Virus record (IMG/VR): IMGVR_UViG_3300042482_000702
Location: 186,001 to 250,000 of that record
DNA length: 64,000 nt
Strand: one strand, 5' to 3'
This document shows, one piece after another, positions 1 to 64,000 of this stretch. Every line of letters starts with the position of its first letter. Within the stretch, counting starts at the first letter, position 1. The notes below the pieces were generated by a model. That model made no database searches. It saw only the letters and a program-made list of their open reading frames with translations, and was not told the origin of the DNA. Both the position numbers and the translations under genes were made by a program.

Positions 1-2659
1 CAACGACTTCTAATTTAACAGAATTATATGTTGGTATTGCAGAATTTGTTAATTTATTTACACCAGAAATATAAAATCCTCTTTCAGTTAATGTATCACA
101 ATTTTCAGAAATATTTAACATTATATCAACCTGTTTTTTATATAAAAATGGGTCATGTCTAATCCAATCAATTAATGGTTGGTAATACCCGTCTGGTGCG
201 GGAACATAAGTACCACCTGATAATATTAAAAAATCCGTAACACCTGAATAATTGGTTGTTGATGTTTTTTTAATTAAACCCTGATAACATTTTGGGTTAT
301 TTTCTAATGTTAATGGGTTAAAAACTCTAGAATTATCCATATCTTTACGTAATATATCTAAAGGTATAGGGGAATTAATGTCAAATAAAAACCAATTACT
401 AATATATGATGGGTAAGGTGATTTAGTTTTAACCTCATTACTTATAGATTTAATTTTTCCGGATTCTATTTGATATGTTTTAATTGGTTGGTTAATCAAT
501 TTTGATGGGGTTTCTTCATCAAAACCACCGGTCGGAGCTCCCGTATAGTATCCTTTTAAGACTTTTTTACACCCAGAAACATCAAAATAAACAGTTTTAC
601 CAATAGTTAAACCTAAACTATCTGTATTATTAAAATATAGGGTAGTACTTTCAGATTTAGCAGGAAAAGTAGATGTACCTTCTTCATTCCACGAAAAATT
701 TGTGTAAATTGACTCTAAAATCCCTATATTTACATCTGGTATAGATACTGAATAATTTCCGACCGTTGTTGCGTATTCGTAAGATGCGTTAAGTAAAAGT
801 GTTGCCTTATTATCGGCATCTAATTGACTAACGCAACTAAATTCTTGTTTAGCGGGTATACTAATTTTCGTTTGAGTAGGTATTTCTAATTCACAACACT
901 TATTTGGAACGGCTTTTTCCATTAATGTGCTATAATATATTTGACCTAAACATGTTGGTTCTGGTTTACCGGATGTATATATTAAGATGATTAATCTTAA
1001 AAAATCAGTTATTAATATTGGGTTATCAGGTTGTATCCCTGTTTGTTGGATGTAATTTGAATTTTCAAACGACTCATCAATATAATCGTAAAATACTCCT
1101 GAACATAGTGTTTTAGAGGATATTAAACCATTACTTACTTGGTAGTAATAAATTCCTTCAGAATAAAACCCATTGGGTACTTTTGAGTATTCATTTTTTA
1201 ATAACGATTGGTTTATTTCCATATATGGTGTTGGAACATATCTATGAAGGAACATTTTACAATCTTCAATTAAAGGAGTTACAGTTTTTTTAAAAAAGGC
1301 TTTCAATATCAGGTATACGGCGATTGCCCCAGCAAGAATAGCTAATAGAGGTCCGAGACCTAAACCGAATAAAAGTTTTGCCCCTAAATCTATTGACAAG
1401 GCTTGTCCTGTTATTATTCGGGTGACCCAACCAACACCTTTGTCAAATATCTGAGTTGCAATAAAATTCACCACTTGGGAGTTCTCAAATGCGATAAGTA
1501 GAGCACCTATTAAGGCTACCGTAGCAACATAATTATTTCCGTTTTTCCATGTAAATATCCCTGATAATCCTGCGTTACCCATGATTAACCGCCAATTAGT
1601 TAAGGTCGGGTCGTAACCGTTTACAATAGCCGAACCCATTTTAATTAATGCGTGGAGAGAACCAATAATTTTATAATGTTCTAATTTAGCAAAGTTGAAT
1701 ACTGTAAAAACATTTTTACTTGAATCATCTCTAATGTTATCGTCATACCCAAGGTAATAACGATAACGAGAAGGTTTGGCTAAATTTGTTTTAAAATATA
1801 TTTCTTTAATTTTACCCACATCACGCAATTTTGGTGTAACACAAGCAGGCGATTCATCTTTAATTGGGTCATAAAATGATTTGGGCCCATCAGTTAATAT
1901 TGTTTGTTCTGTTTTGTTAAATACTCCACCCCATGTCACAATTCTTCGAGAAGTTACTCTATAATTAGTTGTGGTACCAAAGGCTCTATCAATTGGACCA
2001 CCTACTTTATATACTTTATCCGCATAACCATAATAATAAGGTAATGCGGGGTTATTTAAAAAAGGTGAACAGTAAACTAAAGTATTTAATGTCCATTGAG
2101 ATATTGGGATAAATGAATATAAATTAGTTCTTAATTTGGGTGTGTATATTGAATCATATGGTGAATAAACGTGAAGACCTACAGTATATTTATAAATTTC
2201 ACTTGGACAATTATAACCTATCCATACAGAAGCTATATTTGATTCTTGATTAATAGTTTGACCAACACCTATATTAACTAAAAGTATGTCGGACACTTTA
2301 GATTGGTCTAAGTTTACAATAACATAATATCTTTGACCTTTTTTTACCCCATTATCACTAAACACCCATGTGATTGTTGTTAGGGTCTGATTTGGTTGAA
2401 ATAATTTCGATAAATCGTCGGATGATGAAATATCAATACTATTGGGTTGTGAGAACGATATACAACCGTGGTCAACATCACCTTCATAATAAATATCGAT
2501 AGTTACAACACCGTGTTTGGTATTGTCTAACCTTATCGGGATAATTTTAGTTGCAAATTTTAAATTTTTTGGACCATCTGATGACCCCATAAATTTTGGA
2601 ACTGATGAATCAAAATCTGGTTCTACGAAAACATATTTTGGTGATTGAATTTGTGACAT
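1..2659 (-). CDS. Large putative virion protein, runs off the left edge (>885 aa); central hydrophobic hairpin and a DUF5977-like motif; not in the ORF track
   Basis: ATG at 2659 (MSQIQSPKYVFVEPDF...). Frame is open in the segments I translated (hydrophobic stretch ~1290-1530; IYYS...C...IPAKQEFSCVSQLDADNKA at ~800-940). Absence from the track fits having no stop inside the window. Confidence 0.8.
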   Translation of the reverse strand, partial: MSQIQSPKYVFVEPDFDSSVPKFMGSSDGPKNLKFATKIIPIRLDNTKHGVVTIDIYYEGDVDHGCISFSQPNSIDISSSDDLSKLFQPNQTLTTITWVFSDNGVKKGQRYYVIVNLDQSKVSDILLVNIGVGQTINQESNIASVWIGYNCPSEIYKYTVGLHVYSPYDSIYTPKLRTNLYSFIPISQWTLNTLVYCSPFLNNPALPYYYGYADKVYKVGGPIDRAFGTTTNYRVTSRRIVTWGGVFNKTEQTILTDGPKSFYDPIKDESPACVTPKLRDVGKIKEIYFKTNLAKPSRYRYYLGYDDNIRDDSSKNVFTVFNFAKLEHYKIIGSLHALIKMGSAIVNGYDPTLTNWRLIMGNAGLSGIFTWKNGNNYVATVALIGALLIAFENSQVVNFIATQIFDKGVGWVTRIITGQALSIDLGAKLLFGLGLGPLLAILAGAIAVYLILKAFFKKTVTPLIEDCKMFLHRYVPTPYMEINQSLLKNEYSKVPNGFYSEGIYYYQVSNGLISSKTLCSGVFYDYIDESFENSNYIQQTGIQPDNPILITDFLRLIILIYTSGKPEPTCLGQIYYSTLMEKAVPNKCCELEIPTQTKISIPAKQEFSCVSQLDADNKATLLLNASYEYATTVGNYSVSIPDVNIGILESIYTNFSWNEEGTSTFPAKSESTTLYFNNTDSLGLTIGKTVYFDVSGCKKVLKGYYTGAPTGGFDEETPSKLINQPIKTYQIESGKIKSISNEVKTKSPYPSYISNWFLFDINSPIPLDILRKDMDNSRVFNPLTLENNPKCYQGLIKKTSTTNYSGVTDFLILSGGTYVPAPDGYYQPLIDWIRHDPFLYKKQVDIMLNISENCDTLTERGFYISGVNKLTNSAIPTYNSVKLEVV

Positions 2660-2698
2660 GAATATTATATTATTTTTTTATTAATTTTATTAATTTTA

Positions 2699-5600
2699 TT
2701 AACCATTACAATCTAGAATATCTGAACGACAATCTAAAACCTGTATTACCTGTCCTTCATAAACACGATAAATAATGTTATAATTAGAATATTCACCGTT
2801 AATTAGTTGGGTGTAATACCCATCTGTAGTGTATGAACCGGCATTATTTTGTGACCGCATATAAACACCCGATGAATAGGAATTATCTCCACCACCAAAA
2901 CAATCGCTAAAATGAAATGAAGATTGCATGGTTGCAAAAAATTTGATTGTCATAGCACTATTGACCAAATATGTCATTTTGTATGTGTTGTTATATTGGT
3001 TTGGATTTGAATCGTAATATATAACAGATATATAAGAATCTCCGGTTCTTACAAAAGTATTGGTTTTAACACCGTTTGTATATAAAAAAATAGTGTAGGA
3101 TATATTTTTATTTGATGGCTCACAACTAAGAGATAATTTTTTCCAACTAATATTATTTCTACAACAATCACAGATTCCTGTCCAAAAACTACCTAAAGAC
3201 ACGTCTGTAAAAGTACCGGCACCGGCAACCCCCGCAGATGAAAAATTAAATTTAAATGGTTGTCGGATATTGTTGCTAACCATCTCATAAGTTATTAGAC
3301 TTTCGAAGTTTGCAGAGCTAAACCAAATAGTTGGAGCGTTTATATTACTACCATTATTAATGAATTGGTTGTTAATATTGTTAAAATAAACAGTTTTTTG
3401 TTCATTACACGATAAACATAAATTATCTTTATTGGTGCTAAAACAGAATGGAATATCAATATAAGAACAATCTTTAACAAATATGGCAAACCAAGTGGTG
3501 TTATCACTTATCATAAAATTAACAGATAATTGTGTGGAAGCTATAACATATCTTTTCGTAATAAGTCCGGTTGTCTGTTTATTTTGATTCCATCCTTTGA
3601 ATATTGACCCTTTACTAGGTATTGCGGTAATTAAATATTTGTCAACACCATTTTTACCTACTTTAGTTATTGTCGTTCCTGTGGTAGGTCCGTCCGATAC
3701 TGCACCTCCAGCACATGTGCTTTCATATAATACTGTAAAAGTTGTTGTCCCCGAATTTGGGAATACTTCGGTACCACCAGCAATTATTTCACAATCAGGG
3801 GTTGTGGGTTTATAGTTTTGTTGTACTTCTTCTGAGGTGAGTGCCTTACAGTGTATTCTAAAATCGTAAACTCTCATACTAGACGCAAACCCGGAAATAT
3901 TTTGAATCCTATAGGGTCCAGGTGTTGAACCATTTAACGGTTTAGTCATCGCTTTTGATTTTAATAACACACCATTCTTATAAAGAGAACCAATTCCATC
4001 ACTAAAAGTAAATGTCATGTGATATATATTGTTAACTAAAAAAGTACCAGGTCCACATCCCGTATCTGAAGGTGTAAGTCTAGTTGCTATATCTGTACCA
4101 CAATATATTGCACCTGTGGCGGTAGTATGTAGAACAAAATCTCCCCAACTCCCAGAACCATTATTTAAACCTACGGTAAATACTGGCGAATAATCACCCA
4201 TAGTTATGGGCATAAAAATAACTTCTACTGTAAATGATGGTGATAAAATAACAGTACCTGAAACACTTTGGTTACTAGTATTACTGAATGTTATGCTTCC
4301 ATTATTTGCTGAATCAAACGTTGGTCCATTTATAAGTGTTCCGTTATTACCGTTTCCAGATAAATCTGCCCAAACTGTTCCCGTACCTGGATATGAACTT
4401 GTATTTCCAGCGTCTAAATTTAATATAAGACAACTTTGTGCTATTGTATCGTTATAGTTTTGTAATATTTCTTGTGATGAAAGAGCTCGGTTGTAGTATC
4501 TATAAATACTAATATTACCGGAGAATCTTCCATAGACACTTGTGTTAACTGTTACTCCACGTGCGGATAGTTCTACTTTTGTCTTAGGAGAAGCTAAACC
4601 ATTTTTTATAAAAACACCGTTTATATATAATGAAGGTTGTTTATTTACTACTGTTATAACTATATGTACAGTACTAGAAATATTTACAGTGTACGATAAT
4701 AAACAAGGCATATATCCATCTCCATGGTCAAAAACCTGTATTACATTAGTCCCAACAGATATTACAAAGTTTCCATTATTTTGACCGTCTGTAGATTTAT
4801 TAGCATTTGTAATATATCTCTGACCGCTAGTTCCTGGGGTTCCTGTTGTGGATTGTCCTACTATAGTTGCCTCACTAGTAGGTTTACATACAAATTCGTA
4901 TGCAAAATTATCATAAACGGGATACCAAGGGGCAACATCAAATGTTGGTGTTGTAATTGCTTGAGACAAGTTAGGGTTAGGTGTGGTAAAAAATTTTGGT
5001 CCTGATAGAGAAACATAATCATCCACCCCATCAAATACAATACTCCCACCATTCTCAGAATTAAAAGTTGGTCCATTTGTTATCAACCCAATACTTGTAT
5101 AACTACTTAAATCTGTCCATATTATTCCTGTTCTTGGATATGAGTTTATATTCCTTGCGTCTAAATTTAATATAAGACTACCTTGTACTGTTGTTGGGTA
5201 TCTTCCTTTTGTGGTGTTATAGTTTTGAAGTACTTCTGTTGCTGTTAGATTTCTATTATACGATAATAGATTGGATAATTTAAAATTACCATAGATATAT
5301 CCATTCGCATAATTGGCTAATCTAAAATTATTACCACTTGGTAGTGGATTAATGTGAGTTCCTGATGTTTGTGTTATATCATTTCCATTAAGATATATTC
5401 TTACAGAACTGCCATTTCTAGAATAAGCAATATTATACCAATTACCGGGAGCTATTACTCCACTATTAGTTGATGTACCTTGATTAACGCCTGATTGGTT
5501 GGTGACAAATATTATATTCCCTGTAGTACTTATTTGGTCATAATAACCATTTGTACGATAGTTACCTTTAAAAATAACTATAGGTCCTTGCCCTCCTTGA

Positions 5601-5866
5601 TTAGTTGCTAGACTATTAAAATTAACCCAATATGAAAATGAAAAGTTTCCTGATGTGTAATCAAGAATATTTCCTAAGTCTACATATTTATTAACACCGT
5701 CAAAAACAATGCTTCCATTATTTGCTGAATCAAACGTTGGTCCATTTATAAGTGTTCCGTTATTACCGTTTCCTGATAAATCTGTCCAAATTGTTCCCGT
5801 GCCTGGATATGAACTTGTATTTCCAGCGTCTAAATTTAATATGAGTCCACTCTGTATTATTGACAT
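2699..5866 (-). CDS. Tail fibre/adhesin-like protein with three tandem LamG (concanavalin A-like) domains
   Basis: Three repeats starting LILNLDA.N..SYP.TG..W.DLS and ending (Y/H)(N/C)(R/K).L(T/S)..E(V/I).QNY; typical phage LamG lectin module. Confidence 0.8.
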   Translation of the reverse strand: MSIIQSGLILNLDAGNTSSYPGTGTIWTDLSGNGNNGTLINGPTFDSANNGSIVFDGVNKYVDLGNILDYTSGNFSFSYWVNFNSLATNQGGQGPIVIFKGNYRTNGYYDQISTTGNIIFVTNQSGVNQGTSTNSGVIAPGNWYNIAYSRNGSSVRIYLNGNDITQTSGTHINPLPSGNNFRLANYANGYIYGNFKLSNLLSYNRNLTATEVLQNYNTTKGRYPTTVQGSLILNLDARNINSYPRTGIIWTDLSSYTSIGLITNGPTFNSENGGSIVFDGVDDYVSLSGPKFFTTPNPNLSQAITTPTFDVAPWYPVYDNFAYEFVCKPTSEATIVGQSTTGTPGTSGQRYITNANKSTDGQNNGNFVISVGTNVIQVFDHGDGYMPCLLSYTVNISSTVHIVITVVNKQPSLYINGVFIKNGLASPKTKVELSARGVTVNTSVYGRFSGNISIYRYYNRALSSQEILQNYNDTIAQSCLILNLDAGNTSSYPGTGTVWADLSGNGNNGTLINGPTFDSANNGSITFSNTSNQSVSGTVILSPSFTVEVIFMPITMGDYSPVFTVGLNNGSGSWGDFVLHTTATGAIYCGTDIATRLTPSDTGCGPGTFLVNNIYHMTFTFSDGIGSLYKNGVLLKSKAMTKPLNGSTPGPYRIQNISGFASSMRVYDFRIHCKALTSEEVQQNYKPTTPDCEIIAGGTEVFPNSGTTTFTVLYESTCAGGAVSDGPTTGTTITKVGKNGVDKYLITAIPSKGSIFKGWNQNKQTTGLITKRYVIASTQLSVNFMISDNTTWFAIFVKDCSYIDIPFCFSTNKDNLCLSCNEQKTVYFNNINNQFINNGSNINAPTIWFSSANFESLITYEMVSNNIRQPFKFNFSSAGVAGAGTFTDVSLGSFWTGICDCCRNNISWKKLSLSCEPSNKNISYTIFLYTNGVKTNTFVRTGDSYISVIYYDSNPNQYNNTYKMTYLVNSAMTIKFFATMQSSFHFSDCFGGGDNSYSSGVYMRSQNNAGSYTTDGYYTQLINGEYSNYNIIYRVYEGQVIQVLDCRSDILDCNG
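4293..4426. repeat. ~134-bp near-identical repeat, copy in LamG domain 3 (partner 5709-5842)
   Basis: atgcttccattatttgctgaatcaaacg...ccagcgtctaaatttaatat occurs twice with about 4 mismatches. Confidence 0.9.
5709..5842. repeat. ~134-bp near-identical repeat, copy in LamG domain 1 (partner 4293-4426)
   Basis: Direct comparison of the two copies. Confidence 0.9.
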
Positions 5867-5989
5867 TTTATTTTTTTTATTAATTTCTTATTTATTAAGT
5901 TTTTGACTTTTTCAAACAATTATTGTTCGTTATTTTATAAATATAAAAAAATTAAGAAATGTTAATGATTTACAATTATATTTTATGAT

Positions 5990-8329
5990 TTATGGATATG
6001 ATAAAAATGATATAGATGCAACCTCTGTAATTGTATTATAAGATATTGAAGCCACTCTTCTCTTTATATTAACTCCTTCTCCACATAATCCTGTAATAAC
6101 ATTTATAGGGGTCGAAATGGAATTAGCCACAACCGTACCAGTACTTACAAATCTATTTGTTTCAATTCCATCAACAACCTCTTTTGAAATAACTCCACCT
6201 ATAAATGTTTCATATTTTACAGTGATTGGCTCTGTGCCAGAGGGTCCAGAATGCCAGCCAGCAAAACACTCCGCTATTATATCATTTTGAGTTAGAATTC
6301 CGCTATTTTCAAGATTTTTAAAGTTTATAACAACTGATTCCCCAAAAGTCCCAGCAACTGATTGACCAGCGTCATCACCTCCAAAGTAAAGGTAAGAAGT
6401 GTTTATATCAGATGTGACAGGTATAGGGTCTAAATCATCATTTGCACCACAACCAACAACACCTGTTCCAGGAATAAATCCAGTTGTATTACTTGATGAA
6501 GTACCTGACAATGCGCTAGTTGGATACCTAAAAGTAGTAAGTGTATCTAAATCATAATTCTGTCCATATTGATACGTTACAATGATATAGTCAAAAGGAT
6601 TAAGTACTACTGTTTGCGCTGTTATAAAACTTAATGGAGAACCATATCCTGTTCCAACTTGATTAGTAGCAAAAGCTCTAACCCAATATGTATTATTAGG
6701 TGTAAGAGATGTAAGGTTACTACTAAAATCACCTGTACCCGTTCCATCAGATGTACTACCTAATATAATCGCAAAATCTTGGGTAGCACTCCACTGAATT
6801 CCCTTAGCAGATATAGTACCATTGTTTGCGTTTATTGATACTCCTCCACTAGTTGCGGATGTGGTAGTAATATTTACAATAGTTGCGGTGACTAATGTCG
6901 GAACATCTACACTATTTAGATTAACTGTTAGACAACTAGGTATTTGAGACGCTCCGGCAATATTATTTACAACATTATCAACTAATGTTAAACCGTATGG
7001 GGAAGATGTGTTAATTAAATATATATTAGTCGAAGTCGTACTAACAGTATCAGTTATGTAAATATTTCCATTATTCTCAAAAATACCATAAGTACTACAA
7101 GTAATTGGTGATAATAAAGGTACATCAACTTCTATCACACCAGTTGAATAGTCCCATTGTGTTAAATAACAATATCTTATAGTATCAAAATCAACAGTAA
7201 CATCTACATAATTAAGTGCTAAAAATTTATCAGTTGTTGTTCTGAAAAAATCTCCAGTTATTCCCGAAGATTCAATGTTTGATATTCCCCTATTAATGAC
7301 TATTGGAAATTTAGTCGTCATAACCCCCGTCGTAACCCCTGAAATATTAATTTCGACCACCTCAAGTGGTGATGTCGACTTATTTACCGCCAAAATAACA
7401 TCATCTGAAATTGCTGCCAATCCTGCGGAACAACTAAAACCGGAAGGGTAAAATATTTCACGATTAAAAGTTGCGGTAAATGGTGATAATGTTATATTAT
7501 ATTCATAAAAACTTGTTCCGCCAGGCTCCCAAAGTTTATTGGCTGTATGAGCAATATCAAGCCCACCACTATACTGACTTGGCATTGTTAACTCTGTTGA
7601 ATCACCAGTATCAGCATTATAAACCCAAACTTTATCATTACTATCATTATATAATACAGCACAAGTTGATACAACAGGATTACTAGTTGGAGTTGGTGTT
7701 AATGTAGGTGTTGGTGTTAATGTAGGTGTTGGTGTCATTGTTGGCGTTTGTGTTTTTGTTGGTGTCATTGTTGGCGTTTGTGTTTTTGTTGGAGTCATTG
7801 TTGGCGTTTGTGTTTTTGTTGGAGTTATTGTTGGCGTTTGTGTATTTGTCGGAGTCGGAGTTGGTAGACAACTATTGTTAACACAAATATCATAAACTGA
7901 TATATTCACATTTTCATCCGCAAATGGTAACTTACCACAAAAATAAAAAGTCACTGATTGAGGAATTACACCGGTAAATATAGTTCCATTACATTGAGTA
8001 TAACCAAAATTTAAATTACCAGTCCCAACATTAATAAAGGCGATACAATTACACGAGATATTTGTTGGGGTTAATGTTGGTGTCGGAGTTAATGTTGGTG
8101 TAGGTGTAGGTGTAAAACAATTGATGTAATTCATTGTTTTACATCCTTTACTATCGGTTATAACCACCAATAATTTGTTAACCCCATTTAGTTGTGTTGG
8201 TGGTGTTATTGTTATAGGTGCAGATGTCACACCACTAATTACAAAATAACAATAAGTGTATGTTATATCACATACTGTGATACTAAAGGGTGAATTACCT
8301 ACTAAACTAGTGATTTCTATTGACTGCAT
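5990..8329 (-). CDS. Virion surface/fibre protein with Thr-Pro repeat linkers and an FN3-like domain
   Basis: TPTPTPTLTP and (TPTMTPTKTQ)n linkers; FN3-like segment F.S.LT.LTPN.TY.VRAFATN..GTGYG..SF.T of the type seen in Bacteroidota surface proteins. Confidence 0.65.
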   Translation of the reverse strand: MQSIEITSLVGNSPFSITVCDITYTYCYFVISGVTSAPITITPPTQLNGVNKLLVVITDSKGCKTMNYINCFTPTPTPTLTPTPTLTPTNISCNCIAFINVGTGNLNFGYTQCNGTIFTGVIPQSVTFYFCGKLPFADENVNISVYDICVNNSCLPTPTPTNTQTPTITPTKTQTPTMTPTKTQTPTMTPTKTQTPTMTPTPTLTPTPTLTPTPTSNPVVSTCAVLYNDSNDKVWVYNADTGDSTELTMPSQYSGGLDIAHTANKLWEPGGTSFYEYNITLSPFTATFNREIFYPSGFSCSAGLAAISDDVILAVNKSTSPLEVVEINISGVTTGVMTTKFPIVINRGISNIESSGITGDFFRTTTDKFLALNYVDVTVDFDTIRYCYLTQWDYSTGVIEVDVPLLSPITCSTYGIFENNGNIYITDTVSTTSTNIYLINTSSPYGLTLVDNVVNNIAGASQIPSCLTVNLNSVDVPTLVTATIVNITTTSATSGGVSINANNGTISAKGIQWSATQDFAIILGSTSDGTGTGDFSSNLTSLTPNNTYWVRAFATNQVGTGYGSPLSFITAQTVVLNPFDYIIVTYQYGQNYDLDTLTTFRYPTSALSGTSSSNTTGFIPGTGVVGCGANDDLDPIPVTSDINTSYLYFGGDDAGQSVAGTFGESVVINFKNLENSGILTQNDIIAECFAGWHSGPSGTEPITVKYETFIGGVISKEVVDGIETNRFVSTGTVVANSISTPINVITGLCGEGVNIKRRVASISYNTITEVASISFLSYP
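7686..7866. repeat. Coding tandem repeats (30-bp and 18-bp units) encoding a Thr-Pro mucin-like linker
   Basis: ttggtgtcattgttggcgtttgtgtttttg-like unit x3-4, plus ggtgttaatgtaggtgtt x2. Confidence 0.9.
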
Positions 8330-8333
8330 ATTG

Positions 8334-8340
8334 ATAAATA
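8334..8340 (-). promoter_or_regulatory. TATTTAT putative late-promoter motif upstream of the 779-aa gene
   Basis: ataaata on + strand, 4 nt before the ATG; same motif precedes most structural genes. Confidence 0.55.
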
Positions 8341-8373
8341 TAATTATAACTTTTTTTAATTAAATTGTTTTTA

Positions 8374-8401
8374 TTGACAAACATATTCGTTTTGTTATTT
8401 T
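8374..8401 (+). promoter_or_regulatory. sigma70-like promoter (TTGACA-16-TATTTT) for the glycosyltransferase pair
   Basis: ttgaca at 8374-8379 and tatttt at 8396-8401, directly before the ORF at 8403/8409. Confidence 0.45.
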
Positions 8402-8402
8402 T

Positions 8403-11141
8403 ATGGATATGAAAAAAATCTTAATTATAACCCCCCATTTAAGTACAGGTGGAGCTCCACAAGTAACTCTTAACAAAATAAAGTTGTTAAAAGACGATTG
8501 TATTATTAAATGCGTGGAATATTCCTTTATCGCTTGGAACTACGTCATTCAACGAAATCCACTTGAAAATATGTTATTAGATAATTTTCACTCATTAGGC
8601 GATAATAAATCTGAACTTATTAATATTCTAAAAGATTTTAACCCTGATGTTGTTAGTATGGAAGAATTCCCTGAATTCTTTATGGATGATAATATCACAA
8701 AAGAAATATATAAAGAAGACCGTAGATATACTATTTTTGAAACCACTCACGATTCTAGTTTTCCTGTTACATCAAAAAGATATTTTCCGGATAAATTTAT
8801 ATTTGTAAGTGCTTTTAACGCTTTCAGATATTCTATCTTTGATATTCCATATGAGATAATTGAATATCCTGTAGATGTTAAAATAAAAAATCAAAAAGAG
8901 AATCAAGAGAAATTAGATTTAAGTTCTGATTGGAAACATGTTGTTAATGTTGGTTTATTTACGGCAAGAAAAAATCAAAAATATCTTTTTGAGATTGCCG
9001 AATACTTAAAGAATTATAAAATTAAATTTCATTTTATTGGGAATCAAGCTGATAACTTTAAAGATTATTGGGAACCTTTAATTACTAACAAACCTAAGAA
9101 CGCCATTATTTGGGGTGAGAGAAATGATGTGGATAGTTTTATTCAGGCATCTGATGTGTTTTTCTTTTCATCGAAAGGTGACCGAAATAATAAGGAATTA
9201 AACCCTATCGCAATTAAAGAAGCTTTAGAGTATAAGATACCAATGATGATGTATAATTTGGAGGTTTATTGTGGTAAATACAATGATGAAAAATCAATCA
9301 CTTTTTTAACCGGCGATTTAAAACAAGATTCGGAAAACTTATTAAATATTTTGGGGGTTGAGGTTGATGATTCATTAACTTCCCATATAAATGATGATGA
9401 AGTTATTATTATTAGCACTTATCCTGACACTATTAAACGCAAAAATCTAACAATTGAATGTATTGAGAGTTTTAAACAATTAGGTAGAAAAATTATATTA
9501 GTTTCTCATTATCCGGTACCAAATGAGATACACGAGATGGCGGATTATTATGTTTTTGATTCAAATAATTTGATGATACCTCATTCATATTATACACACT
9601 TCTACAATAATACGAATCAATATAATGCCCAAATAAACATCAATGGATTATCAAATTCAAATCAATCATTGGCGGCACACATGAATTTTATGAATGGTGC
9701 TAAATTAGCCAAAGATATTGGTGCAACCAAATTTATGATAATCACTTATGATGTTATTCTAAATGATTTGGACATACCATTAATTGAAAAATATTTTAAT
9801 AAATTAACAACTTGGAACTGTTGTTTATCTTATATGGACAATGGTATTGAAACAACATCTATGGTGTTTAAAACTAGTTATTTTCTAAATACTTTTTTAG
9901 ACATTACTGATGAAGTAACCTTTAATAATCATTGTTCTGAATTGAAATGTCACAATTTTTTGGAAAATTATTATATGAAAATATTAGAAGGTAAAGAAAA
10001 CCTTTGGATTGAACATAACAATCAAAAAACTATTTTACCGAATTCGGGGTTGGGTGTATCATCTAATTCAGAATATTATTCTATTTTACCAGTTAATGAA
10101 ACTAAAAATAAATGGGTATTCTATTTTTATACTTATAATATTGATAATCGTAGATTAGAATTATCTATTAATAAATCGGGGAAAAACATCTTTAAAGATT
10201 CTATAATTATTTCCGAACGTAAGTCAGATTTAGTTTCGGATAGAGCAAAATATTTTAAACATATTGATTATGACGGAGAACCTATTGAAATTGTCATATC
10301 ATTTTATGATGGAGATAATTTACATAAAACAGAAACTTATGAATTAAATGATATTACAATTCACGAATACTATAACAATGGGTTTTTTAAAGAAAATAAT
10401 CAATCTTTAATATCTAATATTGAATCTCCGAAATATAACATTAAAATATTACATTTACAAACAACTATAAACGATGTTAGAGAACAGTTATCAAGAGAAT
10501 CTCTTCAGAAATTAAATGATTTTGGTTTTAATTATGTTTTACATAAAAATGTTCCGTACACATCATTACCACCGTCACATAATTGTTTAAGACCTCACAA
10601 TGTTAGGTTAGAGAAATACGATAATATTGATGACCCTGAGTACGGAAATGCTTTAACACCGGCTCATTATGGTTGTTTTGATTCATTTAAGTTAGGTATT
10701 TTATCAGAATTTGATAAAGAGTTAGATTTTCTAATTGTTTGTGAAGGTGATTGTATTATTGAAGTCCCTACGGAAGAATTTGTTAATAAAGTTAATATGG
10801 TTTGTGAAATAATTAACAATGAAGACATTTCTTACTTCTCATTTGGTGACACCAAAACATTAGATTTTGGGTGGCACCAATCCAATGAGATTAGAAAAAT
10901 CCCTAATCAAGATTTACTTTTTATCACCGATAAAATAATTGGATTACAATGTGTGATGTTCCCAATAAAAACTAGAGAATATCTTACCAATAAATTAAGA
11001 ACTGAAAAATGGGATTGTATGGATACATTTTTTAACATTATTTTTTCAAATAAAAATATGGGGATATTAAAGAATAGAATAACTACTCAGGCAGACGGAT
11101 TTTCTTTAATCGATAAAGAATTAAAAACATTTATAAAATAA
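8403..11141 (+). CDS. Multi-domain glycosyltransferase: N-terminal GT4 (GT-B), central GT-A-like domain, C-terminal GT25-like domain
   Basis: HLSTGGA...VGLFTARKNQ...SDVFFFSS...ELNPIAIKEAL (GT4); C-terminal HYGCFDS...LIVCEGDC resembles GT25 GC..SH...LILEDD. Confidence 0.7.
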   Translation: MDMKKILIITPHLSTGGAPQVTLNKIKLLKDDCIIKCVEYSFIAWNYVIQRNPLENMLLDNFHSLGDNKSELINILKDFNPDVVSMEEFPEFFMDDNITKEIYKEDRRYTIFETTHDSSFPVTSKRYFPDKFIFVSAFNAFRYSIFDIPYEIIEYPVDVKIKNQKENQEKLDLSSDWKHVVNVGLFTARKNQKYLFEIAEYLKNYKIKFHFIGNQADNFKDYWEPLITNKPKNAIIWGERNDVDSFIQASDVFFFSSKGDRNNKELNPIAIKEALEYKIPMMMYNLEVYCGKYNDEKSITFLTGDLKQDSENLLNILGVEVDDSLTSHINDDEVIIISTYPDTIKRKNLTIECIESFKQLGRKIILVSHYPVPNEIHEMADYYVFDSNNLMIPHSYYTHFYNNTNQYNAQININGLSNSNQSLAAHMNFMNGAKLAKDIGATKFMIITYDVILNDLDIPLIEKYFNKLTTWNCCLSYMDNGIETTSMVFKTSYFLNTFLDITDEVTFNNHCSELKCHNFLENYYMKILEGKENLWIEHNNQKTILPNSGLGVSSNSEYYSILPVNETKNKWVFYFYTYNIDNRRLELSINKSGKNIFKDSIIISERKSDLVSDRAKYFKHIDYDGEPIEIVISFYDGDNLHKTETYELNDITIHEYYNNGFFKENNQSLISNIESPKYNIKILHLQTTINDVREQLSRESLQKLNDFGFNYVLHKNVPYTSLPPSHNCLRPHNVRLEKYDNIDDPEYGNALTPAHYGCFDSFKLGILSEFDKELDFLIVCEGDCIIEVPTEEFVNKVNMVCEIINNEDISYFSFGDTKTLDFGWHQSNEIRKIPNQDLLFITDKIIGLQCVMFPIKTREYLTNKLRTEKWDCMDTFFNIIFSNKNMGILKNRITTQADGFSLIDKELKTFIK

Positions 11142-11152
11142 TAAATAACAAT

Positions 11153-13276
11153 ATGAGAATAACGCAAGTAACACCAGGAGTAATCCCTGTTCCACCTAAT
11201 GGATGGGGAGCCGTCGAAAAAATATTATGGTGCTATTATAAAGAATTTAATTCTTTAGGACACGAATGCACAATTAAATATTTAAACGAAGCGTCGACAG
11301 ATAATTCAGATATAATACATATCCATATCGCTAATTTGGCGTTAGACGCTGCGGAAAGAGGTATTCCTTATATTTTTTCCCTACACGACCATCATGTTGT
11401 TCATTACGGAAAAGATTCGTTTAATTATAAACAAAATTTAGAGGCAATACAAAAATCTGTAATATCATTTTGTCATGCGGAATATTTGGTTGATTACTTT
11501 GATGGGACTGATAAATTATTTTATTTATCTCACGGAGTTGAGGTTGATTATTTTAAAGTGGATAATTTATATAGGTCAGAGCATAAATTACTTTGTATTG
11601 CGAACAATGGTATCGGTGGTGATGTATCGTTTGATAGAAAAGGTTTTAGATACGCTATAGAGGCGGCAAAAAAACTAAATCTTCCAATAACAATTGCCGG
11701 ACCTGAAAATAATAAATCATTTTTTAAACATCATCCTGACTTATTAGAATATGAAAAATTAACGCTATTACTTACTAATTTAGGTGAAGATGAGATTTTA
11801 GAGTTATATAAATCACATTCAATATTTTTACACCCATCAATATTAGAAGCTGGTCACCCAAATTTAACATTATTGGAAGCGGTGTCTTGTGGACTTCCTG
11901 TTGTCGGAACATATGAGGGTTCTCAAAAAATAGATGGTATGGTTGTAACAGAGAGAAACTCTGATTCAGTAGCAAATTCTATTTCGGAAATAGTGGACCA
12001 ATACAAACATTATGTGGATTTAACTCAAAATAATAGAGATAAATTTGATTGGTCAATCATTTGCGAAAGAATGGTTAAAATGTATGAGGTAGTCACCTTA
12101 ATAAAAAAAGAATACACATCTGACGAAACTAAAAATTTATTTATAAAAAATTTTAACAATATAACGAAAACAATGGGATTAATAAACTCAAATAACCAAA
12201 ATGTAAAACCAAATGTAAAATATAATTTTCATTTTGTTAATCAACCTTTTTTTGAAATATTAGGAGATAGCGATAAAAAATTTAATGTTGGATTTTATGA
12301 TAGTGGTGGATTACATCATCACACGGAATTATCGTCAAATATGTGGACTAAAGTAAGTAGAGAATACTTTACAAATTGGTATATCAAAGTTTCTTGTGAT
12401 AATGACATTGTTTTTGAATATAACCTTGATTTAACAAATAGAAGAGTTTTCATTTCTTTTGAATCTAGTTCGTTGGGAGATAGTATTGCTTGGATACCAT
12501 ATGTTTTAGAATTTAAAAAACAACATAATTGTATTGTAATTGTCTCAACTTTTTGGAATAAATTATTTAAAAAATCCTACCCTGAATTAGAATTTGTTGA
12601 ACCAGGTTCAACTGTTAAAAATCTATTTGCGTTATATAGAATTGGATGGTTTGAAAATGAAACAAAGGAACCTTTTTACCCTAACACAATACCATTACAA
12701 AAAACAATCACAAATCTTTTAAAATTAGAACATACAGAAATTAAACCAATACTTGATTTTATACCTAAAGTAAAACCTATGGTTGAAAAATATATAACAA
12801 TAGCCGATGAGTCAACTGCCGGATTAAAACTATGGAATAACCCAAAAGGGTGGCAAGAACTTATTGATTATTTAACCGGATTAGGTTATAAAATTATTAA
12901 TATATCTAAACACGGTGGAAATTATAAAAATGTTACAAAATTAAAAGATACGTCAATAGAAAATACTATGAACTATATTCACCATAGTGAATTTTTTATA
13001 GGGTTATCAAGTGGGTTGTCTTGGCTTTCATGGGCGTTGGGTAAACATGTTGTAATGATTTCTAATTTTACTGAATCTGACCACGAATTTACATCAAATT
13101 GTACTAGGATAACAAATGATTCTGTGTGTAATGGATGTTGGAATAAATCAGAATTTAGGTTTGACCGTGGTGATTGGAACTGGTGTCCCGAACATAAGGG
13201 GACTCCTCGTCAATTTGAGTGTCATAAATCAATAACCTCTGAAATGGTGATAAAACAGATACAACATTTATTATAA
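11153..13276 (+). CDS. GT4 glycosyltransferase fused to a TibC/Aah-family (autotransporter) protein O-heptosyltransferase domain
   Basis: N-term PPNGWGAVE...RKGF...EAGHPNLTLLEAVSCGLPVV (GT4). C-term SLGDSIAW.PY...FFIGLSSGLSWLSWALGK.VVMISNFT...EF and CNGCWN-x-WCP.HK.T.RQFEC, the four-Cys iron site of the TibC/Aah family. Confidence 0.85.
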   Translation: MRITQVTPGVIPVPPNGWGAVEKILWCYYKEFNSLGHECTIKYLNEASTDNSDIIHIHIANLALDAAERGIPYIFSLHDHHVVHYGKDSFNYKQNLEAIQKSVISFCHAEYLVDYFDGTDKLFYLSHGVEVDYFKVDNLYRSEHKLLCIANNGIGGDVSFDRKGFRYAIEAAKKLNLPITIAGPENNKSFFKHHPDLLEYEKLTLLLTNLGEDEILELYKSHSIFLHPSILEAGHPNLTLLEAVSCGLPVVGTYEGSQKIDGMVVTERNSDSVANSISEIVDQYKHYVDLTQNNRDKFDWSIICERMVKMYEVVTLIKKEYTSDETKNLFIKNFNNITKTMGLINSNNQNVKPNVKYNFHFVNQPFFEILGDSDKKFNVGFYDSGGLHHHTELSSNMWTKVSREYFTNWYIKVSCDNDIVFEYNLDLTNRRVFISFESSSLGDSIAWIPYVLEFKKQHNCIVIVSTFWNKLFKKSYPELEFVEPGSTVKNLFALYRIGWFENETKEPFYPNTIPLQKTITNLLKLEHTEIKPILDFIPKVKPMVEKYITIADESTAGLKLWNNPKGWQELIDYLTGLGYKIINISKHGGNYKNVTKLKDTSIENTMNYIHHSEFFIGLSSGLSWLSWALGKHVVMISNFTESDHEFTSNCTRITNDSVCNGCWNKSEFRFDRGDWNWCPEHKGTPRQFECHKSITSEMVIKQIQHLL

Positions 13277-13277
13277 C

Positions 13278-13303
13278 AAAAAACCCCAATTAAGGGGTTT
13301 TTT
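13278..13303. terminator. Bidirectional intrinsic terminator between convergent genes
   Basis: aaaaaacccc-aattaa-ggggtttttt hairpin with A/T tails on both sides. Confidence 0.85.
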
Positions 13304-14178
13304 TATTGTTTTCTAATTGAATCTATAATTTGATTTACATCAAAAATTTCATTTAAGTCATTATACGGAATACTTGTCATATCTTGGAATAATAAATATT
13401 TAGAGTAATGACCATGGTCTAACATTAGTTCTTTTGTTGGTGTGTTAGCCATTATATTTGTATTGGTGTGGTATCCAAATACATTAGGGTTAGTTCCAAC
13501 CCAAGTAACAACAGATGGAAGATTTAATGATGCCGCAATGTGCATAACACTTGAATCTATTAATAATCGTTTTTTAGATAAACTCAATAAAATTGCAATA
13601 CTTCTAAAATCATCTAACGCTTGTAAAGTGTCTTCATAAACAAATTGGTCTTCTCTTTTAATGTGAAGAATTGCGTAATCATTTTTAAAATATCTAATCA
13701 CTTCCTCTATTGTTGGTTGAGGTATATCACGAGTCCAACTATATTTTAAAGGTTGTCCTACAGCACCACCATTTGGTTGTATAACCATAATTGGTTTATC
13801 CACTTTATAGAATTGTGTGAAGTATTGTTTTTCGGCTTCAGATATAAAAATTTCAGGTAATTCACCTCTATACTCAACACCAAACATTTCACACCAAATC
13901 TGAATTAAGTGTTTAGATTCCGTAATGTAATCTGATGTTTGATATGGTTCACCAACAAACACTTTGGCGTCTTGGTCCATAATGTACTTAGCGTACAGCC
14001 CTGATAATTGTCCGTGATTTAATACCTTGTTCATATTTGGATTGTTAATAAAAACATCCGGAAAACCAGTTACTACAATTATATAACCGTCAGGGTATTG
14101 TCTTCTAATGGCTTTTAATACGGCGGTTCCCATTACGGATTTCCCCAATCCACCTTCTATTGAAAATATTATATTCAT
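13303..14178 (-). CDS. GT9-like (ADP-heptose:LPS heptosyltransferase fold) glycosyltransferase
   Basis: GGLGKSVMGTAVLKAIRRQYPD at N-term; IDSSVMHIAASLNLPSVVTWVGTNP..FGY matches the GT9 DSG.MH.A.A...P motif. Confidence 0.75.
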   Translation of the reverse strand: MNIIFSIEGGLGKSVMGTAVLKAIRRQYPDGYIIVVTGFPDVFINNPNMNKVLNHGQLSGLYAKYIMDQDAKVFVGEPYQTSDYITESKHLIQIWCEMFGVEYRGELPEIFISEAEKQYFTQFYKVDKPIMVIQPNGGAVGQPLKYSWTRDIPQPTIEEVIRYFKNDYAILHIKREDQFVYEDTLQALDDFRSIAILLSLSKKRLLIDSSVMHIAASLNLPSVVTWVGTNPNVFGYHTNTNIMANTPTKELMLDHGHYSKYLLFQDMTSIPYNDLNEIFDVNQIIDSIRKQ

Positions 14179-14190
14179 ATTTGTTTTTTT

Positions 14191-14637
14191 TTAATTGTTT
14201 AATATTTTTTTTATACATTCATTAACACCAATACTTGTTGTGTCAATATCAATAAAGTTTTCTGTTGGAGGTTCATAGTCATCAACAAACAAATTCTCCC
14301 TACCTCTAATTTCGGATGTGTGAACATAAATCTCTGTGATTTTTCTACCCATCTTTTTTTTAAATTTATCTCTTTGGTCTTTATATGGTGATACTAATGA
14401 AACAACAATATTAACACTTTGAGAACTGAGATATTGGGACATTTGTTGAGCAAGTTGAATATTTTTTCTTCTACCATCTTCAGAATAATCTTTATTATCA
14501 AATAAATCTCTAATATCATCACCATCAATGTGGAAACATAATTCCCTTTTAATATCAATAAGTGATGAAGATAATTCTTTTCCCAATGTTGTTTTACCAG
14601 CGCCCGGCTGACCTGTTATCCAATATATGTTAGACAT
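14191..14637 (-). CDS. cysC: Adenylylsulfate (APS) kinase, compact form; likely start 14637 rather than 14718
   Basis: WITGQPGAGKTT P-loop, IDGDDIR, DYS..GR..NI, VSLVSPY...R, EIYV, YEPP; ATG overlaps the sulfotransferase stop. Confidence 0.85.
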   Translation of the reverse strand: MSNIYWITGQPGAGKTTLGKELSSSLIDIKRELCFHIDGDDIRDLFDNKDYSEDGRRKNIQLAQQMSQYLSSQSVNIVVSLVSPYKDQRDKFKKKMGRKITEIYVHTSEIRGRENLFVDDYEPPTENFIDIDTTSIGVNECIKKILNN

Positions 14638-15451
14638 ACCCAAAATAATCATAAAACCATTTATAATGATTCTTAATGTTGGTTGATAATTCATAACCCA
14701 ATATATCCAAATAATCATCCGGTAATTTTCTAAATTCTTTTCTCAATACATGGTCACCATATATACCGTGAACAACATCATTTTCGTTTGTCACCTGTTC
14801 GATATATTCAAAATTGTGTTCTTGATACATTGGTTGTCCAACATAGTCGTAAAATCGTTTTAATTCTCTTTCAGGGTTATCCATCAAATCCTCGTATCTA
14901 ATAAATAAAATTTTAGTATGAAGTCCTTGTTGGAAGATATCTTGTAGTCGGTCTAATGTCACACCAACCGGTGGACCACTAGCCCAAATATCTATTCGTT
15001 TGTTTACAGTTGTTCCAACCAATTCGTTTGGGTTCTGTATATGATTTTCTTTGTGGGGGTTTTTTCTGAAGTTTTTTTCCATTGAGGAATAGACACATCT
15101 AATGTCTCTAACCATACAAACAATCTTTGGGTCTTCTTTGAATAAACTCAATAGATTGTAATTAATACCCCACCCTCGACTCTTGTCTAACACATATGGT
15201 TTATCTGTTAATTCCTCAAAGAATCCTTGAATCCCTTTTCTACAAAAATTAATGAATGCTTTTTCCATTAATTTGGGGTCTTGTGCTCTAATTTCTTGAG
15301 AACCATTATAATGATTTTTAGCTCCCGATACCAACTCAATTAATCCTGAAGTTGGGGTTACGTAAAATTGGGGGTTTTGTCCGATTAAATTTTGAAATAG
15401 GGTTGACCCTGCTCTAGGTAGAGAAGAGTTAAAAAAGATTATCTTATCCAT
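14630..15451 (-). CDS. PAPS-dependent sulfotransferase
   Basis: 5'-PSB loop SLPRAGSTL, 3'-PB motif KIVCMVRD...VYSS, IRYEDL...P. Confidence 0.85.
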   Translation of the reverse strand: MDKIIFFNSSLPRAGSTLFQNLIGQNPQFYVTPTSGLIELVSGAKNHYNGSQEIRAQDPKLMEKAFINFCRKGIQGFFEELTDKPYVLDKSRGWGINYNLLSLFKEDPKIVCMVRDIRCVYSSMEKNFRKNPHKENHIQNPNELVGTTVNKRIDIWASGPPVGVTLDRLQDIFQQGLHTKILFIRYEDLMDNPERELKRFYDYVGQPMYQEHNFEYIEQVTNENDVVHGIYGDHVLRKEFRKLPDDYLDILGYELSTNIKNHYKWFYDYFGYV

Positions 15452-15500
15452 AAATTATAACATATATTTGTGTTAATAATAAATGGATGTTGAATTGTTG

Positions 15501-15534
15501 TAAACCCTATTGAAGTAATTTTTAATAGGGTTTA
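15501..15534. terminator. Inverted repeat (hairpin; terminator or operator) upstream of the sulfotransferase
   Basis: taaaccctattgaa...tttaatagggttta, 14-bp stem with one mismatch. Confidence 0.5.
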
Positions 15535-15592
15535 TTCGAAAAAATAAAGTGGTCTTGTCCTCTCCGACCAGCCAATTCCCGTAGCAACCACC

Positions 15593-15856
15593 TTATAGTA
15601 ATATTGTTCCGATGATAGCACCTAATGTTGTGAAGGCGATGTCATAGTAATCAAAAGGGGCTTCGTGATATTTTCCATGATACCATTCCCAAACAAACCC
15701 TATTACATATCCAAATAGACCTGCAACAAATGCCTGTCCAATCTTTCCGATGTCAAAGGAGGGGTCGTATTTTATTAATAACCAAATAAATGGTGTCACT
15801 ATTAAAGCACCACCAAGTATGTGTAGGTAATATCGCTGTTTAAAAAAATTATTCAT
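15593..15856 (-). CDS. Small integral membrane protein (87 aa)
   Basis: Three hydrophobic segments; LH..GG...WE......FD..D...T..G pattern. Confidence 0.7.
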   Translation of the reverse strand: MNNFFKQRYYLHILGGALIVTPFIWLLIKYDPSFDIGKIGQAFVAGLFGYVIGFVWEWYHGKYHEAPFDYYDIAFTTLGAIIGTILL

Positions 15857-15861
15857 AAATT

Positions 15862-16035
15862 TTAATTATTATTGTTTATATAAGGTTGTTCGTCATACCA
15901 AGTCCATCCATCGACGGGGTAAGTGTAAGTATCTTTTAATTCTTTTTCTAATGTATAGTTGGGTGCGTAAATAGCATTTGGCGCATATTGCCAATTCCCA
16001 TCTTCTAGTTTATAAAATCCTGATGTATTTTCCAT
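15862..16035 (-). CDS. 57-aa protein downstream of the LRR fibre gene (not in ORF track)
   Basis: MENTSGFYKLEDGNWQYAPNAIYAPNYTLEKELKDTYTYPVDGWTWYDEQPYINNNN*; fills the gap, ATG 4 nt after the upstream stop, stop 5 nt before the next ATG. Confidence 0.8.
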   Translation of the reverse strand: MENTSGFYKLEDGNWQYAPNAIYAPNYTLEKELKDTYTYPVDGWTWYDEQPYINNNN

Positions 16036-16039
16036 ATTT

Positions 16040-18220
16040 TTAAAATGTTACTGTCCAGCCTTTATTTGTTGCAATTGTTTTTGTGCAACCTGCTACTCCT
16101 GTGCAACCTGTTATATTAATTGTTTTTGTTGTTACTGTTGTTAAGTCTGTGAATAACTGATTCAACGCTGCTATATCTAAATCACAATAAGAAACATTTA
16201 TTTGTGGTGATGTTCCTGTCCATTGTCCTGCTCCTGTATTTAAAAGTCTTAGACTATTTAGTCTACTGAAGTTTGTTGCACTGGTACCGTTAATTGCTAA
16301 TAACGAGAATGGACAACTAAAACTTAGTGATGGTAGTCGGTTGGCTTGAGTAATAACACCAGCTGATACTAGAGGTGTAGCTGTTAAACTACCTAATTTA
16401 TTTAGATTATTTATTGTAGTTAGGTTACTGCATTGAGCAAATATAGAGGTTAATGTAGTTAGTGCTGATGTTTGAGTTGTTGGTAATGTTAATGTCTGTA
16501 AATTAACACATTGTACAAATGCTGATGCAAAGGTTGTTAAGGATGCAGAAACTGTTGCCGGCATTGTTATGGAAGTTAGTGACCAACAACCATTAAAGGT
16601 ATTAAGAAAAGTTGTACAACCATTCATACTAGTTGGCATTGTAACTGAGGATAGAGATTCACAAGTATTAAAACAGTTAGCTGCAGTAGTTACCAAATTC
16701 ATTGTTGATGGAAAAGCTACACTAGTAAGTAGTAAACAATTCTGGAATGTTGTTGATAATGATGTTGCTGCTGTCATGCTGGTAGGCATCGTTATAGATT
16801 CTAATTTGTTACATCCCAAACACATAGACGCCATTGAGGTAATACTGTTTTGAGTATTATTTGGAAGAGCTATTGTTTTTAAATTAATACAATTTTGAAA
16901 AGCAGTACTTAAACTGGTTATTGTCCATCCAGACGGTATTGTTATTGAAGGTAATACATAACAGCTATCAAACATTCCGGCCATTCCAATAGTTGCTCCA
17001 ACTGTTGTTGGTAGGGTAACAGATGTTAGTAGATAACATCCACTAAAACAACTAGTAGCGACAGTCAAATTCGCCATCCCTGATTGAAAAACAACTCTTG
17101 TTAGTGACTCGCATCCAAGAAAGCAACTAGATAATGCTGAAGCATTAAAGTTTGTTGGAAAAGTTATAGTCTTTAAATTAACAACACCATTAAATGTTGA
17201 GGTTAGGTTATATACGGCATTACTTGAGCAGGTTGATGGTAGATATACGTTCTGTAAACTAGTACATGACGGGTTAAATGCTGTGGTAAGGTTTACTGCT
17301 GTTGCGGGGCTGGCTGGTGATGGTAGTGATGTAAATTTAACCCACTGTAGTGAGCGACAAGAACCAAACGCACTCTCTAAACTTACTACTAAATTAATAC
17401 TAGGTAAGGTAATATTTTTTAAACTAGCACAGTTTTGAAATGCTGTTAGTAGGGTTGTACAACTATTTAATGTTGTTGGGAATAATACTGTTCTAAGATT
17501 TATACAACCATTAAATGTAAGAGTTAAGTTAGTTATGGTAGTAGCATTTGATGGCAGTACTATATCTCGTAGATTAGTACAACTATTACACATGCTTGTT
17601 AAATTAGTTAATGAATCGGCAGATGTTGGCATCACAATTTTATATAAACTACCACAGTTCATAAACATAGCTACCATTTGAGTTGTCCAAGCAACTGAAG
17701 AAGGTAGTTTTACATATTCCAATAATTCAAAAGTGGAAACTGAAGTTGTACCACCAGCAGAAGAAAAATAAGTACCGGTTAATTCTGTTGTATTACAAGT
17801 GTTATCCCCAAAATACGCCTCTAACAATCCAACATTATAATAAATAGCACCTCCGGTAACCGTAAAATTAGACAAATGTTTGGCGTTAGTTATGACACAG
17901 GTTGCGTCACCATATATTCTTATTTTAAATGTGTTATACCCTCTATAACAAGGAGTACCTCCTGTTGAATAGACGTGTTCAGTTGTTGTAGAGGTAATAG
18001 TTGATATTGTATCTACGGTACCATCTCCCCAATCAATATAAATATTTCCTGAAGTTCTTGTAAATGTGGTTTGAATTGCAAATGCCTTCGCACTTGTATC
18101 GGCAACTAAAAACTGAACCTCATTTGCGGTGTCAGTAATTGTTATCCAGTCAGAAGGTCTTACCCAATCAGATGGTGTTGCAATTGGCGCTATTGAATTT
18201 ATTGGTACATTAAAAGCCAT
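16040..18220 (-). CDS. BspA-like leucine-rich-repeat protein with PKD-like N-terminus (putative receptor-binding protein)
   Basis: Many F..C..L..(I/V).(L/M)P repeats; IDWGDG; C-terminal IATNKGWTV cap. Confidence 0.8.
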   Translation of the reverse strand: MAFNVPINSIAPIATPSDWVRPSDWITITDTANEVQFLVADTSAKAFAIQTTFTRTSGNIYIDWGDGTVDTISTITSTTTEHVYSTGGTPCYRGYNTFKIRIYGDATCVITNAKHLSNFTVTGGAIYYNVGLLEAYFGDNTCNTTELTGTYFSSAGGTTSVSTFELLEYVKLPSSVAWTTQMVAMFMNCGSLYKIVMPTSADSLTNLTSMCNSCTNLRDIVLPSNATTITNLTLTFNGCINLRTVLFPTTLNSCTTLLTAFQNCASLKNITLPSINLVVSLESAFGSCRSLQWVKFTSLPSPASPATAVNLTTAFNPSCTSLQNVYLPSTCSSNAVYNLTSTFNGVVNLKTITFPTNFNASALSSCFLGCESLTRVVFQSGMANLTVATSCFSGCYLLTSVTLPTTVGATIGMAGMFDSCYVLPSITIPSGWTITSLSTAFQNCINLKTIALPNNTQNSITSMASMCLGCNKLESITMPTSMTAATSLSTTFQNCLLLTSVAFPSTMNLVTTAANCFNTCESLSSVTMPTSMNGCTTFLNTFNGCWSLTSITMPATVSASLTTFASAFVQCVNLQTLTLPTTQTSALTTLTSIFAQCSNLTTINNLNKLGSLTATPLVSAGVITQANRLPSLSFSCPFSLLAINGTSATNFSRLNSLRLLNTGAGQWTGTSPQINVSYCDLDIAALNQLFTDLTTVTTKTINITGCTGVAGCTKTIATNKGWTVTF

Positions 18221-18224
18221 TTAA

Positions 18225-21200
18225 TTATGTTGTTTGTGTTATTATAATATCTACCGTCATATTTGCGTCAGGTGGAAATTGAGAGTAAAATGTTGCGACT
18301 CCTGAAGCAACACCTACATAAGGTAATACTTGTGCGTTATACGCTGTTAGATAACTTGCATTTTGTGGTGTGACAGATACATCACAATTTGCGGTAATAT
18401 TTACATTACTGAATGAGTATGTGTAATATCCTGACACTAATGTCCACGATGATGCGGTTAATGTTTGACCTGTAAGTTTAATTGGTGTTGAACCTCCACC
18501 ACCTGAACTTGTTCCACTAGTACCTGACATTCCTGATGTTCCCGCAATACCATTTTCTCCTGATGTCCCTGATGAACCACTAACCCCTATTCCACTTGTT
18601 CCACTAGAACCTGCGGCTCCTGATGTTCCTGAAGAACCGCTATTACCAGTACTACCAGATGTTGTTACTAATAAACCATTTGCTCCAACACAGATTGAAC
18701 ATCCCGATGAACCAGTGAAACTACAAACAGATAAGTCATTAACAAATGTTGTACACGCTCTATTCGCTGTTATATTACTACCTATGATGTTAGAATGAGG
18801 AAAGGAAGATGATATTGTGTTTAATTGACCACCAAGGATTGATGAATAAGAACTAGAAACAGAATTACAACAACCACCACCGACTGTTGACAAAGGGCTA
18901 AAAGTTTTATTACCTTTACCACCAGCAATTGTTGAACAATTTCCACAACTAGCGTTACCATAACCACCACCAATAAATGATGTTGTCCCCGATGCAATGT
19001 TACTTATACCACCAACAACAACAGACGCACATCCAAAAGCTGTGTTACCAATATAAGTCAAAGGGTCCCAAAATCCACCACCAACGAATGAATAGTAACC
19101 TAAAGCACAATTACCTTTACCACCACCAATTGTTGAGGAACGACCACAAGCCCTATTACTCCTACCACCCGCAATTGTTGAGTAGTAACCGTTGGCATGA
19201 TTAGCATCACCCCCTCCAACTGTTGATATATACTTAGCACAATTATTAGAACCACCAGCGATTGTTGCAGTTGAACACGTAGTATAATTACCCTGACCAC
19301 CACCAATGGTTGAGATACTACCGCTACAAATATTATTACTATAACCACCACCAATTGTTGTATAAGCACCTGAACCTGTCTTATTACGACAACCACCACC
19401 AATAGTTTGATTAAGATAAGAGGTAACATTATAGGCACCACCACCAATGGTTGAACAATGTCCCGTTGCAGAGTTTTTAAATCCACCACCAACTGTTGAG
19501 GTATTTCCTGAAGAAATATTAAAATGACCACCACCGATGGTTGTATGAACTCCACCGACAGTGTTACAACGACCTCCACCAATGGTTGTAAAACCAACAT
19601 AAGGAGTTGAGGTATTACAATAACCTCCTCCTATTGTATTACCACCAGTATTTAAACTAACCCCTCCATATACGTTTGTATTAATAGTATTTTTATTTCC
19701 ACCGTTAATAACATCACCTATTCTTGGAGATGTATTATTATAGTTTTGTGATGGAAATATTCTGTTACAACAACCACCACCGATAAATGATGTTGTTCCT
19801 GACGATACATTATTTTGACCTCCAACAACTGTCGAAAAATTACATGATGCAGTATTTCCACTACCCGCTAATGCGGCTGAAAAACACGATGATGCTGTAT
19901 TATTAACACCACATCTAATAGTCGAATTAACACCTGTTCCGGTAATGATTATACTATCACCACCTCCACCACCAGAAGCAACAGGAATTAATAAACCATT
20001 TGCTCCAACACAGATTGAACATCCAGATGACCCAGTAAAACTACAAACAGATAAGTCATTAACAAATGTTGTACAAGTTCTATTTGCGGTTATATTACTA
20101 CCTATGATGTTAGAATGAGGAAAGGAAGATGATATTGTGTTTAATTGACCACCAAGGATTGATGAAAAATTACCACAAACAACATTACGAAAACCACCAT
20201 TAATGGTATTACATCCATATTCAGGAAATATATTGTTACAATAACCACCATTAATGGTATTACCACCAACAATATTATATGCACCACTATTTGAGTGGAT
20301 AGTATTACAACCACCTCCTCCAATAATATTTGGTATAATACTATAAAGATTACCGTTAGTGGTAAAATTACAAATAGTGTTACAACATCCACCACCAATT
20401 GTTGAGTTATCAGCAATAGCTCTATTTAATACACCACCGCCAATTGTAATATTACATCCAACAACTGTTCCGGTACAAGATGTGTTTGTAAAAGTGAGTG
20501 TTTGTCCGGCAGTAAAATAAGTGTTTGTTGGGATTTTTGTAAGTCCCGATGAATAGTTTACACCATACGTACAAGATATAACCGCAACACAATTAACCCA
20601 TTTATTTGTTTGGTTGTAAACCATTAATGTTGTTGAGTAAGGGGTAAATTGACTAACAAGATTACCTGAAACATATATATATGCACCATTAACACAAACG
20701 GAGTTAAATCTTGGTGTGTTTGAAATAAAATTCATTACTCCACCACCAATAGTTGACACAGGACCTTTTGATATATTACCTTGACCACCACCAATAACTG
20801 AACAACCATTAAATATGATATTATCACCTCCTCCTCCAATTGTTGAGGTATTACCAGACGAGATATTACTAATACCTCCACCAACTGTTGAACAATTACC
20901 TGTTGCGCGGTTACTTATACCACCACCAATAAATGATGTTGTTCCTGATGCAACATTACCTAGTCCACCAACAACAGCAGACGCAAATCCGAAAGCTGTG
21001 TTACTAATATAAGTTGTACCCTCTCTACATCCACCACCAACGAATGAATAGTCACCTAAAGCACAGTTATACCACCCACCACCAATTGTTGAAGATTTCC
21101 CACATGCTTTATTACTTCTACCACCACCAATTGTTGAGTAGAAACCTTTGGCACAATTATTACCACCACCTCCAACTGTTGATATATATGTAGCGCAATT

Positions 21201-23795
21201 ACCCACACCACCACCAATTGTTGCTTGACTATAATTAACTCTATTACCTTGACCACCACCAATTGTTGGATAATTACCACTATAAATATTATTATCTGAA
21301 CCACCACCAATAGTTCCTCCAATACTCGCACCCATTTTATTTTGAACACCACCACCAATAGTTTGATTACAATAAGAGGTAACATTATAGGCACCACCAC
21401 CAATGGTTGAACACGCTCCCATTGCAGAGTTTCTAAATCCACCACCAATGGTTGATAATCTACCAGAGTTAAAACAATCAATTGTTTCGGTTAAATAACC
21501 TGTATACATATCAAATGTCCCACCTGATGAGTTATGTCCAATACCTCCTCCAATTGTTACACCTAATGAACTACATTCGTCAGTTGGTGATTGAATTGTA
21601 TTTCTTTGTCCACCACCTATTATTGAGAATCTAGCGTTTGTCGTGTTTCCACTACCACCTAATGCTGCTGAAAAATTTGCCGAAGCAATATTACCAACAC
21701 CACATCTCATAGTTGAATTAACTCCTGTTCCTGTAATGATTATACTATCACCACCTATTGGACTTGTTCCACTTGTTCCTGCTGAACCTGTTTCACCACT
21801 AGTTCCTGAAGAACCACTCTCACCACTTGTTCCTGATGTTCCGTTATCACCACTTGTTCCGCTAGAACCTGTTTCACCACTTGTTCCTGCTGAACCTGTT
21901 TCACCACTAGTTCCTGAAGAACCACTCTCACCACTTGTTCCTGATGTTCCGTTATCACCACTTGTTCCGCTAGAACCTGTTTCACCACTTGTTCCTGAAG
22001 AACCACTAGAACCTGATGTTCCGTTATCACCACTTGTTCCTGAAGAACCACTAGTCCCACTTTCACCTGATGTTCCCGAAGAACCACTTGTTCCGGATGT
22101 TCCATTAGCTCCACTTGTTCCACTAGAACCTGACGAGCCATAAACAGCTCCAAGAGTTGTTATTACATAAGAATAATTGGTTGTACCTTCCGTATACCAC
22201 GTAACATCACGATTCCCATTTGATTGGTCAACTACATAAATTTTAACAATCATTCTATCAGTTGGAAGAATAGTAAATGATGTTGGTATAACTAAATCAA
22301 CATATACTTCAACAGGTAAAATAGAACCAATCCAACCAATTTCTATTTGATTTGTTGAGAGGGGTGTTCCTGAATATGGTGTTCCAGTACTATCGGCTAG
22401 TTCTATTGTGCAGAATGTGTCTGTTAAAAATGATTGTCCACTTTTTAAGAAATGTAAATGGAATCTCTGTACTCCTGGTGGAATAACGGTAACACCTAAC
22501 CCTGATGAATCAGTTATAAAAGTGTCGACTAACACAGGTGTTAACCCTGTTGTTGTTCTCGTTACTGTTTGAGTAGTTGCTGTTGTTGCTGATGAACTAA
22601 TCTGTTTATACGATAACGGTGTTTGTGTTACGGATTCATTAAAATAAAATATTTGTCCTGATGAAATACCGTTTTCTCCTGATGAACCACTTGTCCCGCT
22701 AGAACCACTTGTCCCGCTAGAACCTGAAGAACCTGATGTTCCTGAAGAACCCGAAGTTCCGTCAATACCGCTAGTACCTGAAGTTCCGTCAATACCGCTA
22801 GTCCCTGAAGAACCAGAAGTTCCGTCAATACCGCTAGTGCCTGATGTTCCGTCAATACCGCTAGTTCCACTTGACCCTGAAGTTCCGTCAATACCGCTTG
22901 TCCCCGAAGTTCCTGAAGTTCCGTCAATACCGCTAGTCCCTGAAGAACCAGATGTTCCGTCAATACCGCTAGTTCCTGAAGAACCAGATGTTCCTGAAGA
23001 ACCTGAAGTTCCGTCAATACCGCTAGTTCCACTTGACCCTGAAGTTCCGTCAATACCGCTAGTTCCACTTGACCCTGAAGAGCCGCTAGAGCCTGACGAA
23101 CCTGATGTACCATCAATTCCGCTAGTACCCGATGTACCATCAATCCCGGTGGTATCAATAGATACGGTTGCACCGTCATTTCTATATAAATCTAAAGTAG
23201 ATGTTGCGGAAAAATAAGTTCCTCCCGTAACATATATATCTTGTATTGCTGTTGCAAATTTTCTCCATCTAGCATTAATTCGTGTGACACCATCAACATC
23301 TTCAATCGTTGACCCTGTCCAAGTATTAATAAATAATTGACCTTCTAAAGAATTATTTTTAACTGTTGTCCCAAAATCTGATATAACGACAGTATCACCC
23401 CCAGGTCCTGACGCGCCTAAAGCGTCAGACCATAATGTGTTATAATTATCTATTGAAAATTGATATACTTGGTCTGTTTCATATACATAAACCAACATAC
23501 CCAATCGTCTTCTACCTGATGAAATATTGTCAGAATTTAAAGTTATAGTGTCAAATGAGAATGAACTATTAATCCCTTTATAAAATTGGATAGGAATAGT
23601 ATTACCCGAAAATTCAATATCACCGGTATCTCCAAAAGGTATGGTATAAATTAAATCATTTAAGGTGTAAACCTCCATAAAACCCCCCGTATTTAAAACG
23701 CTAAATGTTGTTCCAAATGTGCTAGTTCTTAATGAAGATTGACTCCCTAAAGCGATTATAGGTGATAATGGGTTTTTATAATTTAAATTAGACAT
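18225..23795 (-). CDS. Giant fibre protein (1856 aa) with Pro-free Gly-X-Y (GTS/GSS) tracts and a duplicated Cys-rich STIGGG beta-helix region
   Basis: Long (GTSGSS/GID/GET)n tracts; dozens of S(T/F)(I/V)GGG..N repeats; two copies of GGDSIIITGTGVNST.RCGV...CSICVGANGLL. Confidence 0.8.
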   Translation of the reverse strand: MSNLNYKNPLSPIIALGSQSSLRTSTFGTTFSVLNTGGFMEVYTLNDLIYTIPFGDTGDIEFSGNTIPIQFYKGINSSFSFDTITLNSDNISSGRRRLGMLVYVYETDQVYQFSIDNYNTLWSDALGASGPGGDTVVISDFGTTVKNNSLEGQLFINTWTGSTIEDVDGVTRINARWRKFATAIQDIYVTGGTYFSATSTLDLYRNDGATVSIDTTGIDGTSGTSGIDGTSGSSGSSGSSGSSGTSGIDGTSGSSGTSGIDGTSGSSGTSGSSGTSGIDGTSGSSGTSGIDGTSGTSGTSGIDGTSGSSGTSGIDGTSGTSGIDGTSGSSGTSGIDGTSGTSGIDGTSGSSGTSGSSGSSGTSGSSGTSGSSGENGISSGQIFYFNESVTQTPLSYKQISSSATTATTQTVTRTTTGLTPVLVDTFITDSSGLGVTVIPPGVQRFHLHFLKSGQSFLTDTFCTIELADSTGTPYSGTPLSTNQIEIGWIGSILPVEVYVDLVIPTSFTILPTDRMIVKIYVVDQSNGNRDVTWYTEGTTNYSYVITTLGAVYGSSGSSGTSGANGTSGTSGSSGTSGESGTSGSSGTSGDNGTSGSSGSSGTSGETGSSGTSGDNGTSGTSGESGSSGTSGETGSAGTSGETGSSGTSGDNGTSGTSGESGSSGTSGETGSAGTSGTSPIGGDSIIITGTGVNSTMRCGVGNIASANFSAALGGSGNTTNARFSIIGGGQRNTIQSPTDECSSLGVTIGGGIGHNSSGGTFDMYTGYLTETIDCFNSGRLSTIGGGFRNSAMGACSTIGGGAYNVTSYCNQTIGGGVQNKMGASIGGTIGGGSDNNIYSGNYPTIGGGQGNRVNYSQATIGGGVGNCATYISTVGGGGNNCAKGFYSTIGGGRSNKACGKSSTIGGGWYNCALGDYSFVGGGCREGTTYISNTAFGFASAVVGGLGNVASGTTSFIGGGISNRATGNCSTVGGGISNISSGNTSTIGGGGDNIIFNGCSVIGGGQGNISKGPVSTIGGGVMNFISNTPRFNSVCVNGAYIYVSGNLVSQFTPYSTTLMVYNQTNKWVNCVAVISCTYGVNYSSGLTKIPTNTYFTAGQTLTFTNTSCTGTVVGCNITIGGGVLNRAIADNSTIGGGCCNTICNFTTNGNLYSIIPNIIGGGGCNTIHSNSGAYNIVGGNTINGGYCNNIFPEYGCNTINGGFRNVVCGNFSSILGGQLNTISSSFPHSNIIGSNITANRTCTTFVNDLSVCSFTGSSGCSICVGANGLLIPVASGGGGGDSIIITGTGVNSTIRCGVNNTASSCFSAALAGSGNTASCNFSTVVGGQNNVSSGTTSFIGGGCCNRIFPSQNYNNTSPRIGDVINGGNKNTINTNVYGGVSLNTGGNTIGGGYCNTSTPYVGFTTIGGGRCNTVGGVHTTIGGGHFNISSGNTSTVGGGFKNSATGHCSTIGGGAYNVTSYLNQTIGGGCRNKTGSGAYTTIGGGYSNNICSGSISTIGGGQGNYTTCSTATIAGGSNNCAKYISTVGGGDANHANGYYSTIAGGRSNRACGRSSTIGGGKGNCALGYYSFVGGGFWDPLTYIGNTAFGCASVVVGGISNIASGTTSFIGGGYGNASCGNCSTIAGGKGNKTFSPLSTVGGGCCNSVSSSYSSILGGQLNTISSSFPHSNIIGSNITANRACTTFVNDLSVCSFTGSSGCSICVGANGLLVTTSGSTGNSGSSGTSGAAGSSGTSGIGVSGSSGTSGENGIAGTSGMSGTSGTSSGGGGSTPIKLTGQTLTASSWTLVSGYYTYSFSNVNITANCDVSVTPQNASYLTAYNAQVLPYVGVASGVATFYSQFPPDANMTVDIIITQTT
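18669..20166. repeat. ~178-bp near-identical direct repeat (18669-18846 and 19989-20166) ending each duplicated beta-helix module
   Basis: taataaaccatttgctccaacacagattgaacatcc...ccaccaaggattgatgaa at a 1320-bp offset. Confidence 0.85.
21760..22140. repeat. Gly-X-Y Ser/Thr coding repeat tract with a higher-order duplication
   Basis: GTSGESGSSGTSGETGSAGTSG units repeated. Confidence 0.85.
22670..23145. repeat. Gly-X-Y Ser/Thr coding repeat tract (GIDGTSGSSGTS)n
   Basis: ttccgtcaataccgct(a/t)gt core repeated about 9 times. Confidence 0.9.
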
Positions 23796-23812
23796 ATTTT
23801 GATAATTATTTG

Positions 23813-24832
23813 TTACGAAGAAACAGTATTTCCTCTGAAATAAATACTTTGATTATTGTTTAATGCGAAAATTCTGTTTGGAAAAGTGGTGTAAACTCTA
23901 TAAGTAACCGGCGGTATTGTTCCTCCACTATAAGTGAAAGTATAAGTGCTAATTGCACTTTCTGTACTCACCGTAACTAATGAATTAGGGTCACCATCAC
24001 TGTTAACATCAATAGCTGTTTGTCGTTCATTATTGGTTAACGATATTGGTATTATCCAAGTATACCAAGCCGATACAGGAATTGTATGTTCAAAAATTTC
24101 TGTTGTTAAGAAATTGTATCTAACAATTGGATTACCGAAAGTATCGAATCCGCCGCTTTGTTGTGGAACTGATTGTCTAATAACTGACGGGAATAAACCG
24201 CTAGTCCAACCACTAAAATCAACATAACGATTCATATCAATGTTGAATTGTGTTTGGTCTTGGTTTGGCTGACTATTATTTGTGAATCCAAAGAAATTAG
24301 AACCACTATCATACATCCATTGACCAATTTCCGTTGCTCCCGATATTGGCTCAATAAATAAATGGGCATAATACATCGGTGTCGGAGTAGGTGTTGGTGT
24401 TTTAGTTGGAGTAGCACTCGGTGGATAACAAGGTGTTAACGATGGTGTTGGTGTTGGAGTATTTGTCGGAGTGTTTGTCGGAGTCTCTGTTGGTGTAGGT
24501 GTTTGAGATGGTCCCGGACAAGGGTCGTAAGTTGGTGTAACAGTTGGTGTTGCCGTAGGAGTCGGAGTTTGAGTTTTTGTGGTCGTAGGTGTTGGTGTAG
24601 GTGTAGGTGTTGGTCTTGGAACATTTAAAATGTTAGGGCAGTCACTATCCAATACTAATATAGTATAAGTTCCATATACATCTTTAGGGGGTGTTAATAA
24701 TCCAGGTGAGAATAAATACGGTAATTCTTGATTACCCAAATTAATGACTGTAAGTTCATTAAAAGGTTTAAATAAAATATTCGCAAATTCACCATCGTAA
24801 TTTATACTTTTTATAGTTATTGATTGTGACAT
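23813..24832 (-). CDS. Virion protein with Thr-Pro linker; N-terminal domain paralogous to 62311-62985
   Basis: I.S.NY.G...NI.F.P...I.LG...LPY...YG.Y.I domain followed by (TP)n. Confidence 0.6.
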
Positions 24833-24842
24833 TTATAGTGTT

Positions 24843-25421
24843 TTACGAAATAATGGTACATGTTATTGCAACTGATGGCGTTGTTGGTCTCTCATATGGA
24901 GACATTATTTCATCAACAAATTTTAAATACATAGTATCGTCTGATGATGCAAATACAAATTCAACATATTGACCAGCGGTTAAAACGAAGGAATAAGGTA
25001 TATAGGGTAATTGTTCATTATTATTATTTAATAATACAAGTTCACCTGTGGTTCCAGGAACATTAACACCATCTACTCTAGCCCAAAAATAAGCCGTTTG
25101 ATTTCCAGGTGTTAAGGTTGTTTTATCTAACTGAAAAGACACACCAAACAAGTATGTCCCATCCTGCGATACTGTAAATTTCGAACCATCGACCACAGTT
25201 ATACCGACTTCAATATCGGTATAATCAACTGTAACAACAGTTGGTGTATTTGACCCCGACACAATTTGATTAACATTGGATGTCCATGAACCATTTGACC
25301 TTGATAAAATTTGAGAGTAGTTAATATGGTAAGTTACACCACTTAATTCCACTGGAGCAACCATATTTGGGTTTAAAACCGATAATAATGGTAATTCGCT
25401 AATTGTTTTTCCTGTTAACAT
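24843..25421 (-). CDS. Putative fibre-tip/trimeric jelly-roll (C1q/BclA C-terminal-like) protein with ISELP N-terminus
   Basis: KTISELP start; FTV..DGTYLF.VSFQL...W.RV.G..VPG...L.AGQYVE pattern. Confidence 0.5.
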   Translation of the reverse strand: MLTGKTISELPLLSVLNPNMVAPVELSGVTYHINYSQILSRSNGSWTSNVNQIVSGSNTPTVVTVDYTDIEVGITVVDGSKFTVSQDGTYLFGVSFQLDKTTLTPGNQTAYFWARVDGVNVPGTTGELVLLNNNNEQLPYIPYSFVLTAGQYVEFVFASSDDTMYLKFVDEIMSPYERPTTPSVAITCTIIS

Positions 25422-25431
25422 AATTTTGTTT

Positions 25432-25443
25432 TATTTATAAATA
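25432..25443 (-). promoter_or_regulatory. TATTTATAAATA palindromic putative late promoter
   Basis: Palindrome 10 nt upstream of the ATG at 25421. Confidence 0.55.
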
Positions 25444-25559
25444 TTGTTTATTTTTAATTAAATTTTAAATACTTCATATTTCATACTGAAATATATTTAT
25501 ACACTGGTTGGTGTAGGTGTTGGAGTTGTTGTATTTGTTGGTGTCACTGTCGGTGTTGG

Positions 25560-28500
25560 TCACGGACAAGTACCCCATACCGGTTTTGGTAATATCCAAG
25601 ATGTTGCTCCTGTGTCAAAATTAACTGGTTGTGTTGGAATAAGAGTCACGCACCAACTACTTAAATCTTGATTAAATGACGTTGAACCTTCAAACATGCT
25701 ATCCATATTTGTAACATTTGAAACATTCCACCCACCAATATTTTGATTGAATGCTTGACAACTCGAAAACATAGAACTCATATTTGTAACCCCTGAAACA
25801 TTCCAACCACTAATATCACCATTAAATAATGTGTTATTTCTAAACATATTGGACATATTAATAACATTACTCACATTCCAACCTGTGAGAGGTTGATTAA
25901 ACGATGTTGTTCCGTAAAACATACCATTCATAGATGTAATATTACTTACATCCCAACTATTAATGCTATTAATTGTTGTTATTGAAGTACAATTAGTAAA
26001 TGTATTCTCCAAATTAGTTACATTAGTTAAGTTAAGAACATCTACAACACTCGTTAATACTAAATTACTACATCCATAGAATTGAGCTCCATTATTACCC
26101 ATATTAAAACAACCCCATTGTAAAATTTCAATTATATTATCTTTTGATGTTGGTGTGCCAGCAAACCTCCAAGAACGCATTACCCCATCAATTGTAATAG
26201 TATAATCACCAGCAACTGAATATGTATGAGTATAATTACCATTAGTGTTTGGTGAAATATTTCCATCACCCCAATTAATAGTTCCACTCGGGAAAACACC
26301 ACCGGCATACACTGGTAATGTAATACTTTCATTAGGTGTGGTTGTTCTCCAAATAGAGATAAATGCTGGTGGAGGAGTAGATGTAGGTGTTGGCGTTTGA
26401 GTTGGTGTTGGAGTTTCAGTAGGTGTTTGTGTAGGAGTTTCAGTATTTGTTGGTGTCGGTGTTTGAGTTGGGGTTTCAGTTGGTGTGTTTGTTGGAGTTT
26501 CTGTAGGGGTTATTGTTGGTGTTGGGGTTATTCCGATAAATTTTAAATAAAGTTTTTCCCCCACTGAAATATAATCACCATTTTCATCTAAAATAGCGTC
26601 ATCAATTATTTGTTCAGGAATTGTTGGGGTTACGGTTGGTGTTGGTGTTGGTGTTGGTGTTGGAACTATTCCGGAAAATCTCAAATATAGTTCATCCCCC
26701 ACCGACAAGTATTCATTATTATTGACTAAAATAGCGTCATATATAAACTCTTCCGGTTGTGTTGGAGTGATTGTCGGAGTAATTGTAGGTGTCGGAGTGA
26801 TTGTCGGAGTAATTGTAGGTGTTGGAGTTGGTGTAGGCGTAGGAGTAACATTAAATATAAATTGAGAGTTAAAATTAAACGACATTCCTGTACCAGTATA
26901 ACTAATATTGGTTATCGTTCCGGTTCCGTCTAAACTATTATAATCACCATCTGGCACATATGTTTGAGTAAAACCTGAAGTATCACCTAATGGAATTAAT
27001 ATAGTAACAGGTACTGGAATAGTACCTCCGGTTATTACACCCAATTCCGCAATAAATTGTAATGTAAAATCAGAAATTACGGGTACTTGAGTTTCTACTA
27101 AGAAACCAGCACCAATAGACCCTCGGAAAATATATCCGGTAATTGTGGCAATATTATCTATTAAAATTTCGTAAGTAAAATCATCAACTAAACAAACATT
27201 AGTATTACAATCCGGACAATCCGGATTAAACATTTTGAAAGTGTCTTTTAATAATTTAAAGTTATGTTTTATTTCAGGTGCTGATAATGGTGAAACATAC
27301 ATTCTAAATTGAGATATCCCCCCATCAAAAGTTCCAGCAAAATTCTGTTCTATTAATATATTAGTGTTTAGACCTGAAAATGTTGTTCCGCTTAAATCAT
27401 TAGTTGGTAAACATTCAGGGTCTTGGATGTACGGACCTAATGGAGATGTGGATGAAGAGAATGTTAAATTTTCTCTTAAACCTTGAGTACCCCCACCCCA
27501 CGAAACATTAAAGGGAACACCAACTTGTTTTTCTTTATCGGTATTTAATCCCCTTGGAATAATCTCTTCAAAATCCTCAATAGTGTAAAATAACTTACCA
27601 TTGATATATATTTTTAATCTACCTTTTCTATAGTCTTTATCTAATAACCATTTTTCATTTAAATTAACTAATTCTATTTGTTCTGGTGTACGACCATTTG
27701 TGTGTGTATAAGGTACTGTGATTAACGATGCCGTATTATTGGCTAATGATTCTAAATATTTTCTTTCTGTTATATCACCAAGTCCCCCACGATACCATAA
27801 ATCACAAGTGTCTAACCAAGTATATCTTTCCCAAACCGCATTTAACTGAAACCAATGTTCCTCTTCTAAATAAGCTGGATTAATTAATTCACAATCTGGG
27901 TATATTCCACCAGGTGAACAATATTCTGTAATGGTATATCCGGTTGTGTAAGTAATTCCTGTCGTTTCACAACTACCAGTTGTTTCACATCCTCCGGTGA
28001 ATCGTAATACTTTTACACCAATTTGGGGATTTTTTGGGTCACCACAAAGTTTAAATGATAATGCGTTGGACATTGAGTCATATAATGGGTCAACCTCACA
28101 AGTATTTTCTATTGATGTAAATCCGGTGGTATTACAAGTGTCACAAGTATCACAAGTGGTACAGGTATTGCAACTTGGTGTACAAACAGGTGTAATATCA
28201 CAATTAGATTGAGTTGATGTTGGTGTAGGTGTTGGAGTTGGTGTTATATTAATAATTGTCTCACAAATATGATTCTGACATTCCCAACCACAACTCGCAC
28301 AAGAAGTTTCATTACAACTACAACCACAATTAACTTTAGTTACGGGATTCCCCCCGCATAAATCACAACCATAATTGGCGTGAGTATCGTGTTGATTATT
28401 TATAGACCTAGGTGGATAAACATAAATGCAACGACTATTAGTTATTGTATTATTACAACAGGCACAAGTTGTAACACCGGTTAATTCAGATGTTATTCTT

Positions 28501-29318
28501 GTATATCCTGTAAAACAATTTGGAGTACCATTTGCGTGATGATAAAATTTATTTTCCGCCCTTGTACCTAAATAAAAGAATGTGTTCTTATTTTGGGGAT
28601 ATATCTCATTAAGAGTTGTCTCACCTGAACTTGGTGTGTATTCATCAATTAAACGAGGTTTTAAAACCATCTCAACGCTCCACCCTTTATTTACTCGTTC
28701 AGGAAAAATTTCATAATCATATCCAAATAATTTATAAAACCCTTGATAAAATCCACCATATAATTCGTGGTATTTACCTTCCGATAATCCTTCTTTACTT
28801 ACAACCTCATATAGTATGGTTTTATCAAACCCTGAAAATCTAACATTAGGTGATTGAGTATGTCCTGTTATTTGAAATAATTTTAATCTTCTATCAAATG
28901 ATAACCTATCAAATTTAATAAAATCTGAGTATAGTCCTTTAGTGAAATTAATAGTTTCACCGCTCATTTTATCAACTAAACCATTGTCAATTCCTGTTAA
29001 TCCAATATCACAAGATGTTGATGATGAAAAACAAGAAAAATCATCGTTATTTGGGTTATAATAATTTTGAGAAACAAAAATATTATTAACATTATAATTT
29101 TTATAAGTTAATGTTTGGTCTTGAACTGTGAGAGGATTATTTATATCAAAATAGAATGGTAATTTATTACCATATGTTTGAGCAATTAAATACGGTGAGA
29201 AAATTACTTCCTCATTATAGTCTCTTTCATCGTTAGCTAACGACATATCTTGTGAGTCTAAACTCAACTTTAGAGACCAATTTGACTTATAATATTGATT
29301 TATATTTTGACTCGCCAT
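25560..29318 (-). CDS. Large virion protein: Cys-rich LamG-like N-terminal region, Thr-Pro linkers, PKD-like and BspA/DUF285 repeats
   Basis: RLKIYING...SWGGG...F.GGISQFRMY..PL...EI..NF (LamG-like); INWGDG; W(D/N)VSNV.NM..MF repeats (DUF285). Confidence 0.7.
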   Translation of the reverse strand: MASQNINQYYKSNWSLKLSLDSQDMSLANDERDYNEEVIFSPYLIAQTYGNKLPFYFDINNPLTVQDQTLTYKNYNVNNIFVSQNYYNPNNDDFSCFSSSTSCDIGLTGIDNGLVDKMSGETINFTKGLYSDFIKFDRLSFDRRLKLFQITGHTQSPNVRFSGFDKTILYEVVSKEGLSEGKYHELYGGFYQGFYKLFGYDYEIFPERVNKGWSVEMVLKPRLIDEYTPSSGETTLNEIYPQNKNTFFYLGTRAENKFYHHANGTPNCFTGYTRITSELTGVTTCACCNNTITNSRCIYVYPPRSINNQHDTHANYGCDLCGGNPVTKVNCGCSCNETSCASCGWECQNHICETIINITPTPTPTPTSTQSNCDITPVCTPSCNTCTTCDTCDTCNTTGFTSIENTCEVDPLYDSMSNALSFKLCGDPKNPQIGVKVLRFTGGCETTGSCETTGITYTTGYTITEYCSPGGIYPDCELINPAYLEEEHWFQLNAVWERYTWLDTCDLWYRGGLGDITERKYLESLANNTASLITVPYTHTNGRTPEQIELVNLNEKWLLDKDYRKGRLKIYINGKLFYTIEDFEEIIPRGLNTDKEKQVGVPFNVSWGGGTQGLRENLTFSSSTSPLGPYIQDPECLPTNDLSGTTFSGLNTNILIEQNFAGTFDGGISQFRMYVSPLSAPEIKHNFKLLKDTFKMFNPDCPDCNTNVCLVDDFTYEILIDNIATITGYIFRGSIGAGFLVETQVPVISDFTLQFIAELGVITGGTIPVPVTILIPLGDTSGFTQTYVPDGDYNSLDGTGTITNISYTGTGMSFNFNSQFIFNVTPTPTPTPTPTITPTITPTPTITPTITPTQPEEFIYDAILVNNNEYLSVGDELYLRFSGIVPTPTPTPTPTVTPTIPEQIIDDAILDENGDYISVGEKLYLKFIGITPTPTITPTETPTNTPTETPTQTPTPTNTETPTQTPTETPTPTQTPTPTSTPPPAFISIWRTTTPNESITLPVYAGGVFPSGTINWGDGNISPNTNGNYTHTYSVAGDYTITIDGVMRSWRFAGTPTSKDNIIEILQWGCFNMGNNGAQFYGCSNLVLTSVVDVLNLTNVTNLENTFTNCTSITTINSINSWDVSNITSMNGMFYGTTSFNQPLTGWNVSNVINMSNMFRNNTLFNGDISGWNVSGVTNMSSMFSSCQAFNQNIGGWNVSNVTNMDSMFEGSTSFNQDLSSWCVTLIPTQPVNFDTGATSWILPKPVWGTCP

Positions 29319-29328
29319 CTTTTTTATG

Positions 29329-29355
29329 ATAAATACTCTAAAACGAAGTATTTAT
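29329..29355. promoter_or_regulatory. Back-to-back TATTTAT motifs serving the divergent genes at 29318(-) and 29369(+)
   Basis: ataaata at 29329-29335 (minus strand) and tatttat at 29349-29355 (plus strand). Confidence 0.6.
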
Positions 29356-29368
29356 ATGAAAAAGTTAT

Positions 29369-30199
29369 ATGATAAATTTTAACACGGAGTACTTCAGTAA
29401 TAATTATTACTTCTTTTTAAAAGATAGGGGAGATAAAATATCCCTATATTATTCTGTTGCGGATACTTTAACCGAATCAAGAAAAAAAGATGAGAAGATT
29501 GACTTTGATAAAAAAGACACAAAAAAAATTAAAGATGTTATGTCTAAAGTTTTAAAGTCAAAGAAAAAAGTATCAAAAGACGATTTAACTAAAACTTTAA
29601 AAAATGTTAAATCCAAAACGGAAATAGAAGAATTTGTTGATGAAGATGGAACAATGTTAACATCTAGAATACCATATATTAATACAGCGCTATCTCCAAG
29701 AAAAACGATGGACCAGACTGTTCCTATGGCAAGAACAACTAACGACCCTGTTACTAGAGGTTATAGAGTTTATTATGGTGAGGGTGAAGAAAAGGGTGAT
29801 GAGATGATAAATGAGGTTGACTATTCAGAAGCATTTGGATATGTTGAAACTGAAAATATGGATTATGATAATACGGTTAAAACTCTCGCTAAAATGGGTG
29901 TTGAGAATCCTGAAGAAAGAGCTAAAGAATTTGGAAAACTTCCAAAACAAAAAAAACACGATGGTAAGTTAAAACAAAGATTATCAGAAAAAGATACAAT
30001 AGAAGAACAACAAAAACAACAAATGACTAAAATGGTTGAGGATATTTTAACCAAAAAATCAAAAAATGATTCTGAAGTTATTAAAAATAATGGTATCAGT
30101 AAAATATTAATGAAAAATATCCAATCTATTAAGAAAATCGCCGAAAAAGAAGGTATTAGTATTAATATGTTAATTAAATCACTAAAATCAAATGAATAA
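29369..30199 (+). CDS. Hypothetical protein (candidate head-internal protein)
   Basis: 276-aa charged ORF; LTES and INE motifs. Confidence 0.6.
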   Translation: MINFNTEYFSNNYYFFLKDRGDKISLYYSVADTLTESRKKDEKIDFDKKDTKKIKDVMSKVLKSKKKVSKDDLTKTLKNVKSKTEIEEFVDEDGTMLTSRIPYINTALSPRKTMDQTVPMARTTNDPVTRGYRVYYGEGEEKGDEMINEVDYSEAFGYVETENMDYDNTVKTLAKMGVENPEERAKEFGKLPKQKKHDGKLKQRLSEKDTIEEQQKQQMTKMVEDILTKKSKNDSEVIKNNGISKILMKNIQSIKKIAEKEGISINMLIKSLKSNE

Positions 30200-30662
30200 A
30201 GATTTATACGGAAAAACTTTTGTCATTCCTCAAGATGTTGTTGAGTATTTACATCAATGCAATCAAGCCGTTGGTGAAGTAGATGAAACAACCGAAGGAT
30301 TTAAAAGAAATAAAGATTTAAGAGACAAGAAAGAAGTTACATACCAACAATTAAAAAGAATGAAAAATTGGTTTGATAATTTTGATGGTCACGAAAATGA
30401 TACCACACATATTTTAAATGGTGGGCATTATGTAAAAAATTGGGTCAATGACACATTAAATTCAATGAGAGATAATGTTGAGAATACTAAACAAAACAAA
30501 TCTGAAGTATTACCAAATCAATTTATCCAACCTCACGAAAAAAATGATATGACCACAATGAATAGACCAAGTCAATCACATAAATCAGCGGTTAACAGAT
30601 ATGATTCAGCAATTGTTGAGAATTTACAAAGAATAAACGATTTAATAAAAAAAATAATTTAA
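30192..30662 (+). CDS. Hypothetical protein
   Basis: 156-aa ORF overlapping the previous stop; VTYQQLKRMKNWF...NGG..VKNWV. Confidence 0.6.
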   Translation: MNKDLYGKTFVIPQDVVEYLHQCNQAVGEVDETTEGFKRNKDLRDKKEVTYQQLKRMKNWFDNFDGHENDTTHILNGGHYVKNWVNDTLNSMRDNVENTKQNKSEVLPNQFIQPHEKNDMTTMNRPSQSHKSAVNRYDSAIVENLQRINDLIKKII

Positions 30663-30665
30663 GTT

Positions 30666-30959
30666 ATGGCAAATATAGACCCAACAGACTTAGCTCAACC
30701 AGACAATAAGTTGTCGTCAATTGCGACAGCTCAAAGAGCAATATTATTCCCAAAAAACGATTATAAAACAACCAACCAATATTCTTCGGTTAATCCTGAC
30801 GCATTGGCGGATGGTGATACTAAAGGTAAAGGAACCGGTGGAGATTTAGATGTTTATAATCAAGGAGCAGGAGCAATCCAAGACATTTTAGAAAGAAAAT
30901 CTGAAATAGTAGTGAATACCTTTAAACCAAACGCACCTTACACCACACCAAGCGCTTAA
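30666..30959 (+). CDS. Hypothetical protein
   Basis: 97-aa ORF, tightly packed in the operon. Confidence 0.6.
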   Translation: MANIDPTDLAQPDNKLSSIATAQRAILFPKNDYKTTNQYSSVNPDALADGDTKGKGTGGDLDVYNQGAGAIQDILERKSEIVVNTFKPNAPYTTPSA

Positions 30960-31375
30960 TGAAACTTTACAATACATTTAAGTCCCTTATTTTAGAAGTA
31001 GCGTCAGTTGACTCAATAGTCAGTGCTATAAAAAATAAAGACAAGATAATAATTTACTACGATGGTGATGAACCAGGTGGTCGTGGATTAAGGGAAATTG
31101 AACCTGTATGTTTCGGATACAGTAAAGCCGATAACCCTGTCCTACGAGCTTGGGATACTCAAGGAGCGTCTCACACCGGTTATAAAGGAGAACAACCCTT
31201 ACCAGGATGGAGACTTTTTAGAGCAGATAAAATTCTCTCTTTTAAACCATCCGGAGAAAAGTTTGACACACCAAAGCCCGGTTATAATACAGCCGGAGAT
31301 AAAAGTATGACAAGAGTTATCATAAATGCGGTTTTTAATGACCAACCAACTCAAACAGAACCAACACAATATTAA
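30959..31375 (+). CDS. WYL-domain protein
   Basis: I.YY.G......R.IEP...G......LRAW......WRLFR.DKI (WYL/SH3-like signature). Confidence 0.75.
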   Translation: MKLYNTFKSLILEVASVDSIVSAIKNKDKIIIYYDGDEPGGRGLREIEPVCFGYSKADNPVLRAWDTQGASHTGYKGEQPLPGWRLFRADKILSFKPSGEKFDTPKPGYNTAGDKSMTRVIINAVFNDQPTQTEPTQY

Positions 31376-31381
31376 AACATT

Positions 31382-31993
31382 ATGACAAACGAAAATAGTT
31401 TAATGGAAAAATTAATGATATCTAAAAAAATGATGGATATCCACAATCAAACACCAAGAGGGGGATTACCTTCTATGGATTCTTATAATTCACCAGAAGT
31501 TGCAACATACGACGCACCAAAAGCTAATTATGTTTTACCTCAAGAGTTTTTACAAGAAAACTCAACAACAAACGAACCTTATCTATCGTCAATCCCAAAA
31601 ACACCAACGACACAACAACCAATGACTCAAGATAGAGTTATGTCGTCTAAATTACCGGATGAGATAAAACGATTGATGATTGAACATCCAATTAATCAAC
31701 CAAATTCTATGGGGGGTGGTTCAGTATTGTCGGATGAATTAGTTGAGAAAGCATCTAAACTAATGAATTTAAAAGGCCCTCAACAACCAAAACAAATAGT
31801 TACAGAACAATCATCTCAACCAAATTTTAATAACAAACAATTAAAAGAAATGTTAAAAGAAGTTGTGGAAGAAGTATTATTAGAAAATGGTATATTAGCC
31901 GAGTCAACACAAAAATCAAACGAACTCTTTTCTTTTAAAGTTGGAAAGCATATATTTGAAGGTAAGGTCACAAAGATAAAAAAACTATCTTAA
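31382..31993 (+). CDS. Hypothetical protein (candidate head-internal protein)
   Basis: 203-aa low-complexity ORF with several (L/I/V)xE motifs. Confidence 0.6.
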   Translation: MTNENSLMEKLMISKKMMDIHNQTPRGGLPSMDSYNSPEVATYDAPKANYVLPQEFLQENSTTNEPYLSSIPKTPTTQQPMTQDRVMSSKLPDEIKRLMIEHPINQPNSMGGGSVLSDELVEKASKLMNLKGPQQPKQIVTEQSSQPNFNNKQLKEMLKEVVEEVLLENGILAESTQKSNELFSFKVGKHIFEGKVTKIKKLS

Positions 31994-32013
31994 CTTTATT
32001 TACTCTCAAGATT

Positions 32014-32044
32014 AACCCTCATCTACCAAGTTGGGGGTTTTTTT
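32014..32044 (+). terminator. Intrinsic terminator
   Basis: aaccctca...tgggggtt stem followed by a T run. Confidence 0.7.
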
Positions 32045-32056
32045 ATGGGACAATGG

Positions 32057-32085
32057 TTGATATTCTCATTAAGTATCGTTATATT
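32057..32085 (+). promoter_or_regulatory. sigma70-like promoter (TTGATA-17-TATATT)
   Basis: Follows the terminator, ~20 nt before the ATG at 32106. Confidence 0.45.
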
Positions 32086-32105
32086 TTCATTTATAATTTA
32101 ATAAT

Positions 32106-33323
32106 ATGAAAGAAAAAATTAATGTATTAGTTCTACCATCAGATACTTCAGGTGTTGGAAAATTTCGTTCGGTAGACCCTCATGTATTCTTACAAAACCA
32201 ATATCCTGATGATTTTCATGTGGATATAGATTATACCCCAAAGATAGATGATATTAATTATTGGAAAAAATATCAGATAATTCACGCTCATAGAACTATT
32301 GGTAATAACTACGAAGTGTCAGCACAAATAATTAAAGGATTAAAAGAATTAGGTATTATTGTCATTATTGATATCGATGATTATTGGTTACCAACAGTAG
32401 ACCATCCAATCCATAGTATTATCGTAAAACATAAAATTCACGAGAAAATTGTTGCAAACTTAAAAGAAGCCAGTTATGTTACAACGACAACTGATTTATT
32501 TGCAAACGAAATTCGTAAACTCAATAAAAATGTATTAGTTTTACCAAACGCTATAAATCCAAAAGAAGGTCAATTTAATCAACCAACACCACCGTCAGAA
32601 AAGATTAGAGTTGGATGGCTCGGAGGTAGTTCACACATTGAGGATTTAAATTTATTGGGGGATTTTGTTCAGAAAAATCAAGACATAAATGATAAATTAC
32701 AATATGTTATTTGTGGTTTTGATATTAGAGGTACCGTAACAGAACTTAACCCACAAACAGGTGAAGAAAGAAAAAGAGATATATTACCTCACGAAACTGT
32801 TTGGACTAAATATGAAGATATTTTCACTAACAAGTATAAAACCATAGATGAGAACTATAAAAAACATTTATTAGAGTTCAAAGAACGAGAATTCTTATCA
32901 ACAAGTGATTTGCCATATGTTAGAGTTTGGACAAAACCTGTTACAACTTATGCTATGAATTATTCAAAATTTGACATATCTTTGGCACCGATTAAAAATC
33001 ATATCTTCAATAGAATGAAATCTCAATTAAAAGTGATTGAGGCTGGGTTTTATAAGAAAGCGTTAATTGCGTCAGAAATTGGTCCTTACACGATTGATTT
33101 GAAACATTGTTTGAAAAATGGTAATTTCACAGATGGTAATGCAATTTTAATCCCTGAAAATAGAAATCATAGTGATTGGTCTAAATCAATTAAAAAGTTG
33201 GTTCAAAACCCTGAAATGATTACTGAATTGGGTGAACGATTATTTGAGACCGTTAAAGACAAATATGATTTAAAAAATGTTACAATTACAAGAGCAGAAT
33301 TTTACAAATCTTTAATTAAATAA
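32106..33323 (+). CDS. GT-B fold (GT4-like) glycosyltransferase
   Basis: SGVGKFRS..P, DIDDYW, LPNAI, VGWLGGSSH..DL, DISLAPI...FN.MKS.LK.IEAG. Confidence 0.8.
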   Translation: MKEKINVLVLPSDTSGVGKFRSVDPHVFLQNQYPDDFHVDIDYTPKIDDINYWKKYQIIHAHRTIGNNYEVSAQIIKGLKELGIIVIIDIDDYWLPTVDHPIHSIIVKHKIHEKIVANLKEASYVTTTTDLFANEIRKLNKNVLVLPNAINPKEGQFNQPTPPSEKIRVGWLGGSSHIEDLNLLGDFVQKNQDINDKLQYVICGFDIRGTVTELNPQTGEERKRDILPHETVWTKYEDIFTNKYKTIDENYKKHLLEFKEREFLSTSDLPYVRVWTKPVTTYAMNYSKFDISLAPIKNHIFNRMKSQLKVIEAGFYKKALIASEIGPYTIDLKHCLKNGNFTDGNAILIPENRNHSDWSKSIKKLVQNPEMITELGERLFETVKDKYDLKNVTITRAEFYKSLIK

Positions 33324-33327
33324 AAAA

Positions 33328-34029
33328 ATGATAAACATACCTTTAACCAAAATATTGTTTCTTGATATTGAGACAGTCGGTGGTTGCACAAACTATACAG
33401 AGTGTAAAGTTAATAATCCTAATGTTGCCAAACAATTTGAAAAGTATTTTGATTGGTTTCAAAAAAGATTTCCGGAAGATATTGGTCAGTCATTAGACTA
33501 TGTTTTTGAAAAACGAGCGGCTTTAGTTCCCGAGTTTTCAAAAATTGTTTGTGTTAGTGTAGCGTTTGTTATGGACAATGGGGATATTAAAAAACAATCA
33601 TTCTCCGGAGACGATGAAAAAAAATTACTAAAAGATTGTCAAACATTACTTAATCGTTGTGGTAAATTAGATTTTTATCTATGTGGACATAACTTAAAGA
33701 ATTTTGACATTCCGATGTTGGCAAAACGAATGATTATTAATGGTTTAAAACCATCATCAATTTTACCATCTTATAATACCAAACCTTGGGAGATTAAAGC
33801 GATTGACACCAAAGAAATTTGGCAATACGGAGCTTACACCGCAATTGGTTCCTTGGACTTAATGTGTTCTTGTATGGATGTTCCATCACCAAAGGAAGGT
33901 GATGTTACTGGAGATAAAGTTCACGACGCGTATTGGAATAAAAATATGTTACCAGAAATAACCGCTTATTGTGAACGAGATGTGTTGGTATTAATTGATG
34001 TAATAAAAAAATTAAAAGAGTTAGAATAA
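33328..34029 (+). CDS. DnaQ-like 3'-5' exonuclease (PolB-exonuclease-related family)
   Basis: LFLDIET (ExoI), GHNLKNFDIP (ExoII), YCERDV (ExoIII). Confidence 0.85.
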   Translation: MINIPLTKILFLDIETVGGCTNYTECKVNNPNVAKQFEKYFDWFQKRFPEDIGQSLDYVFEKRAALVPEFSKIVCVSVAFVMDNGDIKKQSFSGDDEKKLLKDCQTLLNRCGKLDFYLCGHNLKNFDIPMLAKRMIINGLKPSSILPSYNTKPWEIKAIDTKEIWQYGAYTAIGSLDLMCSCMDVPSPKEGDVTGDKVHDAYWNKNMLPEITAYCERDVLVLIDVIKKLKELE

Positions 34030-34625
34030 TGGAATATAATAATTTAGATTTTTTAGAGGAAAAGGCTAAAGAATTAAGACAAAGATTAGAGGGTGATTTC
34101 GAAGATTTAGATATGACCGAAATGATGAATGAATTGGGTGTTGATATTAAAGATTTAGAGGATAAAATGTTAAATCATAGAACTAAACTACCTTTACAAT
34201 TTAATAAATTACATCCCGACGCAACAACACCAAAATATAATTACGAAGGAGATTCAGGGTTTGATTTACATTCTATTGATGAGATAATCATACCCCCATT
34301 TGGAAGAGCATTAGTCCCTACTGGATTATCTTTTGATATTAAAGATGGGTATGAAATTCAAGTTAGAACCAAAAGTGGTTTAGCCATTAATCAGGGTCTT
34401 ATGATATTAAATTCTCCCGGAACAGTTGATTCGTCATACACTGGAGAAATAAAGGGGATTATTTTTAATACTAACCCTTTTGAATTTACAATACCTAAAG
34501 GTATGAAAATAGGTCAAGCTGTCTTATGTCCCGTTGTAAATGGGGGGTGGGTTGACTTGGTAGAAGTTAATAAAATAAACGAAAAAGATAGAGGTGAAAA
34601 TGGATTTGGAAGTACAGGGATATAA
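34029..34625 (+). CDS. dut: Trimeric dUTPase with N-terminal extension
   Basis: GDSGFDL, RTKSGLA, NSPGTVDSSYTGE, IGQAV, RGENGFGSTG (motifs I-V). Confidence 0.95.
   Translation: MEYNNLDFLEEKAKELRQRLEGDFEDLDMTEMMNELGVDIKDLEDKMLNHRTKLPLQFNKLHPDATTPKYNYEGDSGFDLHSIDEIIIPPFGRALVPTGLSFDIKDGYEIQVRTKSGLAINQGLMILNSPGTVDSSYTGEIKGIIFNTNPFEFTIPKGMKIGQAVLCPVVNGGWVDLVEVNKINEKDRGENGFGSTGI
34577..34607 (+). repeat. 31-bp exact direct repeat, copy 1
   Basis: aaacgaaaaagatagaggtgaaaatggattt. Confidence 0.95.
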
Positions 34626-35232
34626 CTCAATAGATTTAAAAGTGGTAATGAGACCTTATGAGTCAGAACATGAATTAAGATTGTTTTGTCAAGAATTAAA
34701 AAAAACATTAGGAGATTCTCCGACAATTGTTGAACTTGGTTCATATATGGGTGAAAGTAGTTTAATTTTTTCTCAAGAATTCCCTAATGGGAAAATTATA
34801 TGTATAGATTCGTGGGAAGGTGGGTTTGACGATTCCGATTCCGCTAGTCACGCCGATTATATTGATGTTGAAGAACAGTTTGATTTAAGATTATCATCTG
34901 TTAATAACATTACAAAATTAAAAGGATATTCGACAGATTTCACAATCGAATGTGATATGGTTTATATCGACGCTTGTCATAAATATGAGTGTGTTATGAA
35001 CGATATTAAACATTGGGGACCATTAACCACGAAAGTAATTTCCGGTCACGATTATAATACAGATGAATTTATTAGGATTCATCCACATATTGCAGGGGTT
35101 AAAGTTGCAATAAATGAATCTTTAGGGATTCCGGATAAAATATTTGGTGATGGGTCATGGTTTAAAATAATATTTAATAAAAACGAAAAAGATAGAGGTG
35201 AAAATGGATTTAGTTCAACAAAATTGTTTTAA
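34594..35232 (+). CDS. Class I SAM-dependent methyltransferase (Methyltransf_24-like); start probably ATG 34600 or 34648
   Basis: VELGSYMGES, CIDSW, DMVYIDACHKY, ISGHDY. Confidence 0.85.
   Translation: MKMDLEVQGYNSIDLKVVMRPYESEHELRLFCQELKKTLGDSPTIVELGSYMGESSLIFSQEFPNGKIICIDSWEGGFDDSDSASHADYIDVEEQFDLRLSSVNNITKLKGYSTDFTIECDMVYIDACHKYECVMNDIKHWGPLTTKVISGHDYNTDEFIRIHPHIAGVKVAINESLGIPDKIFGDGSWFKIIFNKNEKDRGENGFSSTKLF
35181..35211 (+). repeat. 31-bp exact direct repeat, copy 2
   Basis: aaacgaaaaagatagaggtgaaaatggattt. Confidence 0.95.
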
Positions 35233-36157
35233 TAAAAAAATATTAATAATTGGTGGTAGTGGTTATATTGGTAGTTTTTTGAGAAAAAAACTACCTTATG
35301 ATTTAAGTTCTGTCGATATCGAATGGTTTGATAATAATGAGTCAATATCGGTTGATTTTGGTACTTTATCGGAATCGTTTTTATCGGAACAAGATGTTAT
35401 TATTTTGTTGGCGGGACATTCAAGTGTTAAAATGTGTCAAGGGGATTATATGAACGCGTTTAATAATAATGTTGTTAATTTTTTAAAATTAACAAATAAA
35501 ATTAAATTAATTGAAAAACGAATTAAACTAATTTACGCTAGTAGTTCTAGTGTATATGGCATGACAGGGGATTTAATTGTTGATGAAAATTATAATAGTT
35601 TCATACCTTATAATAATTATGACATAACCAAACATATAATCGATGTTTATGCGGAATTTTCAGGAGTGGAATATTATGGGTTAAGATTTGGAACGGTTAA
35701 TGGATATTCCCCGATAATGAGGAGTGACGTGATGATAAACTCAATGACATCCTCAGCGTTAAATACTAAAAAAATTCAGTTATATGTTAAAGACACATTA
35801 AGACCTATTTTGGGAATTAATGATTTAACTTCAGCAATTATTAAAATTATTGAGGAGCCAAAAGATTTGAGAGGTCATTATAATTTAGCTTCGTTTAATA
35901 GTACTTCAGAAAAAATCGCGATGGGGGTTTCAAAAATTACAGGGGCCGATATTATTGAAATGGAATCCCCAAATAAAAACCCAACAAATAAACTTGAAAG
36001 TAAAAACTATAATTTTTCAATTAATTGTGATAAATTTATTGAAAATTTTGACTTTAAATTTGAAGAAACAATTGAAAGTATTACCAAAAGTATTGTTGAT
36101 AACTTTGAAAACATTAAATTAACTATAAGAGATAAAATAATTAACTATGAATTATAA
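35198..36157 (+). CDS. NAD-dependent nucleotide-sugar epimerase/dehydratase (extended SDR); start probably ATG 35204
   Basis: ILIIGGSGYIG, YASSSSVYG, YDITK (YxxxK), LRFGTVNG. Confidence 0.9.
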   Translation: MKMDLVQQNCFNKKILIIGGSGYIGSFLRKKLPYDLSSVDIEWFDNNESISVDFGTLSESFLSEQDVIILLAGHSSVKMCQGDYMNAFNNNVVNFLKLTNKIKLIEKRIKLIYASSSSVYGMTGDLIVDENYNSFIPYNNYDITKHIIDVYAEFSGVEYYGLRFGTVNGYSPIMRSDVMINSMTSSALNTKKIQLYVKDTLRPILGINDLTSAIIKIIEEPKDLRGHYNLASFNSTSEKIAMGVSKITGADIIEMESPNKNPTNKLESKNYNFSINCDKFIENFDFKFEETIESITKSIVDNFENIKLTIRDKIINYEL

Positions 36158-37346
36158 CAAAAAAAAAGAATGTATTTGTTGTGGTAGTAACGATTTAACT
36201 GAAATTTTAAATTTAGGTGAGCAACCATTGGCGAATTCGTACCATAATAATGACAATGAAATATTACCTAATTTCCCGTTAAATCTTAATTTATGTGGTA
36301 AATGTTATCATTTACAATTATCACATATTGTAAACCCGGATTTATTATTTAGAAATTATTTATATGTTAGCGGTACTTCAAATACGTTAAGAAAGTATTT
36401 TAATTGGTTTGTTGATTTTGTAAATGAGTATTGTGAATTAAAAACCGGGTCAGTATTAGATATTGCTTGTAATGATGGGACTCAATTAGATTATTTTAAA
36501 AATAAAGGTTGGGACACATATGGTATTGACCCGTCTAAAAATTTATATGATGTAAGTTCAAAAAATCATAATATTGTTTGTGATTATTTTGATAGTAAAA
36601 ATTTTGATAGAAAATTCGATGTGATTACGGCACAAAATGTTTTTGCTCATAATGAAAACGCTAAAGAATTTTTGGATAATTGTTATACATTAATGCACGA
36701 TGATTCTTTATTGTTTATCCAAACGTCGCAATCCGAAATGGTTAATAACAATGAATTCGATACAATTTACCACGAACATATTTCATTTTTTAATATTAAT
36801 TCATTTAATGAACTGACAAAACGAACTAATCTACATTTAATTGATGTTATTAAAACACCTGTACACGGTATTAGTTATTTATTTGTGTTAAGTAAAAAAG
36901 AAAAAAATAAATTTTTAATTGATAATTTAATTTCAGTTGAAGAAGAAAAAGGATTATTATCTTATGAGACATATATTAATTACAAAAAAAATGTCTCAGA
37001 AATAGTTAATGACTTTAAAAAGTCAATCCAAAAATATCGTGATAGAGGTTATAAAATTATTGGGTATGGTGCGGCAGCCAAAGGCATGACTTTTTTAAAT
37101 TTTGCTAATGAAAAGATGGATTTTATAATTGACGATAATGAATTAAAACAAGGGTTATTCACCCCTGGGACTAACACTGAAATTAAATCGATTAATTTTT
37201 TACATGACTATAACAATGATGATTATATAGTATTCGTTCCATTGGCGTGGAATTTTTTCACCGAAATTAAAGAAAAAATTAAAAAAGTGAGAAATAATGA
37301 GAATGATGTTTATATAAAATATTTTCCAAAATTTACTGATAAATGA
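36147..37346 (+). CDS. NDP-hexose C-methyltransferase (zinc-binding, TcaB9/EryBIII-like family)
   Basis: CICCGS...LGEQPLAN...C.KC.HLQL zinc site, DIACNDG, FDTIYHEH, GYGAAAKG, LAWNF..EI. Confidence 0.88.
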   Translation: MNYNKKKECICCGSNDLTEILNLGEQPLANSYHNNDNEILPNFPLNLNLCGKCYHLQLSHIVNPDLLFRNYLYVSGTSNTLRKYFNWFVDFVNEYCELKTGSVLDIACNDGTQLDYFKNKGWDTYGIDPSKNLYDVSSKNHNIVCDYFDSKNFDRKFDVITAQNVFAHNENAKEFLDNCYTLMHDDSLLFIQTSQSEMVNNNEFDTIYHEHISFFNINSFNELTKRTNLHLIDVIKTPVHGISYLFVLSKKEKNKFLIDNLISVEEEKGLLSYETYINYKKNVSEIVNDFKKSIQKYRDRGYKIIGYGAAAKGMTFLNFANEKMDFIIDDNELKQGLFTPGTNTEIKSINFLHDYNNDDYIVFVPLAWNFFTEIKEKIKKVRNNENDVYIKYFPKFTDK

Positions 37347-38077
37347 AAACAATTATATCACATTTTTACAATGAAGAGTATCTTCTCCCTTGGTGGCTTA
37401 AACATCACAAACAATTTTTTGACCACGGAATTATGATTGATTACCATTCTACGGATAATTCAGTTAATATTATTAAAGAAATTTGTCCGACTTGGGAGAT
37501 TGTTGAAAGTAAAAATAAAGAATTTGACGCCGCTGATGTAGATGTTGAAGTTATGGAGATTGAATCAAAATTAGATGGGTGGAGAATCGTTTTAAACACA
37601 ACGGAATTTTTAATTGGTGATTTTGAAAAGTTATCCCAAATTAATAAACCTGAAGATATTATAATATCTTCTTATGTTATGGTTGATAATGTTAATGAGG
37701 AGTTTACTTATCCTAACATAAATAAATCACTCATATCTCAACGTTTAAATGGGTTTAAAGATGTTGGATTCAGGAGGGGAAGAAAATTAAGTAATTTTTA
37801 TTCTACTTATCCTTTAGGTCGACATTACAACATTATTAATACTGACAATTTTATAATTTTATGGTACGGATTTTCACCAATGAACGATTCAATAATTAAA
37901 AGAAAATTACAGATTCAAAATAAAATGCCAGAAAGTGATAAACAAAATGGCCGGGGGTACCAACATATCACAAATGAGAATAAAATTAAGAATGAGTTTA
38001 AAGATTTACAAAATAAGTCGTATGACTTAACTATTAATATTAAAAAATATGATAACAATAATATACTCAACACATAA
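37343..38077 (+). CDS. GT2-like glycosyltransferase
   Basis: HFYNEEYLLPWWL.HH...FDH..MID..STD.S. Confidence 0.75.
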   Translation: MKTIISHFYNEEYLLPWWLKHHKQFFDHGIMIDYHSTDNSVNIIKEICPTWEIVESKNKEFDAADVDVEVMEIESKLDGWRIVLNTTEFLIGDFEKLSQINKPEDIIISSYVMVDNVNEEFTYPNINKSLISQRLNGFKDVGFRRGRKLSNFYSTYPLGRHYNIINTDNFIILWYGFSPMNDSIIKRKLQIQNKMPESDKQNGRGYQHITNENKIKNEFKDLQNKSYDLTINIKKYDNNNILNT

Positions 38078-39572
38078 AAATGAAAATTATAATAACAAAT
38101 TTAGACAACATTTGTTACAAAGTTCAGGTTTAAAAGATATTCAAATATTAGAATATATTAACCACAATCAATTTAGTTTATCTGAATTATATAATAAAGG
38201 GATTTCAGAATCAATTTATGATATAATAGTTTGTTGTCACAACGATATTAAACTTGAAAATGGGTGGGGTAAAAAATTACTTAATGATTTTGATGAAAAC
38301 CCTGATTATGGTATTATAGGTAAAGCTGGTTCTTGTTATTTCCCTGAATCAGGGATTTACTGGGAAAAAATGAATCAAACAATGGTTGGACAGGTTTATC
38401 ACCACCCTGAAGGTCAGAAAAAATGGTTAAGTAATTATTCATCAAAATTACCATATTTAATACCTGTTGTAACTATTGATGGGTTATTCATATCATTTAA
38501 TAAGTTAAAGATTAACCATCAATTTGATGAGACAATTGGTAAATTTCATTTTTATGACCATTTATTTTGCGTACCAAATTATTTAGATGGTGTTAAAATT
38601 GGTGTTACCTCATCTTTTGAAATCACTCACGAATCCGTTGGTAAACCTAATATGGAATTTTATAATTCAAAAGATATGTTCATTAAAAAATGGGGTAATA
38701 AATTACCTTTGGATTTAAAACCTTTGGAGGTTCATATACCGATTATAAAAGAAAAACAATTAAAAAATATTGGTAGAGTTGCGGTAATTATACCAACAAA
38801 AGGTAAGACAGACTTATTATTTTCCTGTGTAAACTCTTTTATAAAAAATTGTAATCCCCAATTATTTGATGTGTTTATCGCCGACACTGGGTCGTCAGAT
38901 TTTGAAAAAAAAGAAATTAGAGAATTTATATTAGAAAATCAAACCAATATTAAGATAAACTTAATTGAGTACGATTATTATAATTTTGGAAAAATTAATA
39001 ATGATGTGGTTAAAAATCGTATAACCGATGAATATGAATTTTTATTATTTTGTAATAACGATATTAAAATCCTTAACAATGTTATTTACGGGATGTTAAA
39101 AAATTTTAAAGAAAATTCAAAAATTGGGACTGTTGGGTGTAGATTACATTACGAAAATAACACAATACAACATAATGGTATTGTTGCCAATTTTGATTCT
39201 GTTGGTAATTTTGGAGTAGGACATATAGAATTAAATAAATACTATTCTAAAACATATAAAGTTAATGATGTTATCGGTTCAACGGGTGGACTACTGATGA
39301 TTAAAAAAATTATGTTTGAAAAATTAGGTTATTTTAACGAAAATTATATTTCTTGTTTTGAGGATGTTGAATTAAATTTAAAATCTATTTTATTAGGTTA
39401 TCGGAATATTTGCGACACTAGTTTAGTGGCGTATCATTTTGAAAGTCAAACTCGAAATGATGACCCTGAAAATTTAAAAAAATTACAACTTGATTTTAAG
39501 AATAATTTATTTCCATTTGTTTCTAATAATATAGAGAGACTACACAAACATATTTTAATGATTAAAACATAG
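38049..39572 (+). CDS. Two-domain GT2 glycosyltransferase
   Basis: YNKGI...CCHNDI...IDGLF...FHFYD (domain 1); VIIPT...ADTGS...FCNNDI...VG.RL.Y....QH.G...EDVEL (domain 2). Confidence 0.85.
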   Translation: MITIIYSTHKNENYNNKFRQHLLQSSGLKDIQILEYINHNQFSLSELYNKGISESIYDIIVCCHNDIKLENGWGKKLLNDFDENPDYGIIGKAGSCYFPESGIYWEKMNQTMVGQVYHHPEGQKKWLSNYSSKLPYLIPVVTIDGLFISFNKLKINHQFDETIGKFHFYDHLFCVPNYLDGVKIGVTSSFEITHESVGKPNMEFYNSKDMFIKKWGNKLPLDLKPLEVHIPIIKEKQLKNIGRVAVIIPTKGKTDLLFSCVNSFIKNCNPQLFDVFIADTGSSDFEKKEIREFILENQTNIKINLIEYDYYNFGKINNDVVKNRITDEYEFLLFCNNDIKILNNVIYGMLKNFKENSKIGTVGCRLHYENNTIQHNGIVANFDSVGNFGVGHIELNKYYSKTYKVNDVIGSTGGLLMIKKIMFEKLGYFNENYISCFEDVELNLKSILLGYRNICDTSLVAYHFESQTRNDDPENLKKLQLDFKNNLFPFVSNNIERLHKHILMIKT

Positions 39573-39620
39573 ACATTTAAATTAAAAGAAGTATTCTTAT
39601 AAAATAAAAACAATTATAAA

Positions 39621-40385
39621 ATGGCTGAACAACGAAAAAAGAAACCAACAACAACTACTTCTACCCCTGAACCAACAGGTAAACCGATAAATAAAAAAGA
39701 TTTAATTGGTCAAATCATTAAGAGAAAAACTAAAGAAAAGTTTTTAACTCTAAATCAAAAAAAGTATTACGACACTTTAATTGATAGTGAAATAACAATT
39801 TGTTCCGGACCGGCAGGTGTTGGTAAAAGTTATATAACAATGAAGGCAGCTATTGATTTACTTTCAGATTCAAAAACCCCTTATGAAAAAATAATCATTG
39901 TTAGACCAGCTGTCGAAGCCGAGGAAAAATTAGGTTCATTACCAGGAAATGTTGAGGAAAAACTTGACCCGTATATTTTTCCATCTTATTACTTATTAAA
40001 TAAAATTATAGGTAAAGAATCTAGAGAAAAATTAAAAGAGATTGAAGTTATTGAAGTATTTGCTTTGGCTTTTATGCGAGGTATGAACATTGATAATTCT
40101 ATTTTAATTTTTGAAGAAGGTCAAAATGCTTCTCCAAGTCAAATGAAACTACTTTTAACAAGGATTGGATATAATAGTAAGTTTTTTATTTCTGGTGATG
40201 TAGAACAGTCAGACAAATATAAAAATAAGACTCATAGTGGTTTATGGGATGCTATTGAAAAATTTAGAGATGATGATTACGTATCAACATTTGAATTTAA
40301 AGATAAGAGCGATATTGTGAGAAATCCTTTAATTAGTAAAATATTACGTAAATACGATAACGAATCAGATGAGAATAGCAATTGA
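39621..40385 (+). CDS. phoH: PhoH-family ATPase
   Basis: GPAGVGKS, IIVRPAVE..EKLGSLPG, AFMRG, EEGQN...QMK.LLTRIG, GD..QSD, DIVRNPLI. Confidence 0.95.
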   Translation: MAEQRKKKPTTTTSTPEPTGKPINKKDLIGQIIKRKTKEKFLTLNQKKYYDTLIDSEITICSGPAGVGKSYITMKAAIDLLSDSKTPYEKIIIVRPAVEAEEKLGSLPGNVEEKLDPYIFPSYYLLNKIIGKESREKLKEIEVIEVFALAFMRGMNIDNSILIFEEGQNASPSQMKLLLTRIGYNSKFFISGDVEQSDKYKNKTHSGLWDAIEKFRDDDYVSTFEFKDKSDIVRNPLISKILRKYDNESDENSN

Positions 40386-40968
40386 AATTAATGGTGTTTT
40401 AAGAAACACTATTAATAAAATAGAACAAACATATCAAAAATATTATATTGATAAAACTGATGGTATTGAAGATGAGATATTCAGTTATGGTATGTCTTTA
40501 CCCGTAACTTCACTAACATTACAAGACCATTTCAAATTTCAAGATGATGATGAATTGTTTTCATTTTTATATGAAGAATTTCCAATGGAAATATTTGGTC
40601 ACTCACAATCGTCGGAGTATTCAACATTCACTGATTTAAACGAATTATATGTAAATTTAAGAGATAATCACGAGTTATTAATTGTGTCTGATGAAATTGG
40701 TAGGTCTAAACCAGCTTCGTTATTTTTCTTATCAAAATTTGGTTGTTTATTAGAAAAAGTAAAATTTTATAGTAATTCTACAATAAATTCTATGTGGGAG
40801 GAAATTGATGTTTTACTTACATCAAATCCTACCTTATTATTAGAACATCCTTCAGATAAAATATTAATAAAATTTGAGACGGAGTACAATAAAGAGATTA
40901 ACACAATCCATTCTATTACATCAATTAAAGAATTGGAAGATAAATTAAAAAAAATAATAGAATGTTAA
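40369..40968 (+). CDS. HAD-fold 5'-nucleotidase-like protein with altered catalytic motif
   Basis: MRIAIEINGVLRN in place of IxIDxDGVL; C-terminal YN...I..I.EL. Confidence 0.55.
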   Translation: MRIAIEINGVLRNTINKIEQTYQKYYIDKTDGIEDEIFSYGMSLPVTSLTLQDHFKFQDDDELFSFLYEEFPMEIFGHSQSSEYSTFTDLNELYVNLRDNHELLIVSDEIGRSKPASLFFLSKFGCLLEKVKFYSNSTINSMWEEIDVLLTSNPTLLLEHPSDKILIKFETEYNKEINTIHSITSIKELEDKLKKIIEC

Positions 40969-41237
40969 AAGTATTAGGTGAAAATTATTATTTGGATTTA
41001 GATAAAATTGATTCTTATGTCCAAATAGAGGAAAAAGTGTCAACATCCGGAGAAACCGAGGGTACCGCGATTAGTATTATAAAATACGAAACAATTAAAT
41101 TAATGTTAGAAATCATTATGGATGAAACCGAAGATATTGATGATAAATTAGGAATTAAAGGTGTTAGCCAATTATCAATACCTTTTAAACTAGCGTTCAA
41201 CACTTTACTATATAAAAAATTATTAAATAAATTATAA
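40962..41237 (+). CDS. Hypothetical protein
   Basis: 91-aa ORF in operon. Confidence 0.65.
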   Translation: MLKVLGENYYLDLDKIDSYVQIEEKVSTSGETEGTAISIIKYETIKLMLEIIMDETEDIDDKLGIKGVSQLSIPFKLAFNTLLYKKLLNKL

Positions 41238-41241
41238 CACA

Positions 41242-42303
41242 ATGACACAAGAACAAATTTCAAAATTAGAGAAATCTATTCAGAACATGAAAGATAAGAA
41301 ATCTAGAATTTATCTTTTAGTTCAAGACACTAAAGGTAACGCAAAAGCCTCATTATCCTATATCTATAATTTAGGAATGGCATTATTAAATGAAGGATAT
41401 AATCCAATTATGTTACACGAAAAATCTGACTACACAGGAGTTCAAAGTTGGTTAGGTCAGGAGTACATGGATTTATTGTCTCATAAACCAATTGAAGGTG
41501 AAAATTTAGAGGTTTCACCTGAAGATTTTATTATTTTACCTGAACTTTATGGGTTTGTAATGAGTCAAATTTCTAAATTACCTTGTGGTAAAATAGTTTT
41601 ATGTCAAGCATATGACCATATATTAGAAACTTTACAACCAGGCCAAACTTGGTCTCAATTAGGGTTTTTCAAATGTATAACAACATCAGAGATTCAAAAA
41701 GAATATTTAGAAAATATAATGAGAAACATCTCATTTGATATATTAAAACCATTCATTTCTGATGATTTTGTACCAAACCCATTACCGGCTAAACCAATTA
41801 TAGCAATACACGCTAGAGACCAAAGAGAGTCAACTAATATTATAAAATCTTTTTATATTAAATTCCCACAATATAGATGGGTTACATTTAGAGATATGAG
41901 AGGATTATCTGAGACTGAATTTGCTAAAGCTCTAAAAGAGTGTTTTCTTTCTGTTTGGGTTGATGAAACAAGTTCATACGGTACCTTCCCATTAGAATCT
42001 ATGAAATGTAATGTTCCTGTTTTAGGATTAGCACCTAATTTAGTTCCGGAATGGATGAATGAAGATAACGGTATTTGGATTAATAATAAAATACAAATCG
42101 TAGATTATATTTCTGACTTTTTACAAAATTGGTTAGAGGATAGCATTAACGAAAATTTAGAAGGTGAAATGTTAAAAACTGTTGGGACATTGTCAACTAA
42201 AGAAACTTTCAACTCCGAAGTAATAAACCTTTTTGAAAGATACTTGTCTGTTAGATTAGAATCGTTTGAAGAGCAATTATCTAAACTAGAAACAATAGAA
42301 TAA
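41242..42303 (+). CDS. GT-B fold glycosyltransferase-like protein
   Basis: DFIILPE, WVD..SSYGTFPLESMKC.VPV.G (GT-B E-x7-E-like region). Confidence 0.65.
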   Translation: MTQEQISKLEKSIQNMKDKKSRIYLLVQDTKGNAKASLSYIYNLGMALLNEGYNPIMLHEKSDYTGVQSWLGQEYMDLLSHKPIEGENLEVSPEDFIILPELYGFVMSQISKLPCGKIVLCQAYDHILETLQPGQTWSQLGFFKCITTSEIQKEYLENIMRNISFDILKPFISDDFVPNPLPAKPIIAIHARDQRESTNIIKSFYIKFPQYRWVTFRDMRGLSETEFAKALKECFLSVWVDETSSYGTFPLESMKCNVPVLGLAPNLVPEWMNEDNGIWINNKIQIVDYISDFLQNWLEDSINENLEGEMLKTVGTLSTKETFNSEVINLFERYLSVRLESFEEQLSKLETIE

Positions 42304-42304
42304 T

Positions 42305-43117
42305 ATGGAAGAAACTAAAACATTTGACGTATCCGTAATATTACCAATAAAATCAGGTAAAACATTAGGATTTACAGAGTATTTTGAAAAATGTGTAAAA
42401 TCATTACAAAATCAAAAAGTGGAAATAAACGAACTAATAATTGTTCATACTAACGAAAGTTATTTGGTTGATTATTTAAACGAGTTTGACTTCGGAAGTT
42501 TAACTGTTAAGAAATACGAATGGACTAAAGACCCTAACTACGCTGACCAAATAAATTACGGGGTTAGAAATTCAAATTCAGAATGGGTTTCATTATTTGA
42601 ATTTGATGATGAATATTCAAGTATTTGGTTTAAAAATGTTGACTTATATAGTGGTGTGTATCCTGATGTAAACGCGTTTTTACCAATTGTTGTTGATACA
42701 GATGAATCAGGTAAATTTGCCGGATTCACTAATGAAGCGACTTTTGCTGCCAATTTTACTGAAGAAATGGGTGTATTAACTAATGAAACATTACTTGACT
42801 ATCAGAATTTTCAAACGTCAGGTATGGTTATTAAAAAATCGTCATTCCTTGATTTTGGATTAATTAAATCATCATTTAAATTAACCTTTGGTTACGAATT
42901 CTTTTTAAGAATGACACATAACTCGGTAAAAATTATATCAATTCCTAAAATAGGTTATAAGCATACAAATTTAAGACAAGGGTCCATTTTTTGGAATTAT
43001 AAAAATGGTGAAAATGTTTTAACTGACGATGAAGTTAAGTTTTGGATTGAATCGGCAAAAAAAGAATATTTGTTTATTAATGACAGAAACATAAAATACG
43101 AACCTCAAGAAGTTTAA
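42305..43117 (+). CDS. GT2 (GT-A) glycosyltransferase
   Basis: VSVILPI, QINYGV, WVSLFEFDDEY, EFFLRM. Confidence 0.75.
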   Translation: MEETKTFDVSVILPIKSGKTLGFTEYFEKCVKSLQNQKVEINELIIVHTNESYLVDYLNEFDFGSLTVKKYEWTKDPNYADQINYGVRNSNSEWVSLFEFDDEYSSIWFKNVDLYSGVYPDVNAFLPIVVDTDESGKFAGFTNEATFAANFTEEMGVLTNETLLDYQNFQTSGMVIKKSSFLDFGLIKSSFKLTFGYEFFLRMTHNSVKIISIPKIGYKHTNLRQGSIFWNYKNGENVLTDDEVKFWIESAKKEYLFINDRNIKYEPQEV

Positions 43118-43866
43118 TGAGTGAAATAGTTAATTTAACAGGAGATACCGTTGTTGAGTTAAAAAAGAAAGGTAGAAAACCAACTCAATTAAATTATTTT
43201 GATGTTCGGGAAGAATTAGCGGTTGTTAGGTTTCTAGCAACCGAAAATTATGAAGAAAGAAATAAAATTTATAATGAGTTTTTAAAACAACCTTTAGATA
43301 AGATGATATCTTCGATTATTCGTCGATATAAATTATATAGAAAAGACATGGATTTCACCGAAATTCACGTAGATACTCATTCATTTTTAATGACCAAGAT
43401 AGAAAAATTTAAACCTTCTAGAGAAAAGAAGGCATATTCTTATTTTGGTACCATATGTAAAAATTATTTAATGGGTCAAATCATTAAAGACCAAAAAGAA
43501 ACAAATAGAAAAATTTCATACGAGGATATTTCAACCAGCATCGAAAATAATGAAATGTTTTCATATAGTATAGAAAACGATGGATTAGACCCCGAAAGAG
43601 TTATTAGACATTTTTTATTAGAGTTAGAAAAATTTATTAAAGATGGTAATCTTTCAGAAAATGAAATTAAATTAGGTCATGCGTTATACGAAATATTCGA
43701 GAATTACGATAAAATTTTTGTAGGAAACGATAATAATAAATTTAATAAAAACATTATTTTATTATCGTTACGAGAGATGACAAACTTAACAACAAAAGAA
43801 ATTAGAGGGTCTATGAAAAAATTTAAAAATATGTATTTGGTGTTAATTCAAAATATGGTTAAATAA
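43117..43866 (+). CDS. Putative late-transcription sigma factor (T4 gp55-like, sigma region 2)
   Basis: KMISSIIRRY...KIEKFKP...KAYSYFGTICKNYL resembles the gp55-type F.P....(N/K)(P/A)(F/Y)(A/S)YF..I region. Confidence 0.6.
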   Translation: MSEIVNLTGDTVVELKKKGRKPTQLNYFDVREELAVVRFLATENYEERNKIYNEFLKQPLDKMISSIIRRYKLYRKDMDFTEIHVDTHSFLMTKIEKFKPSREKKAYSYFGTICKNYLMGQIIKDQKETNRKISYEDISTSIENNEMFSYSIENDGLDPERVIRHFLLELEKFIKDGNLSENEIKLGHALYEIFENYDKIFVGNDNNKFNKNIILLSLREMTNLTTKEIRGSMKKFKNMYLVLIQNMVK

Positions 43867-43880
43867 ATTACACACTTAAA

Positions 43881-43887
43881 TATTTAT
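43881..43887 (+). promoter_or_regulatory. TATTTAT putative late promoter
   Basis: 4 nt before the ATG at 43892. Confidence 0.55.
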
Positions 43888-43891
43888 CATT

Positions 43892-44272
43892 ATGGCAAGA
43901 CCGAAAAAAAACGAAATTAATTTATCTAAAGAATCAATGTTATCATTGATGCAAGAAATCTATAATGAACTAGTAGAACAGAGAAATACCGCAATCAGAA
44001 TTCAAAATAAAATGTTGACAATGATGAAGGAACCTGAAGATATGACTATCATAGGACCTGTGATTGAGAAACAACAAAAAATAATTAATGATTGTGTTGA
44101 GAAAAAATTGACTCTTTCTAAACTCCAAGCTGGTATGTGGGAAAAATCTAATAACAATAATAGTGGTGAAAGTTTTTCTATTACTGATTTAGGTGACGAC
44201 GATGATTTATTAAAAACCTTAATTGAAAAAGACATATCCAAAAGTTCTGATTCTTATAAAATGAAAAAATAA
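43892..44272 (+). CDS. Hypothetical coiled-coil protein
   Basis: 126-aa helical ORF. Confidence 0.65.
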   Translation: MARPKKNEINLSKESMLSLMQEIYNELVEQRNTAIRIQNKMLTMMKEPEDMTIIGPVIEKQQKIINDCVEKKLTLSKLQAGMWEKSNNNNSGESFSITDLGDDDDLLKTLIEKDISKSSDSYKMKK

Positions 44273-44278
44273 TTTAAA

Positions 44279-46201
44279 ATGGGATTAGATTTAAACTTTG
44301 ACTATAATTCTGTTCAAAATAAAATAAATGCGACAAAATCATATACCGATTTAAAAGGTCAGTATGATGATACTACTAAAAAAGCCGGAGAAGCATTTGA
44401 GAACGCAAAATCAGATATCACCGGTCAAATTCAAAATTTAAAAAATCAATCTAAAAGATATCAAAAAGAGATTAAAACTCAACTTGAGCAACTATTAGAT
44501 ATTAATAAAATCACTGGTGGTAAGGGGGGTAATTCAACTAAATATGTTAAAAGATTATTTTTAACCGCCCTTAAAAATATTGAACCTAAAATTGCTAAAA
44601 TTTTATCTGAAGAGGCATTAAACGCTGTTGGGTGTGACCAACAGCAATCTTTTAGTGCTCAAACCATATATATTAAAGTTAAATCAATCGATTTAATTAA
44701 TCTTTTAAAATTATCACCAACCGAAGACGATGGAAAACCATTGTACGAAAAACAACAAATTGATGTACAAAATTATCCATTTGCAATGAATAAAGAATTA
44801 TACGAATTAATTCAAACTGGTAATCCGTATTCTACGACTAATGGTCAATTATATAAAGGACAATCGGGACAAAATTTATTTGATATACAATATGTTGAAA
44901 AAGATAATTTTTTTGTTACCGGACCGTGGTATAAAGTGACATTACAAGACCGTATTGGGATTGGGGGAGGAACCATAAATAAAGTTGGTGAATTCATGGT
45001 GGATTATTTCAAAACAATTAAAGTTGTTGATACCACAAACATAATGGCAAATATTATGGAAGCCTTGTCAGGGGCTGCCTCAATTAAAGCTAACGCAGGT
45101 ATTGGTCAAATTGGTGACCAAACTAAATTTGGCGCGATTGTTCAAAGAATATTAGGATTATGTTTTGATAATAGAAAAGAAATTGATGTTAGTGGAATTG
45201 CCAAATTAGCCGATTTAGATGGTGTTGATGAATCATTTTTTGAATTTAACGAAATTGATTTAAGAAAAATAGAACAGACTATCACAAATATAAAAAATGG
45301 GGTTATCGAATTTGAAGGGTGTGATAATATTAAAGTTCCTGTGAATGCAAATGCAATTTTTGACGATTTAAACAATTTAAATTTTGTACCGGATAATGAT
45401 TTAGTTGATGCTATGGATAATTTAACCAACTCATTAATTAATGACCCAATATGGGGACTATCACCTCAAATAGATGTACAAGCGACTGTTGATTTTAATT
45501 TTATAAAATTAATGTGTCAAGGTATTGCGTCATCATTATTATCACCAAAAATATTATTACCAATTTACATTATGTTAAAATCTTTAGGTCAATCTGCTGT
45601 TGATTTAATTAATTCTTTTATGACTTTTATTAAAGAGTTTAAGAAATTTGCTATTAATGTTATCTCAAAAGTTGGTGCAATATTTATCGAAGAATTATTT
45701 GAACTAATTAAAAGGGATATAATGGCGTTAGTTCAGAAAGTAATTACTGATTTAATAAAAGAAAAAATTGATAAAAGATTAACGATGATTTTAAAATTAG
45801 TACAATTATTATTAATTGTATCAAGTTTTATTAGTGATTGGAGACGATGTAAAAGCGTTGTCGATGAAATATTATCAATGTTATCCTTAATAACATCATC
45901 AATACCTGGTCTTGGTGGGGGAATACCATTACCATTATTATTCGCATCACAACTATTAGACGGGTATTCAGCATCAAGAGCTTTTATTGGTTCTATTGAG
46001 GAGTTTCAAAAAATCGGGGTCCCAACAGGTGCATTACCAGATGGGAGCCCAAATTTAGACATATTATCAAAATTTGGGCAAATGAGAGCCATGGCAAAAG
46101 AAGAAGATTCAAATGGTAAATTAGAGATAGCTATAGGACCATTAACAATGACACCAGCGGGTTTAACTATCCCAATGAAATCTTTCGGAAAAAAAATATA
46201 A
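44279..46201 (+). CDS. Hypothetical protein, probably baseplate/tail-associated
   Basis: 640-aa ORF upstream of the gp5-like spike; amphipathic/hydrophobic helices in the C-terminal third. Confidence 0.5.
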   Translation: MGLDLNFDYNSVQNKINATKSYTDLKGQYDDTTKKAGEAFENAKSDITGQIQNLKNQSKRYQKEIKTQLEQLLDINKITGGKGGNSTKYVKRLFLTALKNIEPKIAKILSEEALNAVGCDQQQSFSAQTIYIKVKSIDLINLLKLSPTEDDGKPLYEKQQIDVQNYPFAMNKELYELIQTGNPYSTTNGQLYKGQSGQNLFDIQYVEKDNFFVTGPWYKVTLQDRIGIGGGTINKVGEFMVDYFKTIKVVDTTNIMANIMEALSGAASIKANAGIGQIGDQTKFGAIVQRILGLCFDNRKEIDVSGIAKLADLDGVDESFFEFNEIDLRKIEQTITNIKNGVIEFEGCDNIKVPVNANAIFDDLNNLNFVPDNDLVDAMDNLTNSLINDPIWGLSPQIDVQATVDFNFIKLMCQGIASSLLSPKILLPIYIMLKSLGQSAVDLINSFMTFIKEFKKFAINVISKVGAIFIEELFELIKRDIMALVQKVITDLIKEKIDKRLTMILKLVQLLLIVSSFISDWRRCKSVVDEILSMLSLITSSIPGLGGGIPLPLLFASQLLDGYSASRAFIGSIEEFQKIGVPTGALPDGSPNLDILSKFGQMRAMAKEEDSNGKLEIAIGPLTMTPAGLTIPMKSFGKKI

Positions 46202-46203
46202 TT

Positions 46204-46419
46204 ATGACAAAAATAGAAGAATCAGAAAAGGCGTTAGACATTATAAAAAATTATAAATCTTCATCAAACAAGGATTTAATTTTTGTTATGGATTTTATTC
46301 AAGAAGATTTTAAATTAACAAAAGAGACTATTATAAAATTAACAGAACATTTAGATAAGGTTGAGGTTACTTATAATACAATTTTAAAAGAATATCAAAA
46401 AAGAACAAACACTAAATAA
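46204..46419 (+). CDS. Hypothetical protein
   Basis: 71-aa helical ORF; stop overlaps the next start. Confidence 0.6.
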   Translation: MTKIEESEKALDIIKNYKSSSNKDLIFVMDFIQEDFKLTKETIIKLTEHLDKVEVTYNTILKEYQKRTNTK

Positions 46420-47990
46420 TGCAAATAGATAGTCAAAATAAGTATCAAATATTATTTGCTGGTAGAGTATATGACAACCAAGACCCCACTATGCTTGGTC
46501 GTTTACGTGTTTTACCTGAAAGTAAAGATTATTCCGCAATAATTGGTGCAGTACCTGATTGGTCTGAAGAGACAGATAAATGGACAAGTAAAGACCCAAT
46601 TGTCTTTATGCCATTATTACCTTTTTATCTTAGTCAAACACCTAAAATTGACGAATATGTTCATATAATTTATATGAACAAAAAATTTCCAAATCAAAAT
46701 CAATTTTATATTCAAGGGCCTTTTTCTTCACCAACAAAAACATCGTTTGAACAATTTAATGCTTCTCAAACTTTTTTAGCGTCAGGTGATAAAATAAAAG
46801 AGGGAATATCAATTAAAAATCAAAATGGTGAATATAGAAACCCAACTTTAAATAAGGGCATTTATCCTGAGCCAGGTGATAACGCTTTATTGGGTAGAGG
46901 TTCTGCAGATGTTCTTGTGAAAGAACAAGAAGTGATAATTAGAGCTGGAAAATCAAAACCTCTTACCGGAGCATTACCGGAAGTCAATACAAAAAGAGGG
47001 TTTTTACAATTATCTAATTTCTCAACACAAGAAATTCCTGGGACACCAACAATGGACACTAGATTTGAGGAAGTTGTTGATATGGTTAAAAAAATGATAA
47101 TATGGGATATTTCAAATTTAGAGAGTAATTTTAATTTTACCGGAACAGTTAGTTTACATAATGTAATACCAAGTATTTCAGTTAACACTAAAAATTTTAA
47201 ACCGGAAAGTATTACATCTTTAAGTGTTGGAACTAACTATACAAATGCGGTTGAGAGTTATTCTTTTGTTGGTGATGACTTTGACACTTGTGTTAATAAA
47301 ATTAATAAATTTATTTCTTCAGTTTTCAACGGTCAGATTGATATTCCGGGATATGCAGTTAAAAATCCTCAAAATTTTGTAAAAGGAGCCAATTTACCTT
47401 TAATTGTTACACCATCAAAATTATCTTATGAAATAGGTAATAATTCTAACCCAAATCCGACAAACATAACTGACGCAACAAATTACATTAAATTTTACTC
47501 TAAGATTAAATGTAATTCAACACAAACTAAAACCGGTTTTTTTCTAATATCAACAACAAATTCAAAAGGAGCCCCACTTATAGGCCCACAATTTGATAAA
47601 AAAGACGAAATTTCAATATTAAATGATTTTAATAATTCAGATATAACTTATGGGATATTGGGTAGTCAAAGAATTTATTTATTATCTCACGATTCAAGAG
47701 GACCAAAAGGTTTAATTGATTTATCCGAAACTCTTTATGGTATTCCCCAAGACAAGTTTGTTAGAGGTGAGGGAAGTATTCTCAATAAAACTTACCCTGT
47801 TGTTAGAGGAGACCAATTGATGATATTACTTAGAAAAATGTTCGCCTTTGTTACCGGTCACGTACACCCAATTGCAACAATGGCACCAGTTCCGGTAGCA
47901 TCAGGTAATGGACAAACTAGTTTTGAGATAGAAAGTATCTTAGCTAATGCGGAAAATGACATATTAAATCAAAATATTCGAATTAATTGA
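46419..47990 (+). CDS. Baseplate central spike protein (gp5/gpV-like OB-fold N-terminus, HxH tip)
   Basis: GRVYDNQDP..LGRLRV...P...P...E.V; PEPGD..L.GRG; C-terminal V.GD.L...L......HVHP. Confidence 0.7.
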   Translation: MQIDSQNKYQILFAGRVYDNQDPTMLGRLRVLPESKDYSAIIGAVPDWSEETDKWTSKDPIVFMPLLPFYLSQTPKIDEYVHIIYMNKKFPNQNQFYIQGPFSSPTKTSFEQFNASQTFLASGDKIKEGISIKNQNGEYRNPTLNKGIYPEPGDNALLGRGSADVLVKEQEVIIRAGKSKPLTGALPEVNTKRGFLQLSNFSTQEIPGTPTMDTRFEEVVDMVKKMIIWDISNLESNFNFTGTVSLHNVIPSISVNTKNFKPESITSLSVGTNYTNAVESYSFVGDDFDTCVNKINKFISSVFNGQIDIPGYAVKNPQNFVKGANLPLIVTPSKLSYEIGNNSNPNPTNITDATNYIKFYSKIKCNSTQTKTGFFLISTTNSKGAPLIGPQFDKKDEISILNDFNNSDITYGILGSQRIYLLSHDSRGPKGLIDLSETLYGIPQDKFVRGEGSILNKTYPVVRGDQLMILLRKMFAFVTGHVHPIATMAPVPVASGNGQTSFEIESILANAENDILNQNIRIN

Positions 47991-48002
47991 TATTTATAAA
48001 TA
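47991..48002 (+). promoter_or_regulatory. TATTTATAAATA putative late promoter
   Basis: Palindrome 10 nt before the ATG at 48013. Confidence 0.6.
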
Positions 48003-48012
48003 AAACACTTAA

Positions 48013-49488
48013 ATGTCAATTAATAACTCGTATTTCAGCAAGAACAATACAATTACTTCAAATAGTTTTGTAAATACAGGAAGAAATCCTGTCACAGAAC
48101 TATTTTTTGGTTCAGTTATTAGTTCTCAATACCCAAATGGATATAGTAGATTTATCTTTGATTTAGATTTTACCTTATTAAATCAAAAAGTCTCTGATGG
48201 TACCATAAATTTAAATTGTGGTGAACTTCCAACACATACTTTAAGAATGGTAAATACTTCATCATTTAATGACGAACTATTAAATACTACCACATCTCAA
48301 GGTAGAATGAGGGCAACTTCATTTGATTTAATTTTATTTAGAATACCTTATATAGATAATGACCCAGACCAACCTCAAGTTTGGGATGAAGGTGTTGGTT
48401 ATGATTTTGCGGATTTAATATATGATTATAGTCCTTCAGATAAAAACTTTTCTGATAGACCGTCCAACTGGTTTCAAACGACAACTATTGGTACTTGGGA
48501 ACAAGCAGGAATATATAATAATCAAAATATCGGTAATGTTCCTTATAGTGGTTTAACTATTGTTGATACCCAACATTTTGAATTTGGTAATGAAAATGTT
48601 AGTTTTAATATGTCAGACGAAATTAACGATATTTTAACCGGTCAATTAATAAATGTTTCAGGATGGGGGATTGCTTACAAGCCACAAGTTGAAAATATAA
48701 CAGGTATTACCGATAATTACGAAGTTCAATTTTTTACTCGTCATACTCAAACATTCTACGAACCATTTTTAGAAACATCTTATGATGATTTAATTGAGGA
48801 TGATAGAAATTCTTTTAGTTTGGGTAAAGTTAACAAACTATTCTTATATCTTTTTGATAATGGAAATCCTATTAATTTGGATTATAACCCATCCGTTGAT
48901 ATTTTAGATGCAACCGGTACGGAAATATCTGGTCTTATTGGTCTTAGCACTTGTCAAAAAACTAAAGGTGTTTATGAAGTAATTATTCCACCTCTTATAG
49001 GTTATAAAACACCTTGTACTTTTTCTGATAGATGGTATGATTTAAATTTAAACGGATTTGAATTACCTCAAATGACTAACGATTTTGTTATATACCCATT
49101 AAAAAATTCAATTCAAATGGGTGCTGTTTCATCTGAACCTAAATTATATGGTTTTGACTTTTATGGTTTAAAACAAGATGAGAAAATATATAATACCGAC
49201 ATGAGAAAAGTTGGTGTGGTTATTAAACAAGCTTACTCAACACAAAAATTATTACAAAATGTTAGCGCGTATTATAGAATTTATGTTAGAGAAGGTCAAA
49301 CGGAAGTTCAAGTCCAAGACTGGACAAAAATTAATCGAACACCAAACGAGTATTATTTTATGTTCGACACAAGAGATAAAATACCAAATGAATATTACAT
49401 AGATATAAAAGTCGAAAGTAGTGGGGAAATAAACACTTACAAAAAACAAATCAAATTTCAGATTGTTAATGTAAAATATTCAGAATAA
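48013..49488 (+). CDS. Putative virion structural protein
   Basis: 491-aa beta-rich ORF after the spike gene, with late-promoter motif. Confidence 0.55.
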   Translation: MSINNSYFSKNNTITSNSFVNTGRNPVTELFFGSVISSQYPNGYSRFIFDLDFTLLNQKVSDGTINLNCGELPTHTLRMVNTSSFNDELLNTTTSQGRMRATSFDLILFRIPYIDNDPDQPQVWDEGVGYDFADLIYDYSPSDKNFSDRPSNWFQTTTIGTWEQAGIYNNQNIGNVPYSGLTIVDTQHFEFGNENVSFNMSDEINDILTGQLINVSGWGIAYKPQVENITGITDNYEVQFFTRHTQTFYEPFLETSYDDLIEDDRNSFSLGKVNKLFLYLFDNGNPINLDYNPSVDILDATGTEISGLIGLSTCQKTKGVYEVIIPPLIGYKTPCTFSDRWYDLNLNGFELPQMTNDFVIYPLKNSIQMGAVSSEPKLYGFDFYGLKQDEKIYNTDMRKVGVVIKQAYSTQKLLQNVSAYYRIYVREGQTEVQVQDWTKINRTPNEYYFMFDTRDKIPNEYYIDIKVESSGEINTYKKQIKFQIVNVKYSE

Positions 49489-49493
49489 ATAGA

Positions 49494-49505
49494 TATTTAT
49501 AAATA
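49494..49505 (+). promoter_or_regulatory. TATTTATAAATA putative late promoter
   Basis: Palindrome 7 nt before the ATG at 49513. Confidence 0.6.
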
Positions 49506-49512
49506 AAAAATT

Positions 49513-49878
49513 ATGGCAAACATATATTACTCAGGGACATCTTGTATTGATGATTCACCAATTGAACTTATTTCGGTTGAAGGTCTTTTAACCGGAAAAA
49601 CATATCAAGATATTAATTTAAATTGTGTTTCATTGGATTTTAGCGCATCTACAACCGGAGAAACTAATACAACATTCGTATATGGTCCATTTGACGATTG
49701 TGCCGAGTGTAATGCTCCATTCTCAGCGGGAACTGAATATAATGTATGTGCATTAGATTGTAGTGGTAACACTATATCTATAATACCCCCTCATCCGACT
49801 TACACAAATGGATTAGGTAAAGCGGTAGTTCAATTAAATGCAATTGCATTAGGAGGAATAAACGGATTAAACAATTAA
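49513..49878 (+). CDS. Small Cys-containing putative virion protein
   Basis: 121 aa; DCAEC and PHP.YT...G..VVQLN...LGG motifs. Confidence 0.6.
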   Translation: MANIYYSGTSCIDDSPIELISVEGLLTGKTYQDINLNCVSLDFSASTTGETNTTFVYGPFDDCAECNAPFSAGTEYNVCALDCSGNTISIIPPHPTYTNGLGKAVVQLNAIALGGINGLNN

Positions 49879-49905
49879 AAATAAATAAATAAATAAATTA
49901 AAATT

Positions 49906-50247
49906 ATGTTATACGCACAAATTACACCAGCAGCTGAAAAAACAACACAAGTAACCCCTTTTTCAGCAATCACCGAATCAGCGGATTTAATGTACGCTGT
50001 GGCAAGACCATACACATTAGGAACAACAAAAGTTAACTTTCAAGTAACTTTTGGAAACGGAACTATTACTAACGGTAAAGTATCTAACTTCCAAGAATTA
50101 TTATCTTCAAATATTAATTTAAGTGGAGATGAACTTTCAAATTGGGGTACAGATGATTCAGTGGTATTATCAACAATCGCAACTAAATTAGGGACAACAT
50201 CAGTAGCGGTTTATACATCAGCATCACAAGAAGGAAATAATTTTTAA
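49906..50247 (+). CDS. Small putative virion/fibre-associated protein
   Basis: 113 aa; L...E...WGTDD.......A.KLG. Confidence 0.6.
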   Translation: MLYAQITPAAEKTTQVTPFSAITESADLMYAVARPYTLGTTKVNFQVTFGNGTITNGKVSNFQELLSSNINLSGDELSNWGTDDSVVLSTIATKLGTTSVAVYTSASQEGNNF

Positions 50248-50287
50248 TTAAAAATTAATTTTTCTTTTTTTACATCATTTTTATTAT

Positions 50288-50295
50288 TATCTTTG
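50288..50295 (+). promoter_or_regulatory. Bacteroidota-type -7 promoter element TAnnTTTG
   Basis: TATCTTTG 19 nt before the ATG at 50315. Confidence 0.5.
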
Positions 50296-50314
50296 TAGAA
50301 TAAAATAAATAGAA

Positions 50315-50725
50315 ATGATGAAAAGTGTAAAAAGATTATCGAGACAAACTAATTATAGAATTGTTAAATTTTTAAGACATCTTACGAGTAATGATATGCC
50401 GATACTTGAGGACACTGAAAAAAAATGCACTTCTGTGTGTAGAAAATTAATTAATCATCCGAAGTCTAAATTCTTGATTGCCCCTCTTTCTATGAAAAGA
50501 TATATTAAGAATGATGAATTAGAATTATTTGTTGTCCTCCAAGATAGACGAATTAGTATTACTAACCATGTGTATCATTATGATGTGGTTATTAGTAATA
50601 GAAATTGGGAAAGAGTTACAAACATGTACGATAATAAAACCGAGAAGATTAGACAAGAATTTGAAAATGAGATGAGTTCTCAAATAAAACATTCTTTATC
50701 AACAATACTAACTAAATTGTCGTAG
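50315..50725 (+). CDS. Hypothetical basic protein
   Basis: 136-aa ORF. Confidence 0.6.
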   Translation: MMKSVKRLSRQTNYRIVKFLRHLTSNDMPILEDTEKKCTSVCRKLINHPKSKFLIAPLSMKRYIKNDELELFVVLQDRRISITNHVYHYDVVISNRNWERVTNMYDNKTEKIRQEFENEMSSQIKHSLSTILTKLS

Positions 50726-51233
50726 TATTTTCAGATAAAACTTTTTTAATTAAATCCCTTAACGATTCGTTTTGGGATTTTTTATTTTGGTTAATATTAA
50801 GTGGTTTTCCGGACACAATTTTATTAAAACAATCCGAAGTATCATTTGAGGTTAAATCTTCGGATATGGTGTCCTGTGTTATCTCAATCCATTCGGTAAC
50901 GATGGGAACAATCTTTAATTTTTTACCAGGATTCTGATTAATGTTATTTCCTTCCTCATCACCCGCAGTTAGATTTGGGTGTTTTTCCATATACTTGGAA
51001 ATTTTTTTAGCTTTAGACTCAATCTTTTTGATTTGTTTTTTTGGCTCATCCATAGACCCGTCATAACTATCATACTCCAACATTGCATTATCATATTTAG
51101 AAACAGGGATGTTAAAAGGTTGTATATCAGATTTTTTAAATATTCTAATTCCCGGTTGCATAGGAGCAATATATGAACCTCTCCCCCCACCATCAGATGT
51201 TGATTCGTTAATATGTATTTTATTATTTTTCAT
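50712..51233 (-). CDS. Hypothetical protein (candidate head-internal protein)
   Basis: 173 aa; INES, VTE, ISE, VLSE motifs; TATTTAT at 51243-51249 upstream. Confidence 0.6.
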   Translation of the reverse strand: MKNNKIHINESTSDGGGRGSYIAPMQPGIRIFKKSDIQPFNIPVSKYDNAMLEYDSYDGSMDEPKKQIKKIESKAKKISKYMEKHPNLTAGDEEGNNINQNPGKKLKIVPIVTEWIEITQDTISEDLTSNDTSDCFNKIVSGKPLNINQNKKSQNESLRDLIKKVLSENTTTI

Positions 51234-51265
51234 AGTATAATTATAAATATCTTATATAATTAAAT

Positions 51266-51490
51266 ATGGAACAACAACCTGAAATATTCGGAAAACTATT
51301 TGAATCAATTCCCCTACACACTGAAGAACACTTAGATATTCTTTTAGATACTATGGATAACGATAGAGCTAACTACTTTTTAATACAAGCAGTTAAATAC
51401 GCCTTTCATTCCGGAATATACTCTCTCGGTGAAGCTGAGGTGATTTCTAAATCAATTAGAGTATTGTCTAAAAAAGAAAAAGAGGACTAA
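51266..51490 (+). CDS. Hypothetical protein
   Basis: 74-aa helical ORF. Confidence 0.6.
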   Translation: MEQQPEIFGKLFESIPLHTEEHLDILLDTMDNDRANYFLIQAVKYAFHSGIYSLGEAEVISKSIRVLSKKEKED

Positions 51491-52176
51491 TTGTCCTCTA
51501 ATATCTTATTGGATTTACGAATATTCTCTTCACCCCACATAGGTTGGAGATTGTCCAAACACCAACATCTCATAAATTCCTCGTCTCCCATCTCCTGTAT
51601 ATCAAATGATGTTATTGGTAGTTTGTGGTCAACATGCCAAATTCCATAGTTATCCCAACTCATCGTGTCCGTGAATTGTTTCTCTAAATGATTTATCAAT
51701 TCCTCCGGTGTGTATTGTAAGATGTCAAAGTAATGACCGTATTTGTCCACATTACTTTCTTTTAGTACTGTGTAAATTGCCGTTCTGAAATTAGAAATTA
51801 GTTTATAGAGGGGGTCTCTCGATTTACGATTTCTTTCGTAATCGCGTTTTATTTGACGAATTTTATCAACATTATTTTCTCGATACTCTTTAATATACTG
51901 TTTTAAATGTTCTTTATTTTGTTCCGCCCATTTTTTATGGTATTCTGATTTTTTTTCTTTATGCTTGTGATAAGTTCTTTTATCTGACGCCTTTTTACCA
52001 CCAATAAATCTTCTACCGGATGGACCCATAATAACTCCATTTTCTTTTAATATTCTTAAAATTATTGGTTTACTAATTCCTGTTTTTTCAGAAATGGTAT
52101 GTGACCCCAATAGGTCTTCATTATACATTTTAAGTATGTTCTTTAGTTCTTCTTCTGTTGGTATAAATTTTTTCAT
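51487..52176 (-). CDS. HNH endonuclease (putative homing endonuclease) with N-terminal HTH; likely start 52176
   Basis: MSWDNYG.WHVDH.LP...F...C....NLQP.W..EN..KSN; the longer track ORF starts next to the MCP terminator and spans the TATTTAT motif at 52182-52188. Confidence 0.8.
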   Translation of the reverse strand: MKKFIPTEEELKNILKMYNEDLLGSHTISEKTGISKPIILRILKENGVIMGPSGRRFIGGKKASDKRTYHKHKEKKSEYHKKWAEQNKEHLKQYIKEYRENNVDKIRQIKRDYERNRKSRDPLYKLISNFRTAIYTVLKESNVDKYGHYFDILQYTPEELINHLEKQFTDTMSWDNYGIWHVDHKLPITSFDIQEMGDEEFMRCWCLDNLQPMWGEENIRKSNKILEDN

Positions 52177-52232
52177 ATAATATAAATATACAACAATCAT
52201 ACCAAAAAACCTATTATTCAAAATAAAGATAT

Positions 52233-52259
52233 AAAAAAAGGGACATATAGTCCCTTTTT
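52233..52259 (-). terminator. Intrinsic terminator after the major capsid gene
   Basis: aaaaagggac-atata-gtccctttt(t) hairpin. Confidence 0.85.
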
Positions 52260-52281
52260 GTTAAATATTTTAAGATTTTGA

Positions 52282-54138
52282 TTATCTCAATTCTCTTAAA
52301 TCGAATGTTCTAACACCATCAACAGTAATTCTTCCGTAAAATCTGTTGTTGACCATTTTTTTCGCGTATCTCGTCATTATACCTTTGATAGGTGTAAAGT
52401 TGAACGGATTGTACATTGTTGGAGTTAATTGTAACGGTACGTATGGTGCGTAGATGTAACCTGTGTCTAACAATGATGTTCCTTTGTGCCCAATTAATAT
52501 TTGGTTAGCTGGGAAGTAAGGGTCACGGTAAACTTGGTAACGTCCTGCCAATGTTCCTACTCTTTCAATACCCATGTTATATTGGTCTTGTTCAGGAGAA
52601 GCATTAGATACGTGGAAGTACTCTAAATCATCAAAGATAGCAGAAACCTCAGAAGATACAACAATCCAGTTTGCTCCACCTCTTAAAGTAGATTTGTGGA
52701 TTTGTGCAGACAATTGGTTGATTGCTGTAATCAATGTTTGGTTCCAATCTTTTTGAGTATAAGAAGTTGTCAAAGATAAACGTTTCCAACCATTGTAATC
52801 CCATCTCAAGTTCCAAGCAGCACCTTTACGTAAATCTCTTAAGATTTCACGGTCAATTTCAGCAGCAACTTGTTCAGATAATAAAGCTGTTAATTCAGCT
52901 TCAGCATCGATGTTGTGGAAAGCTGCAACGTCTTGAGCTAACTCAGGAGACCATTGTGCTCTTAATTTTCTTTCTGTAACAGAAACAGTAACTGAATCTA
53001 ATTCGAAAGAAACCTCACCGATTTTATCTTCAAATTCTAATTCTTTATATCTTCTGAAAACAGCACTGAAGTCATTATTTGCTAATGTTCCAATTGTTGT
53101 TCCTGTGTAACCGTCTAAAGAGTCAGCTCCACATGAAATACATACCGGACAAGATAAATCAACTTCTAAATAGATGATACCATCAACACCACAGATGTTA
53201 TTATAGCTACCACCATTACCATTAGTTGCCCAAGTAGTTGATGATTGACCACCATACTGTACGATACCTTTACCATATTGTTGAGTAACAACTCTAAACA
53301 ATAAAGAATTAGCTGTACCAGCAGCGTTAAATACTACATCACAAGGAGAAGCTCCTGACCAAGTACTATCTGTTGCAGTACCGTTAGCGAAAATTTTCAA
53401 ATCAGATAAGAAAGTTTCAGAATCATATTCGTTACCATCAGGTCCGATTAATTTACCTGCTCCAGTATCTGCGAAACCTGACATTTTAACGATTACTTTT
53501 CTAATGTTTTGGTTATCATAAGCACCATCAGCATCATCTAATCCACCATCAACCCATGCTTGTACTGTTGTTGTAGCAGTAACCGCAGACCATTGTCCTT
53601 TAGAATAATCAAACAATCCTGGAGGGTCTAATTGACCTTCAGTTCCTTCATAGAATAAATCATAAAGATTTTTCTTGTAAGTTGGGTTGTATGTACCTGA
53701 AGAATCAGCCTCATTATAACCTGCACCTATTTGAGTTGGACCGTTTGGTGCTCCGTATGGAGAATAGTGTTCTCCTGATTCAGTTGCACTTCCACCGTCA
53801 TACCCTTGAATTTTAGGTACAAAGAAGAATAATTTACCGATTGGTAAATTCATTGCTTGTACAGATACGATTTCATTCGCTAATAATTTAGAGAATACTC
53901 TTCTTACGATAGGGAATACAACAGTTTCGAATGAACCTGAAGACCCGTCAGAAGTAGCTTCGTTGATTAGGAAAGACGCTTGGTTCTCATATAATTGAGC
54001 TACGTTTTCTTTTAAGTGACCTTTAAGTCCTTCTAGGAATCCTAATTTATCCCATTTGTTAATTGTGTCTTCTTTAATAACTTTAAGGTGTTTTAACCCG
54101 ATGTTACCAACTAGACCTGATTCTAATAATGCTCCCAT
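52282..54138 (-). CDS. Major capsid protein (T4 gp23-like, 618 aa with large insertion)
   Basis: FPIVRRVF..L.A.EIVSVQAM..P.G; RKLRAQWSPELAQD..AFH.IDAEAELT..LSE....EIDREI; GYIYAPYVPL; F.P..GIMTRY. Confidence 0.95.
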   Translation of the reverse strand: MGALLESGLVGNIGLKHLKVIKEDTINKWDKLGFLEGLKGHLKENVAQLYENQASFLINEATSDGSSGSFETVVFPIVRRVFSKLLANEIVSVQAMNLPIGKLFFFVPKIQGYDGGSATESGEHYSPYGAPNGPTQIGAGYNEADSSGTYNPTYKKNLYDLFYEGTEGQLDPPGLFDYSKGQWSAVTATTTVQAWVDGGLDDADGAYDNQNIRKVIVKMSGFADTGAGKLIGPDGNEYDSETFLSDLKIFANGTATDSTWSGASPCDVVFNAAGTANSLLFRVVTQQYGKGIVQYGGQSSTTWATNGNGGSYNNICGVDGIIYLEVDLSCPVCISCGADSLDGYTGTTIGTLANNDFSAVFRRYKELEFEDKIGEVSFELDSVTVSVTERKLRAQWSPELAQDVAAFHNIDAEAELTALLSEQVAAEIDREILRDLRKGAAWNLRWDYNGWKRLSLTTSYTQKDWNQTLITAINQLSAQIHKSTLRGGANWIVVSSEVSAIFDDLEYFHVSNASPEQDQYNMGIERVGTLAGRYQVYRDPYFPANQILIGHKGTSLLDTGYIYAPYVPLQLTPTMYNPFNFTPIKGIMTRYAKKMVNNRFYGRITVDGVRTFDLRELR

Positions 54139-54170
54139 TTTTTTGGTTTTTATTAATTTTTAGTTTATTT

Positions 54171-55625
54171 TTATTTTAATTTACCCATTAAATCTTTCAT
54201 TCTAAGGAACTGAGGATTTTCATAAGTTTTTGATTCAATTAAGTTAATTGCTGAACCTGACAATGGTGCTTTTTGAATTGCTCTTTCCATTGATTCGTTC
54301 ATTGGTTGTGTAGTCTTAACTGAAAGTTCTTCTTTAAGATTTTGATATAAATTTTTAGATTCTTTAATAGTTTCAACACCATCAAATCTTCTTAAGATAT
54401 TTATTTTTTCTTGTTTAGATGTTGAGTGTTCAGTAAACAAACGAGTAGCGTAAGCTAAGTTTGAATTAAATACTGCAACTTCATTCAATTTATTTCTAAA
54501 TACATTAAGAGCTTTTCTATACTCTTCATTCTTTTCTCTAAGAATTGTTAATTCATTTGATTCTGTATTTTCAAATGTTAGATTTCTGTTAGGAGTAATT
54601 CCTTTTCTTAATCCTCTACCTGATTTAGAACCATTTCCGTATGTGTGAGCAGCTTCTTTAGTTTCTACTTTTTTAACGGACGCTTTTTTAACCGGTGCTT
54701 TTTTGATGTCTTTAAATTCTCCATCAAGGTTTTCACCCTCTTTGTATTCAAATTTAGCTTTACCTGTTCCAACTGATTTTGGTGCTTCTTTTTTCTTCAC
54801 ATCAAATCCTTTTCCTTGGTTTGGTTTAGCATCGTATTTGAATTTAGGACTTCCGATTCCAGTACCTTTAGGTTTGATAGTAGATTTTGATTCAAAAATA
54901 GATTCCTCTAATTCTTCTTCTTCGTCTTCTTCTTCCTCTTCGTCGTCTTCATCGTCGTCTTCTTGTTCGTCCAGTTCAATTTCATAAACTAATTCTTCAG
55001 ACTCATCGAATCCTTCGTATTCGTCTTCTTCATCTTCAAAATCACCTTCTTCTTCGTCATCAAAAGAAAATTCCTTTTCTTCGTCGTCGTTTCCAAACAT
55101 TCTTTCAACAATATCTTCAATAGACTCGCCTGATTCATTAAATTCTTCTGATTGCTCAAATTCATTATATTCTTCTTCACCTTCTGTAACAACCATATAT
55201 TCAGCATCGGTTTCGTTGTCTTTAATATTAATGTTACCAGAATCATCTTTAGTAACAACAATATTATCGTCCGGACCCATCAATTTGAATACACGTAAGA
55301 TTTCTTCGTCATCTTTAATGTTAGTTAGGTCGATAACATCTTCATCTTCATCATCTGAATCGTCATCGTCCATATCAAGGTTATCCATATCCATTTCATC
55401 ACCTTCTTCATCGTCAGACTCTTCGTCCTCCATGTCAGGTAATTCCATGTCAATGTCAGTTTCAATCTCATCTTCATCTTGTTCAGTTAGAGATTCTTTT
55501 ACTAGTTCGTTGATTTCTTCCTTCATAGTAGAAGCAAGTATTCCTTTTGCATTTTCAGCTACCGCTTCTTCCAAATTTTTCATTTGGATGATAGCTTCTT
55601 CAACTAAAGATTTTTCTTTTGCCAT
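54171..55625 (-). CDS. Prohead core/scaffold protein (gp22-like position) with very acidic central region
   Basis: Between protease and MCP; helical N- and C-termini; long D/E tracts. Confidence 0.75.
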   Translation of the reverse strand: MAKEKSLVEEAIIQMKNLEEAVAENAKGILASTMKEEINELVKESLTEQDEDEIETDIDMELPDMEDEESDDEEGDEMDMDNLDMDDDDSDDEDEDVIDLTNIKDDEEILRVFKLMGPDDNIVVTKDDSGNINIKDNETDAEYMVVTEGEEEYNEFEQSEEFNESGESIEDIVERMFGNDDEEKEFSFDDEEEGDFEDEEDEYEGFDESEELVYEIELDEQEDDDEDDEEEEEDEEEELEESIFESKSTIKPKGTGIGSPKFKYDAKPNQGKGFDVKKKEAPKSVGTGKAKFEYKEGENLDGEFKDIKKAPVKKASVKKVETKEAAHTYGNGSKSGRGLRKGITPNRNLTFENTESNELTILREKNEEYRKALNVFRNKLNEVAVFNSNLAYATRLFTEHSTSKQEKINILRRFDGVETIKESKNLYQNLKEELSVKTTQPMNESMERAIQKAPLSGSAINLIESKTYENPQFLRMKDLMGKLK

Positions 55626-55647
55626 TTGTTTTATGTTATTTTAATAT

Positions 55648-55720
55648 ATAAATATATGATATTATGAAAAAAGCACATTTGTACTAATATTCACAACATC
55701 TTTTTATTTATTAATAAATA
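55648..55720 (-). promoter_or_regulatory. Two TATTTAT motifs upstream of the scaffold-MCP operon
   Basis: ataaata at 55648-55654; palindrome tatttattaataaata at 55705-55720. Confidence 0.55.
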
Positions 55721-55740
55721 TCACAAAAATGTAAAAAACA

Positions 55741-55767
55741 AAAAAAGGAGACAAAATGTCTCCTTTT
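55741..55767 (-). terminator. Intrinsic terminator
   Basis: aaaaggagaca-aaa-tgtctcctttt hairpin. Confidence 0.85.
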
Positions 55768-55789
55768 AGTTTAATTAATTAAAATTTTT

Positions 55790-55999
55790 TTATTCTATAA
55801 CTTCGTTAATTTTACTCTCAACGATAGCGGTTATTCTCCACTCCATAGAATAATTTTCAAATACTTTAGTGACTTTCGCCTCTACGTCGGTGGGATTGTA
55901 ACCACTAACCAATTTTTCTTCTCTTAACTTTTTAAGTTTTCCTGTTTCAGTATCTACTGAATCCAATGTAATTTTTGCGATGAAATACTTTTCGTCCAT
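55790..55999 (-). CDS. Small DUF4494-like protein
   Basis: YFIAKI...GK.KK..E..LV......VEAKV resembles the Bacteroidota DUF4494 N-terminal pattern. Confidence 0.55.
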   Translation of the reverse strand: MDEKYFIAKITLDSVDTETGKLKKLREEKLVSGYNPTDVEAKVTKVFENYSMEWRITAIVESKINEVIE

Positions 56000-56013
56000 A
56001 ATGTTTAATTTTT

Positions 56014-56739
56014 TTAGTATCCTAAATAATCGTTTAATTTTTTCATTAAGTCAAGCGATTTGTTTCCAGATTCGCCAACTTGTCTTTCTATTTTCATTTT
56101 TTTCTCTTCTTCCAAATTTTCATCAAAATTAAATCTATCGTCAGGATTTTGAAAAAGGTATGCTCCCGGTGTTGATGGTGATGAAACTAAATCAAAACAG
56201 ATTAATTCAAAATCGTCTTGAACTTCATTTTGTTCCCCCACTTTTTTAAGAGACCCTACACCTCTTGAAGATATCCCCAATGTAACACCTTGTCTAAGAT
56301 AATTTGCAGCTAAATCACCTTTGGTTGACACAATCCCTCTTTCGTGGAAACCAGGGGATGTTAATAGTTTTATTTTACCCATTAAAACGGGTCCTTCCCA
56401 CCATATCTCTGTAATTGCGTGAGACACTCTATCTAAATCAATTAACGATGATTCTGGATGATTTAATTCAGAAAGGGCAGTGCCTTTGTTAATCATTTTT
56501 TTATAGTTCTCAGCTTCTCTTTTTAATATTCTTTCAGGATACAATCTACCATTTCTATTTGGTGTGTTATATTTCTGTAGAACAGCATAAAATTCAAAAG
56601 GTTTTGAGTGGTCTAAATCTTCTTTAGACTCTTTAATCATTGCGGCATTTTTCTTATCTGTCGGTGAAATAAACCCAGCATCTTCTTCAATTAATATTCC
56701 CCTCCCTATTTCATTTGGTTTTAAAATTGTTAAATTCAT
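56014..56739 (-). CDS. Prohead protease (T4 gp21-like)
   Basis: NRNGRLYP, ELNHP, VSH.I, GISSRGVGS, FDLVSSPSTPGA. Confidence 0.95.
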   Translation of the reverse strand: MNLTILKPNEIGRGILIEEDAGFISPTDKKNAAMIKESKEDLDHSKPFEFYAVLQKYNTPNRNGRLYPERILKREAENYKKMINKGTALSELNHPESSLIDLDRVSHAITEIWWEGPVLMGKIKLLTSPGFHERGIVSTKGDLAANYLRQGVTLGISSRGVGSLKKVGEQNEVQDDFELICFDLVSSPSTPGAYLFQNPDDRFNFDENLEEEKKMKIERQVGESGNKSLDLMKKLNDYLGY

Positions 56740-56750
56740 TTTGAATGTTT

Positions 56751-56762
56751 TATTTATAAATA
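56751..56762 (-). promoter_or_regulatory. TATTTATAAATA putative late promoter
   Basis: Palindrome 11 nt before the ATG at 56739. Confidence 0.6.
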
Positions 56763-57233
56763 TTAAACATTCTCAATTTGTACTGGTTCTTCTGACGATT
56801 TGATTTTTTTTGTTAGATAAAATTTAAAATTTTCATTTTCTAAAAAGTTATCTAAAAAGATTTGGTTAATAATTTCTTTTAGTGAATTTTTAATTTCATC
56901 AGATTTAAAGTCCATACCAATTTGAATTATAAAAAAATTAATTTCTAAATTCATAAAAGATTTTTTTCCGGTTGATAAACCGCTTGACCTTAAATCTAAA
57001 TCAACAATAAAATTTGCATCAAAAATTGTTTTGTCTAATGATTCATAGACTGAATGTTTTATACCTCTACTCATATTAAGAACTGTCCTTGTCCAGTTAT
57101 TAGATTCGTAGATTGGTTCTACCCATGTTTGAATGTTTAGGTAGAGAGATTTTAAACTCATTGAGTCCACTGTTCCGTATATTATTTTGGCAGTTTTAAA
57201 CCCATGAATTTGTGAGGTTTTCCCCTTTTTCAT
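56763..57233 (-). CDS. Hypothetical protein in the head module
   Basis: 156-aa ORF between bS21 and the protease. Confidence 0.65.
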   Translation of the reverse strand: MKKGKTSQIHGFKTAKIIYGTVDSMSLKSLYLNIQTWVEPIYESNNWTRTVLNMSRGIKHSVYESLDKTIFDANFIVDLDLRSSGLSTGKKSFMNLEINFFIIQIGMDFKSDEIKNSLKEIINQIFLDNFLENENFKFYLTKKIKSSEEPVQIENV

Positions 57234-57265
57234 TAATTTCCATATTTTCTCGTTTATTTTTTAAA

Positions 57266-57294
57266 AAAATAGGTGAAATTACCACAATAGTCAA
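57266..57294 (-). promoter_or_regulatory. sigma70-like promoter (TTGACT-17-TATTTT)
   Basis: agtcaa at 57289-57294 and aaaata at 57266-57271 on + strand; upstream of the 57233 gene. Confidence 0.5.
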
Positions 57295-57327
57295 AACTTT
57301 TTGAAAAGATGGGGATATATGTATTAT

Positions 57328-57522
57328 ATGTTAATAGTTAAATTAGATAAAAACACTACGATTGAGCGAGCTTTAAAACTTTATAAAAGTAAGGTAATAA
57401 AAACTCGACAAAGTTCTGAACTTGTTAAAAGAAAAGAATTTGTTAAAGAGTCTGTTATTAAAAGAGCTGAACTTTCTAAGGCAAAGTATGTCCAAAAGAA
57501 ATTTAAGTCAAATAACGATTAA
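57328..57522 (+). CDS. rpsU: Phage-encoded 30S ribosomal protein bS21 (64 aa; start 57328)
   Basis: MLIVKL....IERALK.YK.K...T....EL..RKEF.K.SV.KR....KA.Y.Q; bS21 pattern, Bacteroidota type, Tyr at position 54. Confidence 0.9.
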   Translation: MLIVKLDKNTTIERALKLYKSKVIKTRQSSELVKRKEFVKESVIKRAELSKAKYVQKKFKSNND

Positions 57523-58238
57523 AGAGTTTCGTTTAAACTTTTAAGTTTAAAATAAGTTAGTTTGTCGTATTTCTCAGATATTACCTTGGATAAGGTATCA
57601 TTGATTCTGCTATTAACTGAACTATCATCGGAGGTAGATTTCATTTTAGTTAATTTACTAACAACACTTTCTTTAATCACATTAAAATCTTCGTTAAGAG
57701 TACTATCATCTTCAGATAGTAATTTAAACAATTCGTCTTTATCTGATTCGTTTAAAGATTCAATGTAATTACTAATTGTTTGATTTGCAATACTAACCAT
57801 CGCTTTTAAAGGTATGTTAACACTTTCAGTTTTAGTGATAGGTAATTTTCTTAAAGTTTCTGAAATAATTTTTTTACTTTTAATTCTTGATTCGATTGTT
57901 AGAACATCTCTTGAAAATAATTTATCAATATTATCGTATGAGTCATTTGATTTAGAATCTTTAACCCATTCGTTTAATTTTTTAATTTCTGATGTAGATA
58001 TTTTGTTTACAGTGTTTTCATATATAGTGATACATTCGTTAATGTAATCACTCACATATGATTCCGACAATGCTTTCGGTGAATTTAATTCATCGTACAT
58101 ATAGAAAATTTTACTGATGTTTTTATTCTCTAACACCAATTTTTTAAAATTTTTTATTTCTTGTTTAAATGTTCCGTTATTATATGATTCTAATAACACA
58201 TTTTCTATTTTCGATTTTAATATACCAAACTTTGTCAT
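57519..58238 (-). CDS. Hypothetical helical protein downstream of portal (likely start 58238, MTKFG)
   Basis: Helical ORF with LLES, LSES, LNES, IKES; TATTTAT at 58254-58260 upstream. Confidence 0.65.
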   Translation of the reverse strand: MTKFGILKSKIENVLLESYNNGTFKQEIKNFKKLVLENKNISKIFYMYDELNSPKALSESYVSDYINECITIYENTVNKISTSEIKKLNEWVKDSKSNDSYDNIDKLFSRDVLTIESRIKSKKIISETLRKLPITKTESVNIPLKAMVSIANQTISNYIESLNESDKDELFKLLSEDDSTLNEDFNVIKESVVSKLTKMKSTSDDSSVNSRINDTLSKVISEKYDKLTYFKLKSLNETL

Positions 58239-58260
58239 TTTTCTTTTTTTATTATAAATA

Positions 58261-60126
58261 TCAATCATTTAGAAGTTTATTCAATTCAGTCTCAATATCT
58301 CCTAAAGAATTTCTAGATTTAGATAAATCAATATAAGAATCGTCATCGGTCATATTACCACTTTCCAATAAAATATTCCAATTTTCTTTTCTTTTAAATG
58401 ATTCTGGTGTTAGTTCACCTTCACCACCTGCTTCTGGTGCTGGTGGGAGTTCTTCACCTCCTAATGCAGGTTCTCCACCCAATTCTGATTCACCTCCAAA
58501 ATCACCTCCACCAAAACTTCCTCCACCGCCCGGTGGTGGTGGTGCTGGAACTTCAGCTGATTGTGTTGTTCCTGATTTACTACCATATAACTTATCAATA
58601 TTATCAAATATACCTGTGTGAGAAATTATTGTTGCTGTGTTAGTTAATTCAGCCCCAACAGCTTTTTCTATTCTTTGTTGTTGTAAATCTAATTTAATTT
58701 CATCATCAGAGAATCCTAATACGTGTTTTTTAGCCCAAGTAACAGATACAGGTGCAATACCTTCTATCGCCGTTACGGCATCTTTATACAATAATATTTT
58801 TTCTTTCCAAACATCAATTTTTAATAAATCTGCTTGGGTTGATGGATTAGTTAAACTTAATCTAAAGTTGGATAATTCATCTTCAAACCCTAATAAAAAT
58901 AAATGAACAATTGCTATTTTATTTAATTCGGCAATCATACATTTTTGTATTCTATTGATAGTTCTTGCAAAACGAATATCTTGTAATGATAAGTTTTTAC
59001 CATCTCCAACAGTTTCTTCAAATCCTAAAAATGCTTTAGGAACTCTAAGAGCTGTTAGTAATTTCTTTTGGATATATTCTATATCGGCAATTTCCGCCAA
59101 ATTCTGTGCTCCTGGTAATGTTTCTATTGGAGATGTCGCTGCTGGGTCACGAACAGGTATAAAATAATCTTGGTCAACAGCCATTTGATTAAATCTCATA
59201 TCCACATTTCCAGTTTTAGAATCAACAACTTGGTCTCTTTTAAATTTATTAGCAACTCTTTGTACGTATGGTTCAACATCTTTATCATCCATATTACCAA
59301 CAAACACTTTAAAAACTCTTCTTTCAGGTGCTCGCGATGTTCTATAAATTAACATTGCATCTTCAGATAATAATAATTGCTTCCAAATACGACGAGCCTT
59401 TTCTAACATAGAAGTACCATAAGGAAGTTTTCTATCATCACCTAATAATCTAAAATGAGCGACTTCCCAAGAGTTAAACTCCATATCTTTAGCTTTCCAC
59501 TTAAATCGTAATCCTTTGTTTTCTGCAGGTTCATCAACATTTGCCGATTTTGCTGCCATACCTCTTTCTAATCTCTCAATTTCTATGTTTGGTAATTGCA
59601 TACAACCAACAATTCCTTTTTCGGCGTCAAGTTTTAAATACACAAAATTATCACCATATTTACAAGTATTTCTTGTCCACATTGGTAAATTGGTGTTAAG
59701 GTCTAAAACATTATTAAATAAATCTGAAATAATTCCTTTTATCCTTTTTGACTCTGAATAAATTTGTAACATATGACCATTTTGGTCAACTGTGGTAGAT
59801 TCTTCACCATAGATATCTAAAGCTGCCGAAATTTCCGGTGTATATTCCATACTCTCATAATCATAAAATGATGCTAAACGAGTTGGTTCATAATAAACCG
59901 CTTGAGTGTATAAATTACTTTCAATTTTTGTCCACTGATTGGCTAGATAATATGTTTGTTGTGCCTGAAGTTTTTCTCGTTCATATTCGGCTTGGGAAGT
60001 AGTTTTTAATAATTCTTTTTTATCTAACTTATATGTTGGATAATCTTGATTTAAAAGAGCATTTGGACCAAAAGCTCTGGATAATCTTTGCCAAACAGTT
60101 AAGTCGTTATTTTGATTGTTTTCCAT
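58261..60126 (-). CDS. Portal protein (T4 gp20-like)
   Basis: Y..ME..PEI..ALDI..EE, HFRL, YG.S.LE.AR..W.QL.L.EDAM.IYR..RAPERRVF...VGN, DYFIP.R, IETLPGA.NL.EI.DIEY..KKL..AL.VP. Confidence 0.95.
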   Translation of the reverse strand: MENNQNNDLTVWQRLSRAFGPNALLNQDYPTYKLDKKELLKTTSQAEYEREKLQAQQTYYLANQWTKIESNLYTQAVYYEPTRLASFYDYESMEYTPEISAALDIYGEESTTVDQNGHMLQIYSESKRIKGIISDLFNNVLDLNTNLPMWTRNTCKYGDNFVYLKLDAEKGIVGCMQLPNIEIERLERGMAAKSANVDEPAENKGLRFKWKAKDMEFNSWEVAHFRLLGDDRKLPYGTSMLEKARRIWKQLLLSEDAMLIYRTSRAPERRVFKVFVGNMDDKDVEPYVQRVANKFKRDQVVDSKTGNVDMRFNQMAVDQDYFIPVRDPAATSPIETLPGAQNLAEIADIEYIQKKLLTALRVPKAFLGFEETVGDGKNLSLQDIRFARTINRIQKCMIAELNKIAIVHLFLLGFEDELSNFRLSLTNPSTQADLLKIDVWKEKILLYKDAVTAIEGIAPVSVTWAKKHVLGFSDDEIKLDLQQQRIEKAVGAELTNTATIISHTGIFDNIDKLYGSKSGTTQSAEVPAPPPPGGGGSFGGGDFGGESELGGEPALGGEELPPAPEAGGEGELTPESFKRKENWNILLESGNMTDDDSYIDLSKSRNSLGDIETELNKLLND

Positions 60127-60241
60127 CTTAATAATTTAAATATTTTTTTTTATTAATAAATAGTTTATAAGTTGGATTAAACTTGGTGGTTATTATTGTT
60201 ATCTACCATATTAAAATAATTATAGTTAATCATATATATTA

Positions 60242-62308
60242 TTAATAAGTTTTATTTAGTATAAAGATATCACTATAGATGTTGTTTCCTGTAGATGCAG
60301 CACCCCATTCAGCTGTAACATTTAATGTATTACTGATTGTTGTATCGAATGTTGTGTTATTCAATACGTTAAATCCGAATCCTTGGACAGAAGCATTGTT
60401 AGTTTTTGTGTAATGGAAACTACCTAAAGAAACAATTGATGCTACAGTAGTAGTTCCAACTTGTCTAATTGTAAAATCAACATTTAAAGACCACACATCG
60501 TCTACAACACTGCTTCCAAGAGATTGTACACCACTATCTAAAAGAATTGTAGACCCTGTTCTCATTCTAATTATAATAGTTTGATTATTGTTTGCATTCA
60601 TAACACCACCAAAAACTGCTCTAAAACTATCTCCAACACTAAAACCATTAGCAGGTACACTTAATGTACCAACTCCTGTACCAATTAAAGTTGATTCAGT
60701 TATTGTATCGCTCACAATAGTACTGTTAGCTGTTTGTACATATAGTCCATATACTAATGGTGCTGGAAAAACTGGTGAAGTACCACTAGAACCTGAAGAA
60801 CCACTCGTTCCCGAAGAACCGCTAGTTCCTGATGAACCATCAATCCCCGCAATTGCCGGTGATAATGTTGTTGTTACTTGTCCGATACTTGCATCGTTAA
60901 AGTACATTGTAAGTACTTTAGTGTAAGGTGAATTAATAGCTATACCATATAATTCTATAAGAATTCTATCTGACGGTACAATATTAGATGCCGGAATAGG
61001 TATTGACCATAGTTTTAAAGTAGGGACAAGGTAATTATCTATCGGGACAGGAATAGGTGTAGTTGTAGATAACAATGTAGTTGTTCCACCAGTATGATAC
61101 GCATATACTCTTGCATATATTCCGTGGTCAGCGTTTACTGCCGTAGTATTAACGTATAATTCAAAATTCCAATTTCCACCCACAATATTACTAATATTGG
61201 GGTCATTATTAGGTGTTATAAATGTCCCAAATAATTGTGCTGTTGTTCCTGATAATGTTTGAGATAAAGATGTTTGTCCGCTAATACTAATTACCCGGTT
61301 TAAATCATAATATGATGCACTTCCATCACCTTGGTTAGGTGTATCTCTATTGAAGTAATAAACTAACCCTGTTGAAAATCCGTTAATACCGCTTGTTCCT
61401 GATGAACCGCTTGGTCCCATAGAACCTGAATTCCCATTTACCCCACTCGTTCCCGATGAACCACTTGTTCCGCTTGAACCATTGGCCCCTGATGTTCCCG
61501 ATGAACCACTTGTTCCGCTTGAACCATTTCCACCTGCAGCACCTCCTAAATTAACGAGCCAAGATGAATAATTCCCCGAACCTACTATATTACTAATATC
61601 AACAACCATATCACCATTTGACGGGTTATAACTAACAACCATACCAATCATATGGTTTGAGAGGTCATAGGCTATAATTACGTCTTGAGCAATACTATAC
61701 CCTAAGTTAGTCCCAACAACAAAAGTCCCTGTACTTCCTGTTTGGATTGTTAAAGGTGTCGAAGATGTTGTTCTATATAAATCACCTGAAAAACCACTAG
61801 AACCTGATGAACCACTTGTTCCTGATGAACCTGATGTTCCACTTGAGCCGCTAGTCCCTGAAGTACCGTTAGTACCAACACATATTCCATTATCTATAAT
61901 GGTTGCGCCACCATCCGCAAATATCTCACCTGACATATAACAATCTGTATATGTCATTCCAGCACTTACCGTACCAATTTGAATGATGTAATTACAAGTT
62001 GTTCCTGTATAATTTATGGTGGTAATACCACCACTATTATCAATCGTATAACTTTTACAAGTTTGACCATTTATTCCCGATGTTCCACTAGTTCCCGATG
62101 TTCCACTAGTTCCTGATTCACCACTAGTTCCTGATTCACCACTTGTTCCCGATGAACCGCTAGCTCCCGAAAATTGTTGAGTTAAGGCTGAAAAATAAAT
62201 TGAATTGGTTTCTCCTGACGGGATAACATCGTAGTTTACAATAACCATCAACGAGTCTGATTGACCGGATGATACTAATGGTAATTGTGATATAGGTAAA
62301 TTAGGCAT
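60242..62308 (-). CDS. Fibre-like protein with Gly-X-Y Ser/Thr tracts; shares a globular domain with the 1856-aa fibre
   Basis: MPNLPISQLP start; four GTSGSS tracts; G.S.G.(I/V).YFN...FIT...P.DR(M/I).(V/I)..Y domain. Confidence 0.7.
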   Translation of the reverse strand: MPNLPISQLPLVSSGQSDSLMVIVNYDVIPSGETNSIYFSALTQQFSGASGSSGTSGESGTSGESGTSGTSGTSGTSGINGQTCKSYTIDNSGGITTINYTGTTCNYIIQIGTVSAGMTYTDCYMSGEIFADGGATIIDNGICVGTNGTSGTSGSSGTSGSSGTSGSSGSSGFSGDLYRTTSSTPLTIQTGSTGTFVVGTNLGYSIAQDVIIAYDLSNHMIGMVVSYNPSNGDMVVDISNIVGSGNYSSWLVNLGGAAGGNGSSGTSGSSGTSGANGSSGTSGSSGTSGVNGNSGSMGPSGSSGTSGINGFSTGLVYYFNRDTPNQGDGSASYYDLNRVISISGQTSLSQTLSGTTAQLFGTFITPNNDPNISNIVGGNWNFELYVNTTAVNADHGIYARVYAYHTGGTTTLLSTTTPIPVPIDNYLVPTLKLWSIPIPASNIVPSDRILIELYGIAINSPYTKVLTMYFNDASIGQVTTTLSPAIAGIDGSSGTSGSSGTSGSSGSSGTSPVFPAPLVYGLYVQTANSTIVSDTITESTLIGTGVGTLSVPANGFSVGDSFRAVFGGVMNANNNQTIIIRMRTGSTILLDSGVQSLGSSVVDDVWSLNVDFTIRQVGTTTVASIVSLGSFHYTKTNNASVQGFGFNVLNNTTFDTTISNTLNVTAEWGAASTGNNIYSDIFILNKTY

Positions 62309-62310
62309 AG

Positions 62311-62985
62311 TTAATTGATTAGAATTTTATTATTATTTTCTTGGTCTAATGTAAAATAATTCTCTTGTAATAAATAGTTTGTATCTTCAATTTGTGTGGG
62401 TGTGGGTGTGGGTGTTGGTGTTGGTGTTGGTGTTTCAGTATTTGTCGGAGTAGGAGTATTAGTTGGTGTTTGGGTGTTTGTCGGAGTAGGAGTATTAGTT
62501 GGTGTTTGAGTGTTTGTTGGTGTTTGAGTAGGCGTATTAGTTGGTGTTGGCGTATTAGTAGGCGTTGGTGGTGGTGGTAAATAACTTAAAACACAAGTCT
62601 TATTTAATTCAGTGATACATATAACATATTGACCATAATAATATTCTGTATAATATACATAGGGTAATACTACAGAACCTAAATCTATTGTACCTCCTGT
62701 TAGAGGGTTATAGGTTATATTTCCGCAATATCCGCTGTAATTATTTGTCGATATTGTAAATTTAGGTGTAGGAATTAATTCAAAACTACCAGTAAAATCA
62801 CAATCAATTATAAATGCCGGTGTTGGTGTTACCGGAATTTTACGGTAAGAATCATTATCTTGTTTACTACTTAATTTATTAAAACCTGGTGGGATAACCT
62901 GAACATTAAAGATATTTTGTCCATCAACAACTAGTCGTGAACCCCCAATAATATTCCCTGATTTTTTTCTATTAACAAATCCCAT
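62311..62985 (-). CDS. Virion protein with Thr-Pro tract and C-terminal YLLQE..LDQE motif
   Basis: (TPTNTP/TQTP)n; domain paralogous to 23813-24832; TATTTAT at 62999-63005 upstream. Confidence 0.65.
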   Translation of the reverse strand: MGFVNRKKSGNIIGGSRLVVDGQNIFNVQVIPPGFNKLSSKQDNDSYRKIPVTPTPAFIIDCDFTGSFELIPTPKFTISTNNYSGYCGNITYNPLTGGTIDLGSVVLPYVYYTEYYYGQYVICITELNKTCVLSYLPPPPTPTNTPTPTNTPTQTPTNTQTPTNTPTPTNTQTPTNTPTPTNTETPTPTPTPTPTPTQIEDTNYLLQENYFTLDQENNNKILIN

Positions 62986-63005
62986 CTTCTTTTAATTAAT
63001 AAATA

Positions 63006-64000
63006 TTATCTTCCACCAAATAACCAACCATATTTCATATAATCGTCTTTAGAAACTTGACTGGAACTAAATTGGTTTATTCTTTCGGTTAAATTTGGCA
63101 TAACCGGATTAAAAGAAATGGATTGTCCTATGTTCTGATTATTACTAACCGACCAAGAATCAATCATCGCTTTGGTATGTTCTGTTACTTTGGTTAAATT
63201 ACTAAATGATGATTCAGCCACATATGTTGCCATAGCAATTGACATAATTAAATCATCGTGGTGTCCTTTCTGGTGGTCAGGTCTACCATTCATATAGATA
63301 AAAGTATTCATTTCCCCACATAAACGAGTACTATAAATTTTAAATCCGTGTCTTAATACTTCTTCAAAAGACGCAATAATTTGAACCCTTTTATTATTAA
63401 AATTTATTCCTGGTATTTTATCTAAAGCTTTTGGGTCGTATTTCCATTTATTTGATGAGTCAACCCCATCAATATATAAATTTCTATATCCCATCTCTTG
63501 CATTTTTCTCGCTGTTGATACGCCCATTCCTCCGGTAATATCAATAACAACAAAACACGAATACATTGTCGCCCATTTATAGGCGATTTCTGCCATAACA
63601 TCGGGTGGTATTTTCCCCACATATTCGGCAACTTGTTCATTAGTGTCAAAATCTACAATTTGGAATGAACTAAAATCTTCACTATCACCCCTAGATACAT
63701 CACAACCCATAATATATTTATGACCGATAACTGGTTCTTTCCAAATCCAAAGGGCGTTACCCATCATTTTACTAATAGGGTCTTTAACCATATTTTCATG
63801 GATTCCTTGCATCATTTTAGAATCAAATACATTATCACCTGACCCAAGGAAATTACATTCTAACTCCTGAGATACTTTACGTTTGTCGTATTTTAATTTT
63901 TTAACCATCGCTTCAAACCAAGAAGAACAAGGTTTGTATCCATCATCCATTAAAACTCTTAATTCTTTATAGTCTCTTTCATATGGTGATATGTTAGCCC
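63006..64000 (-). CDS. Terminase large subunit (T4 gp17-like), C-terminal nuclease part; start lies beyond the window
   Basis: QELEC.FLGS, YIMGCDVSRG..ED.S, EQVAEY, HHDDLIMS.A. Confidence 0.92.
   Translation of the reverse strand, partial: ANISPYERDYKELRVLMDDGYKPCSSWFEAMVKKLKYDKRKVSQELECNFLGSGDNVFDSKMMQGIHENMVKDPISKMMGNALWIWKEPVIGHKYIMGCDVSRGDSEDFSSFQIVDFDTNEQVAEYVGKIPPDVMAEIAYKWATMYSCFVVIDITGGMGVSTARKMQEMGYRNLYIDGVDSSNKWKYDPKALDKIPGINFNNKRVQIIASFEEVLRHGFKIYSTRLCGEMNTFIYMNGRPDHQKGHHDDLIMSIAMATYVAESSFSNLTKVTEHTKAMIDSWSVSNNQNIGQSISFNPVMPNLTERINQFSSSQVSKDDYMKYGWLFGGR

What the first reader, a model, noticed from the sequence alone, without database searches (positions are those of the whole stretch)
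8403..15451. Candidate phage-encoded virion O-glycosylation plus sulfation system embedded in the fibre gene block
Seen: five modification genes (three-domain GT, GT4::TibC/Aah fusion, GT9-like, APS kinase, sulfotransferase) converge on one terminator in the middle of ~29 kb of fibre/adhesin genes. Those genes carry extreme Ser/Thr tracts (GTSGSS, TPTPT, STIGGG). Known: TibC/Aah enzymes O-glycosylate Ser in beta-helix repeats of adjacent autotransporters; APS kinase makes PAPS, the donor for sulfotransferases. Inference: the phage primes Ser/Thr on its own fibres, extends the glycan and sulfates it, giving a mucin- or proteoglycan-like virion coat. That could give protease resistance or stiffening, or mimic the sulfated glycans that Bacteroidota bind and import. 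No ATP sulfurylase or ADP-heptose pathway is in this window, so donors would come from the host or elsewhere in the genome.
Basis: partly seen in the sequence, partly recalled or inferred. Interest (0 to 1): 0.92.

Follow-up and report, generated by a model that had tools for sequence, protein, structure and literature searches.

The report
Phage fibre glycosylation and sulfation genes
A 322-kb environmental jumbo phage carries, inside its tail-fibre gene block, two conserved enzyme sets (sugar-adding enzymes including a bacterial adhesin-glycosylating type, plus a sulfate-donor kinase and sulfotransferase) that most likely decorate the phage's own fibres. If confirmed, this would be the first sulfated virion known in a bacterial virus.

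Summary
Five modification genes at 8403-15451 converge on a bidirectional terminator (13278-13303) inside a block of fibre-like genes with Ser/Thr-rich repeats.

Domain calls mostly confirmed:
- g2 carries a GT4 domain fused to a genuine TibC/Aah-family (BAHT) domain, above NCBIfam's equivalog cut-off.
- g1 is GT4 + a viral-only domain + a GT25-like domain.
- g4 is APS-kinase-like; g5 is a sulfotransferase with intact PAPS motifs.
- g3 is only GT9-like, with Lys where the family has its catalytic Asp.

New here: the cassette is two separable modules.
- In viral contigs centred on the TibC-like gene, 31 of 44 clusters have a Ser/Thr-rich collagen-like ORF within 10 kb; 2 have a STIGGG-repeat ORF.
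- The sulfotransferase sits beside the GT9-like gene in 72 of 80 loci and the APS kinase in 57 of 80. In 28 of 35 clusters a STIGGG-repeat ORF is nearby.
- None of 80 PhoH-centred control loci has either repeat type.
- The STIGGG repeats model as a YadA-like adhesin head.

Fibre modification is the best reading (about 0.55). The heptose donor, one prime-extend-sulfate pathway and a Bacteroidota host are unsupported. No biochemical evidence exists. It is a new variant of known virion glycosylation.

The parts
8403..11141 (+). g1, a 912-aa multidomain glycosyltransferase: GT4 (residues 1-320), a viral-only alpha/beta plus beta-sandwich region (333-664), and a GT25-like domain (680-912, with an invariant C-E-G-D-C motif)
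   Evidence: Pfam. AF2 model with mean pLDDT 78.8. VIA Z 25 for residues 3-320. Foldseek COLGALT1 E 5e-9. Atlas GT25 clusters. 20-sequence alignment A1. Its Atlas cluster has 1348 members, 99% viral.
11153..13276 (+). g2, 707 aa: an N-terminal GT4 domain (about residues 1-320) fused to a TibC/Aah-family (BAHT) O-glycosyltransferase domain (residues 385-705, nt 12305-13267)
   Evidence: TIGR04414 280.6 bits, over the cut-off of 200. TibC chain 4rap E 4e-48. Asp110, Thr226, Lys230, Trp305 and the four iron-finger Cys are conserved in 57-58 of 58 phage homologues, but Arg286 is not.
13278..13303 (.). Bidirectional intrinsic terminator shared by the two convergent arms
   Evidence: 10-bp stem with 4 G-C pairs, an A-run on the 5' side and a T-run on the 3' side.
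13303..14178 (-). g3, a 291-aa GT9-like GT-B protein with Lys in place of the family's catalytic Asp. It is the constant partner of the sulfotransferase.
   Evidence: PF01075 20.4 bits, under the cut-off of 22. JGI names its homologues ADP-heptose:LPS heptosyltransferase. Lys13 is invariant and aligns with the catalytic Asp of WaaF and of the TibC-like domain. It lies next to g5 homologues in 72 of 80 loci.
14191..14637 (-). g4, an APS-kinase-like P-loop kinase. It probably starts at Met28, giving 148 aa; the ORF as called runs to 14718.
   Evidence: PF01583 E 7e-19. Archaeal APS kinase 7yq0 E 7.5e-14, with the P-loop, the D-G-D motif and the S-P-Y..R stretch aligned. It scores below the TIGR00455 cut-off (72 against 138.7). 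Homologues are 132-161 aa.
14630..15451 (-). g5, a 273-aa PAPS-dependent sulfotransferase with no signal peptide
   Evidence: PF13469 55.5 bits and PF00685. phrog_27463 E 1e-36. A 5'-phosphosulfate motif P-R-A-G-S-T at residues 12-17 and an R-D..S motif at residues 115-122 are read directly from the sequence. 1812 metagenomic homologues.
15593..15856 (-). 87-aa hydrophobic small protein between the fibre genes and g5. Whether it belongs to the system is uncertain.
   Evidence: Sequence. Conserved at this position in the closest relatives. Other loci also have a roughly 100-aa ORF here.
18225..23795 (-). 1856-aa fibre protein, the best candidate substrate. Three Ser/Thr-rich collagen-like runs (nt 22671-23183, 21765-22139, 18501-18653) and two YadA-like-head beta-roll modules of 15-residue STIGGG repeats (nt 20010-21749, 18651-19994).
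   Evidence: Pfam Collagen E 3.5e-41. PHROG tail-fibre families. Sequence. Repeat alignment A3. AF2 model pTM 0.71. VIA Z 22.2 to the BpaC head, 16.8 to UspA1 and 12.5 to YadA.
60242..62308 (-). 688-aa collagen-like (GTSGSS) fibre protein next to the portal gene, a further candidate substrate
   Evidence: Sequence. PHROG tail-fibre families.
5990..8329 (-). 779-aa protein with TPTPT linkers, divergent from g1. Its N-terminal 150 aa are conserved beside g1 in relatives.
   Evidence: Sequence. tblastn in 19 of 80 loci, always just upstream of g1.
23813..24832 (-). 339-aa protein with an approximately 85-residue Thr/Pro-rich stretch. It recurs beside the sulfation module in other lineages.
   Evidence: Sequence. 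Homologues follow the sulfotransferase/APS kinase in L218-219 and L235-241.
25560..29318 (-). 1252-aa protein with a DUF285 domain and TP linkers; first gene of the co-directional fibre run that ends with g5-g4-g3
   Evidence: Pfam DUF285 E 1e-44. Sequence. TATAAATA at 29349-29356 (- strand), just upstream.
16040..18220 (-). 726-aa BspA-type leucine-rich-repeat protein (Thr 17.5%) lying between the 1856-aa fibre and the sulfation module
   Evidence: Pfam LRR_5 E 1e-43. Composition.

Best explanation
The region encodes two conserved, cytoplasmic modules that modify the phage's own long fibre proteins after translation and before assembly.

**Module A (g1 + g2).** It supplies four glycosyltransferase-type domains: GT4, GT25-like, GT4 and a TibC/Aah-type protein O-glycosyltransferase. 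I infer that the TibC-like domain puts the first sugar on Ser/Thr hydroxyls of the repeat-rich fibres and that the other domains extend it. The collagen-like GTSGSS stalks are its most constant genomic partner. The donor sugar is unknown and need not be heptose.

**Module B (g3 + g4 + g5).** It makes PAPS from host APS (g4) and transfers sulfate (g5). This happens together with a GT9-like protein (g3) of uncertain catalytic status. Its constant genomic partner is the YadA-like-head (STIGGG) beta-roll module of the fibres. I infer that the sulfate goes on a sugar attached there, or less likely directly on a protein hydroxyl.

**Shown:** domain identities, conserved catalytic and cofactor residues, gene order, and conserved linkage across many viral lineages.

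**Inferred:** the substrates, the order of the reactions, the donors and the timing of expression.

**Likely effect:** a negatively charged, glycan-coated fibre. That could alter receptor or matrix binding, or protect the fibre from proteases.
For: 1. The BAHT domain is a member by sequence: TIGR04414 280.6 bits over the cut-off of 200, and TibC E 4e-48. The catalytic Asp, three of four sugar-contact residues and all four iron-finger Cys are kept in 57-58 of 58 phage homologues. The family is described only as a protein O-glycosyltransferase acting in the cytoplasm on beta-solenoid adhesins encoded next to it (PMC4358343).
2. Loci centred on the TibC-like gene: 61 of 80 (31 of 44 dereplicated clusters) have a Ser/Thr-rich G-X-Y ORF within 10 kb, and 13 have one within about 730 bp.
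3. Loci centred on the sulfotransferase: 62 of 80 (28 of 35 clusters) have a STIGGG-repeat ORF, 19 within about 530 bp and usually co-directional just upstream.
4. Controls centred on PhoH, from the same phage group: 0 of 80 loci (1.48 Mb) have either feature.
5. The two modules differ in partner type (Fisher p 7e-4 and 1e-12). This serves as an internal control, because both sets lie in fibre regions.
6. The sulfotransferase lies next to the GT9-like gene in 72 of 80 loci and next to the APS kinase in 57 of 80, in several different gene orders.
7. The g1-type GT4 domain and the TibC-like domain are fused into one ORF in several lineages.
8. g5-g4-g3 close a co-directional run of fibre genes. 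The same holds in loci that lack the TibC-like gene.
9. The STIGGG module is a YadA-like head (Z 22.2, 23% identity to BpaC). This is the adhesin class that BAHT relatives accompany in bacteria (BimC with BimA, abstract of PMC11499645).
10. The association recurs in a cultured phage, Microcystis phage Mel-JY01, and in a MAG contig.
11. More glycan genes flank the same fibre block.
12. None of the five proteins has a signal peptide.
Against: - There is no biochemical or proteomic evidence of any modification.
- Accessory genes unrelated to virion structure often sit near tail-fibre genes, so adjacency alone is weak evidence.
- The loci are not phylogenetically independent. The control region is not a structural region.
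- 13 of 44 TibC-like clusters show no collagen-like ORF within 10 kb. These include the 735-kb phage LR756501, which has the g1+g2 pair.
- The genome's largest collagen/STIGGG fibre gene, at 70-77 kb, has no cassette beside it.
- Known BAHT acceptors are Ser residues in beta-helices, not collagen-like repeats.
- Arg286 of TibC is not conserved, and the beta-hairpin thumb is about 10 residues shorter.
- g3 lacks the canonical catalytic Asp.
- Sigma-70-like promoter matches precede g1 and g5, rather than the TATAAATA motif seen before some structural genes. Neither motif is enriched over chance, so late co-expression is not shown.
Confidence: 0.55

Rival explanations
1. The enzymes remodel the infected host's envelope glycans (LPS core, capsule or exopolysaccharide) rather than the virion. 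For example, they might add sulfated or unusual sugars to block superinfection or to ease release. They would sit near the fibre genes only because accessory genes often insert there.
For: - GT4, GT9 and GT25 are classic LPS/polysaccharide families. The nearest folds to the g1 GT4 domain include HepE, WaaG and PglA.
- JGI names the g3 homologues LPS heptosyltransferase.
- The only named family hit to g5 is NoeE, a carbohydrate sulfotransferase, and it is weak (E 9.5e-4).
- Sigma-70-like promoter matches lie upstream of g1 and g5.
- 13 of 44 TibC-like clusters have no collagen-like ORF nearby.
Against: - The TibC/Aah family is described only on protein acceptors.
- The two modules have specific and different linkage to two fibre repeat types, across rearranged loci.
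- No membrane-anchoring, flippase, polymerase or lipid-carrier genes lie in the cassette.
- The phage has a T4-like capsid and portal. No integrase was looked for.
Confidence: 0.15
2. The virion is the target, but the sulfate goes directly onto Tyr, Ser or Thr hydroxyls of the YadA-like-head or collagen-like repeats, not onto a glycan. g3 would be a non-catalytic or differently acting partner. Module A would glycosylate independently.
For: - The g3 family has an invariant Lys where GT9 and BAHT enzymes have the catalytic Asp.
- From my own knowledge, the Pfam Sulfotransfer_3 family also holds protein tyrosine sulfotransferases.
- Iyer et al. 2010 predicted bacterial operons in which sulfotransferases and PAPS synthetases modify co-encoded collagen-like or phage tail-collar proteins (PMC2938197).
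- The sulfation trio occurs without any TibC-like gene within 10 kb in 46 of 80 loci.
Against: - The near-obligate pairing of the sulfotransferase with a GT-B-fold protein (72 of 80 loci) is most simply explained by sugar then sulfate.
- In the Iyer model, dioxygenases create the hydroxyl groups. No 2OG-Fe(II) oxygenase (PF13640) is found in this genome.
- Bacterial Ser/Thr O-sulfation has no characterised precedent that I know of.
Confidence: 0.15
3. The genes are unrelated metabolic add-ons. The APS kinase would be a cysC-type auxiliary gene that boosts host sulfur assimilation. The transferases would act on DNA bases or on small molecules.
For: - From my own knowledge, APS kinase genes in viromes are usually read as sulfur-assimilation genes.
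- T4-like phages are known to glycosylate DNA (as cited in PMC12619734).
- A second glycosyltransferase block lies beside nucleotide-metabolism genes at 32106-43117.
Against: - The APS kinase travels with a sulfotransferase in 57 of 80 loci. That points to PAPS as a sulfate donor, not as an assimilation intermediate.
- The genome has no ATP sulfurylase and no PAPS reductase family gene.
- The TibC-like domain is protein-directed.
- The cassette is not beside DNA-metabolism genes.
Confidence: 0.05

Closest known systems
TibC/Aah bacterial autotransporter heptosyltransferases (BAHT family; TibC-TibA, Aah-AIDA-I)
   Same: - The g2 C-terminal domain passes the NCBIfam equivalog cut-off.
- It keeps the catalytic Asp, Thr226, Lys230, Trp305 and the four iron-finger Cys.
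- It is cytoplasmic.
- It is encoded next to repeat-rich adhesin-like proteins with a beta-solenoid module.
   Different: - It is phage-encoded and fused to a GT4 domain. In other lineages it is fused to other GT or methyltransferase domains, or stands alone.
- Arg286 is not conserved.
- The beta-hairpin thumb that builds the dodecamer is about 10 residues shorter.
- No autotransporter is present.
- The most constant neighbour is a collagen-like Ser/Thr repeat protein, not a 19-residue beta-helix.
- The donor is unknown, and the phage has no ADP-heptose genes.
Mycobacteriophage virion glycosylation (Freeman et al. 2023, cited in PMC12619734)
   Same: Phage-encoded glycosyltransferases lie beside structural genes and are thought to O-glycosylate the phage's own virion proteins.
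   Different: - There, the glycans sit on C-terminal tails of capsid and tail-tube subunits, and this was shown by experiment.
- Here, the candidate acceptors are fibre repeats and the enzyme set is different (BAHT, GT25-like, GT9-like).
- Here there is a PAPS/sulfotransferase module.
- Here nothing has been shown experimentally.
Predicted bacterial hydroxylase-sulfotransferase-PAPS synthetase operons acting on collagen-like or tail-collar proteins (Iyer et al. 2010, PMC2938197)
   Same: A sulfotransferase and PAPS-making enzymes are genomically linked to collagen-like or phage-fibre-like proteins proposed as their substrates.
   Different: - Those operons are bacterial and centred on 2OG dioxygenases that create the hydroxyl. 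None is found here.
- Here the partner is a GT9-like protein, and the linked repeat is a YadA-like head.
Trimeric autotransporter adhesins with YadA-like heads (BpaC, UspA1, YadA), some of them glycosylated (EmaA)
   Same: - The STIGGG modules of the fibre model as the same left-handed beta-roll (Z 22.2, 23-32% identity).
- They are combined with trimeric stalks.
   Different: - The stalks here are collagen-like rather than coiled coil.
- There is no membrane anchor.
- It is part of a phage fibre.
Collagen-like glycoproteins with dedicated glycosyltransferases (Bacillus BclA; animal COLGALT1, family GT25; Mimivirus fibrils). Listed from my own knowledge apart from the COLGALT1 fold match.
   Same: - Collagen-like repeats with hydroxyl-bearing residues carry O-glycans.
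- The g1 C-terminus resembles the GT25 collagen galactosyltransferase fold.
   Different: - The repeats here are Gly-Thr/Ser-Ser, without hydroxylysine or Pro.
- The GT25 likeness rests on structure and feature searches only.
- Sulfation is not part of those systems.

Membership tests
BAHT (TibC/Aah O-heptosyltransferase), g2 residues 385-705 | Sequence score above the curated equivalog cut-off (TIGR04414) | tested here: met
   280.6 bits against a cut-off of 200. TibC 4rap E 4e-48 over chain residues 62-379.
BAHT (TibC/Aah O-heptosyltransferase), g2 residues 385-705 | Catalytic base Asp110 | tested here: met
   Asp443 of g2 aligns with it. Asp in 58 of 58 phage homologues. Residue role from PMC4358343.
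BAHT (TibC/Aah O-heptosyltransferase), g2 residues 385-705 | Four iron-finger cysteines (Cys339, 342, 358, 370) | tested here: met
   Cys659, 662, 678 and 690 of g2; conserved in 57-58 of 58 homologues.
BAHT (TibC/Aah O-heptosyltransferase), g2 residues 385-705 | Sugar-contact residues Thr226, Lys230, Trp305 and Arg286 | tested here: not met
   Thr, Lys and Trp are kept in 57 of 58. Arg286 is Thr in g2, and is Arg in only 3 of 58 homologues. The donor may therefore differ.
BAHT (TibC/Aah O-heptosyltransferase), g2 residues 385-705 | Beta-hairpin thumb that builds the dodecameric ring | tested here: inconclusive
   The alignment has gaps totalling about 10 residues around TibC residues 258-280. 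The oligomeric state is not testable here.
BAHT (TibC/Aah O-heptosyltransferase), g2 residues 385-705 | Uses ADP-heptose and modifies Ser of an adjacent autotransporter beta-helix | not testable with these tools
   No GmhA or cytidylyltransferase-like gene in the genome. No autotransporter is present. The neighbours are phage fibres with collagen-like and YadA-like-head modules.
GT9 heptosyltransferase, g3 | Pfam PF01075 score above the gathering cut-off | tested here: not met
   20.4 bits against 22, matching only the C-terminal nucleotide-sugar region. A profile search against PDB gives WaaF at E 0.39.
GT9 heptosyltransferase, g3 | Catalytic Asp in the first beta-alpha loop (G-D) | tested here: not met
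   An invariant G-K is at this position. It aligns with the G-D of WaaF and with the catalytic Asp of the phage TibC-like domain (hhalign E 8e-4, probability 24%). The alignments are weak.
APS kinase (CysC), g4 | Family score, P-loop and D-G-D motif | tested here: met
   PF01583 68.7 bits against 21.1. The P-loop, D-G-D and S-P-Y..R stretches align with solved APS kinases. It is below the stricter TIGR00455 cut-off (72 against 138.7), so it is a divergent member.
PAPS-dependent sulfotransferase, g5 | Family score and the two PAPS-binding motifs | tested here: met
   PF13469 55.5 bits against 27 and PF00685 44.1 against 22. P-R-A-G-S-T and R-D..S are read in the sequence. The acceptor class is not testable.
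GT25 (LPS and collagen galactosyltransferases), g1 residues 680-912 | Sequence-family match and a metal-binding acidic motif | tested here: inconclusive
   No Pfam hit even at E 10. 79 of 100 nearest Atlas clusters carry PF01755. Foldseek matches COLGALT1 at E 5e-9 but with high rmsd across domains. An invariant E-G-D stands where D-x-D is expected.
YadA-like head (trimeric autotransporter adhesin), STIGGG modules of the 1856-aa fibre | Left-handed beta-roll of roughly 14-16-residue repeats | tested here: met
   15-residue period. All-beta solenoid model, pTM 0.71. Z 22.2 to BpaC, 16.8 to UspA1, 12.7 to BoaA and 12.5 to YadA, with 16-32% identity. Foldseek alone found nothing significant, and there is no Pfam hit.
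Phage virion glycosylation system | Glycans demonstrated on virion proteins | not testable with these tools
   Only genomic linkage is available.

The most novel reading that the evidence does not exclude
A large group of environmental T4-like jumbo phages coats its fibres with O-glycans that carry sulfate. A TibC-type enzyme works on collagen-like Gly-Ser/Thr repeats, which would be a new acceptor class for that family. A phage-borne PAPS supply with a sulfotransferase acts on YadA-like heads. This would be the first sulfated glycoprotein of a bacterial virus. It would also mean that viral 'cysC' genes are virion-building genes, not sulfur-assimilation genes.
Probability: 0.3. Interest if true: 0.85.

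Novelty: new variant of a known kind. Interest (0 to 1): 0.72.

Why it matters
Virion glycosylation by phage-encoded enzymes has been shown only for mycobacteriophages. There it changes how the particles are recognised. This cassette would extend the idea in three ways:
- to tail fibres, the host-recognition organs;
- to an enzyme family known so far only from pathogenic bacteria's adhesins;
- to sulfation, which has no precedent in phages in the literature I could search.

The gene families are abundant. There are more than 1,000 metagenomic homologues each for g3 and g5, and g1's Atlas cluster has 1348 members. Any function would therefore apply to a widespread group of aquatic phages.

It also changes how APS-kinase genes in viromes should be read. 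Here the kinase travels with a sulfotransferase, not with assimilation genes.

A cultured relative, Microcystis phage Mel-JY01, carries the TibC-like gene near an unannotated GTSGSS collagen-like gene. That makes the question directly testable.

Tried and rejected
- **Near-identical DNA in the phage collection:** none.
- **Literature:** searches for phage TibC-like enzymes, phage sulfotransferases, cysC with sulfotransferase, and glycosylated collagen-like tail fibres found no direct prior description. The 'moraphage' paper (PMC12619734) describes a different lineage and says nothing on these genes.
- **PDB by sequence:** nothing for g1, alone or as a profile.
- **Foldseek on the STIGGG model:** nothing significant. 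Only the Foldseek-independent search found the YadA-like heads.
- **T4-type late promoter motif TATAAATA:** not enriched (23 found against 18.2 expected). Sigma-70-like sites are not enriched either, so expression timing stays open.
- **Collagen-like ORF composition:** comparing Ser/Thr content in loci with and without the TibC-like gene was uninformative. Only 10 ORFs came from loci without it (p 0.25).
- **Metatranscriptome:** one run holds contigs 90-95% alike over the cassette, including one across the convergent terminator. This does not prove transcription.
- **Bacterial genomes:** a scan found one relative, on a MAG contig that looks viral, so no host could be assigned.
- **DNA hypermodification and sulfur assimilation:** considered and rated unlikely (see the rival explanations).
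- **Genome-level presence/absence test across whole related contigs:** not run. The long contigs available are close relatives that would all carry everything.

Full report
**What the window is.** The window is bases 186001-250000 of a single 322,477-bp viral contig that CheckV rates complete. It encodes a T4-like major head protein, portal and prohead protease. The nearest cultured relatives by capsid protein are Microcystis phage Mel-JY01 (42% identity) and Flavobacterium 'immuto' phages (41%). This is therefore an environmental jumbo phage whose host is unknown.

**The observation.**
- g1 (8403-11141) and g2 (11153-13276) run rightwards.
- g5 (14630-15451), g4 (14191-14718) and g3 (13303-14178) run leftwards.
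- The two arms meet at a perfectly symmetrical hairpin, A6C4-loop-G4T6, at 13278-13303. It can terminate both strands.
- g5-g4-g3 are the last genes of a co-directional run. The run starts with the 1252-aa DUF285 protein and passes through the 192-, 339-, 1856- and 726-aa proteins.
- The 1856- and 688-aa proteins match PHROG tail-fibre families, partly through their collagen-like runs.

**What the enzymes are.**
- *g2.* It has an N-terminal GT4 domain. Its C-terminal domain is a member of the TibC/Aah family by sequence: TIGR04414 scores 280.6 bits against an equivalog cut-off of 200, and solved TibC aligns at E 4e-48. I took residue roles from the TibC structure paper (PMC4358343). The catalytic Asp110, Thr226, Lys230, Trp305 and all four iron-binding Cys are present in g2 and in 57-58 of 58 distinct phage homologues. 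Arg286, another sugar contact, is Thr in g2 and is Arg in only 3 of 58. The hairpin 'thumb' that builds the TibC dodecamer is about ten residues shorter.
- *g1.* Modelled with 20 homologues (pLDDT 78.8), it has a GT4 domain (Z 25), a region known only from viruses, and a C-terminal domain. The C-terminal domain's nearest Atlas clusters are GT25, and it matches the human collagen galactosyltransferase by Foldseek. Pfam does not see that domain.
- *g4.* It has the P-loop and the D-G-D motif of APS kinases. It probably starts at Met28.
- *g5.* It has both PAPS-binding motifs.
- *g3.* It is the weakest call. It scores under the GT9 cut-off. Its family has an invariant Lys where GT9 and TibC have the catalytic Asp.
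- *Missing supply genes.* The genome has no ATP sulfurylase, PAPS-reductase-family, GmhA, cytidylyltransferase-like or NTP-transferase gene. APS and the nucleotide sugars must therefore come from the host.

**The comparative test.**
- *Loci fetched.* I fetched up to 80 viral-contig loci (plus or minus 10 kb) around relatives of g2, of g5 and, as a control, of the PhoH gene of the same phage group.
- *Features scored.* I scored each locus for two features. One is a Ser/Thr-rich G-X-Y (collagen-like) ORF. The other is an ORF with five or more STIGGG-type repeats.

| Loci centred on | With collagen-like ORF | With STIGGG-repeat ORF |
|---|---|---|
| TibC-like gene (g2) | 61 of 80 | 4 of 80 |
| Sulfotransferase (g5) | 27 of 80 | 62 of 80 |
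| PhoH (control) | 0 of 80 | 0 of 80 |

- *Sources.* The table draws.
- *After dereplication.* The figures are 31 and 2 of 44 clusters for the TibC-like gene. They are 11 and 28 of 35 clusters for the sulfotransferase (Fisher p 7e-4 and 1e-12).
- *Distances.* In 13 TibC-like clusters the collagen-like gene is within about 730 bp. In 19 sulfotransferase clusters the STIGGG gene is within about 530 bp, usually directly upstream on the same strand.
- *Module B linkage.* The sulfotransferase is next to the GT9-like gene in 72 of 80 loci and next to the APS kinase in 57 of 80, in several gene orders. The TibC-like gene is present in only 34 of those 80 loci.
- *Module A linkage.* The g1-type GT4 domain and the TibC-like domain are fused in some lineages.
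- *Conclusion.* The cassette is two modules, each with its own preferred fibre-repeat partner. This window joins them beside one protein that has both repeat types.

**What the STIGGG repeat is.**
- It has a 15-residue period.
- It models as an all-beta solenoid (pTM 0.71).
- Foldseek found nothing significant.
- The Foldseek-independent search gave the head of the trimeric autotransporter adhesin BpaC at Z 22.2 (23% identity). Next came UspA1, CbpF, BoaA and YadA heads.
- The 1856-aa fibre is therefore built from collagen-like stalks and two YadA-like heads.
- This recalls the bacterial setting of the TibC family, which sits next to beta-solenoid adhesins. One relative, BimC, accompanies the trimeric autotransporter BimA (abstract of PMC11499645).

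**Independent instances.**
- *Mel-JY01.* Its 1226-aa protein, annotated 'methyltransferase FkbM', ends in a TibC-like domain. About 2 kb upstream, on the same strand, lies an unannotated GTSGSS collagen-like ORF with runs of up to 149 triplets. GenBank annotates its antisense Pro-rich frames instead.
- *MAG contig.* It has a g1-type::TibC-like fusion 532 bp from a collagen-like ORF.
- *Counter-examples.* The 735-kb phage LR756501 has the g1+g2 pair without a collagen-like ORF within 12 kb. This genome's largest collagen/STIGGG fibre gene, at 70-77 kb, has no cassette next to it.

**Interpretation.** The most likely reading is that both modules modify the phage's own fibres in the cytoplasm before assembly.
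- For module A, the argument rests on the protein-directed nature of the TibC family and on the conserved linkage.
- For module B, it rests on the linkage alone. A kinase that makes PAPS, travelling with a sulfotransferase, points to sulfate transfer rather than sulfur assimilation.
- Whether the sulfate lands on a sugar or on the protein is open. The constant GT-B partner favours a sugar. Its missing catalytic Asp, and the earlier prediction of sulfated collagen-like and tail-collar proteins in bacteria (PMC2938197), favour the protein.
- The main rival is remodelling of the host envelope. These glycosyltransferase families are classic LPS/polysaccharide enzymes, and accessory genes often sit near fibre genes.

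**Limits.**
- All evidence is genomic.
- The loci are related to one another, so the counts overstate the number of independent events.
- The control region is not a structural region.
- Expression timing is unknown.
- The GT25 and GT9 assignments are weak.

**Novelty.** Virion glycosylation by phage enzymes is known from mycobacteriophages. TibC-type enzymes are known from bacteria. Sulfation of collagen-like proteins has been predicted for bacteria. I found no description of TibC-like enzymes or of a PAPS/sulfotransferase module in phage fibre loci. I therefore rate this a new variant of a known kind. It is of high interest because it is widespread and testable in a cultured phage.

Noticed in passing
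It holds a GT (phrog_7162), a Methyltransf_24, an NAD epimerase/dehydratase whose best (weak) hit is ADP-heptose 6-epimerase, a sugar C-methyltransferase, three GT2-type genes and a GT1-like gene. These are mixed with an exonuclease, a dUTPase and PhoH. Two of them (41242-43117) are conserved beside PhoH in 77-79 of 80 related loci.
   Followed up: partly
L247 (genome 170001-186000, just left of the window), - strand, locus 2406-9592: A third glycan block abuts the fibre genes. It holds a TylF-type O-methyltransferase fused to HtrL_YibB, an FtsJ-like methyltransferase, a GT10 fucosyltransferase-like gene, a Methyltransf_24, and a PF11397 'GlcNAc' glycosyltransferase (236 bits). From my own knowledge, PF11397 includes polypeptide GlcNAc-transferases. 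Next come fibre-like proteins of 1653 aa (Laminin_G_3, Fib_succ_major) and 1329 aa.
   Followed up: partly
L081 (Microcystis phage Mel-JY01, PP395634) 1-2600: GenBank CDSs 1-651 and 739-2298 (- strand, Pro-rich) look like antisense frames of an unannotated + strand GTSGSS collagen-like gene with runs of up to 149 triplets. The same antisense artefact appears in this genome, for example the + strand ORF 21643-22143 in the window and 73906-75531 in the genome.
   Followed up: yes
genome 65611-78579 (outside the window): A second fibre locus holds a 2463-aa collagen-like protein with 38 STIGGG repeats and a 965-aa TP-linker protein. In relatives (L245), homologues of these proteins sit directly upstream of the sulfotransferase and GT9-like pair. 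Here they have no cassette beside them.
   Followed up: partly
window 14630-14718: The 89-nt overlap of g4 with g5 is probably an ORF-calling artefact. Homologues are 132-161 aa, and the match to APS kinases begins at Met28 (nt 14637), two bases after the g5 stop codon.
   Followed up: yes
window 63006-63950, - strand: A complete 314-aa ORF matches only the C-terminal (nuclease) part of large terminase (phrog_2 positions 441-594 of 807). This suggests a split or interrupted terminase gene.
   Followed up: no
window 25432-25439, 25494-25501, 29349-29356, 56751-58260: TATAAATA (the T4 late-promoter -10 consensus) lies just upstream of several structural genes: the 192-aa gene, the DUF285 gene and the prohead protease. 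It is not upstream of g1 or g5, and the motif is not enriched overall.
   Followed up: partly
L243 12142-12543: In a related locus, a 133-aa cytidylyltransferase-like gene (weak Pfam hit) directly follows the APS kinase. Mel-JY01 has a 639-aa 'cytidylyltransferase like protein' 3 kb from its TibC-like gene. Some lineages may therefore activate their own sugar. This genome has no such gene.
   Followed up: no
window 10500-16400: One public metatranscriptome run holds contigs that are mostly 90-95% alike, covering nearly the whole cassette, including one contig across the convergent terminator. This is compatible with transcription of relatives but also with DNA carry-over.
   Followed up: partly

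What the first reader, a model, noticed from the sequence alone, without database searches (positions are those of the whole stretch)
12200..13276. Intact TibC/Aah-type protein O-heptosyltransferase domain in a phage, fused to a GT4
The C-terminal half has the SLGD catalytic-base motif, FIGLSSGLSWL.WA and a four-Cys cluster spaced C-x2-C-x15-C-x11-C (nt ~13127-13222). As I recall it, this is the iron-binding arrangement of the family. The family is characterised from proteobacterial adhesin loci, and I see no autotransporter beta-barrel in this window. The fusion suggests priming and elongation in a single chain.
Basis: partly seen in the sequence, partly recalled or inferred. Interest (0 to 1): 0.8.

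Follow-up and report, generated by a model that had tools for sequence, protein, structure and literature searches.

The report
Phage TibC-like protein glycosyltransferase fused to GT4
A 322-kb phage encodes an intact two-module sugar-transferring enzyme whose second half has the fold and iron-binding cysteines of the bacterial adhesin-glycosylating enzyme TibC, and gene neighbourhoods suggest that it decorates the phage's own serine/threonine-rich tail fibres, not an autotransporter.

Summary
ORF 11153-13276 (+, 707 aa) is an uninterrupted GT4 + TibC-like fusion. The C-terminal half scores 280.6 bits on NCBIfam TIGR04414 (cut-off 200). It matches TibC crystal structures by sequence (E 4e-48) and by predicted fold (TM 0.82-0.84). 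It keeps the catalytic Asp, the phosphate and sugar contacts Thr/Lys/Trp, and the C-x2-C-x15-C-x11-C iron finger at nt 13127-13222.

It is not a classical autotransporter heptosyltransferase. The adenine-contacting Arg-286 is Thr. The dodecamer-forming beta-hairpin thumb is 10 residues shorter and lacks its hydrophobic tip. It falls outside the autotransporter-linked clade. The whole phage genome has no AIDA repeat, no autotransporter barrel and no heptose pathway.

The domain belongs to a large, mostly viral and uncharacterised family: at least 584 IMG/VR contigs and 764 50%-identity clusters, nearly always at the C-terminus of multi-domain enzymes. In phages and in bacterial MAGs these genes lie next to proteins built of Gly-Ser/Thr-Ser/Thr collagen-like repeats. 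In the window that protein is the 1856-aa tail fibre about 5 kb away.

Best reading: cytoplasmic O-glycosylation of phage fibre proteins. The donor sugar (heptose or another) is unresolved. This is a new variant of a known kind.

The parts
11153..13276 (+). 707-aa ORF: GT4 + TibC-like two-module glycosyltransferase
   Evidence: dN/dS 0.04-0.14 against L010/L011/L012.
11153..12112 (+). GT4 (retaining GT-B) module, aa 1-320
   Evidence: Pfam PF00534 E 1.3e-13 and PF13692 E 4e-12. Foldseek hits MshA, BshA, PimA and tll1591. pLDDT about 90.
12119..12208 (+). Helical linker; disordered at aa 342-352
   Evidence: AlphaFold2 model: helix 323-346, pLDDT below 50 at 342-352.
12215..12424 (+). Eight-stranded beta-barrel (aa 355-424), equivalent to the TibC N-terminal barrel
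   Evidence: DSSP strands 355-424. The TibC alignment covers about 373 of about 381 resolved residues. TibC barrel is residues 1-97 (PMC4358343).
12443..13273 (+). TibC-like GT9 catalytic domain, aa 431-707
   Evidence: TIGR04414 280.6 bits. PF01075 E 1e-4. TibC E 4e-48.
12470..12481 (+). SLGD; D443 aligns with the TibC catalytic base Asp-110
   Evidence: alignment (the D110A structure 4rb4 has Ala at this position). Invariant in 280/280 domains.
12806..12841 (+). DESTAGLKLWNN; T555 and K559 align with the TibC beta-phosphate contacts Thr-226 and Lys-230
12908..12949 (+). Shortened remnant of the beta-hairpin thumb, without the Phe-Val tip
   Evidence: The segment between GY579 and G617 is 37 aa here and 47 aa in all five autotransporter-linked BAHTs. 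Thumb function from PMC4358343.
12965..12967 (+). T605 at the position of TibC Arg-286, the adenine N1 contact
12995..13036 (+). FIGLSSGLSWLSWA. S619 sits at the TibC Pro-300 / AAH Ser-294 position. W624 aligns with Trp-305 (heptose O4 contact).
13127..13222 (+). Four-Cys iron-finger motif C659-x2-C662-x15-C678-x11-C690, plus F688 (TibC Phe-368)
   Evidence: Cys present in 273/280 domains.
8403..11141 (+). Upstream 912-aa protein, 11 nt from the next start. GT4 at aa 164-290 plus two unassigned regions. Full-length partner only in the closest relatives.
13303..14178 (-). 291-aa GT9-like protein with G-L-G-K in place of G-D
   Evidence: PF01075 E 3.6e-4, below the cut-off. Homologues in 15 of 80 loci, all with Lys.
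14191..15451 (-). APS kinase (175 aa) and sulfotransferase (273 aa)
   Evidence: PF01583 E 7e-19; PF13469 E 1e-14. A sulfotransferase homologue is present in 16 of 80 loci.
18225..23795 (-). 1856-aa tail fibre and candidate acceptor. Collagen-like G-T/S-S runs at aa 217-378, 553-678 and 1714-1763. 15-aa STIGGGxxNxASGxx beta-solenoid repeats at aa about 780-1030 and 1336-1640.
   Evidence: PHROG tail-fibre families E 2e-41. Pfam Collagen E 3.5e-41. Repeats. Solenoid model.
60242..62308 (-). 688-aa collagen-like tail-fibre protein with the same GTSGSSGTSG repeats (second candidate acceptor in the window)

Best explanation
The ORF encodes a soluble, two-module glycosyltransferase made in the infected cell.

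Shown:
- The C-terminal module has the TibC architecture: beta-barrel, GT9-type GT-B core and a four-Cys finger. It keeps the catalytic base and the phosphate and sugar contacts.
- The N-terminal module is an intact GT4.
- Both modules are under purifying selection.
- The gene sits inside the tail-fibre module, among other glycan-tailoring genes.

Inferred:
- The TibC-like module O-glycosylates Ser (or Thr) of the phage's own fibre proteins in the host cytoplasm before virion assembly.
- The best candidate acceptors are the collagen-like Gly-Thr/Ser-Ser repeats, and perhaps the 15-residue STIGGG beta-solenoid coils, of the 1856-aa fibre.
- The fused GT4 and the neighbouring enzymes (912-aa GT, GT9-like protein, sulfotransferase with APS kinase) extend and decorate the glycan.

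The sugar donor must come from the host. [quoted passage not shown] Loss of the adenine-contacting Arg leaves another nucleotide sugar possible. A TibC-style dodecamer ring is unlikely because the thumb is truncated.
For: Enzyme identity and integrity:
- TIGR04414 280.6 bits against a cut-off of 200.
- TibC E 4e-48 by sequence.
- AlphaFold2 pLDDT 91 and Foldseek TM 0.82-0.84 to TibC.
- D443, T555, K559, W624 and the four Cys are conserved here and in 273-280 of 280 related domains.
- dN/dS is 0.04-0.14 in both halves.

Phage setting:
- Flanked by tail-fibre and virion genes on both sides.
- The nearest ESM Atlas clusters are 74-100% viral.
- At least 584 IMG/VR contigs carry a relative. In 78 of 80 loci examined the domain is found, at the C-terminus in nearly all, in a 700-1900 aa multi-domain ORF.

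Acceptor:
- 52 of 78 phage loci have Gly-(S/T)-(S/T) repeats within 10 kb.
- Matched control in the same 20 phage records: 16/20 TibC-like loci against 2/20 distant 20-kb regions, Fisher p 1.7e-5.
- In 13 of 18 MAG loci the standalone TibC-like gene has such repeats nearby, and within 1.5 kb in 11 of them. Those inspected in three loci are small lipoproteins made almost only of these repeats.
- None of 5 true autotransporter BAHT loci has such repeats.
- The same decapeptide GTSGSSGTSG occurs in the window fibre and in the MAG lipoproteins.
- The cultured Microcystis phage Mel-JY01 shows the same pairing.
- TibC modifies Ser in a beta-solenoid (Ser-313 in N-S-G-G; PMC4358343), and the fibre's STIGGG segment is predicted to be a beta-solenoid.
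Against: - No biochemical data exist for any member of this clade.
- Linkage to fibre genes could partly reflect simple residence in the structural module.
- Some of the 20 control records are near-duplicates, so the effective sample is smaller.
- 26 of 78 phage loci show no such repeat within reach, although many of those loci are truncated.
- Arg-286 is lost, and R286A impaired TibC.
- No heptose genes are present in the phages, and the host is unknown.
- The tree is unrooted and was built with a quick search.
Confidence: 0.5

Rival explanations
1. Same enzyme and acceptor class, but the donor is not ADP-heptose. The clade would have switched to another nucleotide sugar available in hosts that lack heptose.
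For: - Arg-286, which contacts adenine N1 and is given as the basis of ADP specificity, is Thr here. It is T/V/I/L/A in most of the clade and Arg in 5/5 autotransporter-linked BAHTs.
- No gmhA or rfaE in this genome, and no gmhA in 48 related phage records.
- Mel-JY01 infects Microcystis. Cyanobacterial LPS is generally reported to lack heptose (my own knowledge, not tested).
- The Synechococcus elongatus control genome gave no GmhA match.
Against: - Trp-305 (heptose O4 contact) and the Thr/Lys phosphate contacts are invariant.
- As far as I know, the transfers characterised in the GT9 family are mainly from ADP-heptose.
- The paper itself calls the Arg-adenine contact weak.
- Some clade members next to G-S/T lipoproteins keep Arg.
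Confidence: 0.35
2. The enzyme, with the surrounding glycosyltransferase and sulfotransferase genes, remodels a host envelope glycan or host surface protein during infection (an auxiliary gene for surface conversion or superinfection exclusion). It would not act on the virion.
For: - Many glycosyltransferase, methyltransferase and sulfotransferase genes in the window resemble polysaccharide clusters.
- Phage-encoded heptosyltransferases have been read as LPS auxiliary genes in huge phages (PMC10747093).
Against: - The best HMM is the protein-acting TibC family, not LPS heptosyltransferases (17.5 bits against a cut-off of 185).
- The TibC-specific barrel and iron finger, which take part in protein-substrate binding, are kept.
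- The gene lies inside the fibre module and is linked to G-S/T repeat proteins.
- No flippase or polymerase genes turned up in the ORFs I scanned.
Confidence: 0.12
3. A classical BAHT carried by the phage to heptosylate a host autotransporter adhesin.
For: The HMM score is over the equivalog cut-off.
Against: - No AIDA repeat and no autotransporter domain in the genome.
- It lies outside the autotransporter-linked clade, which has SH-aLRT 100.
- The thumb and Arg-286 are lost.
- Relatives are overwhelmingly viral.
Confidence: 0.04
4. A decayed or purely structural domain without catalysis.
For: One TibC ligand-binding residue and the thumb are missing.
Against: - The catalytic Asp and the Lys and Trp are invariant in 278-280 of 280 domains.
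- dN/dS is 0.04-0.14.
- The model is confident.
Confidence: 0.03

Closest known systems
TibC (ETEC H10407; PDB 4RAP, 4RB4) and AAH (DAEC): bacterial autotransporter heptosyltransferases (BAHT)
   Same: - Beta-barrel + GT9-type GT-B core + four-Cys finger with identical spacing.
- Catalytic Asp, Thr/Lys phosphate contacts and Trp sugar contact are kept.
- Ser at the AAH Ser-294 position.
- Both are cytoplasmic enzymes that modify a repetitive Ser-rich adhesion protein encoded nearby.
   Different: - Only about 30% identity.
- Fused behind a GT4.
- Arg-286 is replaced by Thr.
- The thumb is 10 aa shorter and has no hydrophobic tip, so the dodecamer is doubtful.
- No autotransporter partner.
- Separate clade.
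- The neighbours are collagen-like or solenoid fibre proteins.
LPS heptosyltransferases WaaC and WaaF (GT9)
   Same: GT-B fold, N-terminal G-D catalytic motif and Lys phosphate contact. There is a weak Pfam PF01075 match.
   Different: TIGR02193 scores 17.5 bits against a cut-off of 185. WaaC and WaaF have no barrel and no Cys finger, and their acceptor is a lipid-linked sugar.
Mycobacteriophage virion glycosylation (Freeman et al. 2023, cited in PMC12619734)
   Same: Phage-encoded glycosyltransferases that modify the phage's own structural proteins in the host cytoplasm.
   Different: Those are unrelated GT families acting on C-termini of capsid and tail-tube subunits. Here the enzyme is a TibC-fold type and the candidate acceptors are fibre repeats.
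Glycosylated collagen-like proteins such as Bacillus anthracis BclA (my own knowledge, not checked here)
   Same: Gly-X-Thr-type collagen-like repeats of a surface filament that carry O-linked oligosaccharides with methylated sugars.
   Different: Different glycosyltransferases, a spore surface instead of a phage fibre, and no iron-finger enzyme.
Uncharacterised metagenomic and phage proteins auto-named 'autotransporter strand-loop-strand O-heptosyltransferase' (for example P0003, P0010, P0029), and the Microcystis phage Mel-JY01 1226-aa protein annotated 'methyltransferase FkbM'
   Same: True homologues at 40-97% identity. They share the same GT4-TibC-like fusion or longer versions of it.
   Different: These are names given by automatic annotation only. 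I found no study of them.

Membership tests
BAHT (TibC/AAH) family, NCBIfam TIGR04414 | Score over the curated HMM cut-off | tested here: met
   280.6 bits against 200; 282.1 bits in the genome search.
BAHT (TibC/AAH) | Protomer fold: N-terminal beta-barrel + GT-B catalytic core + Cys-finger insertion | tested here: met
   AlphaFold2 pLDDT 91. Foldseek to 4rap/4rb4: TM 0.82-0.84, about 373 columns.
BAHT (TibC/AAH) | Catalytic base Asp-110 | tested here: met
   D443 aligned; invariant in 280/280 domains.
BAHT (TibC/AAH) | Donor contacts Thr-226, Lys-230 and Trp-305 | tested here: met
   T555, K559 and W624.
BAHT (TibC/AAH) | Arg-286 contact to adenine N1 (ADP-sugar specificity) | tested here: not met
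   Thr-605 here; Arg in 5/5 autotransporter-linked BAHTs.
BAHT (TibC/AAH) | Four Cys of the iron finger (C339, C342, C358, C370) | tested here: met
   C659, C662, C678 and C690 with the same spacing.
BAHT (TibC/AAH) | Bound ferric ion | not testable with these tools
   Needs metal analysis of purified protein.
BAHT (TibC/AAH) | Beta-hairpin thumb with two hydrophobic tip residues (Phe-265, Val-266) that builds the dodecamer | tested here: not met
   The segment is 37 aa against 47 aa and has no G-F-V-W-N-H-I-P tip. The actual oligomeric state cannot be tested here.
BAHT (TibC/AAH) | Adjacent AIDA-type autotransporter substrate | tested here: not met
   PF16168 and PF03797 are absent from the whole genome. 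Real BAHT loci have the autotransporter next door.
BAHT (TibC/AAH) | Placement inside the autotransporter-linked clade | tested here: not met
   The five BAHTs form one clade (SH-aLRT 100). The query is in a separate supported group of 7. The tree is unrooted and from a quick search.
BAHT (TibC/AAH) | Transfer of heptose to Ser of a protein | not testable with these tools
   Needs an enzyme assay and mass spectrometry.
GT4 (Glycos_transf_1) | Pfam match over the gathering score, and a GT-B fold | tested here: met
   PF00534 51.2 bits against 26.4. Foldseek hits MshA, BshA and PimA.
GT4 (Glycos_transf_1) | Canonical E-x7-E motif | tested here: inconclusive
   The sequence reads E232-x9-E242 (EAGHPNLTLLEA), a spacing variant. 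I did not do residue-level superposition.
LPS heptosyltransferase I/II (WaaC/WaaF) | Score over the equivalog HMM cut-off | tested here: not met
   TIGR02193 17.5 bits against 185.3.

The most novel reading that the evidence does not exclude
The window's gene would represent a large, mainly viral and so far unstudied family of cytoplasmic iron-finger protein O-glycosyltransferases. Their natural acceptors would be collagen-like Gly-Ser/Thr-Ser/Thr repeats: phage tail fibres and, in bacteria, small Tat/Sec lipoproteins. On this reading the autotransporter heptosyltransferases of enteric pathogens would be one specialised offshoot that acquired a dodecamer thumb and strict ADP-heptose use. The phage enzymes would be modular assembly lines (methyltransferase, GT4, GT2 and TibC-like domains in one chain) that build sulfated or methylated glycans on fibres, possibly from a non-ADP donor.
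Probability: 0.4. Interest if true: 0.8.

Novelty: new variant of a known kind. Interest (0 to 1): 0.68.

Why it matters
Glycosylation of phage virions has been documented in very few systems. It bears on host recognition, on stability and on how phages are seen by antibodies.

This is a recognisable protein-glycosylating enzyme present in hundreds of environmental phages, with a concrete candidate substrate encoded nearby. A cultured relative, Microcystis phage Mel-JY01, makes the question testable.

It also changes the picture of the TibC/AAH family. The pathogen adhesin enzymes would be a small branch of a much larger family with a different acceptor class, no dodecamer thumb and perhaps a different donor. 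The bacterial loci that pair the enzyme with Gly-Ser/Thr lipoproteins point to a second unstudied protein glycosylation system.

Tried and rejected
- Heptose supply by the phage: gmhA, rfaE domain I and rfaE domain II are absent. The only hit to the heptose epimerase model is a generic SDR at window 35198-36157 (47 bits against 275). gmhA is also absent from 48 related phage records.
- Conserved protein partner by synteny: the 912-aa upstream GT looked near-universal (77 of 80 loci), but most of those hits were GT4 cross-matches inside the same ORF. The full partner occurs in only about 7 close loci.
- BspA-type LRR protein (16040-18220) as acceptor: homologues are near the gene in only 2 of 80 loci.
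- STIGGG-repeat fibres as the general partner: only 8 of 42 loci with enough downstream sequence have one, and 5 of 24 STIGGG-bearing contigs carry a TibC-like gene over the cut-off. They are enriched but not general. The G-S/T collagen-like repeats fit better.
- Fold of the STIGGG segment: predicted as a beta-solenoid, but no PDB match with E below 0.1.
- Pfam on the middle and C-terminal parts of the 912-aa protein and on the barrel region: nothing significant. I dropped a GT25-like impression I had from reading the sequence.
- PHROGs: no family covers the TibC-like half.
- Literature searches for TibC or heptosyltransferase in phages found nothing relevant.
- Host: the terminase is only 28% identical to those of Mel-JY01 and the Flavobacterium immuto phages, so the host is left unknown.
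- The genome-contig scan depended on two peptide patterns and returned only 18 MAG loci, so the bacterial distribution is under-sampled.
Full report
**The observation.** ORF 11153-13276 (+) is an uninterrupted 707-aa frame.
- Its N-terminal third matches GT4 families (PF00534 E 1.3e-13, PF13692 E 4e-12).
- Its C-terminal half scores 280.6 bits on NCBIfam TIGR04414 'autotransporter strand-loop-strand O-heptosyltransferase' (cut-off 200; aa 385-705). LPS heptosyltransferase I reaches only 17.5 bits against a cut-off of 185.
- phmmer against PDB sequences finds only TibC (4rap, 4rb4; E 4e-48; aa 397-699) for this half.
The Cys spacing is the same as the TibC ligands Cys-339/342/358/370 (PMC4358343).

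**Structure.**
- An AlphaFold2 model built on 52 homologues has mean pLDDT 91.1.
- It shows a GT4 domain (aa 1-320), a helical linker with a disordered stretch (342-352), an eight-stranded barrel (355-424) and the catalytic domain (431-707).
- Foldseek against the PDB ranks 21 TibC chains first (E 2.5e-33 to 1.3e-26, TM normalised to target 0.80-0.84, rmsd about 3 A, about 373 columns). So the barrel, core and finger all superpose. The next hits are GT4 enzymes (MshA, BshA, PimA, tll1591) for the N-terminal module.

**Is it a phage, and is there an autotransporter?**
- The window is bases 186001-250000 of a 322,477-bp IMG/VR record rated 100% complete.
- It has a gp17-type large terminase at genome 249006-250775. 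Its nearest cultured relatives are only 28% identical (Microcystis phage Mel-JY01 and the Flavobacterium immuto phages). It also has tail-fibre proteins (PHROG E 2e-41).
- Neither the AIDA repeat (PF16168) nor the autotransporter beta-domain (PF03797) occurs anywhere in the genome.
- The host is unknown.

**Residue-level comparison with TibC.** The eLife structure paper (PMC4358343) names these residues:
- Asp-110 as the catalytic base;
- Thr-226 and Lys-230 on the beta-phosphate;
- Trp-305 on heptose O4;
- Arg-286 on adenine N1, given as the basis of ADP-sugar use, with R286A impairing activity;
- Pro-300 (Ser-294 in AAH) for D,D versus L,D-heptose choice;
- the four Cys, and the thumb tip Phe-265/Val-266 plus Phe-368, for the dodecamer.

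Here D443, T555, K559, W624, F688 and the four Cys are conserved. Position 300 is Ser, as in AAH. Arg-286 is Thr-605.

The segment carrying the thumb is 37 aa here. It is 47 aa, with a G-F/M/Y-V/I-W-N-H-I-P tip, in all five autotransporter-linked BAHTs I fetched.

Across 280 related domains the Asp and Trp are invariant, the Lys is present in 278 and the Cys are present in 273. The Arg-286 position is T in 166, R in 37 and aliphatic in most others.

**The family.**
- A word-seeded search returned 2981 proteins at E<=1e-10. The best 120 are mostly 60-97% identical, almost all come from metagenomes, and many are auto-named as the heptosyltransferase.
- An exhaustive HMMER scan of 50%-identity representatives found 764 clusters at E<=1e-30. 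All of the top 150 score far above TibC, and most are 500-2000 aa fusions. Some carry two to four tandem TibC-like domains.
These include complete genomes of only 61-115 kb, so the family is not confined to jumbo phages.
- I examined 80 of these loci. In 78 of them the domain is found, at the C-terminus in nearly all, in a 700-1900 aa ORF.
- The exact 700-aa GT4-TibC-like layout recurs at 53-90% identity.
- The nearest ESM Atlas clusters are 74-100% viral.
- PHROGs v4 has no family for this half, and I found no paper on it.
- In a quick maximum-likelihood tree of 111 domains, the five autotransporter-linked BAHTs form one long-branched clade (SH-aLRT 100). The query sits in a separate supported group of seven environmental sequences. 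The tree is unrooted.
- dN/dS against three relatives is 0.04-0.14 in each half.

**Donor.**
- The genome lacks gmhA and both rfaE domains. Its only match to the heptose epimerase model is a generic SDR.
- None of 48 other TibC-like-bearing phage records, including seven that are at least 90% complete, and Mel-JY01, encodes GmhA.
- The donor must therefore be a host metabolite.
[quoted passage not shown] Loss of the adenine contact leaves the nucleotide, and thus the sugar, open.

**Acceptor.** The gene sits in the fibre module.
- Upstream on the minus strand are a ConA-like-lectin virion protein and a Ser/Thr-rich 779-aa protein.
- Downstream on the minus strand are a GT9-like gene, an APS kinase, a sulfotransferase, a BspA-type LRR protein, the 1856-aa fibre and a DUF285 protein.
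- The 1856-aa fibre has long collagen-like runs of G-T-S / G-S-S triplets (aa 217-378, 553-678, 1714-1763). It also has two blocks of a 15-residue repeat, STIGGGxxNxASGxx. That repeat is modelled as an all-beta solenoid (core pLDDT above 90) with no close PDB analogue.

No single neighbour family is universal, but one sequence feature is common.
- Gly-(S/T)-(S/T) repeats lie within 10 kb in 52 of 78 phage loci.
- In 20 phage records, the TibC-like locus has them in 16 and a distant 20-kb control region in 2 (Fisher p 1.7e-5; some records are near-duplicates).
- Independently, 13 of 18 MAG loci with a standalone TibC-like gene have such repeats, and in 11 of these they lie within 1.5 kb. The repeat proteins inspected in three of these loci (L096, L098, L101) are small lipobox proteins, three with a Tat-like twin-arginine signal and a poly-acidic tail.
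- These MAG loci fall into at least five separate branches of the tree.
- The five genuine autotransporter loci have none.
- The decapeptide GTSGSSGTSG is shared by the window's fibre, the window's 688-aa fibre protein and the MAG lipoproteins.
- Mel-JY01, a cultured phage, has a collagen-like G-S/T ORF about 1.7 kb upstream of its GT4-...-TibC-like gene. That ORF is hidden by annotation on the opposite 'shadow' strand.

**Mechanism proposed.**
- Shown: an intact, selected, TibC-fold enzyme fused to a GT4, embedded among fibre and glycan-tailoring genes, and statistically linked to G-S/T repeat proteins.
- Inferred: virion proteins fold in the host cytoplasm, where only soluble protein glycosyltransferases can act. 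The TibC-like module puts the first sugar on Ser/Thr of fibre repeats. The fused GT4 and neighbouring transferases extend the glycan, and the PAPS-dependent sulfotransferase decorates it.
- The truncated thumb and the bulky N-terminal fusion argue against a TibC-type 12-mer ring. [quoted passage not shown]

**Verdict.**
- The domain belongs to the TibC/AAH family in the broad (HMM and fold) sense. It fails four features that define the characterised autotransporter heptosyltransferases: the Arg-286 contact, the thumb, the adjacent autotransporter and clade membership.
- I therefore file it as a new variant of a known kind, with an open donor and a testable new acceptor class.

Noticed in passing
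L096:6447-6878(-), L096:9179-9826(-), L098:9118-9417(-), L101:5890-6480(-), L101:6633-7055(-): In proteobacterial MAGs, standalone TibC-like genes sit beside small lipoproteins made almost only of G-S/T-S/T triplets. In L096 and L101 they end in a poly-Asp/Glu tail. Three have a twin-arginine (Tat-like) signal before the lipobox. 13 of 18 MAG loci have such repeats. This may be an unstudied bacterial protein glycosylation system.
   Followed up: partly
window 13303-14178 (-): A 291-aa GT9-like protein has G-L-G-K where GT9 and TibC enzymes have the catalytic G-D. The Lys is conserved in all 15 homologues found near TibC-like genes. A second neighbour family (313 aa, in other loci) keeps G-D.
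   Followed up: partly
window 14191-15451 (-): An APS kinase and a sulfotransferase lie next to the glycosyltransferases, which suggests phage-driven PAPS synthesis and sulfation of a glycan or protein. A sulfotransferase homologue is present in 16 of 80 related loci.
   Followed up: partly
window 18225-23795 (-); genome 70077-77468 (-): Two giant fibre proteins (1856 and 2463 aa) carry dozens of 15-residue STIGGGxxNxASGxx coils, many with Cys. The repeat is predicted to be a beta-solenoid with no PDB match below E 0.1. A DNA pattern for two coils 15 aa apart hits at least 119 IMG/VR stretches.
   Followed up: partly
L009:1-2298 and L004:14089-21930: Over collagen-like G-S/T repeats the opposite strand is also open (a P-E-V-P-L-V 'shadow' frame). 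The GenBank CDSs of Mel-JY01 and a JGI gene call lie on the shadow strand. The G-S/T frame is longer and continues into non-repeat domains.
   Followed up: yes
P0005, P0006, P0046, P0128, P0138 (metagenome proteins): Some proteins contain two to four tandem TibC-like domains in one chain (for example 924 aa with three copies, including a Tara Oceans member).
   Followed up: no
window 8403-11141 (+): The 912-aa upstream protein has a GT4 at aa 164-290. About 600 further residues match no Pfam or PHROG family. It ends 11 nt before the TibC-like ORF and is conserved at full length (51-90% identity) in the closest relatives.
   Followed up: partly
window 34594-43117 (+): A second sugar-tailoring island holds a methyltransferase, an SDR epimerase/dehydratase, an NDP-hexose C-methyltransferase-type protein (Methyltransf_13/14) and three GT2-like proteins. 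PhoH is interleaved and a dUTPase lies just upstream.
   Followed up: no
window 2699-5866 (-), 16040-18220 (-), 25560-29318 (-): The fibre module also encodes a ConA-like lectin (Laminin_G_3) virion protein, a BspA-type LRR_5 protein with 29% Ser+Thr and 31 Cys, and a DUF285 protein. All are likely host-binding parts.
   Followed up: no
L012:11047-11418 and 28 other loci: A roughly 124-aa helical protein (DUF6165 where annotated) lies directly next to the TibC-like gene in 29 of 80 phage loci. It is absent from this genome by blastp.
   Followed up: partly
window 63006-64000 (-), continuing to genome 250775: The large terminase (589 aa, T4 gp17 type) starts outside the window. Its best cultured relatives are only 28% identical, so the phage lineage has no close isolate.
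   Followed up: partly

Follow-up and report, generated by a model that had tools for sequence, protein, structure and literature searches.

The genome of a 322-kb freshwater phage contains a gene for a shortened APS kinase which overlaps a sulfotransferase gene. Viral cysC genes are usually catalogued as auxiliary metabolic genes, and virome surveys list them under the sulfur or energy pathway (PMC8066274), while the function of phage sulfotransferases is described as unclear (PMC10580990). The question thus arises whether this kinase supports sulfur assimilation by the host or supplies PAPS for sulfation. We analysed a window of 64 000 nucleotides (positions 186 001–250 000 of IMGVR_UViG_3300042482_000702), starting from a sequence-only reading which had proposed a PAPS-supply-and-use unit rather than sulfur assimilation. 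The module recurs in many uncultured phages and, in part, in bacteria, and viral cysC genes therefore probably serve sulfation of glycans rather than sulfur assimilation.

Gene organization of the locus

The gene arrangement given by the sequence-only reading (an 8-nt overlap of the first two genes and a GT9-like gene 12 nt further on) was correct in every detail, and so was its description of a kinase of about 148 residues lacking the usual lid segment. All three genes are located on the minus strand (Table 1), which reads TTT GGG TAT GTC TAA at the end of the sulfotransferase gene and ATG TCT AAC at the start of the kinase gene, so that the two share ATGTCTAA. The kinase stop codon TAA is followed by the spacer AAAAAAACAAAT and the ATG of the GT9-like gene. 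A gene caller had used an upstream ATG for the kinase (153 residues), but 94 relatives begin at M-(I/V)-(Y/F)-W, which supports the start at 14637. The 8-nt overlap is kept in all close relatives (loci L104–L107, L008 and L009), while other lineages show overlaps of 1, 3 or 4 nt or gaps of 3–50 nt.

Table 1. Features of the sulfotransferase–kinase locus (window coordinates).
Feature	Position	Strand	Description
Two large glycosyltransferase genes	8403..13276	+	912 aa (GT4) and 707 aa (GT4 plus a GT9-like C-terminal part), facing the three-gene unit
Hairpin	13278..13303	.	G+C-rich, flanked by A and T runs, between the convergent GT9-like and 707-aa glycosyltransferase genes; likely two-way terminator
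GT9-like gene	13303..14178	-	291 aa
Spacer	14179..14190	-	12 nt between kinase stop and GT9-like start
Short-lid APS kinase-like gene	14191..14637	-	148 aa
Shortened lid	14284..14319	-	TSEIRGRENLFV, kinase residues 107–118
DGD motif and first phosphosulfate-binding Arg	14509..14526	-	DGDDIR, kinase residues 38–43
P-loop	14587..14613	-	GQPGAGKTT, kinase residues 9–17
Gene overlap	14630..14637	-	ATGTCTAA, 8 nt
Sulfotransferase gene (PAPS-dependent type)	14630..15451	-	273 aa
3'-phosphate-binding motif	15071..15112	-	VRDIRCVYSSMEKN, sulfotransferase residues 114–127
5'-phosphosulfate-binding loop	15398..15427	-	SSLPRAGSTL, sulfotransferase residues 9–18
Promoter-like site	15476..15504	-	TTTACA-17-TATTAT, 25 nt upstream of the sulfotransferase ATG
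Fibre or adhesin-like genes	16040..23795	-	1856-aa collagen-repeat protein and 726-aa BspA-type LRR protein, directly upstream

The promoter-like site has 10 of 12 matches but is no more than a consensus match, as the region holds fewer such sites than shuffled sequences do (8 against 16.3). The hairpin downstream of the GT9-like gene has 10 pairs, four of them GC, and a loop of six, followed by a T run, and is likely to close the operon. Contigs from an RNA library cover positions 13000–16000 at 90–95% identity, one of 680 nt spanning both gene junctions. However, these are contigs of a relative and may include DNA, and thus do not prove transcription.

The kinase is an APS kinase-like protein with a shortened lid

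The kinase matches the Pfam family APS_kinase (PF01583) with 69.4 bits (cut-off 21.1), but only over profile positions 3–110 of 152. It scores below the cut-offs of all NCBIfam models (TIGR00455: 72.8 against 138.7). The AF2 model (pLDDT 88.9, pTM 0.85) is most similar to solved APS kinases, which occupy ranks 1–46 of a Foldseek search of PDB with TMq values of up to 0.88. The first other family (PSTK) has a TMq of 0.63.

Across 94 short kinases, G9, Q10, P11, G14 and K15 of the P-loop, D38, G39, D40 and R43 as well as R56, N59 and P84 are at least 98% conserved. According to phmmer alignments with solved APS kinases, these correspond to residues which bind APS and Mg-ATP in Mycobacterium tuberculosis CysC (Asp480, Arg483, Arg497, Ile523/Ser524; PMC4373884). 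Y51-S52 and V82-S83-P84 align to the position of the aromatic residue Phe492 and its following Ser and to the (F)ISP motif after strand 3 respectively.

The lid gap is real. Kinase residues 1–106 align to APS kinases from PDB, about 20–22 target residues are then skipped, and residues 107–146 align to the ‘GEIKGFTGIDSEYEKP’ tail. A family HMM aligned to Salmonella CysC stops at ‘YIDT’. About 18–20 lid residues, or 18–22 relative to solved APS kinases, are missing, and 12 residues replace a lid of roughly 30. The protein has no N-terminal extension, and its 148 residues compare with about 175–210 in canonical enzymes such as those of M. tuberculosis and Penicillium chrysogenum or the kinase domain of human PAPSS. 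The missing part includes the Cys, Arg and Lys of C..RDxKGLY (Cys556, Arg559 and Lys562 in M. tuberculosis CysC), in place of which there is a conserved E-x-R-G-R-E loop with R111 and R113 at least 98% conserved. This is the lowest-confidence part of the model (pLDDT about 58). Whether F117 stands for the second adenine-stacking residue, Phe576, is ambiguous, as HMMER places R113 at that position.

The lid residues are reported as important in the M. tuberculosis enzyme: C556S is inactive, Arg559 stacks on the ATP adenine, and Lys562 contacts the gamma-phosphate and the 2'-OH of APS (PMC4373884). Activity of the short form therefore needs R111 and R113 to take over their roles, which is only inferred. 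One might assume that the protein is a non-catalytic APS/PAPS-binding subunit of the sulfotransferase, like the APS-kinase-like allosteric domain of the ATP sulfurylase from P. chrysogenum, which is also among the structural hits (1m8p, rank 48). The truncated lid, and a tight coupling of the genes which suggests matched amounts of the two proteins, would be in accordance with this. We consider it very unlikely, as the P-loop Lys/Thr and the DGD aspartates are conserved as a working kinase would need, and in many genomes the kinase is kept at a locus away from any sulfotransferase.

The sequence-only reading had also suggested that the short lid may alter the regulation or substrate of the enzyme. 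The short lid is, however, not a peculiarity of this phage but a widespread subfamily trait (3492 database relatives), and a change of substrate finds no support because the APS-contacting residues are conserved.

The sulfotransferase and the GT9-like protein

The sulfotransferase matches Sulfotransfer_3 (PF13469) with 55.5 bits (cut-off 27), Sulfotransfer_1 (PF00685) with 44.1 bits (cut-off 22) and phrog_27463 (1.4e-36), and has 1812 database relatives. In an alignment of 16 sequences the patterns SSLPRxGSTL and VRDxRxxxxS (R115, D116, R118 and S123) are invariant. They correspond to the 5'-PSB loop and the 3'-PB motif as generally established for sulfotransferases. As the latter is expected to bind the 3'-phosphate of PAPS, APS probably cannot substitute for PAPS. 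There is no close characterized relative, the best PDB hits being SULT1A1 (E about 1e-3 over 60 residues).

The third protein can only be termed GT9-like. It reaches 20.4 bits for Glyco_transf_9 (PF01075, cut-off 22), over residues 193–239 only, while the relative in a further sulfotransferase-containing phage locus (L097) scores 23.9 bits. The best PDB hit is the heptosyltransferase WaaC (E 0.07). Its atlas neighbours are viral clusters, some carrying PF01075. Both facing glycosyltransferases match Glycos_transf_1, and the 707-aa protein additionally matches Glyco_transf_9 with 22.2 bits at residues 538–652. The fibre or adhesin-like genes were identified by matches to Collagen (139 bits) and LRR_5 (148 bits).

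Linkage of the kinase to sulfotransferases in phages and cells

To check whether the gene pair is more than a chance arrangement, we compared related loci. In 33 of 46 dereplicated phage sulfotransferase lineages the short kinase is found in the flank of the sulfotransferase, and in 21 of these it starts within −30 to +120 nt of the sulfotransferase stop. The most constant partner of the sulfotransferase is the GT9-like gene (35 of 46 lineages). The other usual companions are a HxGH nucleotidyltransferase of 115–133 residues and a DUF2061 protein. However, two complete relatives (G001 and G002) carry the kinase but no Sulfotransfer_3 gene, only borderline Sulfotransfer_1/2 hits. In deposited phages (INPHARED), blastn and tblastn revealed no close relative of the locus, the best kinase hit being 36% identical over 72% of the query.

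In 83 of 93 kinase loci the gene is located in a DUF3310-to-methylase block, which in the genome analysed here has a CAP-domain gene and two small ORFs in place of the kinase. A relocation of the kinase from this block is not shown, as sulfotransferase-linked kinases form the deep, diverse clades of the kinase tree. The DUF3310 type is one subclade, and the clade of the window kinase lies in a polytomy with it. One change of state suffices. Linkage to the sulfotransferase is probably ancestral.

Independent evidence comes from cellular genomes. In Verrucomicrobiota, Marinimicrobia, Bacteroidota and Fidelibacterota the short kinase is located in polysaccharide clusters with three other sulfotransferase families. 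Of 133 neighbours in 49 bacterial or archaeal loci, 18 are sulfotransferases (nine Sulfotransfer_5, six Sulfotransfer_2, three Sulfotransfer_1), and the rest are largely polysaccharide enzymes. No assimilation family is among the 25 commonest neighbour families.

A role in assimilatory sulfate reduction (APS to PAPS to sulfite to cysteine) might be supposed, as the kinase belongs to the same enzyme family as bacterial CysC. We consider this very unlikely in view of the cellular neighbourhoods, the overlap with a PAPS-type sulfotransferase gene within a glycosyltransferase cluster, and the absence of PAPS reductase/CysD, ATP sulfurylase and CysQ from the phage genome (no match to PF01747, PF01507, PF01467 or PF00459).

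A kinase acting on another adenylylated compound or sugar nucleotide, e.g. the product of the small nucleotidyltransferase, with only an indirect link to sulfation, is also unlikely. The missing contacts to ATP and the APS ribose, the NCBIfam scores and the resemblance of the nucleotidyltransferase to NadM-type NMN adenylyltransferases and PPAT more than to ATP sulfurylase would be compatible with this. On the other hand, the residues holding the phosphosulfate and adenine of APS are conserved, and the kinase is linked to four Pfam families of PAPS-dependent sulfotransferases in phages and cells. Further, the phage lacks the nucleotidyltransferase altogether yet keeps the kinase gene overlapping the sulfotransferase gene. 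A NadR-like function of the pair (nicotinamide riboside kinase plus NMN adenylyltransferase) was rejected because the kinase is an APS kinase by residues and fold and the pair is located with sulfotransferases. An ADP-heptose pathway, with a HldC-like adenylyltransferase feeding the GT9-like enzyme, is not favoured. Only two of 133 cellular neighbours are GT9, the kinase of that pathway should be of a different fold, and this phage lacks the partner.

Proposed function of the locus

Taken together, the three genes probably form one operon for making a sulfated glycoconjugate during infection. We propose that the 148-residue protein phosphorylates the 3'-OH of APS to give PAPS. As the phage encodes no ATP sulfurylase, the unit represents only half a supply pathway, and APS is assumed to come from the ATP sulfurylase of the host. 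The sulfotransferase, with which the kinase may be kept in step by the overlap, would use this PAPS to sulfate an acceptor glycan built by the GT9-like protein and the two facing glycosyltransferases, the by-product PAP being left to the host. Such a dedicated phage pathway was not turned up by our literature searches.

For the acceptor we tentatively favour glycans on the neighbouring collagen-like or LRR proteins, which are candidate carriers by inference only. The operon follows fibre genes here and in three other phage lineages (L097, L099 and L100). Modification of a host cell-surface polysaccharide or LPS core, to block superinfection or aid release, appears less likely but remains possible. 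GT9 enzymes normally act on the LPS inner core, and cellular homologues of the kinase serve exported polysaccharides, with a Wza-like exporter beside the kinase in one cellular locus (L220), but the GT9 assignment is weak.

The naturally trimmed kinase, kept in phages, bacteria and archaea, may help to clarify what the lid of this family is needed for, may be a compact enzyme for PAPS regeneration in biocatalysis, and is a marker for sulfated polysaccharide clusters.

Relationship to known systems

The sulfotransferases of cyanophages (S-SKS1, S-SRM01 and S-SCSM1) and OM43 phages belong to the same Pfam family, with 26–30% identity over nearly the full length. A tblastn search with the short kinase found no match in those phage records at E of 1e-5 or better. 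The window sulfotransferase belongs to a separate clade, mostly from lake water, that carries the kinase.

The small nucleotidyltransferase is adjacent to the kinase in most phage cassettes and in 32 of 51 cellular loci. In one Verrucomicrobiota genome the two are fused (281 residues), beside a GT4 and a Sulfotransfer_1 gene, which echoes bifunctional PAPS synthases (metazoan PAPSS, Aquifex Sat-CysC, CysNC/NodQ). The fused partner is, however, a minimal CTP_transf_like domain (25 bits) and not a PF01747 ATP sulfurylase. It is conceivable, though doubtful, that the pair represents a previously unrecognized minimal PAPS synthase with a third kind of ATP sulfurylase, which would be a new enzyme class. 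Phages such as this one would use the kinase half, with host APS, to sulfate the glycans of their own collagen-like fibres. The model of the nucleotidyltransferase is mediocre (pLDDT 71), and its fold matches (NadM, PPAT, then ATP sulfurylase, all with E above 1e-3) do not settle the acceptor.

The rhizobial nodP/nodQ and nodH genes follow the same logic, as a dedicated PAPS-supply gene is placed beside a PAPS-dependent sulfotransferase to decorate a secreted or surface molecule. The phage locus differs by the short-lid form of the kinase and by the lack of an ATP sulfurylase step, and where its relatives have a partner, this is the small nucleotidyltransferase and not CysDN or Sat. A DUF2061 gene is found in Mesorhizobium nod loci with nodH, nodP and nodQ (bioRxiv 10.1101/2022.04.26.489235) and also in the phage cassettes.

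Organization of the locus

The 322,477-bp virus record from which the window is taken (bases 186001-250000) is rated complete by CheckV. The genome has 31.5% G+C and 22 tRNA genes, 21 of which lie in a single 30-kb stretch outside the window, all on the minus strand. A gene for a T4-type major head protein was also found. Near-identical sequence occurs in lake-water metagenomes from at least 16 studies.

The locus consists of three minus-strand genes, which encode a sulfotransferase, an APS-kinase-like protein and a GT9-like protein. The ATG of the kinase gene overlaps the stop codon of the sulfotransferase gene by 8 nt (ATGTCTAA), and a 12-nt spacer separates the kinase stop from the ATG of the GT9-like gene. 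An upstream ATG would give a kinase of 153 residues, but 94 relatives start at M-(I/V)-(Y/F)-W, which favours the start codon that gives 148 residues. A promoter-like site is located just upstream of the unit and a G+C-rich hairpin closes it, both being consensus matches only. Every element of the observation made in the sequence-only reading (the 8-nt overlap, the GT9-like gene 12 nt further on, and a kinase of about 148 residues lacking the usual lid segment) is confirmed.

Contigs from a metatranscriptome library cover the region at 90–95% identity, including one contig across both gene junctions, but these cannot prove transcription. The library is labelled marine, although the DNA samples containing the sequence are from lake water. 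A depth spike, which includes an A/T run, looks like a low-complexity artefact.

Coordinates of the features in the window, elsewhere in the genome (G000:C1) and in related loci (L) or genomes (G)
Feature	Location	Strand
Laminin_G_3 protein	window 2699-5866	
Two large glycosyltransferase genes	window 8403-13276	
707-aa protein, N-terminal GT4 domain and C-terminal Glyco_transf_9 match (residues 538-652)	window 11153-13276	+
G+C-rich hairpin	window 13278-13303	
GT9-like protein, 291 aa	window 14178..13303	-
APS-kinase-like protein, 148 aa	window 14637..14191	-
Sulfotransferase, 273 aa	window 15451..14630	-
Promoter-like site	window 15504..15476	
Stretch covered by RNA-library contigs	window 13000-16000	
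Depth spike in the RNA-library contigs	window 14111-14211	
BspA-type LRR protein, 726 aa	window 16040-18220	
Collagen-repeat protein, 1,856 aa	window 18225-23795	-
DUF285 protein	window 25560-29318	
T4-type major head gene	window 52282-54138	
Block from DUF3310 to the N6/N4 methylase	G000:C1:59500-61600 (L094:4504-6606)	
DUF2061 protein	G000:C1:103816-103968	
Stretch with 21 tRNA genes	G000:C1:264045-293929	-
c1 nucleotidyltransferase, phage cassette	L097:9306-9701	
c1 nucleotidyltransferase, fused to the kinase (Verrucomicrobiota)	L188:5007-5852	
c1 nucleotidyltransferase (Fidelibacterota)	L220:5416-5757	
DUF2061 protein, phage cassette	L097:9931-10143	
2OG-Fe(II) oxygenase between kinase and c1	L001:6442-7197; L010:8437-8940	
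Complete jumbo-phage relatives, borderline Sulfotransfer_1/2 hits	G002:C1:226648-226848, 131614-131886, 189582-189761; G001:C1:239485-239712	
Context of the kinase and c1 pair in marine group III archaea	L186:2379-7040	

The APS-kinase-like protein has a shortened lid

The kinase was assigned by Pfam to APS_kinase with 69.4 bits against a cut-off of 21.1, but only over profile positions 3-110 of 152. All NCBIfam APS-kinase models fall below their cut-offs. An AlphaFold2 model built on 28 relatives has a pLDDT of 88.9. Its 46 best PDB matches are all APS kinases, with TMq values up to 0.88, while the first other family, PSTK, reaches 0.63.

Alignments to solved enzymes were read against the structures of Mycobacterium tuberculosis CysC (PMC4373884). 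The P-loop is present, as are D38-G-D40 (LDGD, Asp480), R43 (Arg483), Y51 (Phe492), R56 (Arg497), N59 and V82-S83-P84 (Ile523/Ser524). Most of these are at least 98% conserved across 94 short kinases. About 18–22 residues of the lid are missing, and with them the equivalents of Cys556 (C556S is inactive), Arg559 (which stacks on the ATP adenine) and Lys562 (which contacts the gamma-phosphate and the APS 2'-OH). Residues reported as essential in a canonical enzyme are absent. The remaining lid, TSEIRGRENLFV, carries two arginines, R111 and R113, which are conserved in at least 98% of the sequences and which may replace the lost Arg and Lys.

A word search revealed 3,492 relatives of the kinase, the best 120 of which are all 140–160 residues long and 63–100% identical. 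The short lid is therefore the conserved state of a large subfamily and not the mark of a decayed gene.

Association of the kinase with sulfotransferases in phages

The sulfotransferase has invariant PAPS-binding motifs, SSLPRxGSTL and VRDxRxxxxS. It also belongs to a large family, with 1,812 relatives in the protein database and at least 480 in IMG/VR. We examined 86 loci around its relatives, which represent 46 lineages after dereplication at 90% identity. In 33 lineages the short kinase is found in the flank, and in 21 of these it starts within -30 to +120 nt of the sulfotransferase stop, sometimes overlapping by 1–8 nt. A five-gene set is present in 20 lineages: the sulfotransferase, the kinase, an HxGH nucleotidyltransferase of 115–133 residues (referred to as c1), a DUF2061 protein and the GT9-like protein. 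The gene order varies between lineages.

The window contains a reduced form of this set, with only the sulfotransferase, the kinase and the GT9-like gene together. In this genome the gene for the DUF2061 protein, a small membrane protein, is located about 96 kb away, beside genes for a calcineurin-like phosphoesterase and an FkbM methyltransferase, and c1 is absent. Two complete jumbo-phage relatives (G001 and G002) carry the kinase and c1 but lack a Sulfotransfer_3 gene. They show only borderline Sulfotransfer_1/2 hits (15–20 bits) in ORFs of 208–239 residues, which may be divergent sulfotransferases.

Many phages keep the kinase and c1 at another place, between a DUF3310 gene and an N6/N4 DNA methylase (83 of 93 kinase loci). 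The genome studied here has this block with a CAP-domain gene and two small ORFs in place of the pair. In a kinase tree, the sulfotransferase-linked genes form the deep clades and the DUF3310 type forms one subclade. The clade of the window kinase sits in a polytomy with that subclade, and one change of context is enough. We therefore do not claim a relocation. In two unrelated phage contexts (loci L001 and L010), a prolyl-hydroxylase-like 2OG-Fe(II) oxygenase is inserted between the short kinase and c1, the neighbours in L010 being radical-SAM genes and a carbamoyltransferase.

Association of the kinase with sulfotransferases in cells

The short kinase also occurs in Verrucomicrobiota, Marinimicrobia, Bacteroidota, Fidelibacterota and marine group III archaea, at 42–57% identity. 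In 32 of 51 such loci c1 follows it directly. One Verrucomicrobiota genome (locus L188) encodes a kinase-c1 fusion of 281 residues beside a GT4, a histidine phosphatase and a Sulfotransfer_1 gene, and another has the kinase beside two Sulfotransfer_2 genes. A Fidelibacterota chromosome (locus L220) has a Wza-like exporter followed by the kinase, c1, an aminotransferase and a Sulfotransfer_5 gene.

To characterize this context, 133 mid-sized neighbours from 49 loci were scanned against Pfam. Eighteen are sulfotransferases, from three Pfam families. The other common families are UDP-glucose dehydrogenases, epimerases and glycosyltransferases, and no assimilation enzyme appears among the 25 commonest families. 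These cellular clusters are independent of the phage data and are the strongest argument that the short-lid protein really supplies PAPS. A different context is found in marine group III archaea (locus L186), where the pair of kinase and c1 sits between SAM synthetase plus SAH hydrolase and serine hydroxymethyltransferase. This is a methionine and one-carbon context, not a polysaccharide one.

Proposed function of the unit

We propose that the host makes APS, that the kinase converts it to PAPS and that the sulfotransferase spends the PAPS, with the overlap keeping the two proteins in step. This mechanism is deduced from sequence, predicted structure and gene context rather than from measured activity, and the host is unknown. 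The phage has no ATP sulfurylase, no CysD or PAPS reductase, no CTP_transf_like gene and no CysQ. Assimilation therefore appears not to be the purpose, in agreement with the sequence-only reading of a unit for PAPS supply and use, and both APS supply and PAP disposal would fall to the host.

The operon faces two large glycosyltransferase genes, one of which encodes a protein that combines an N-terminal GT4 domain with a C-terminal part matching Glyco_transf_9 (22.2 bits), a second GT9-like module. It directly follows the genes for a collagen-repeat protein and a BspA-type LRR protein. The former has long Gly-X-Y repeats rich in Ser and Thr (GTSGSSG...), and large internal segments are duplicated. 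Genes for a DUF285 protein and a Laminin_G_3 protein lie nearby. The same order, fibre gene then sulfotransferase, recurs in three of the related phage loci (L097, L099 and L100). On that basis we tentatively favour glycans on the fibre proteins as the acceptor, which has not been identified, the main alternative being a host surface polysaccharide.

The logic of the unit matches that of bacterial nodPQ-nodH-type clusters. A DUF2061 gene is located in Mesorhizobium nod loci with nodH, nodP and nodQ (bioRxiv 10.1101/2022.04.26.489235), although its role in sulfation is unknown. The differences here are the phage setting, the trimmed kinase, and the missing or unconventional sulfurylase step. 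Viral cysC has been listed as a sulfur-pathway gene (PMC8066274) and phage sulfotransferases have been called functionally unclear (PMC10580990); in the literature searched, which may not include all relevant papers, we found no description of the cassette or of the short-lid subfamily.

The c1 protein, which is not encoded in the window or its genome, contains the motifs GRWQPxHxGH and ISATKIR and directly follows the short kinase in most phage cassettes. Pfam assigns it to CTP_transf_like with 33 bits and gives a sub-threshold ATP-sulfurylase hit at 18.5 bits. Its predicted fold matches NadM, PPAT and, lower in the list, ATP sulfurylase. It is possible that c1 is a minimal ATP sulfurylase, an idea favoured so far by gene context only.
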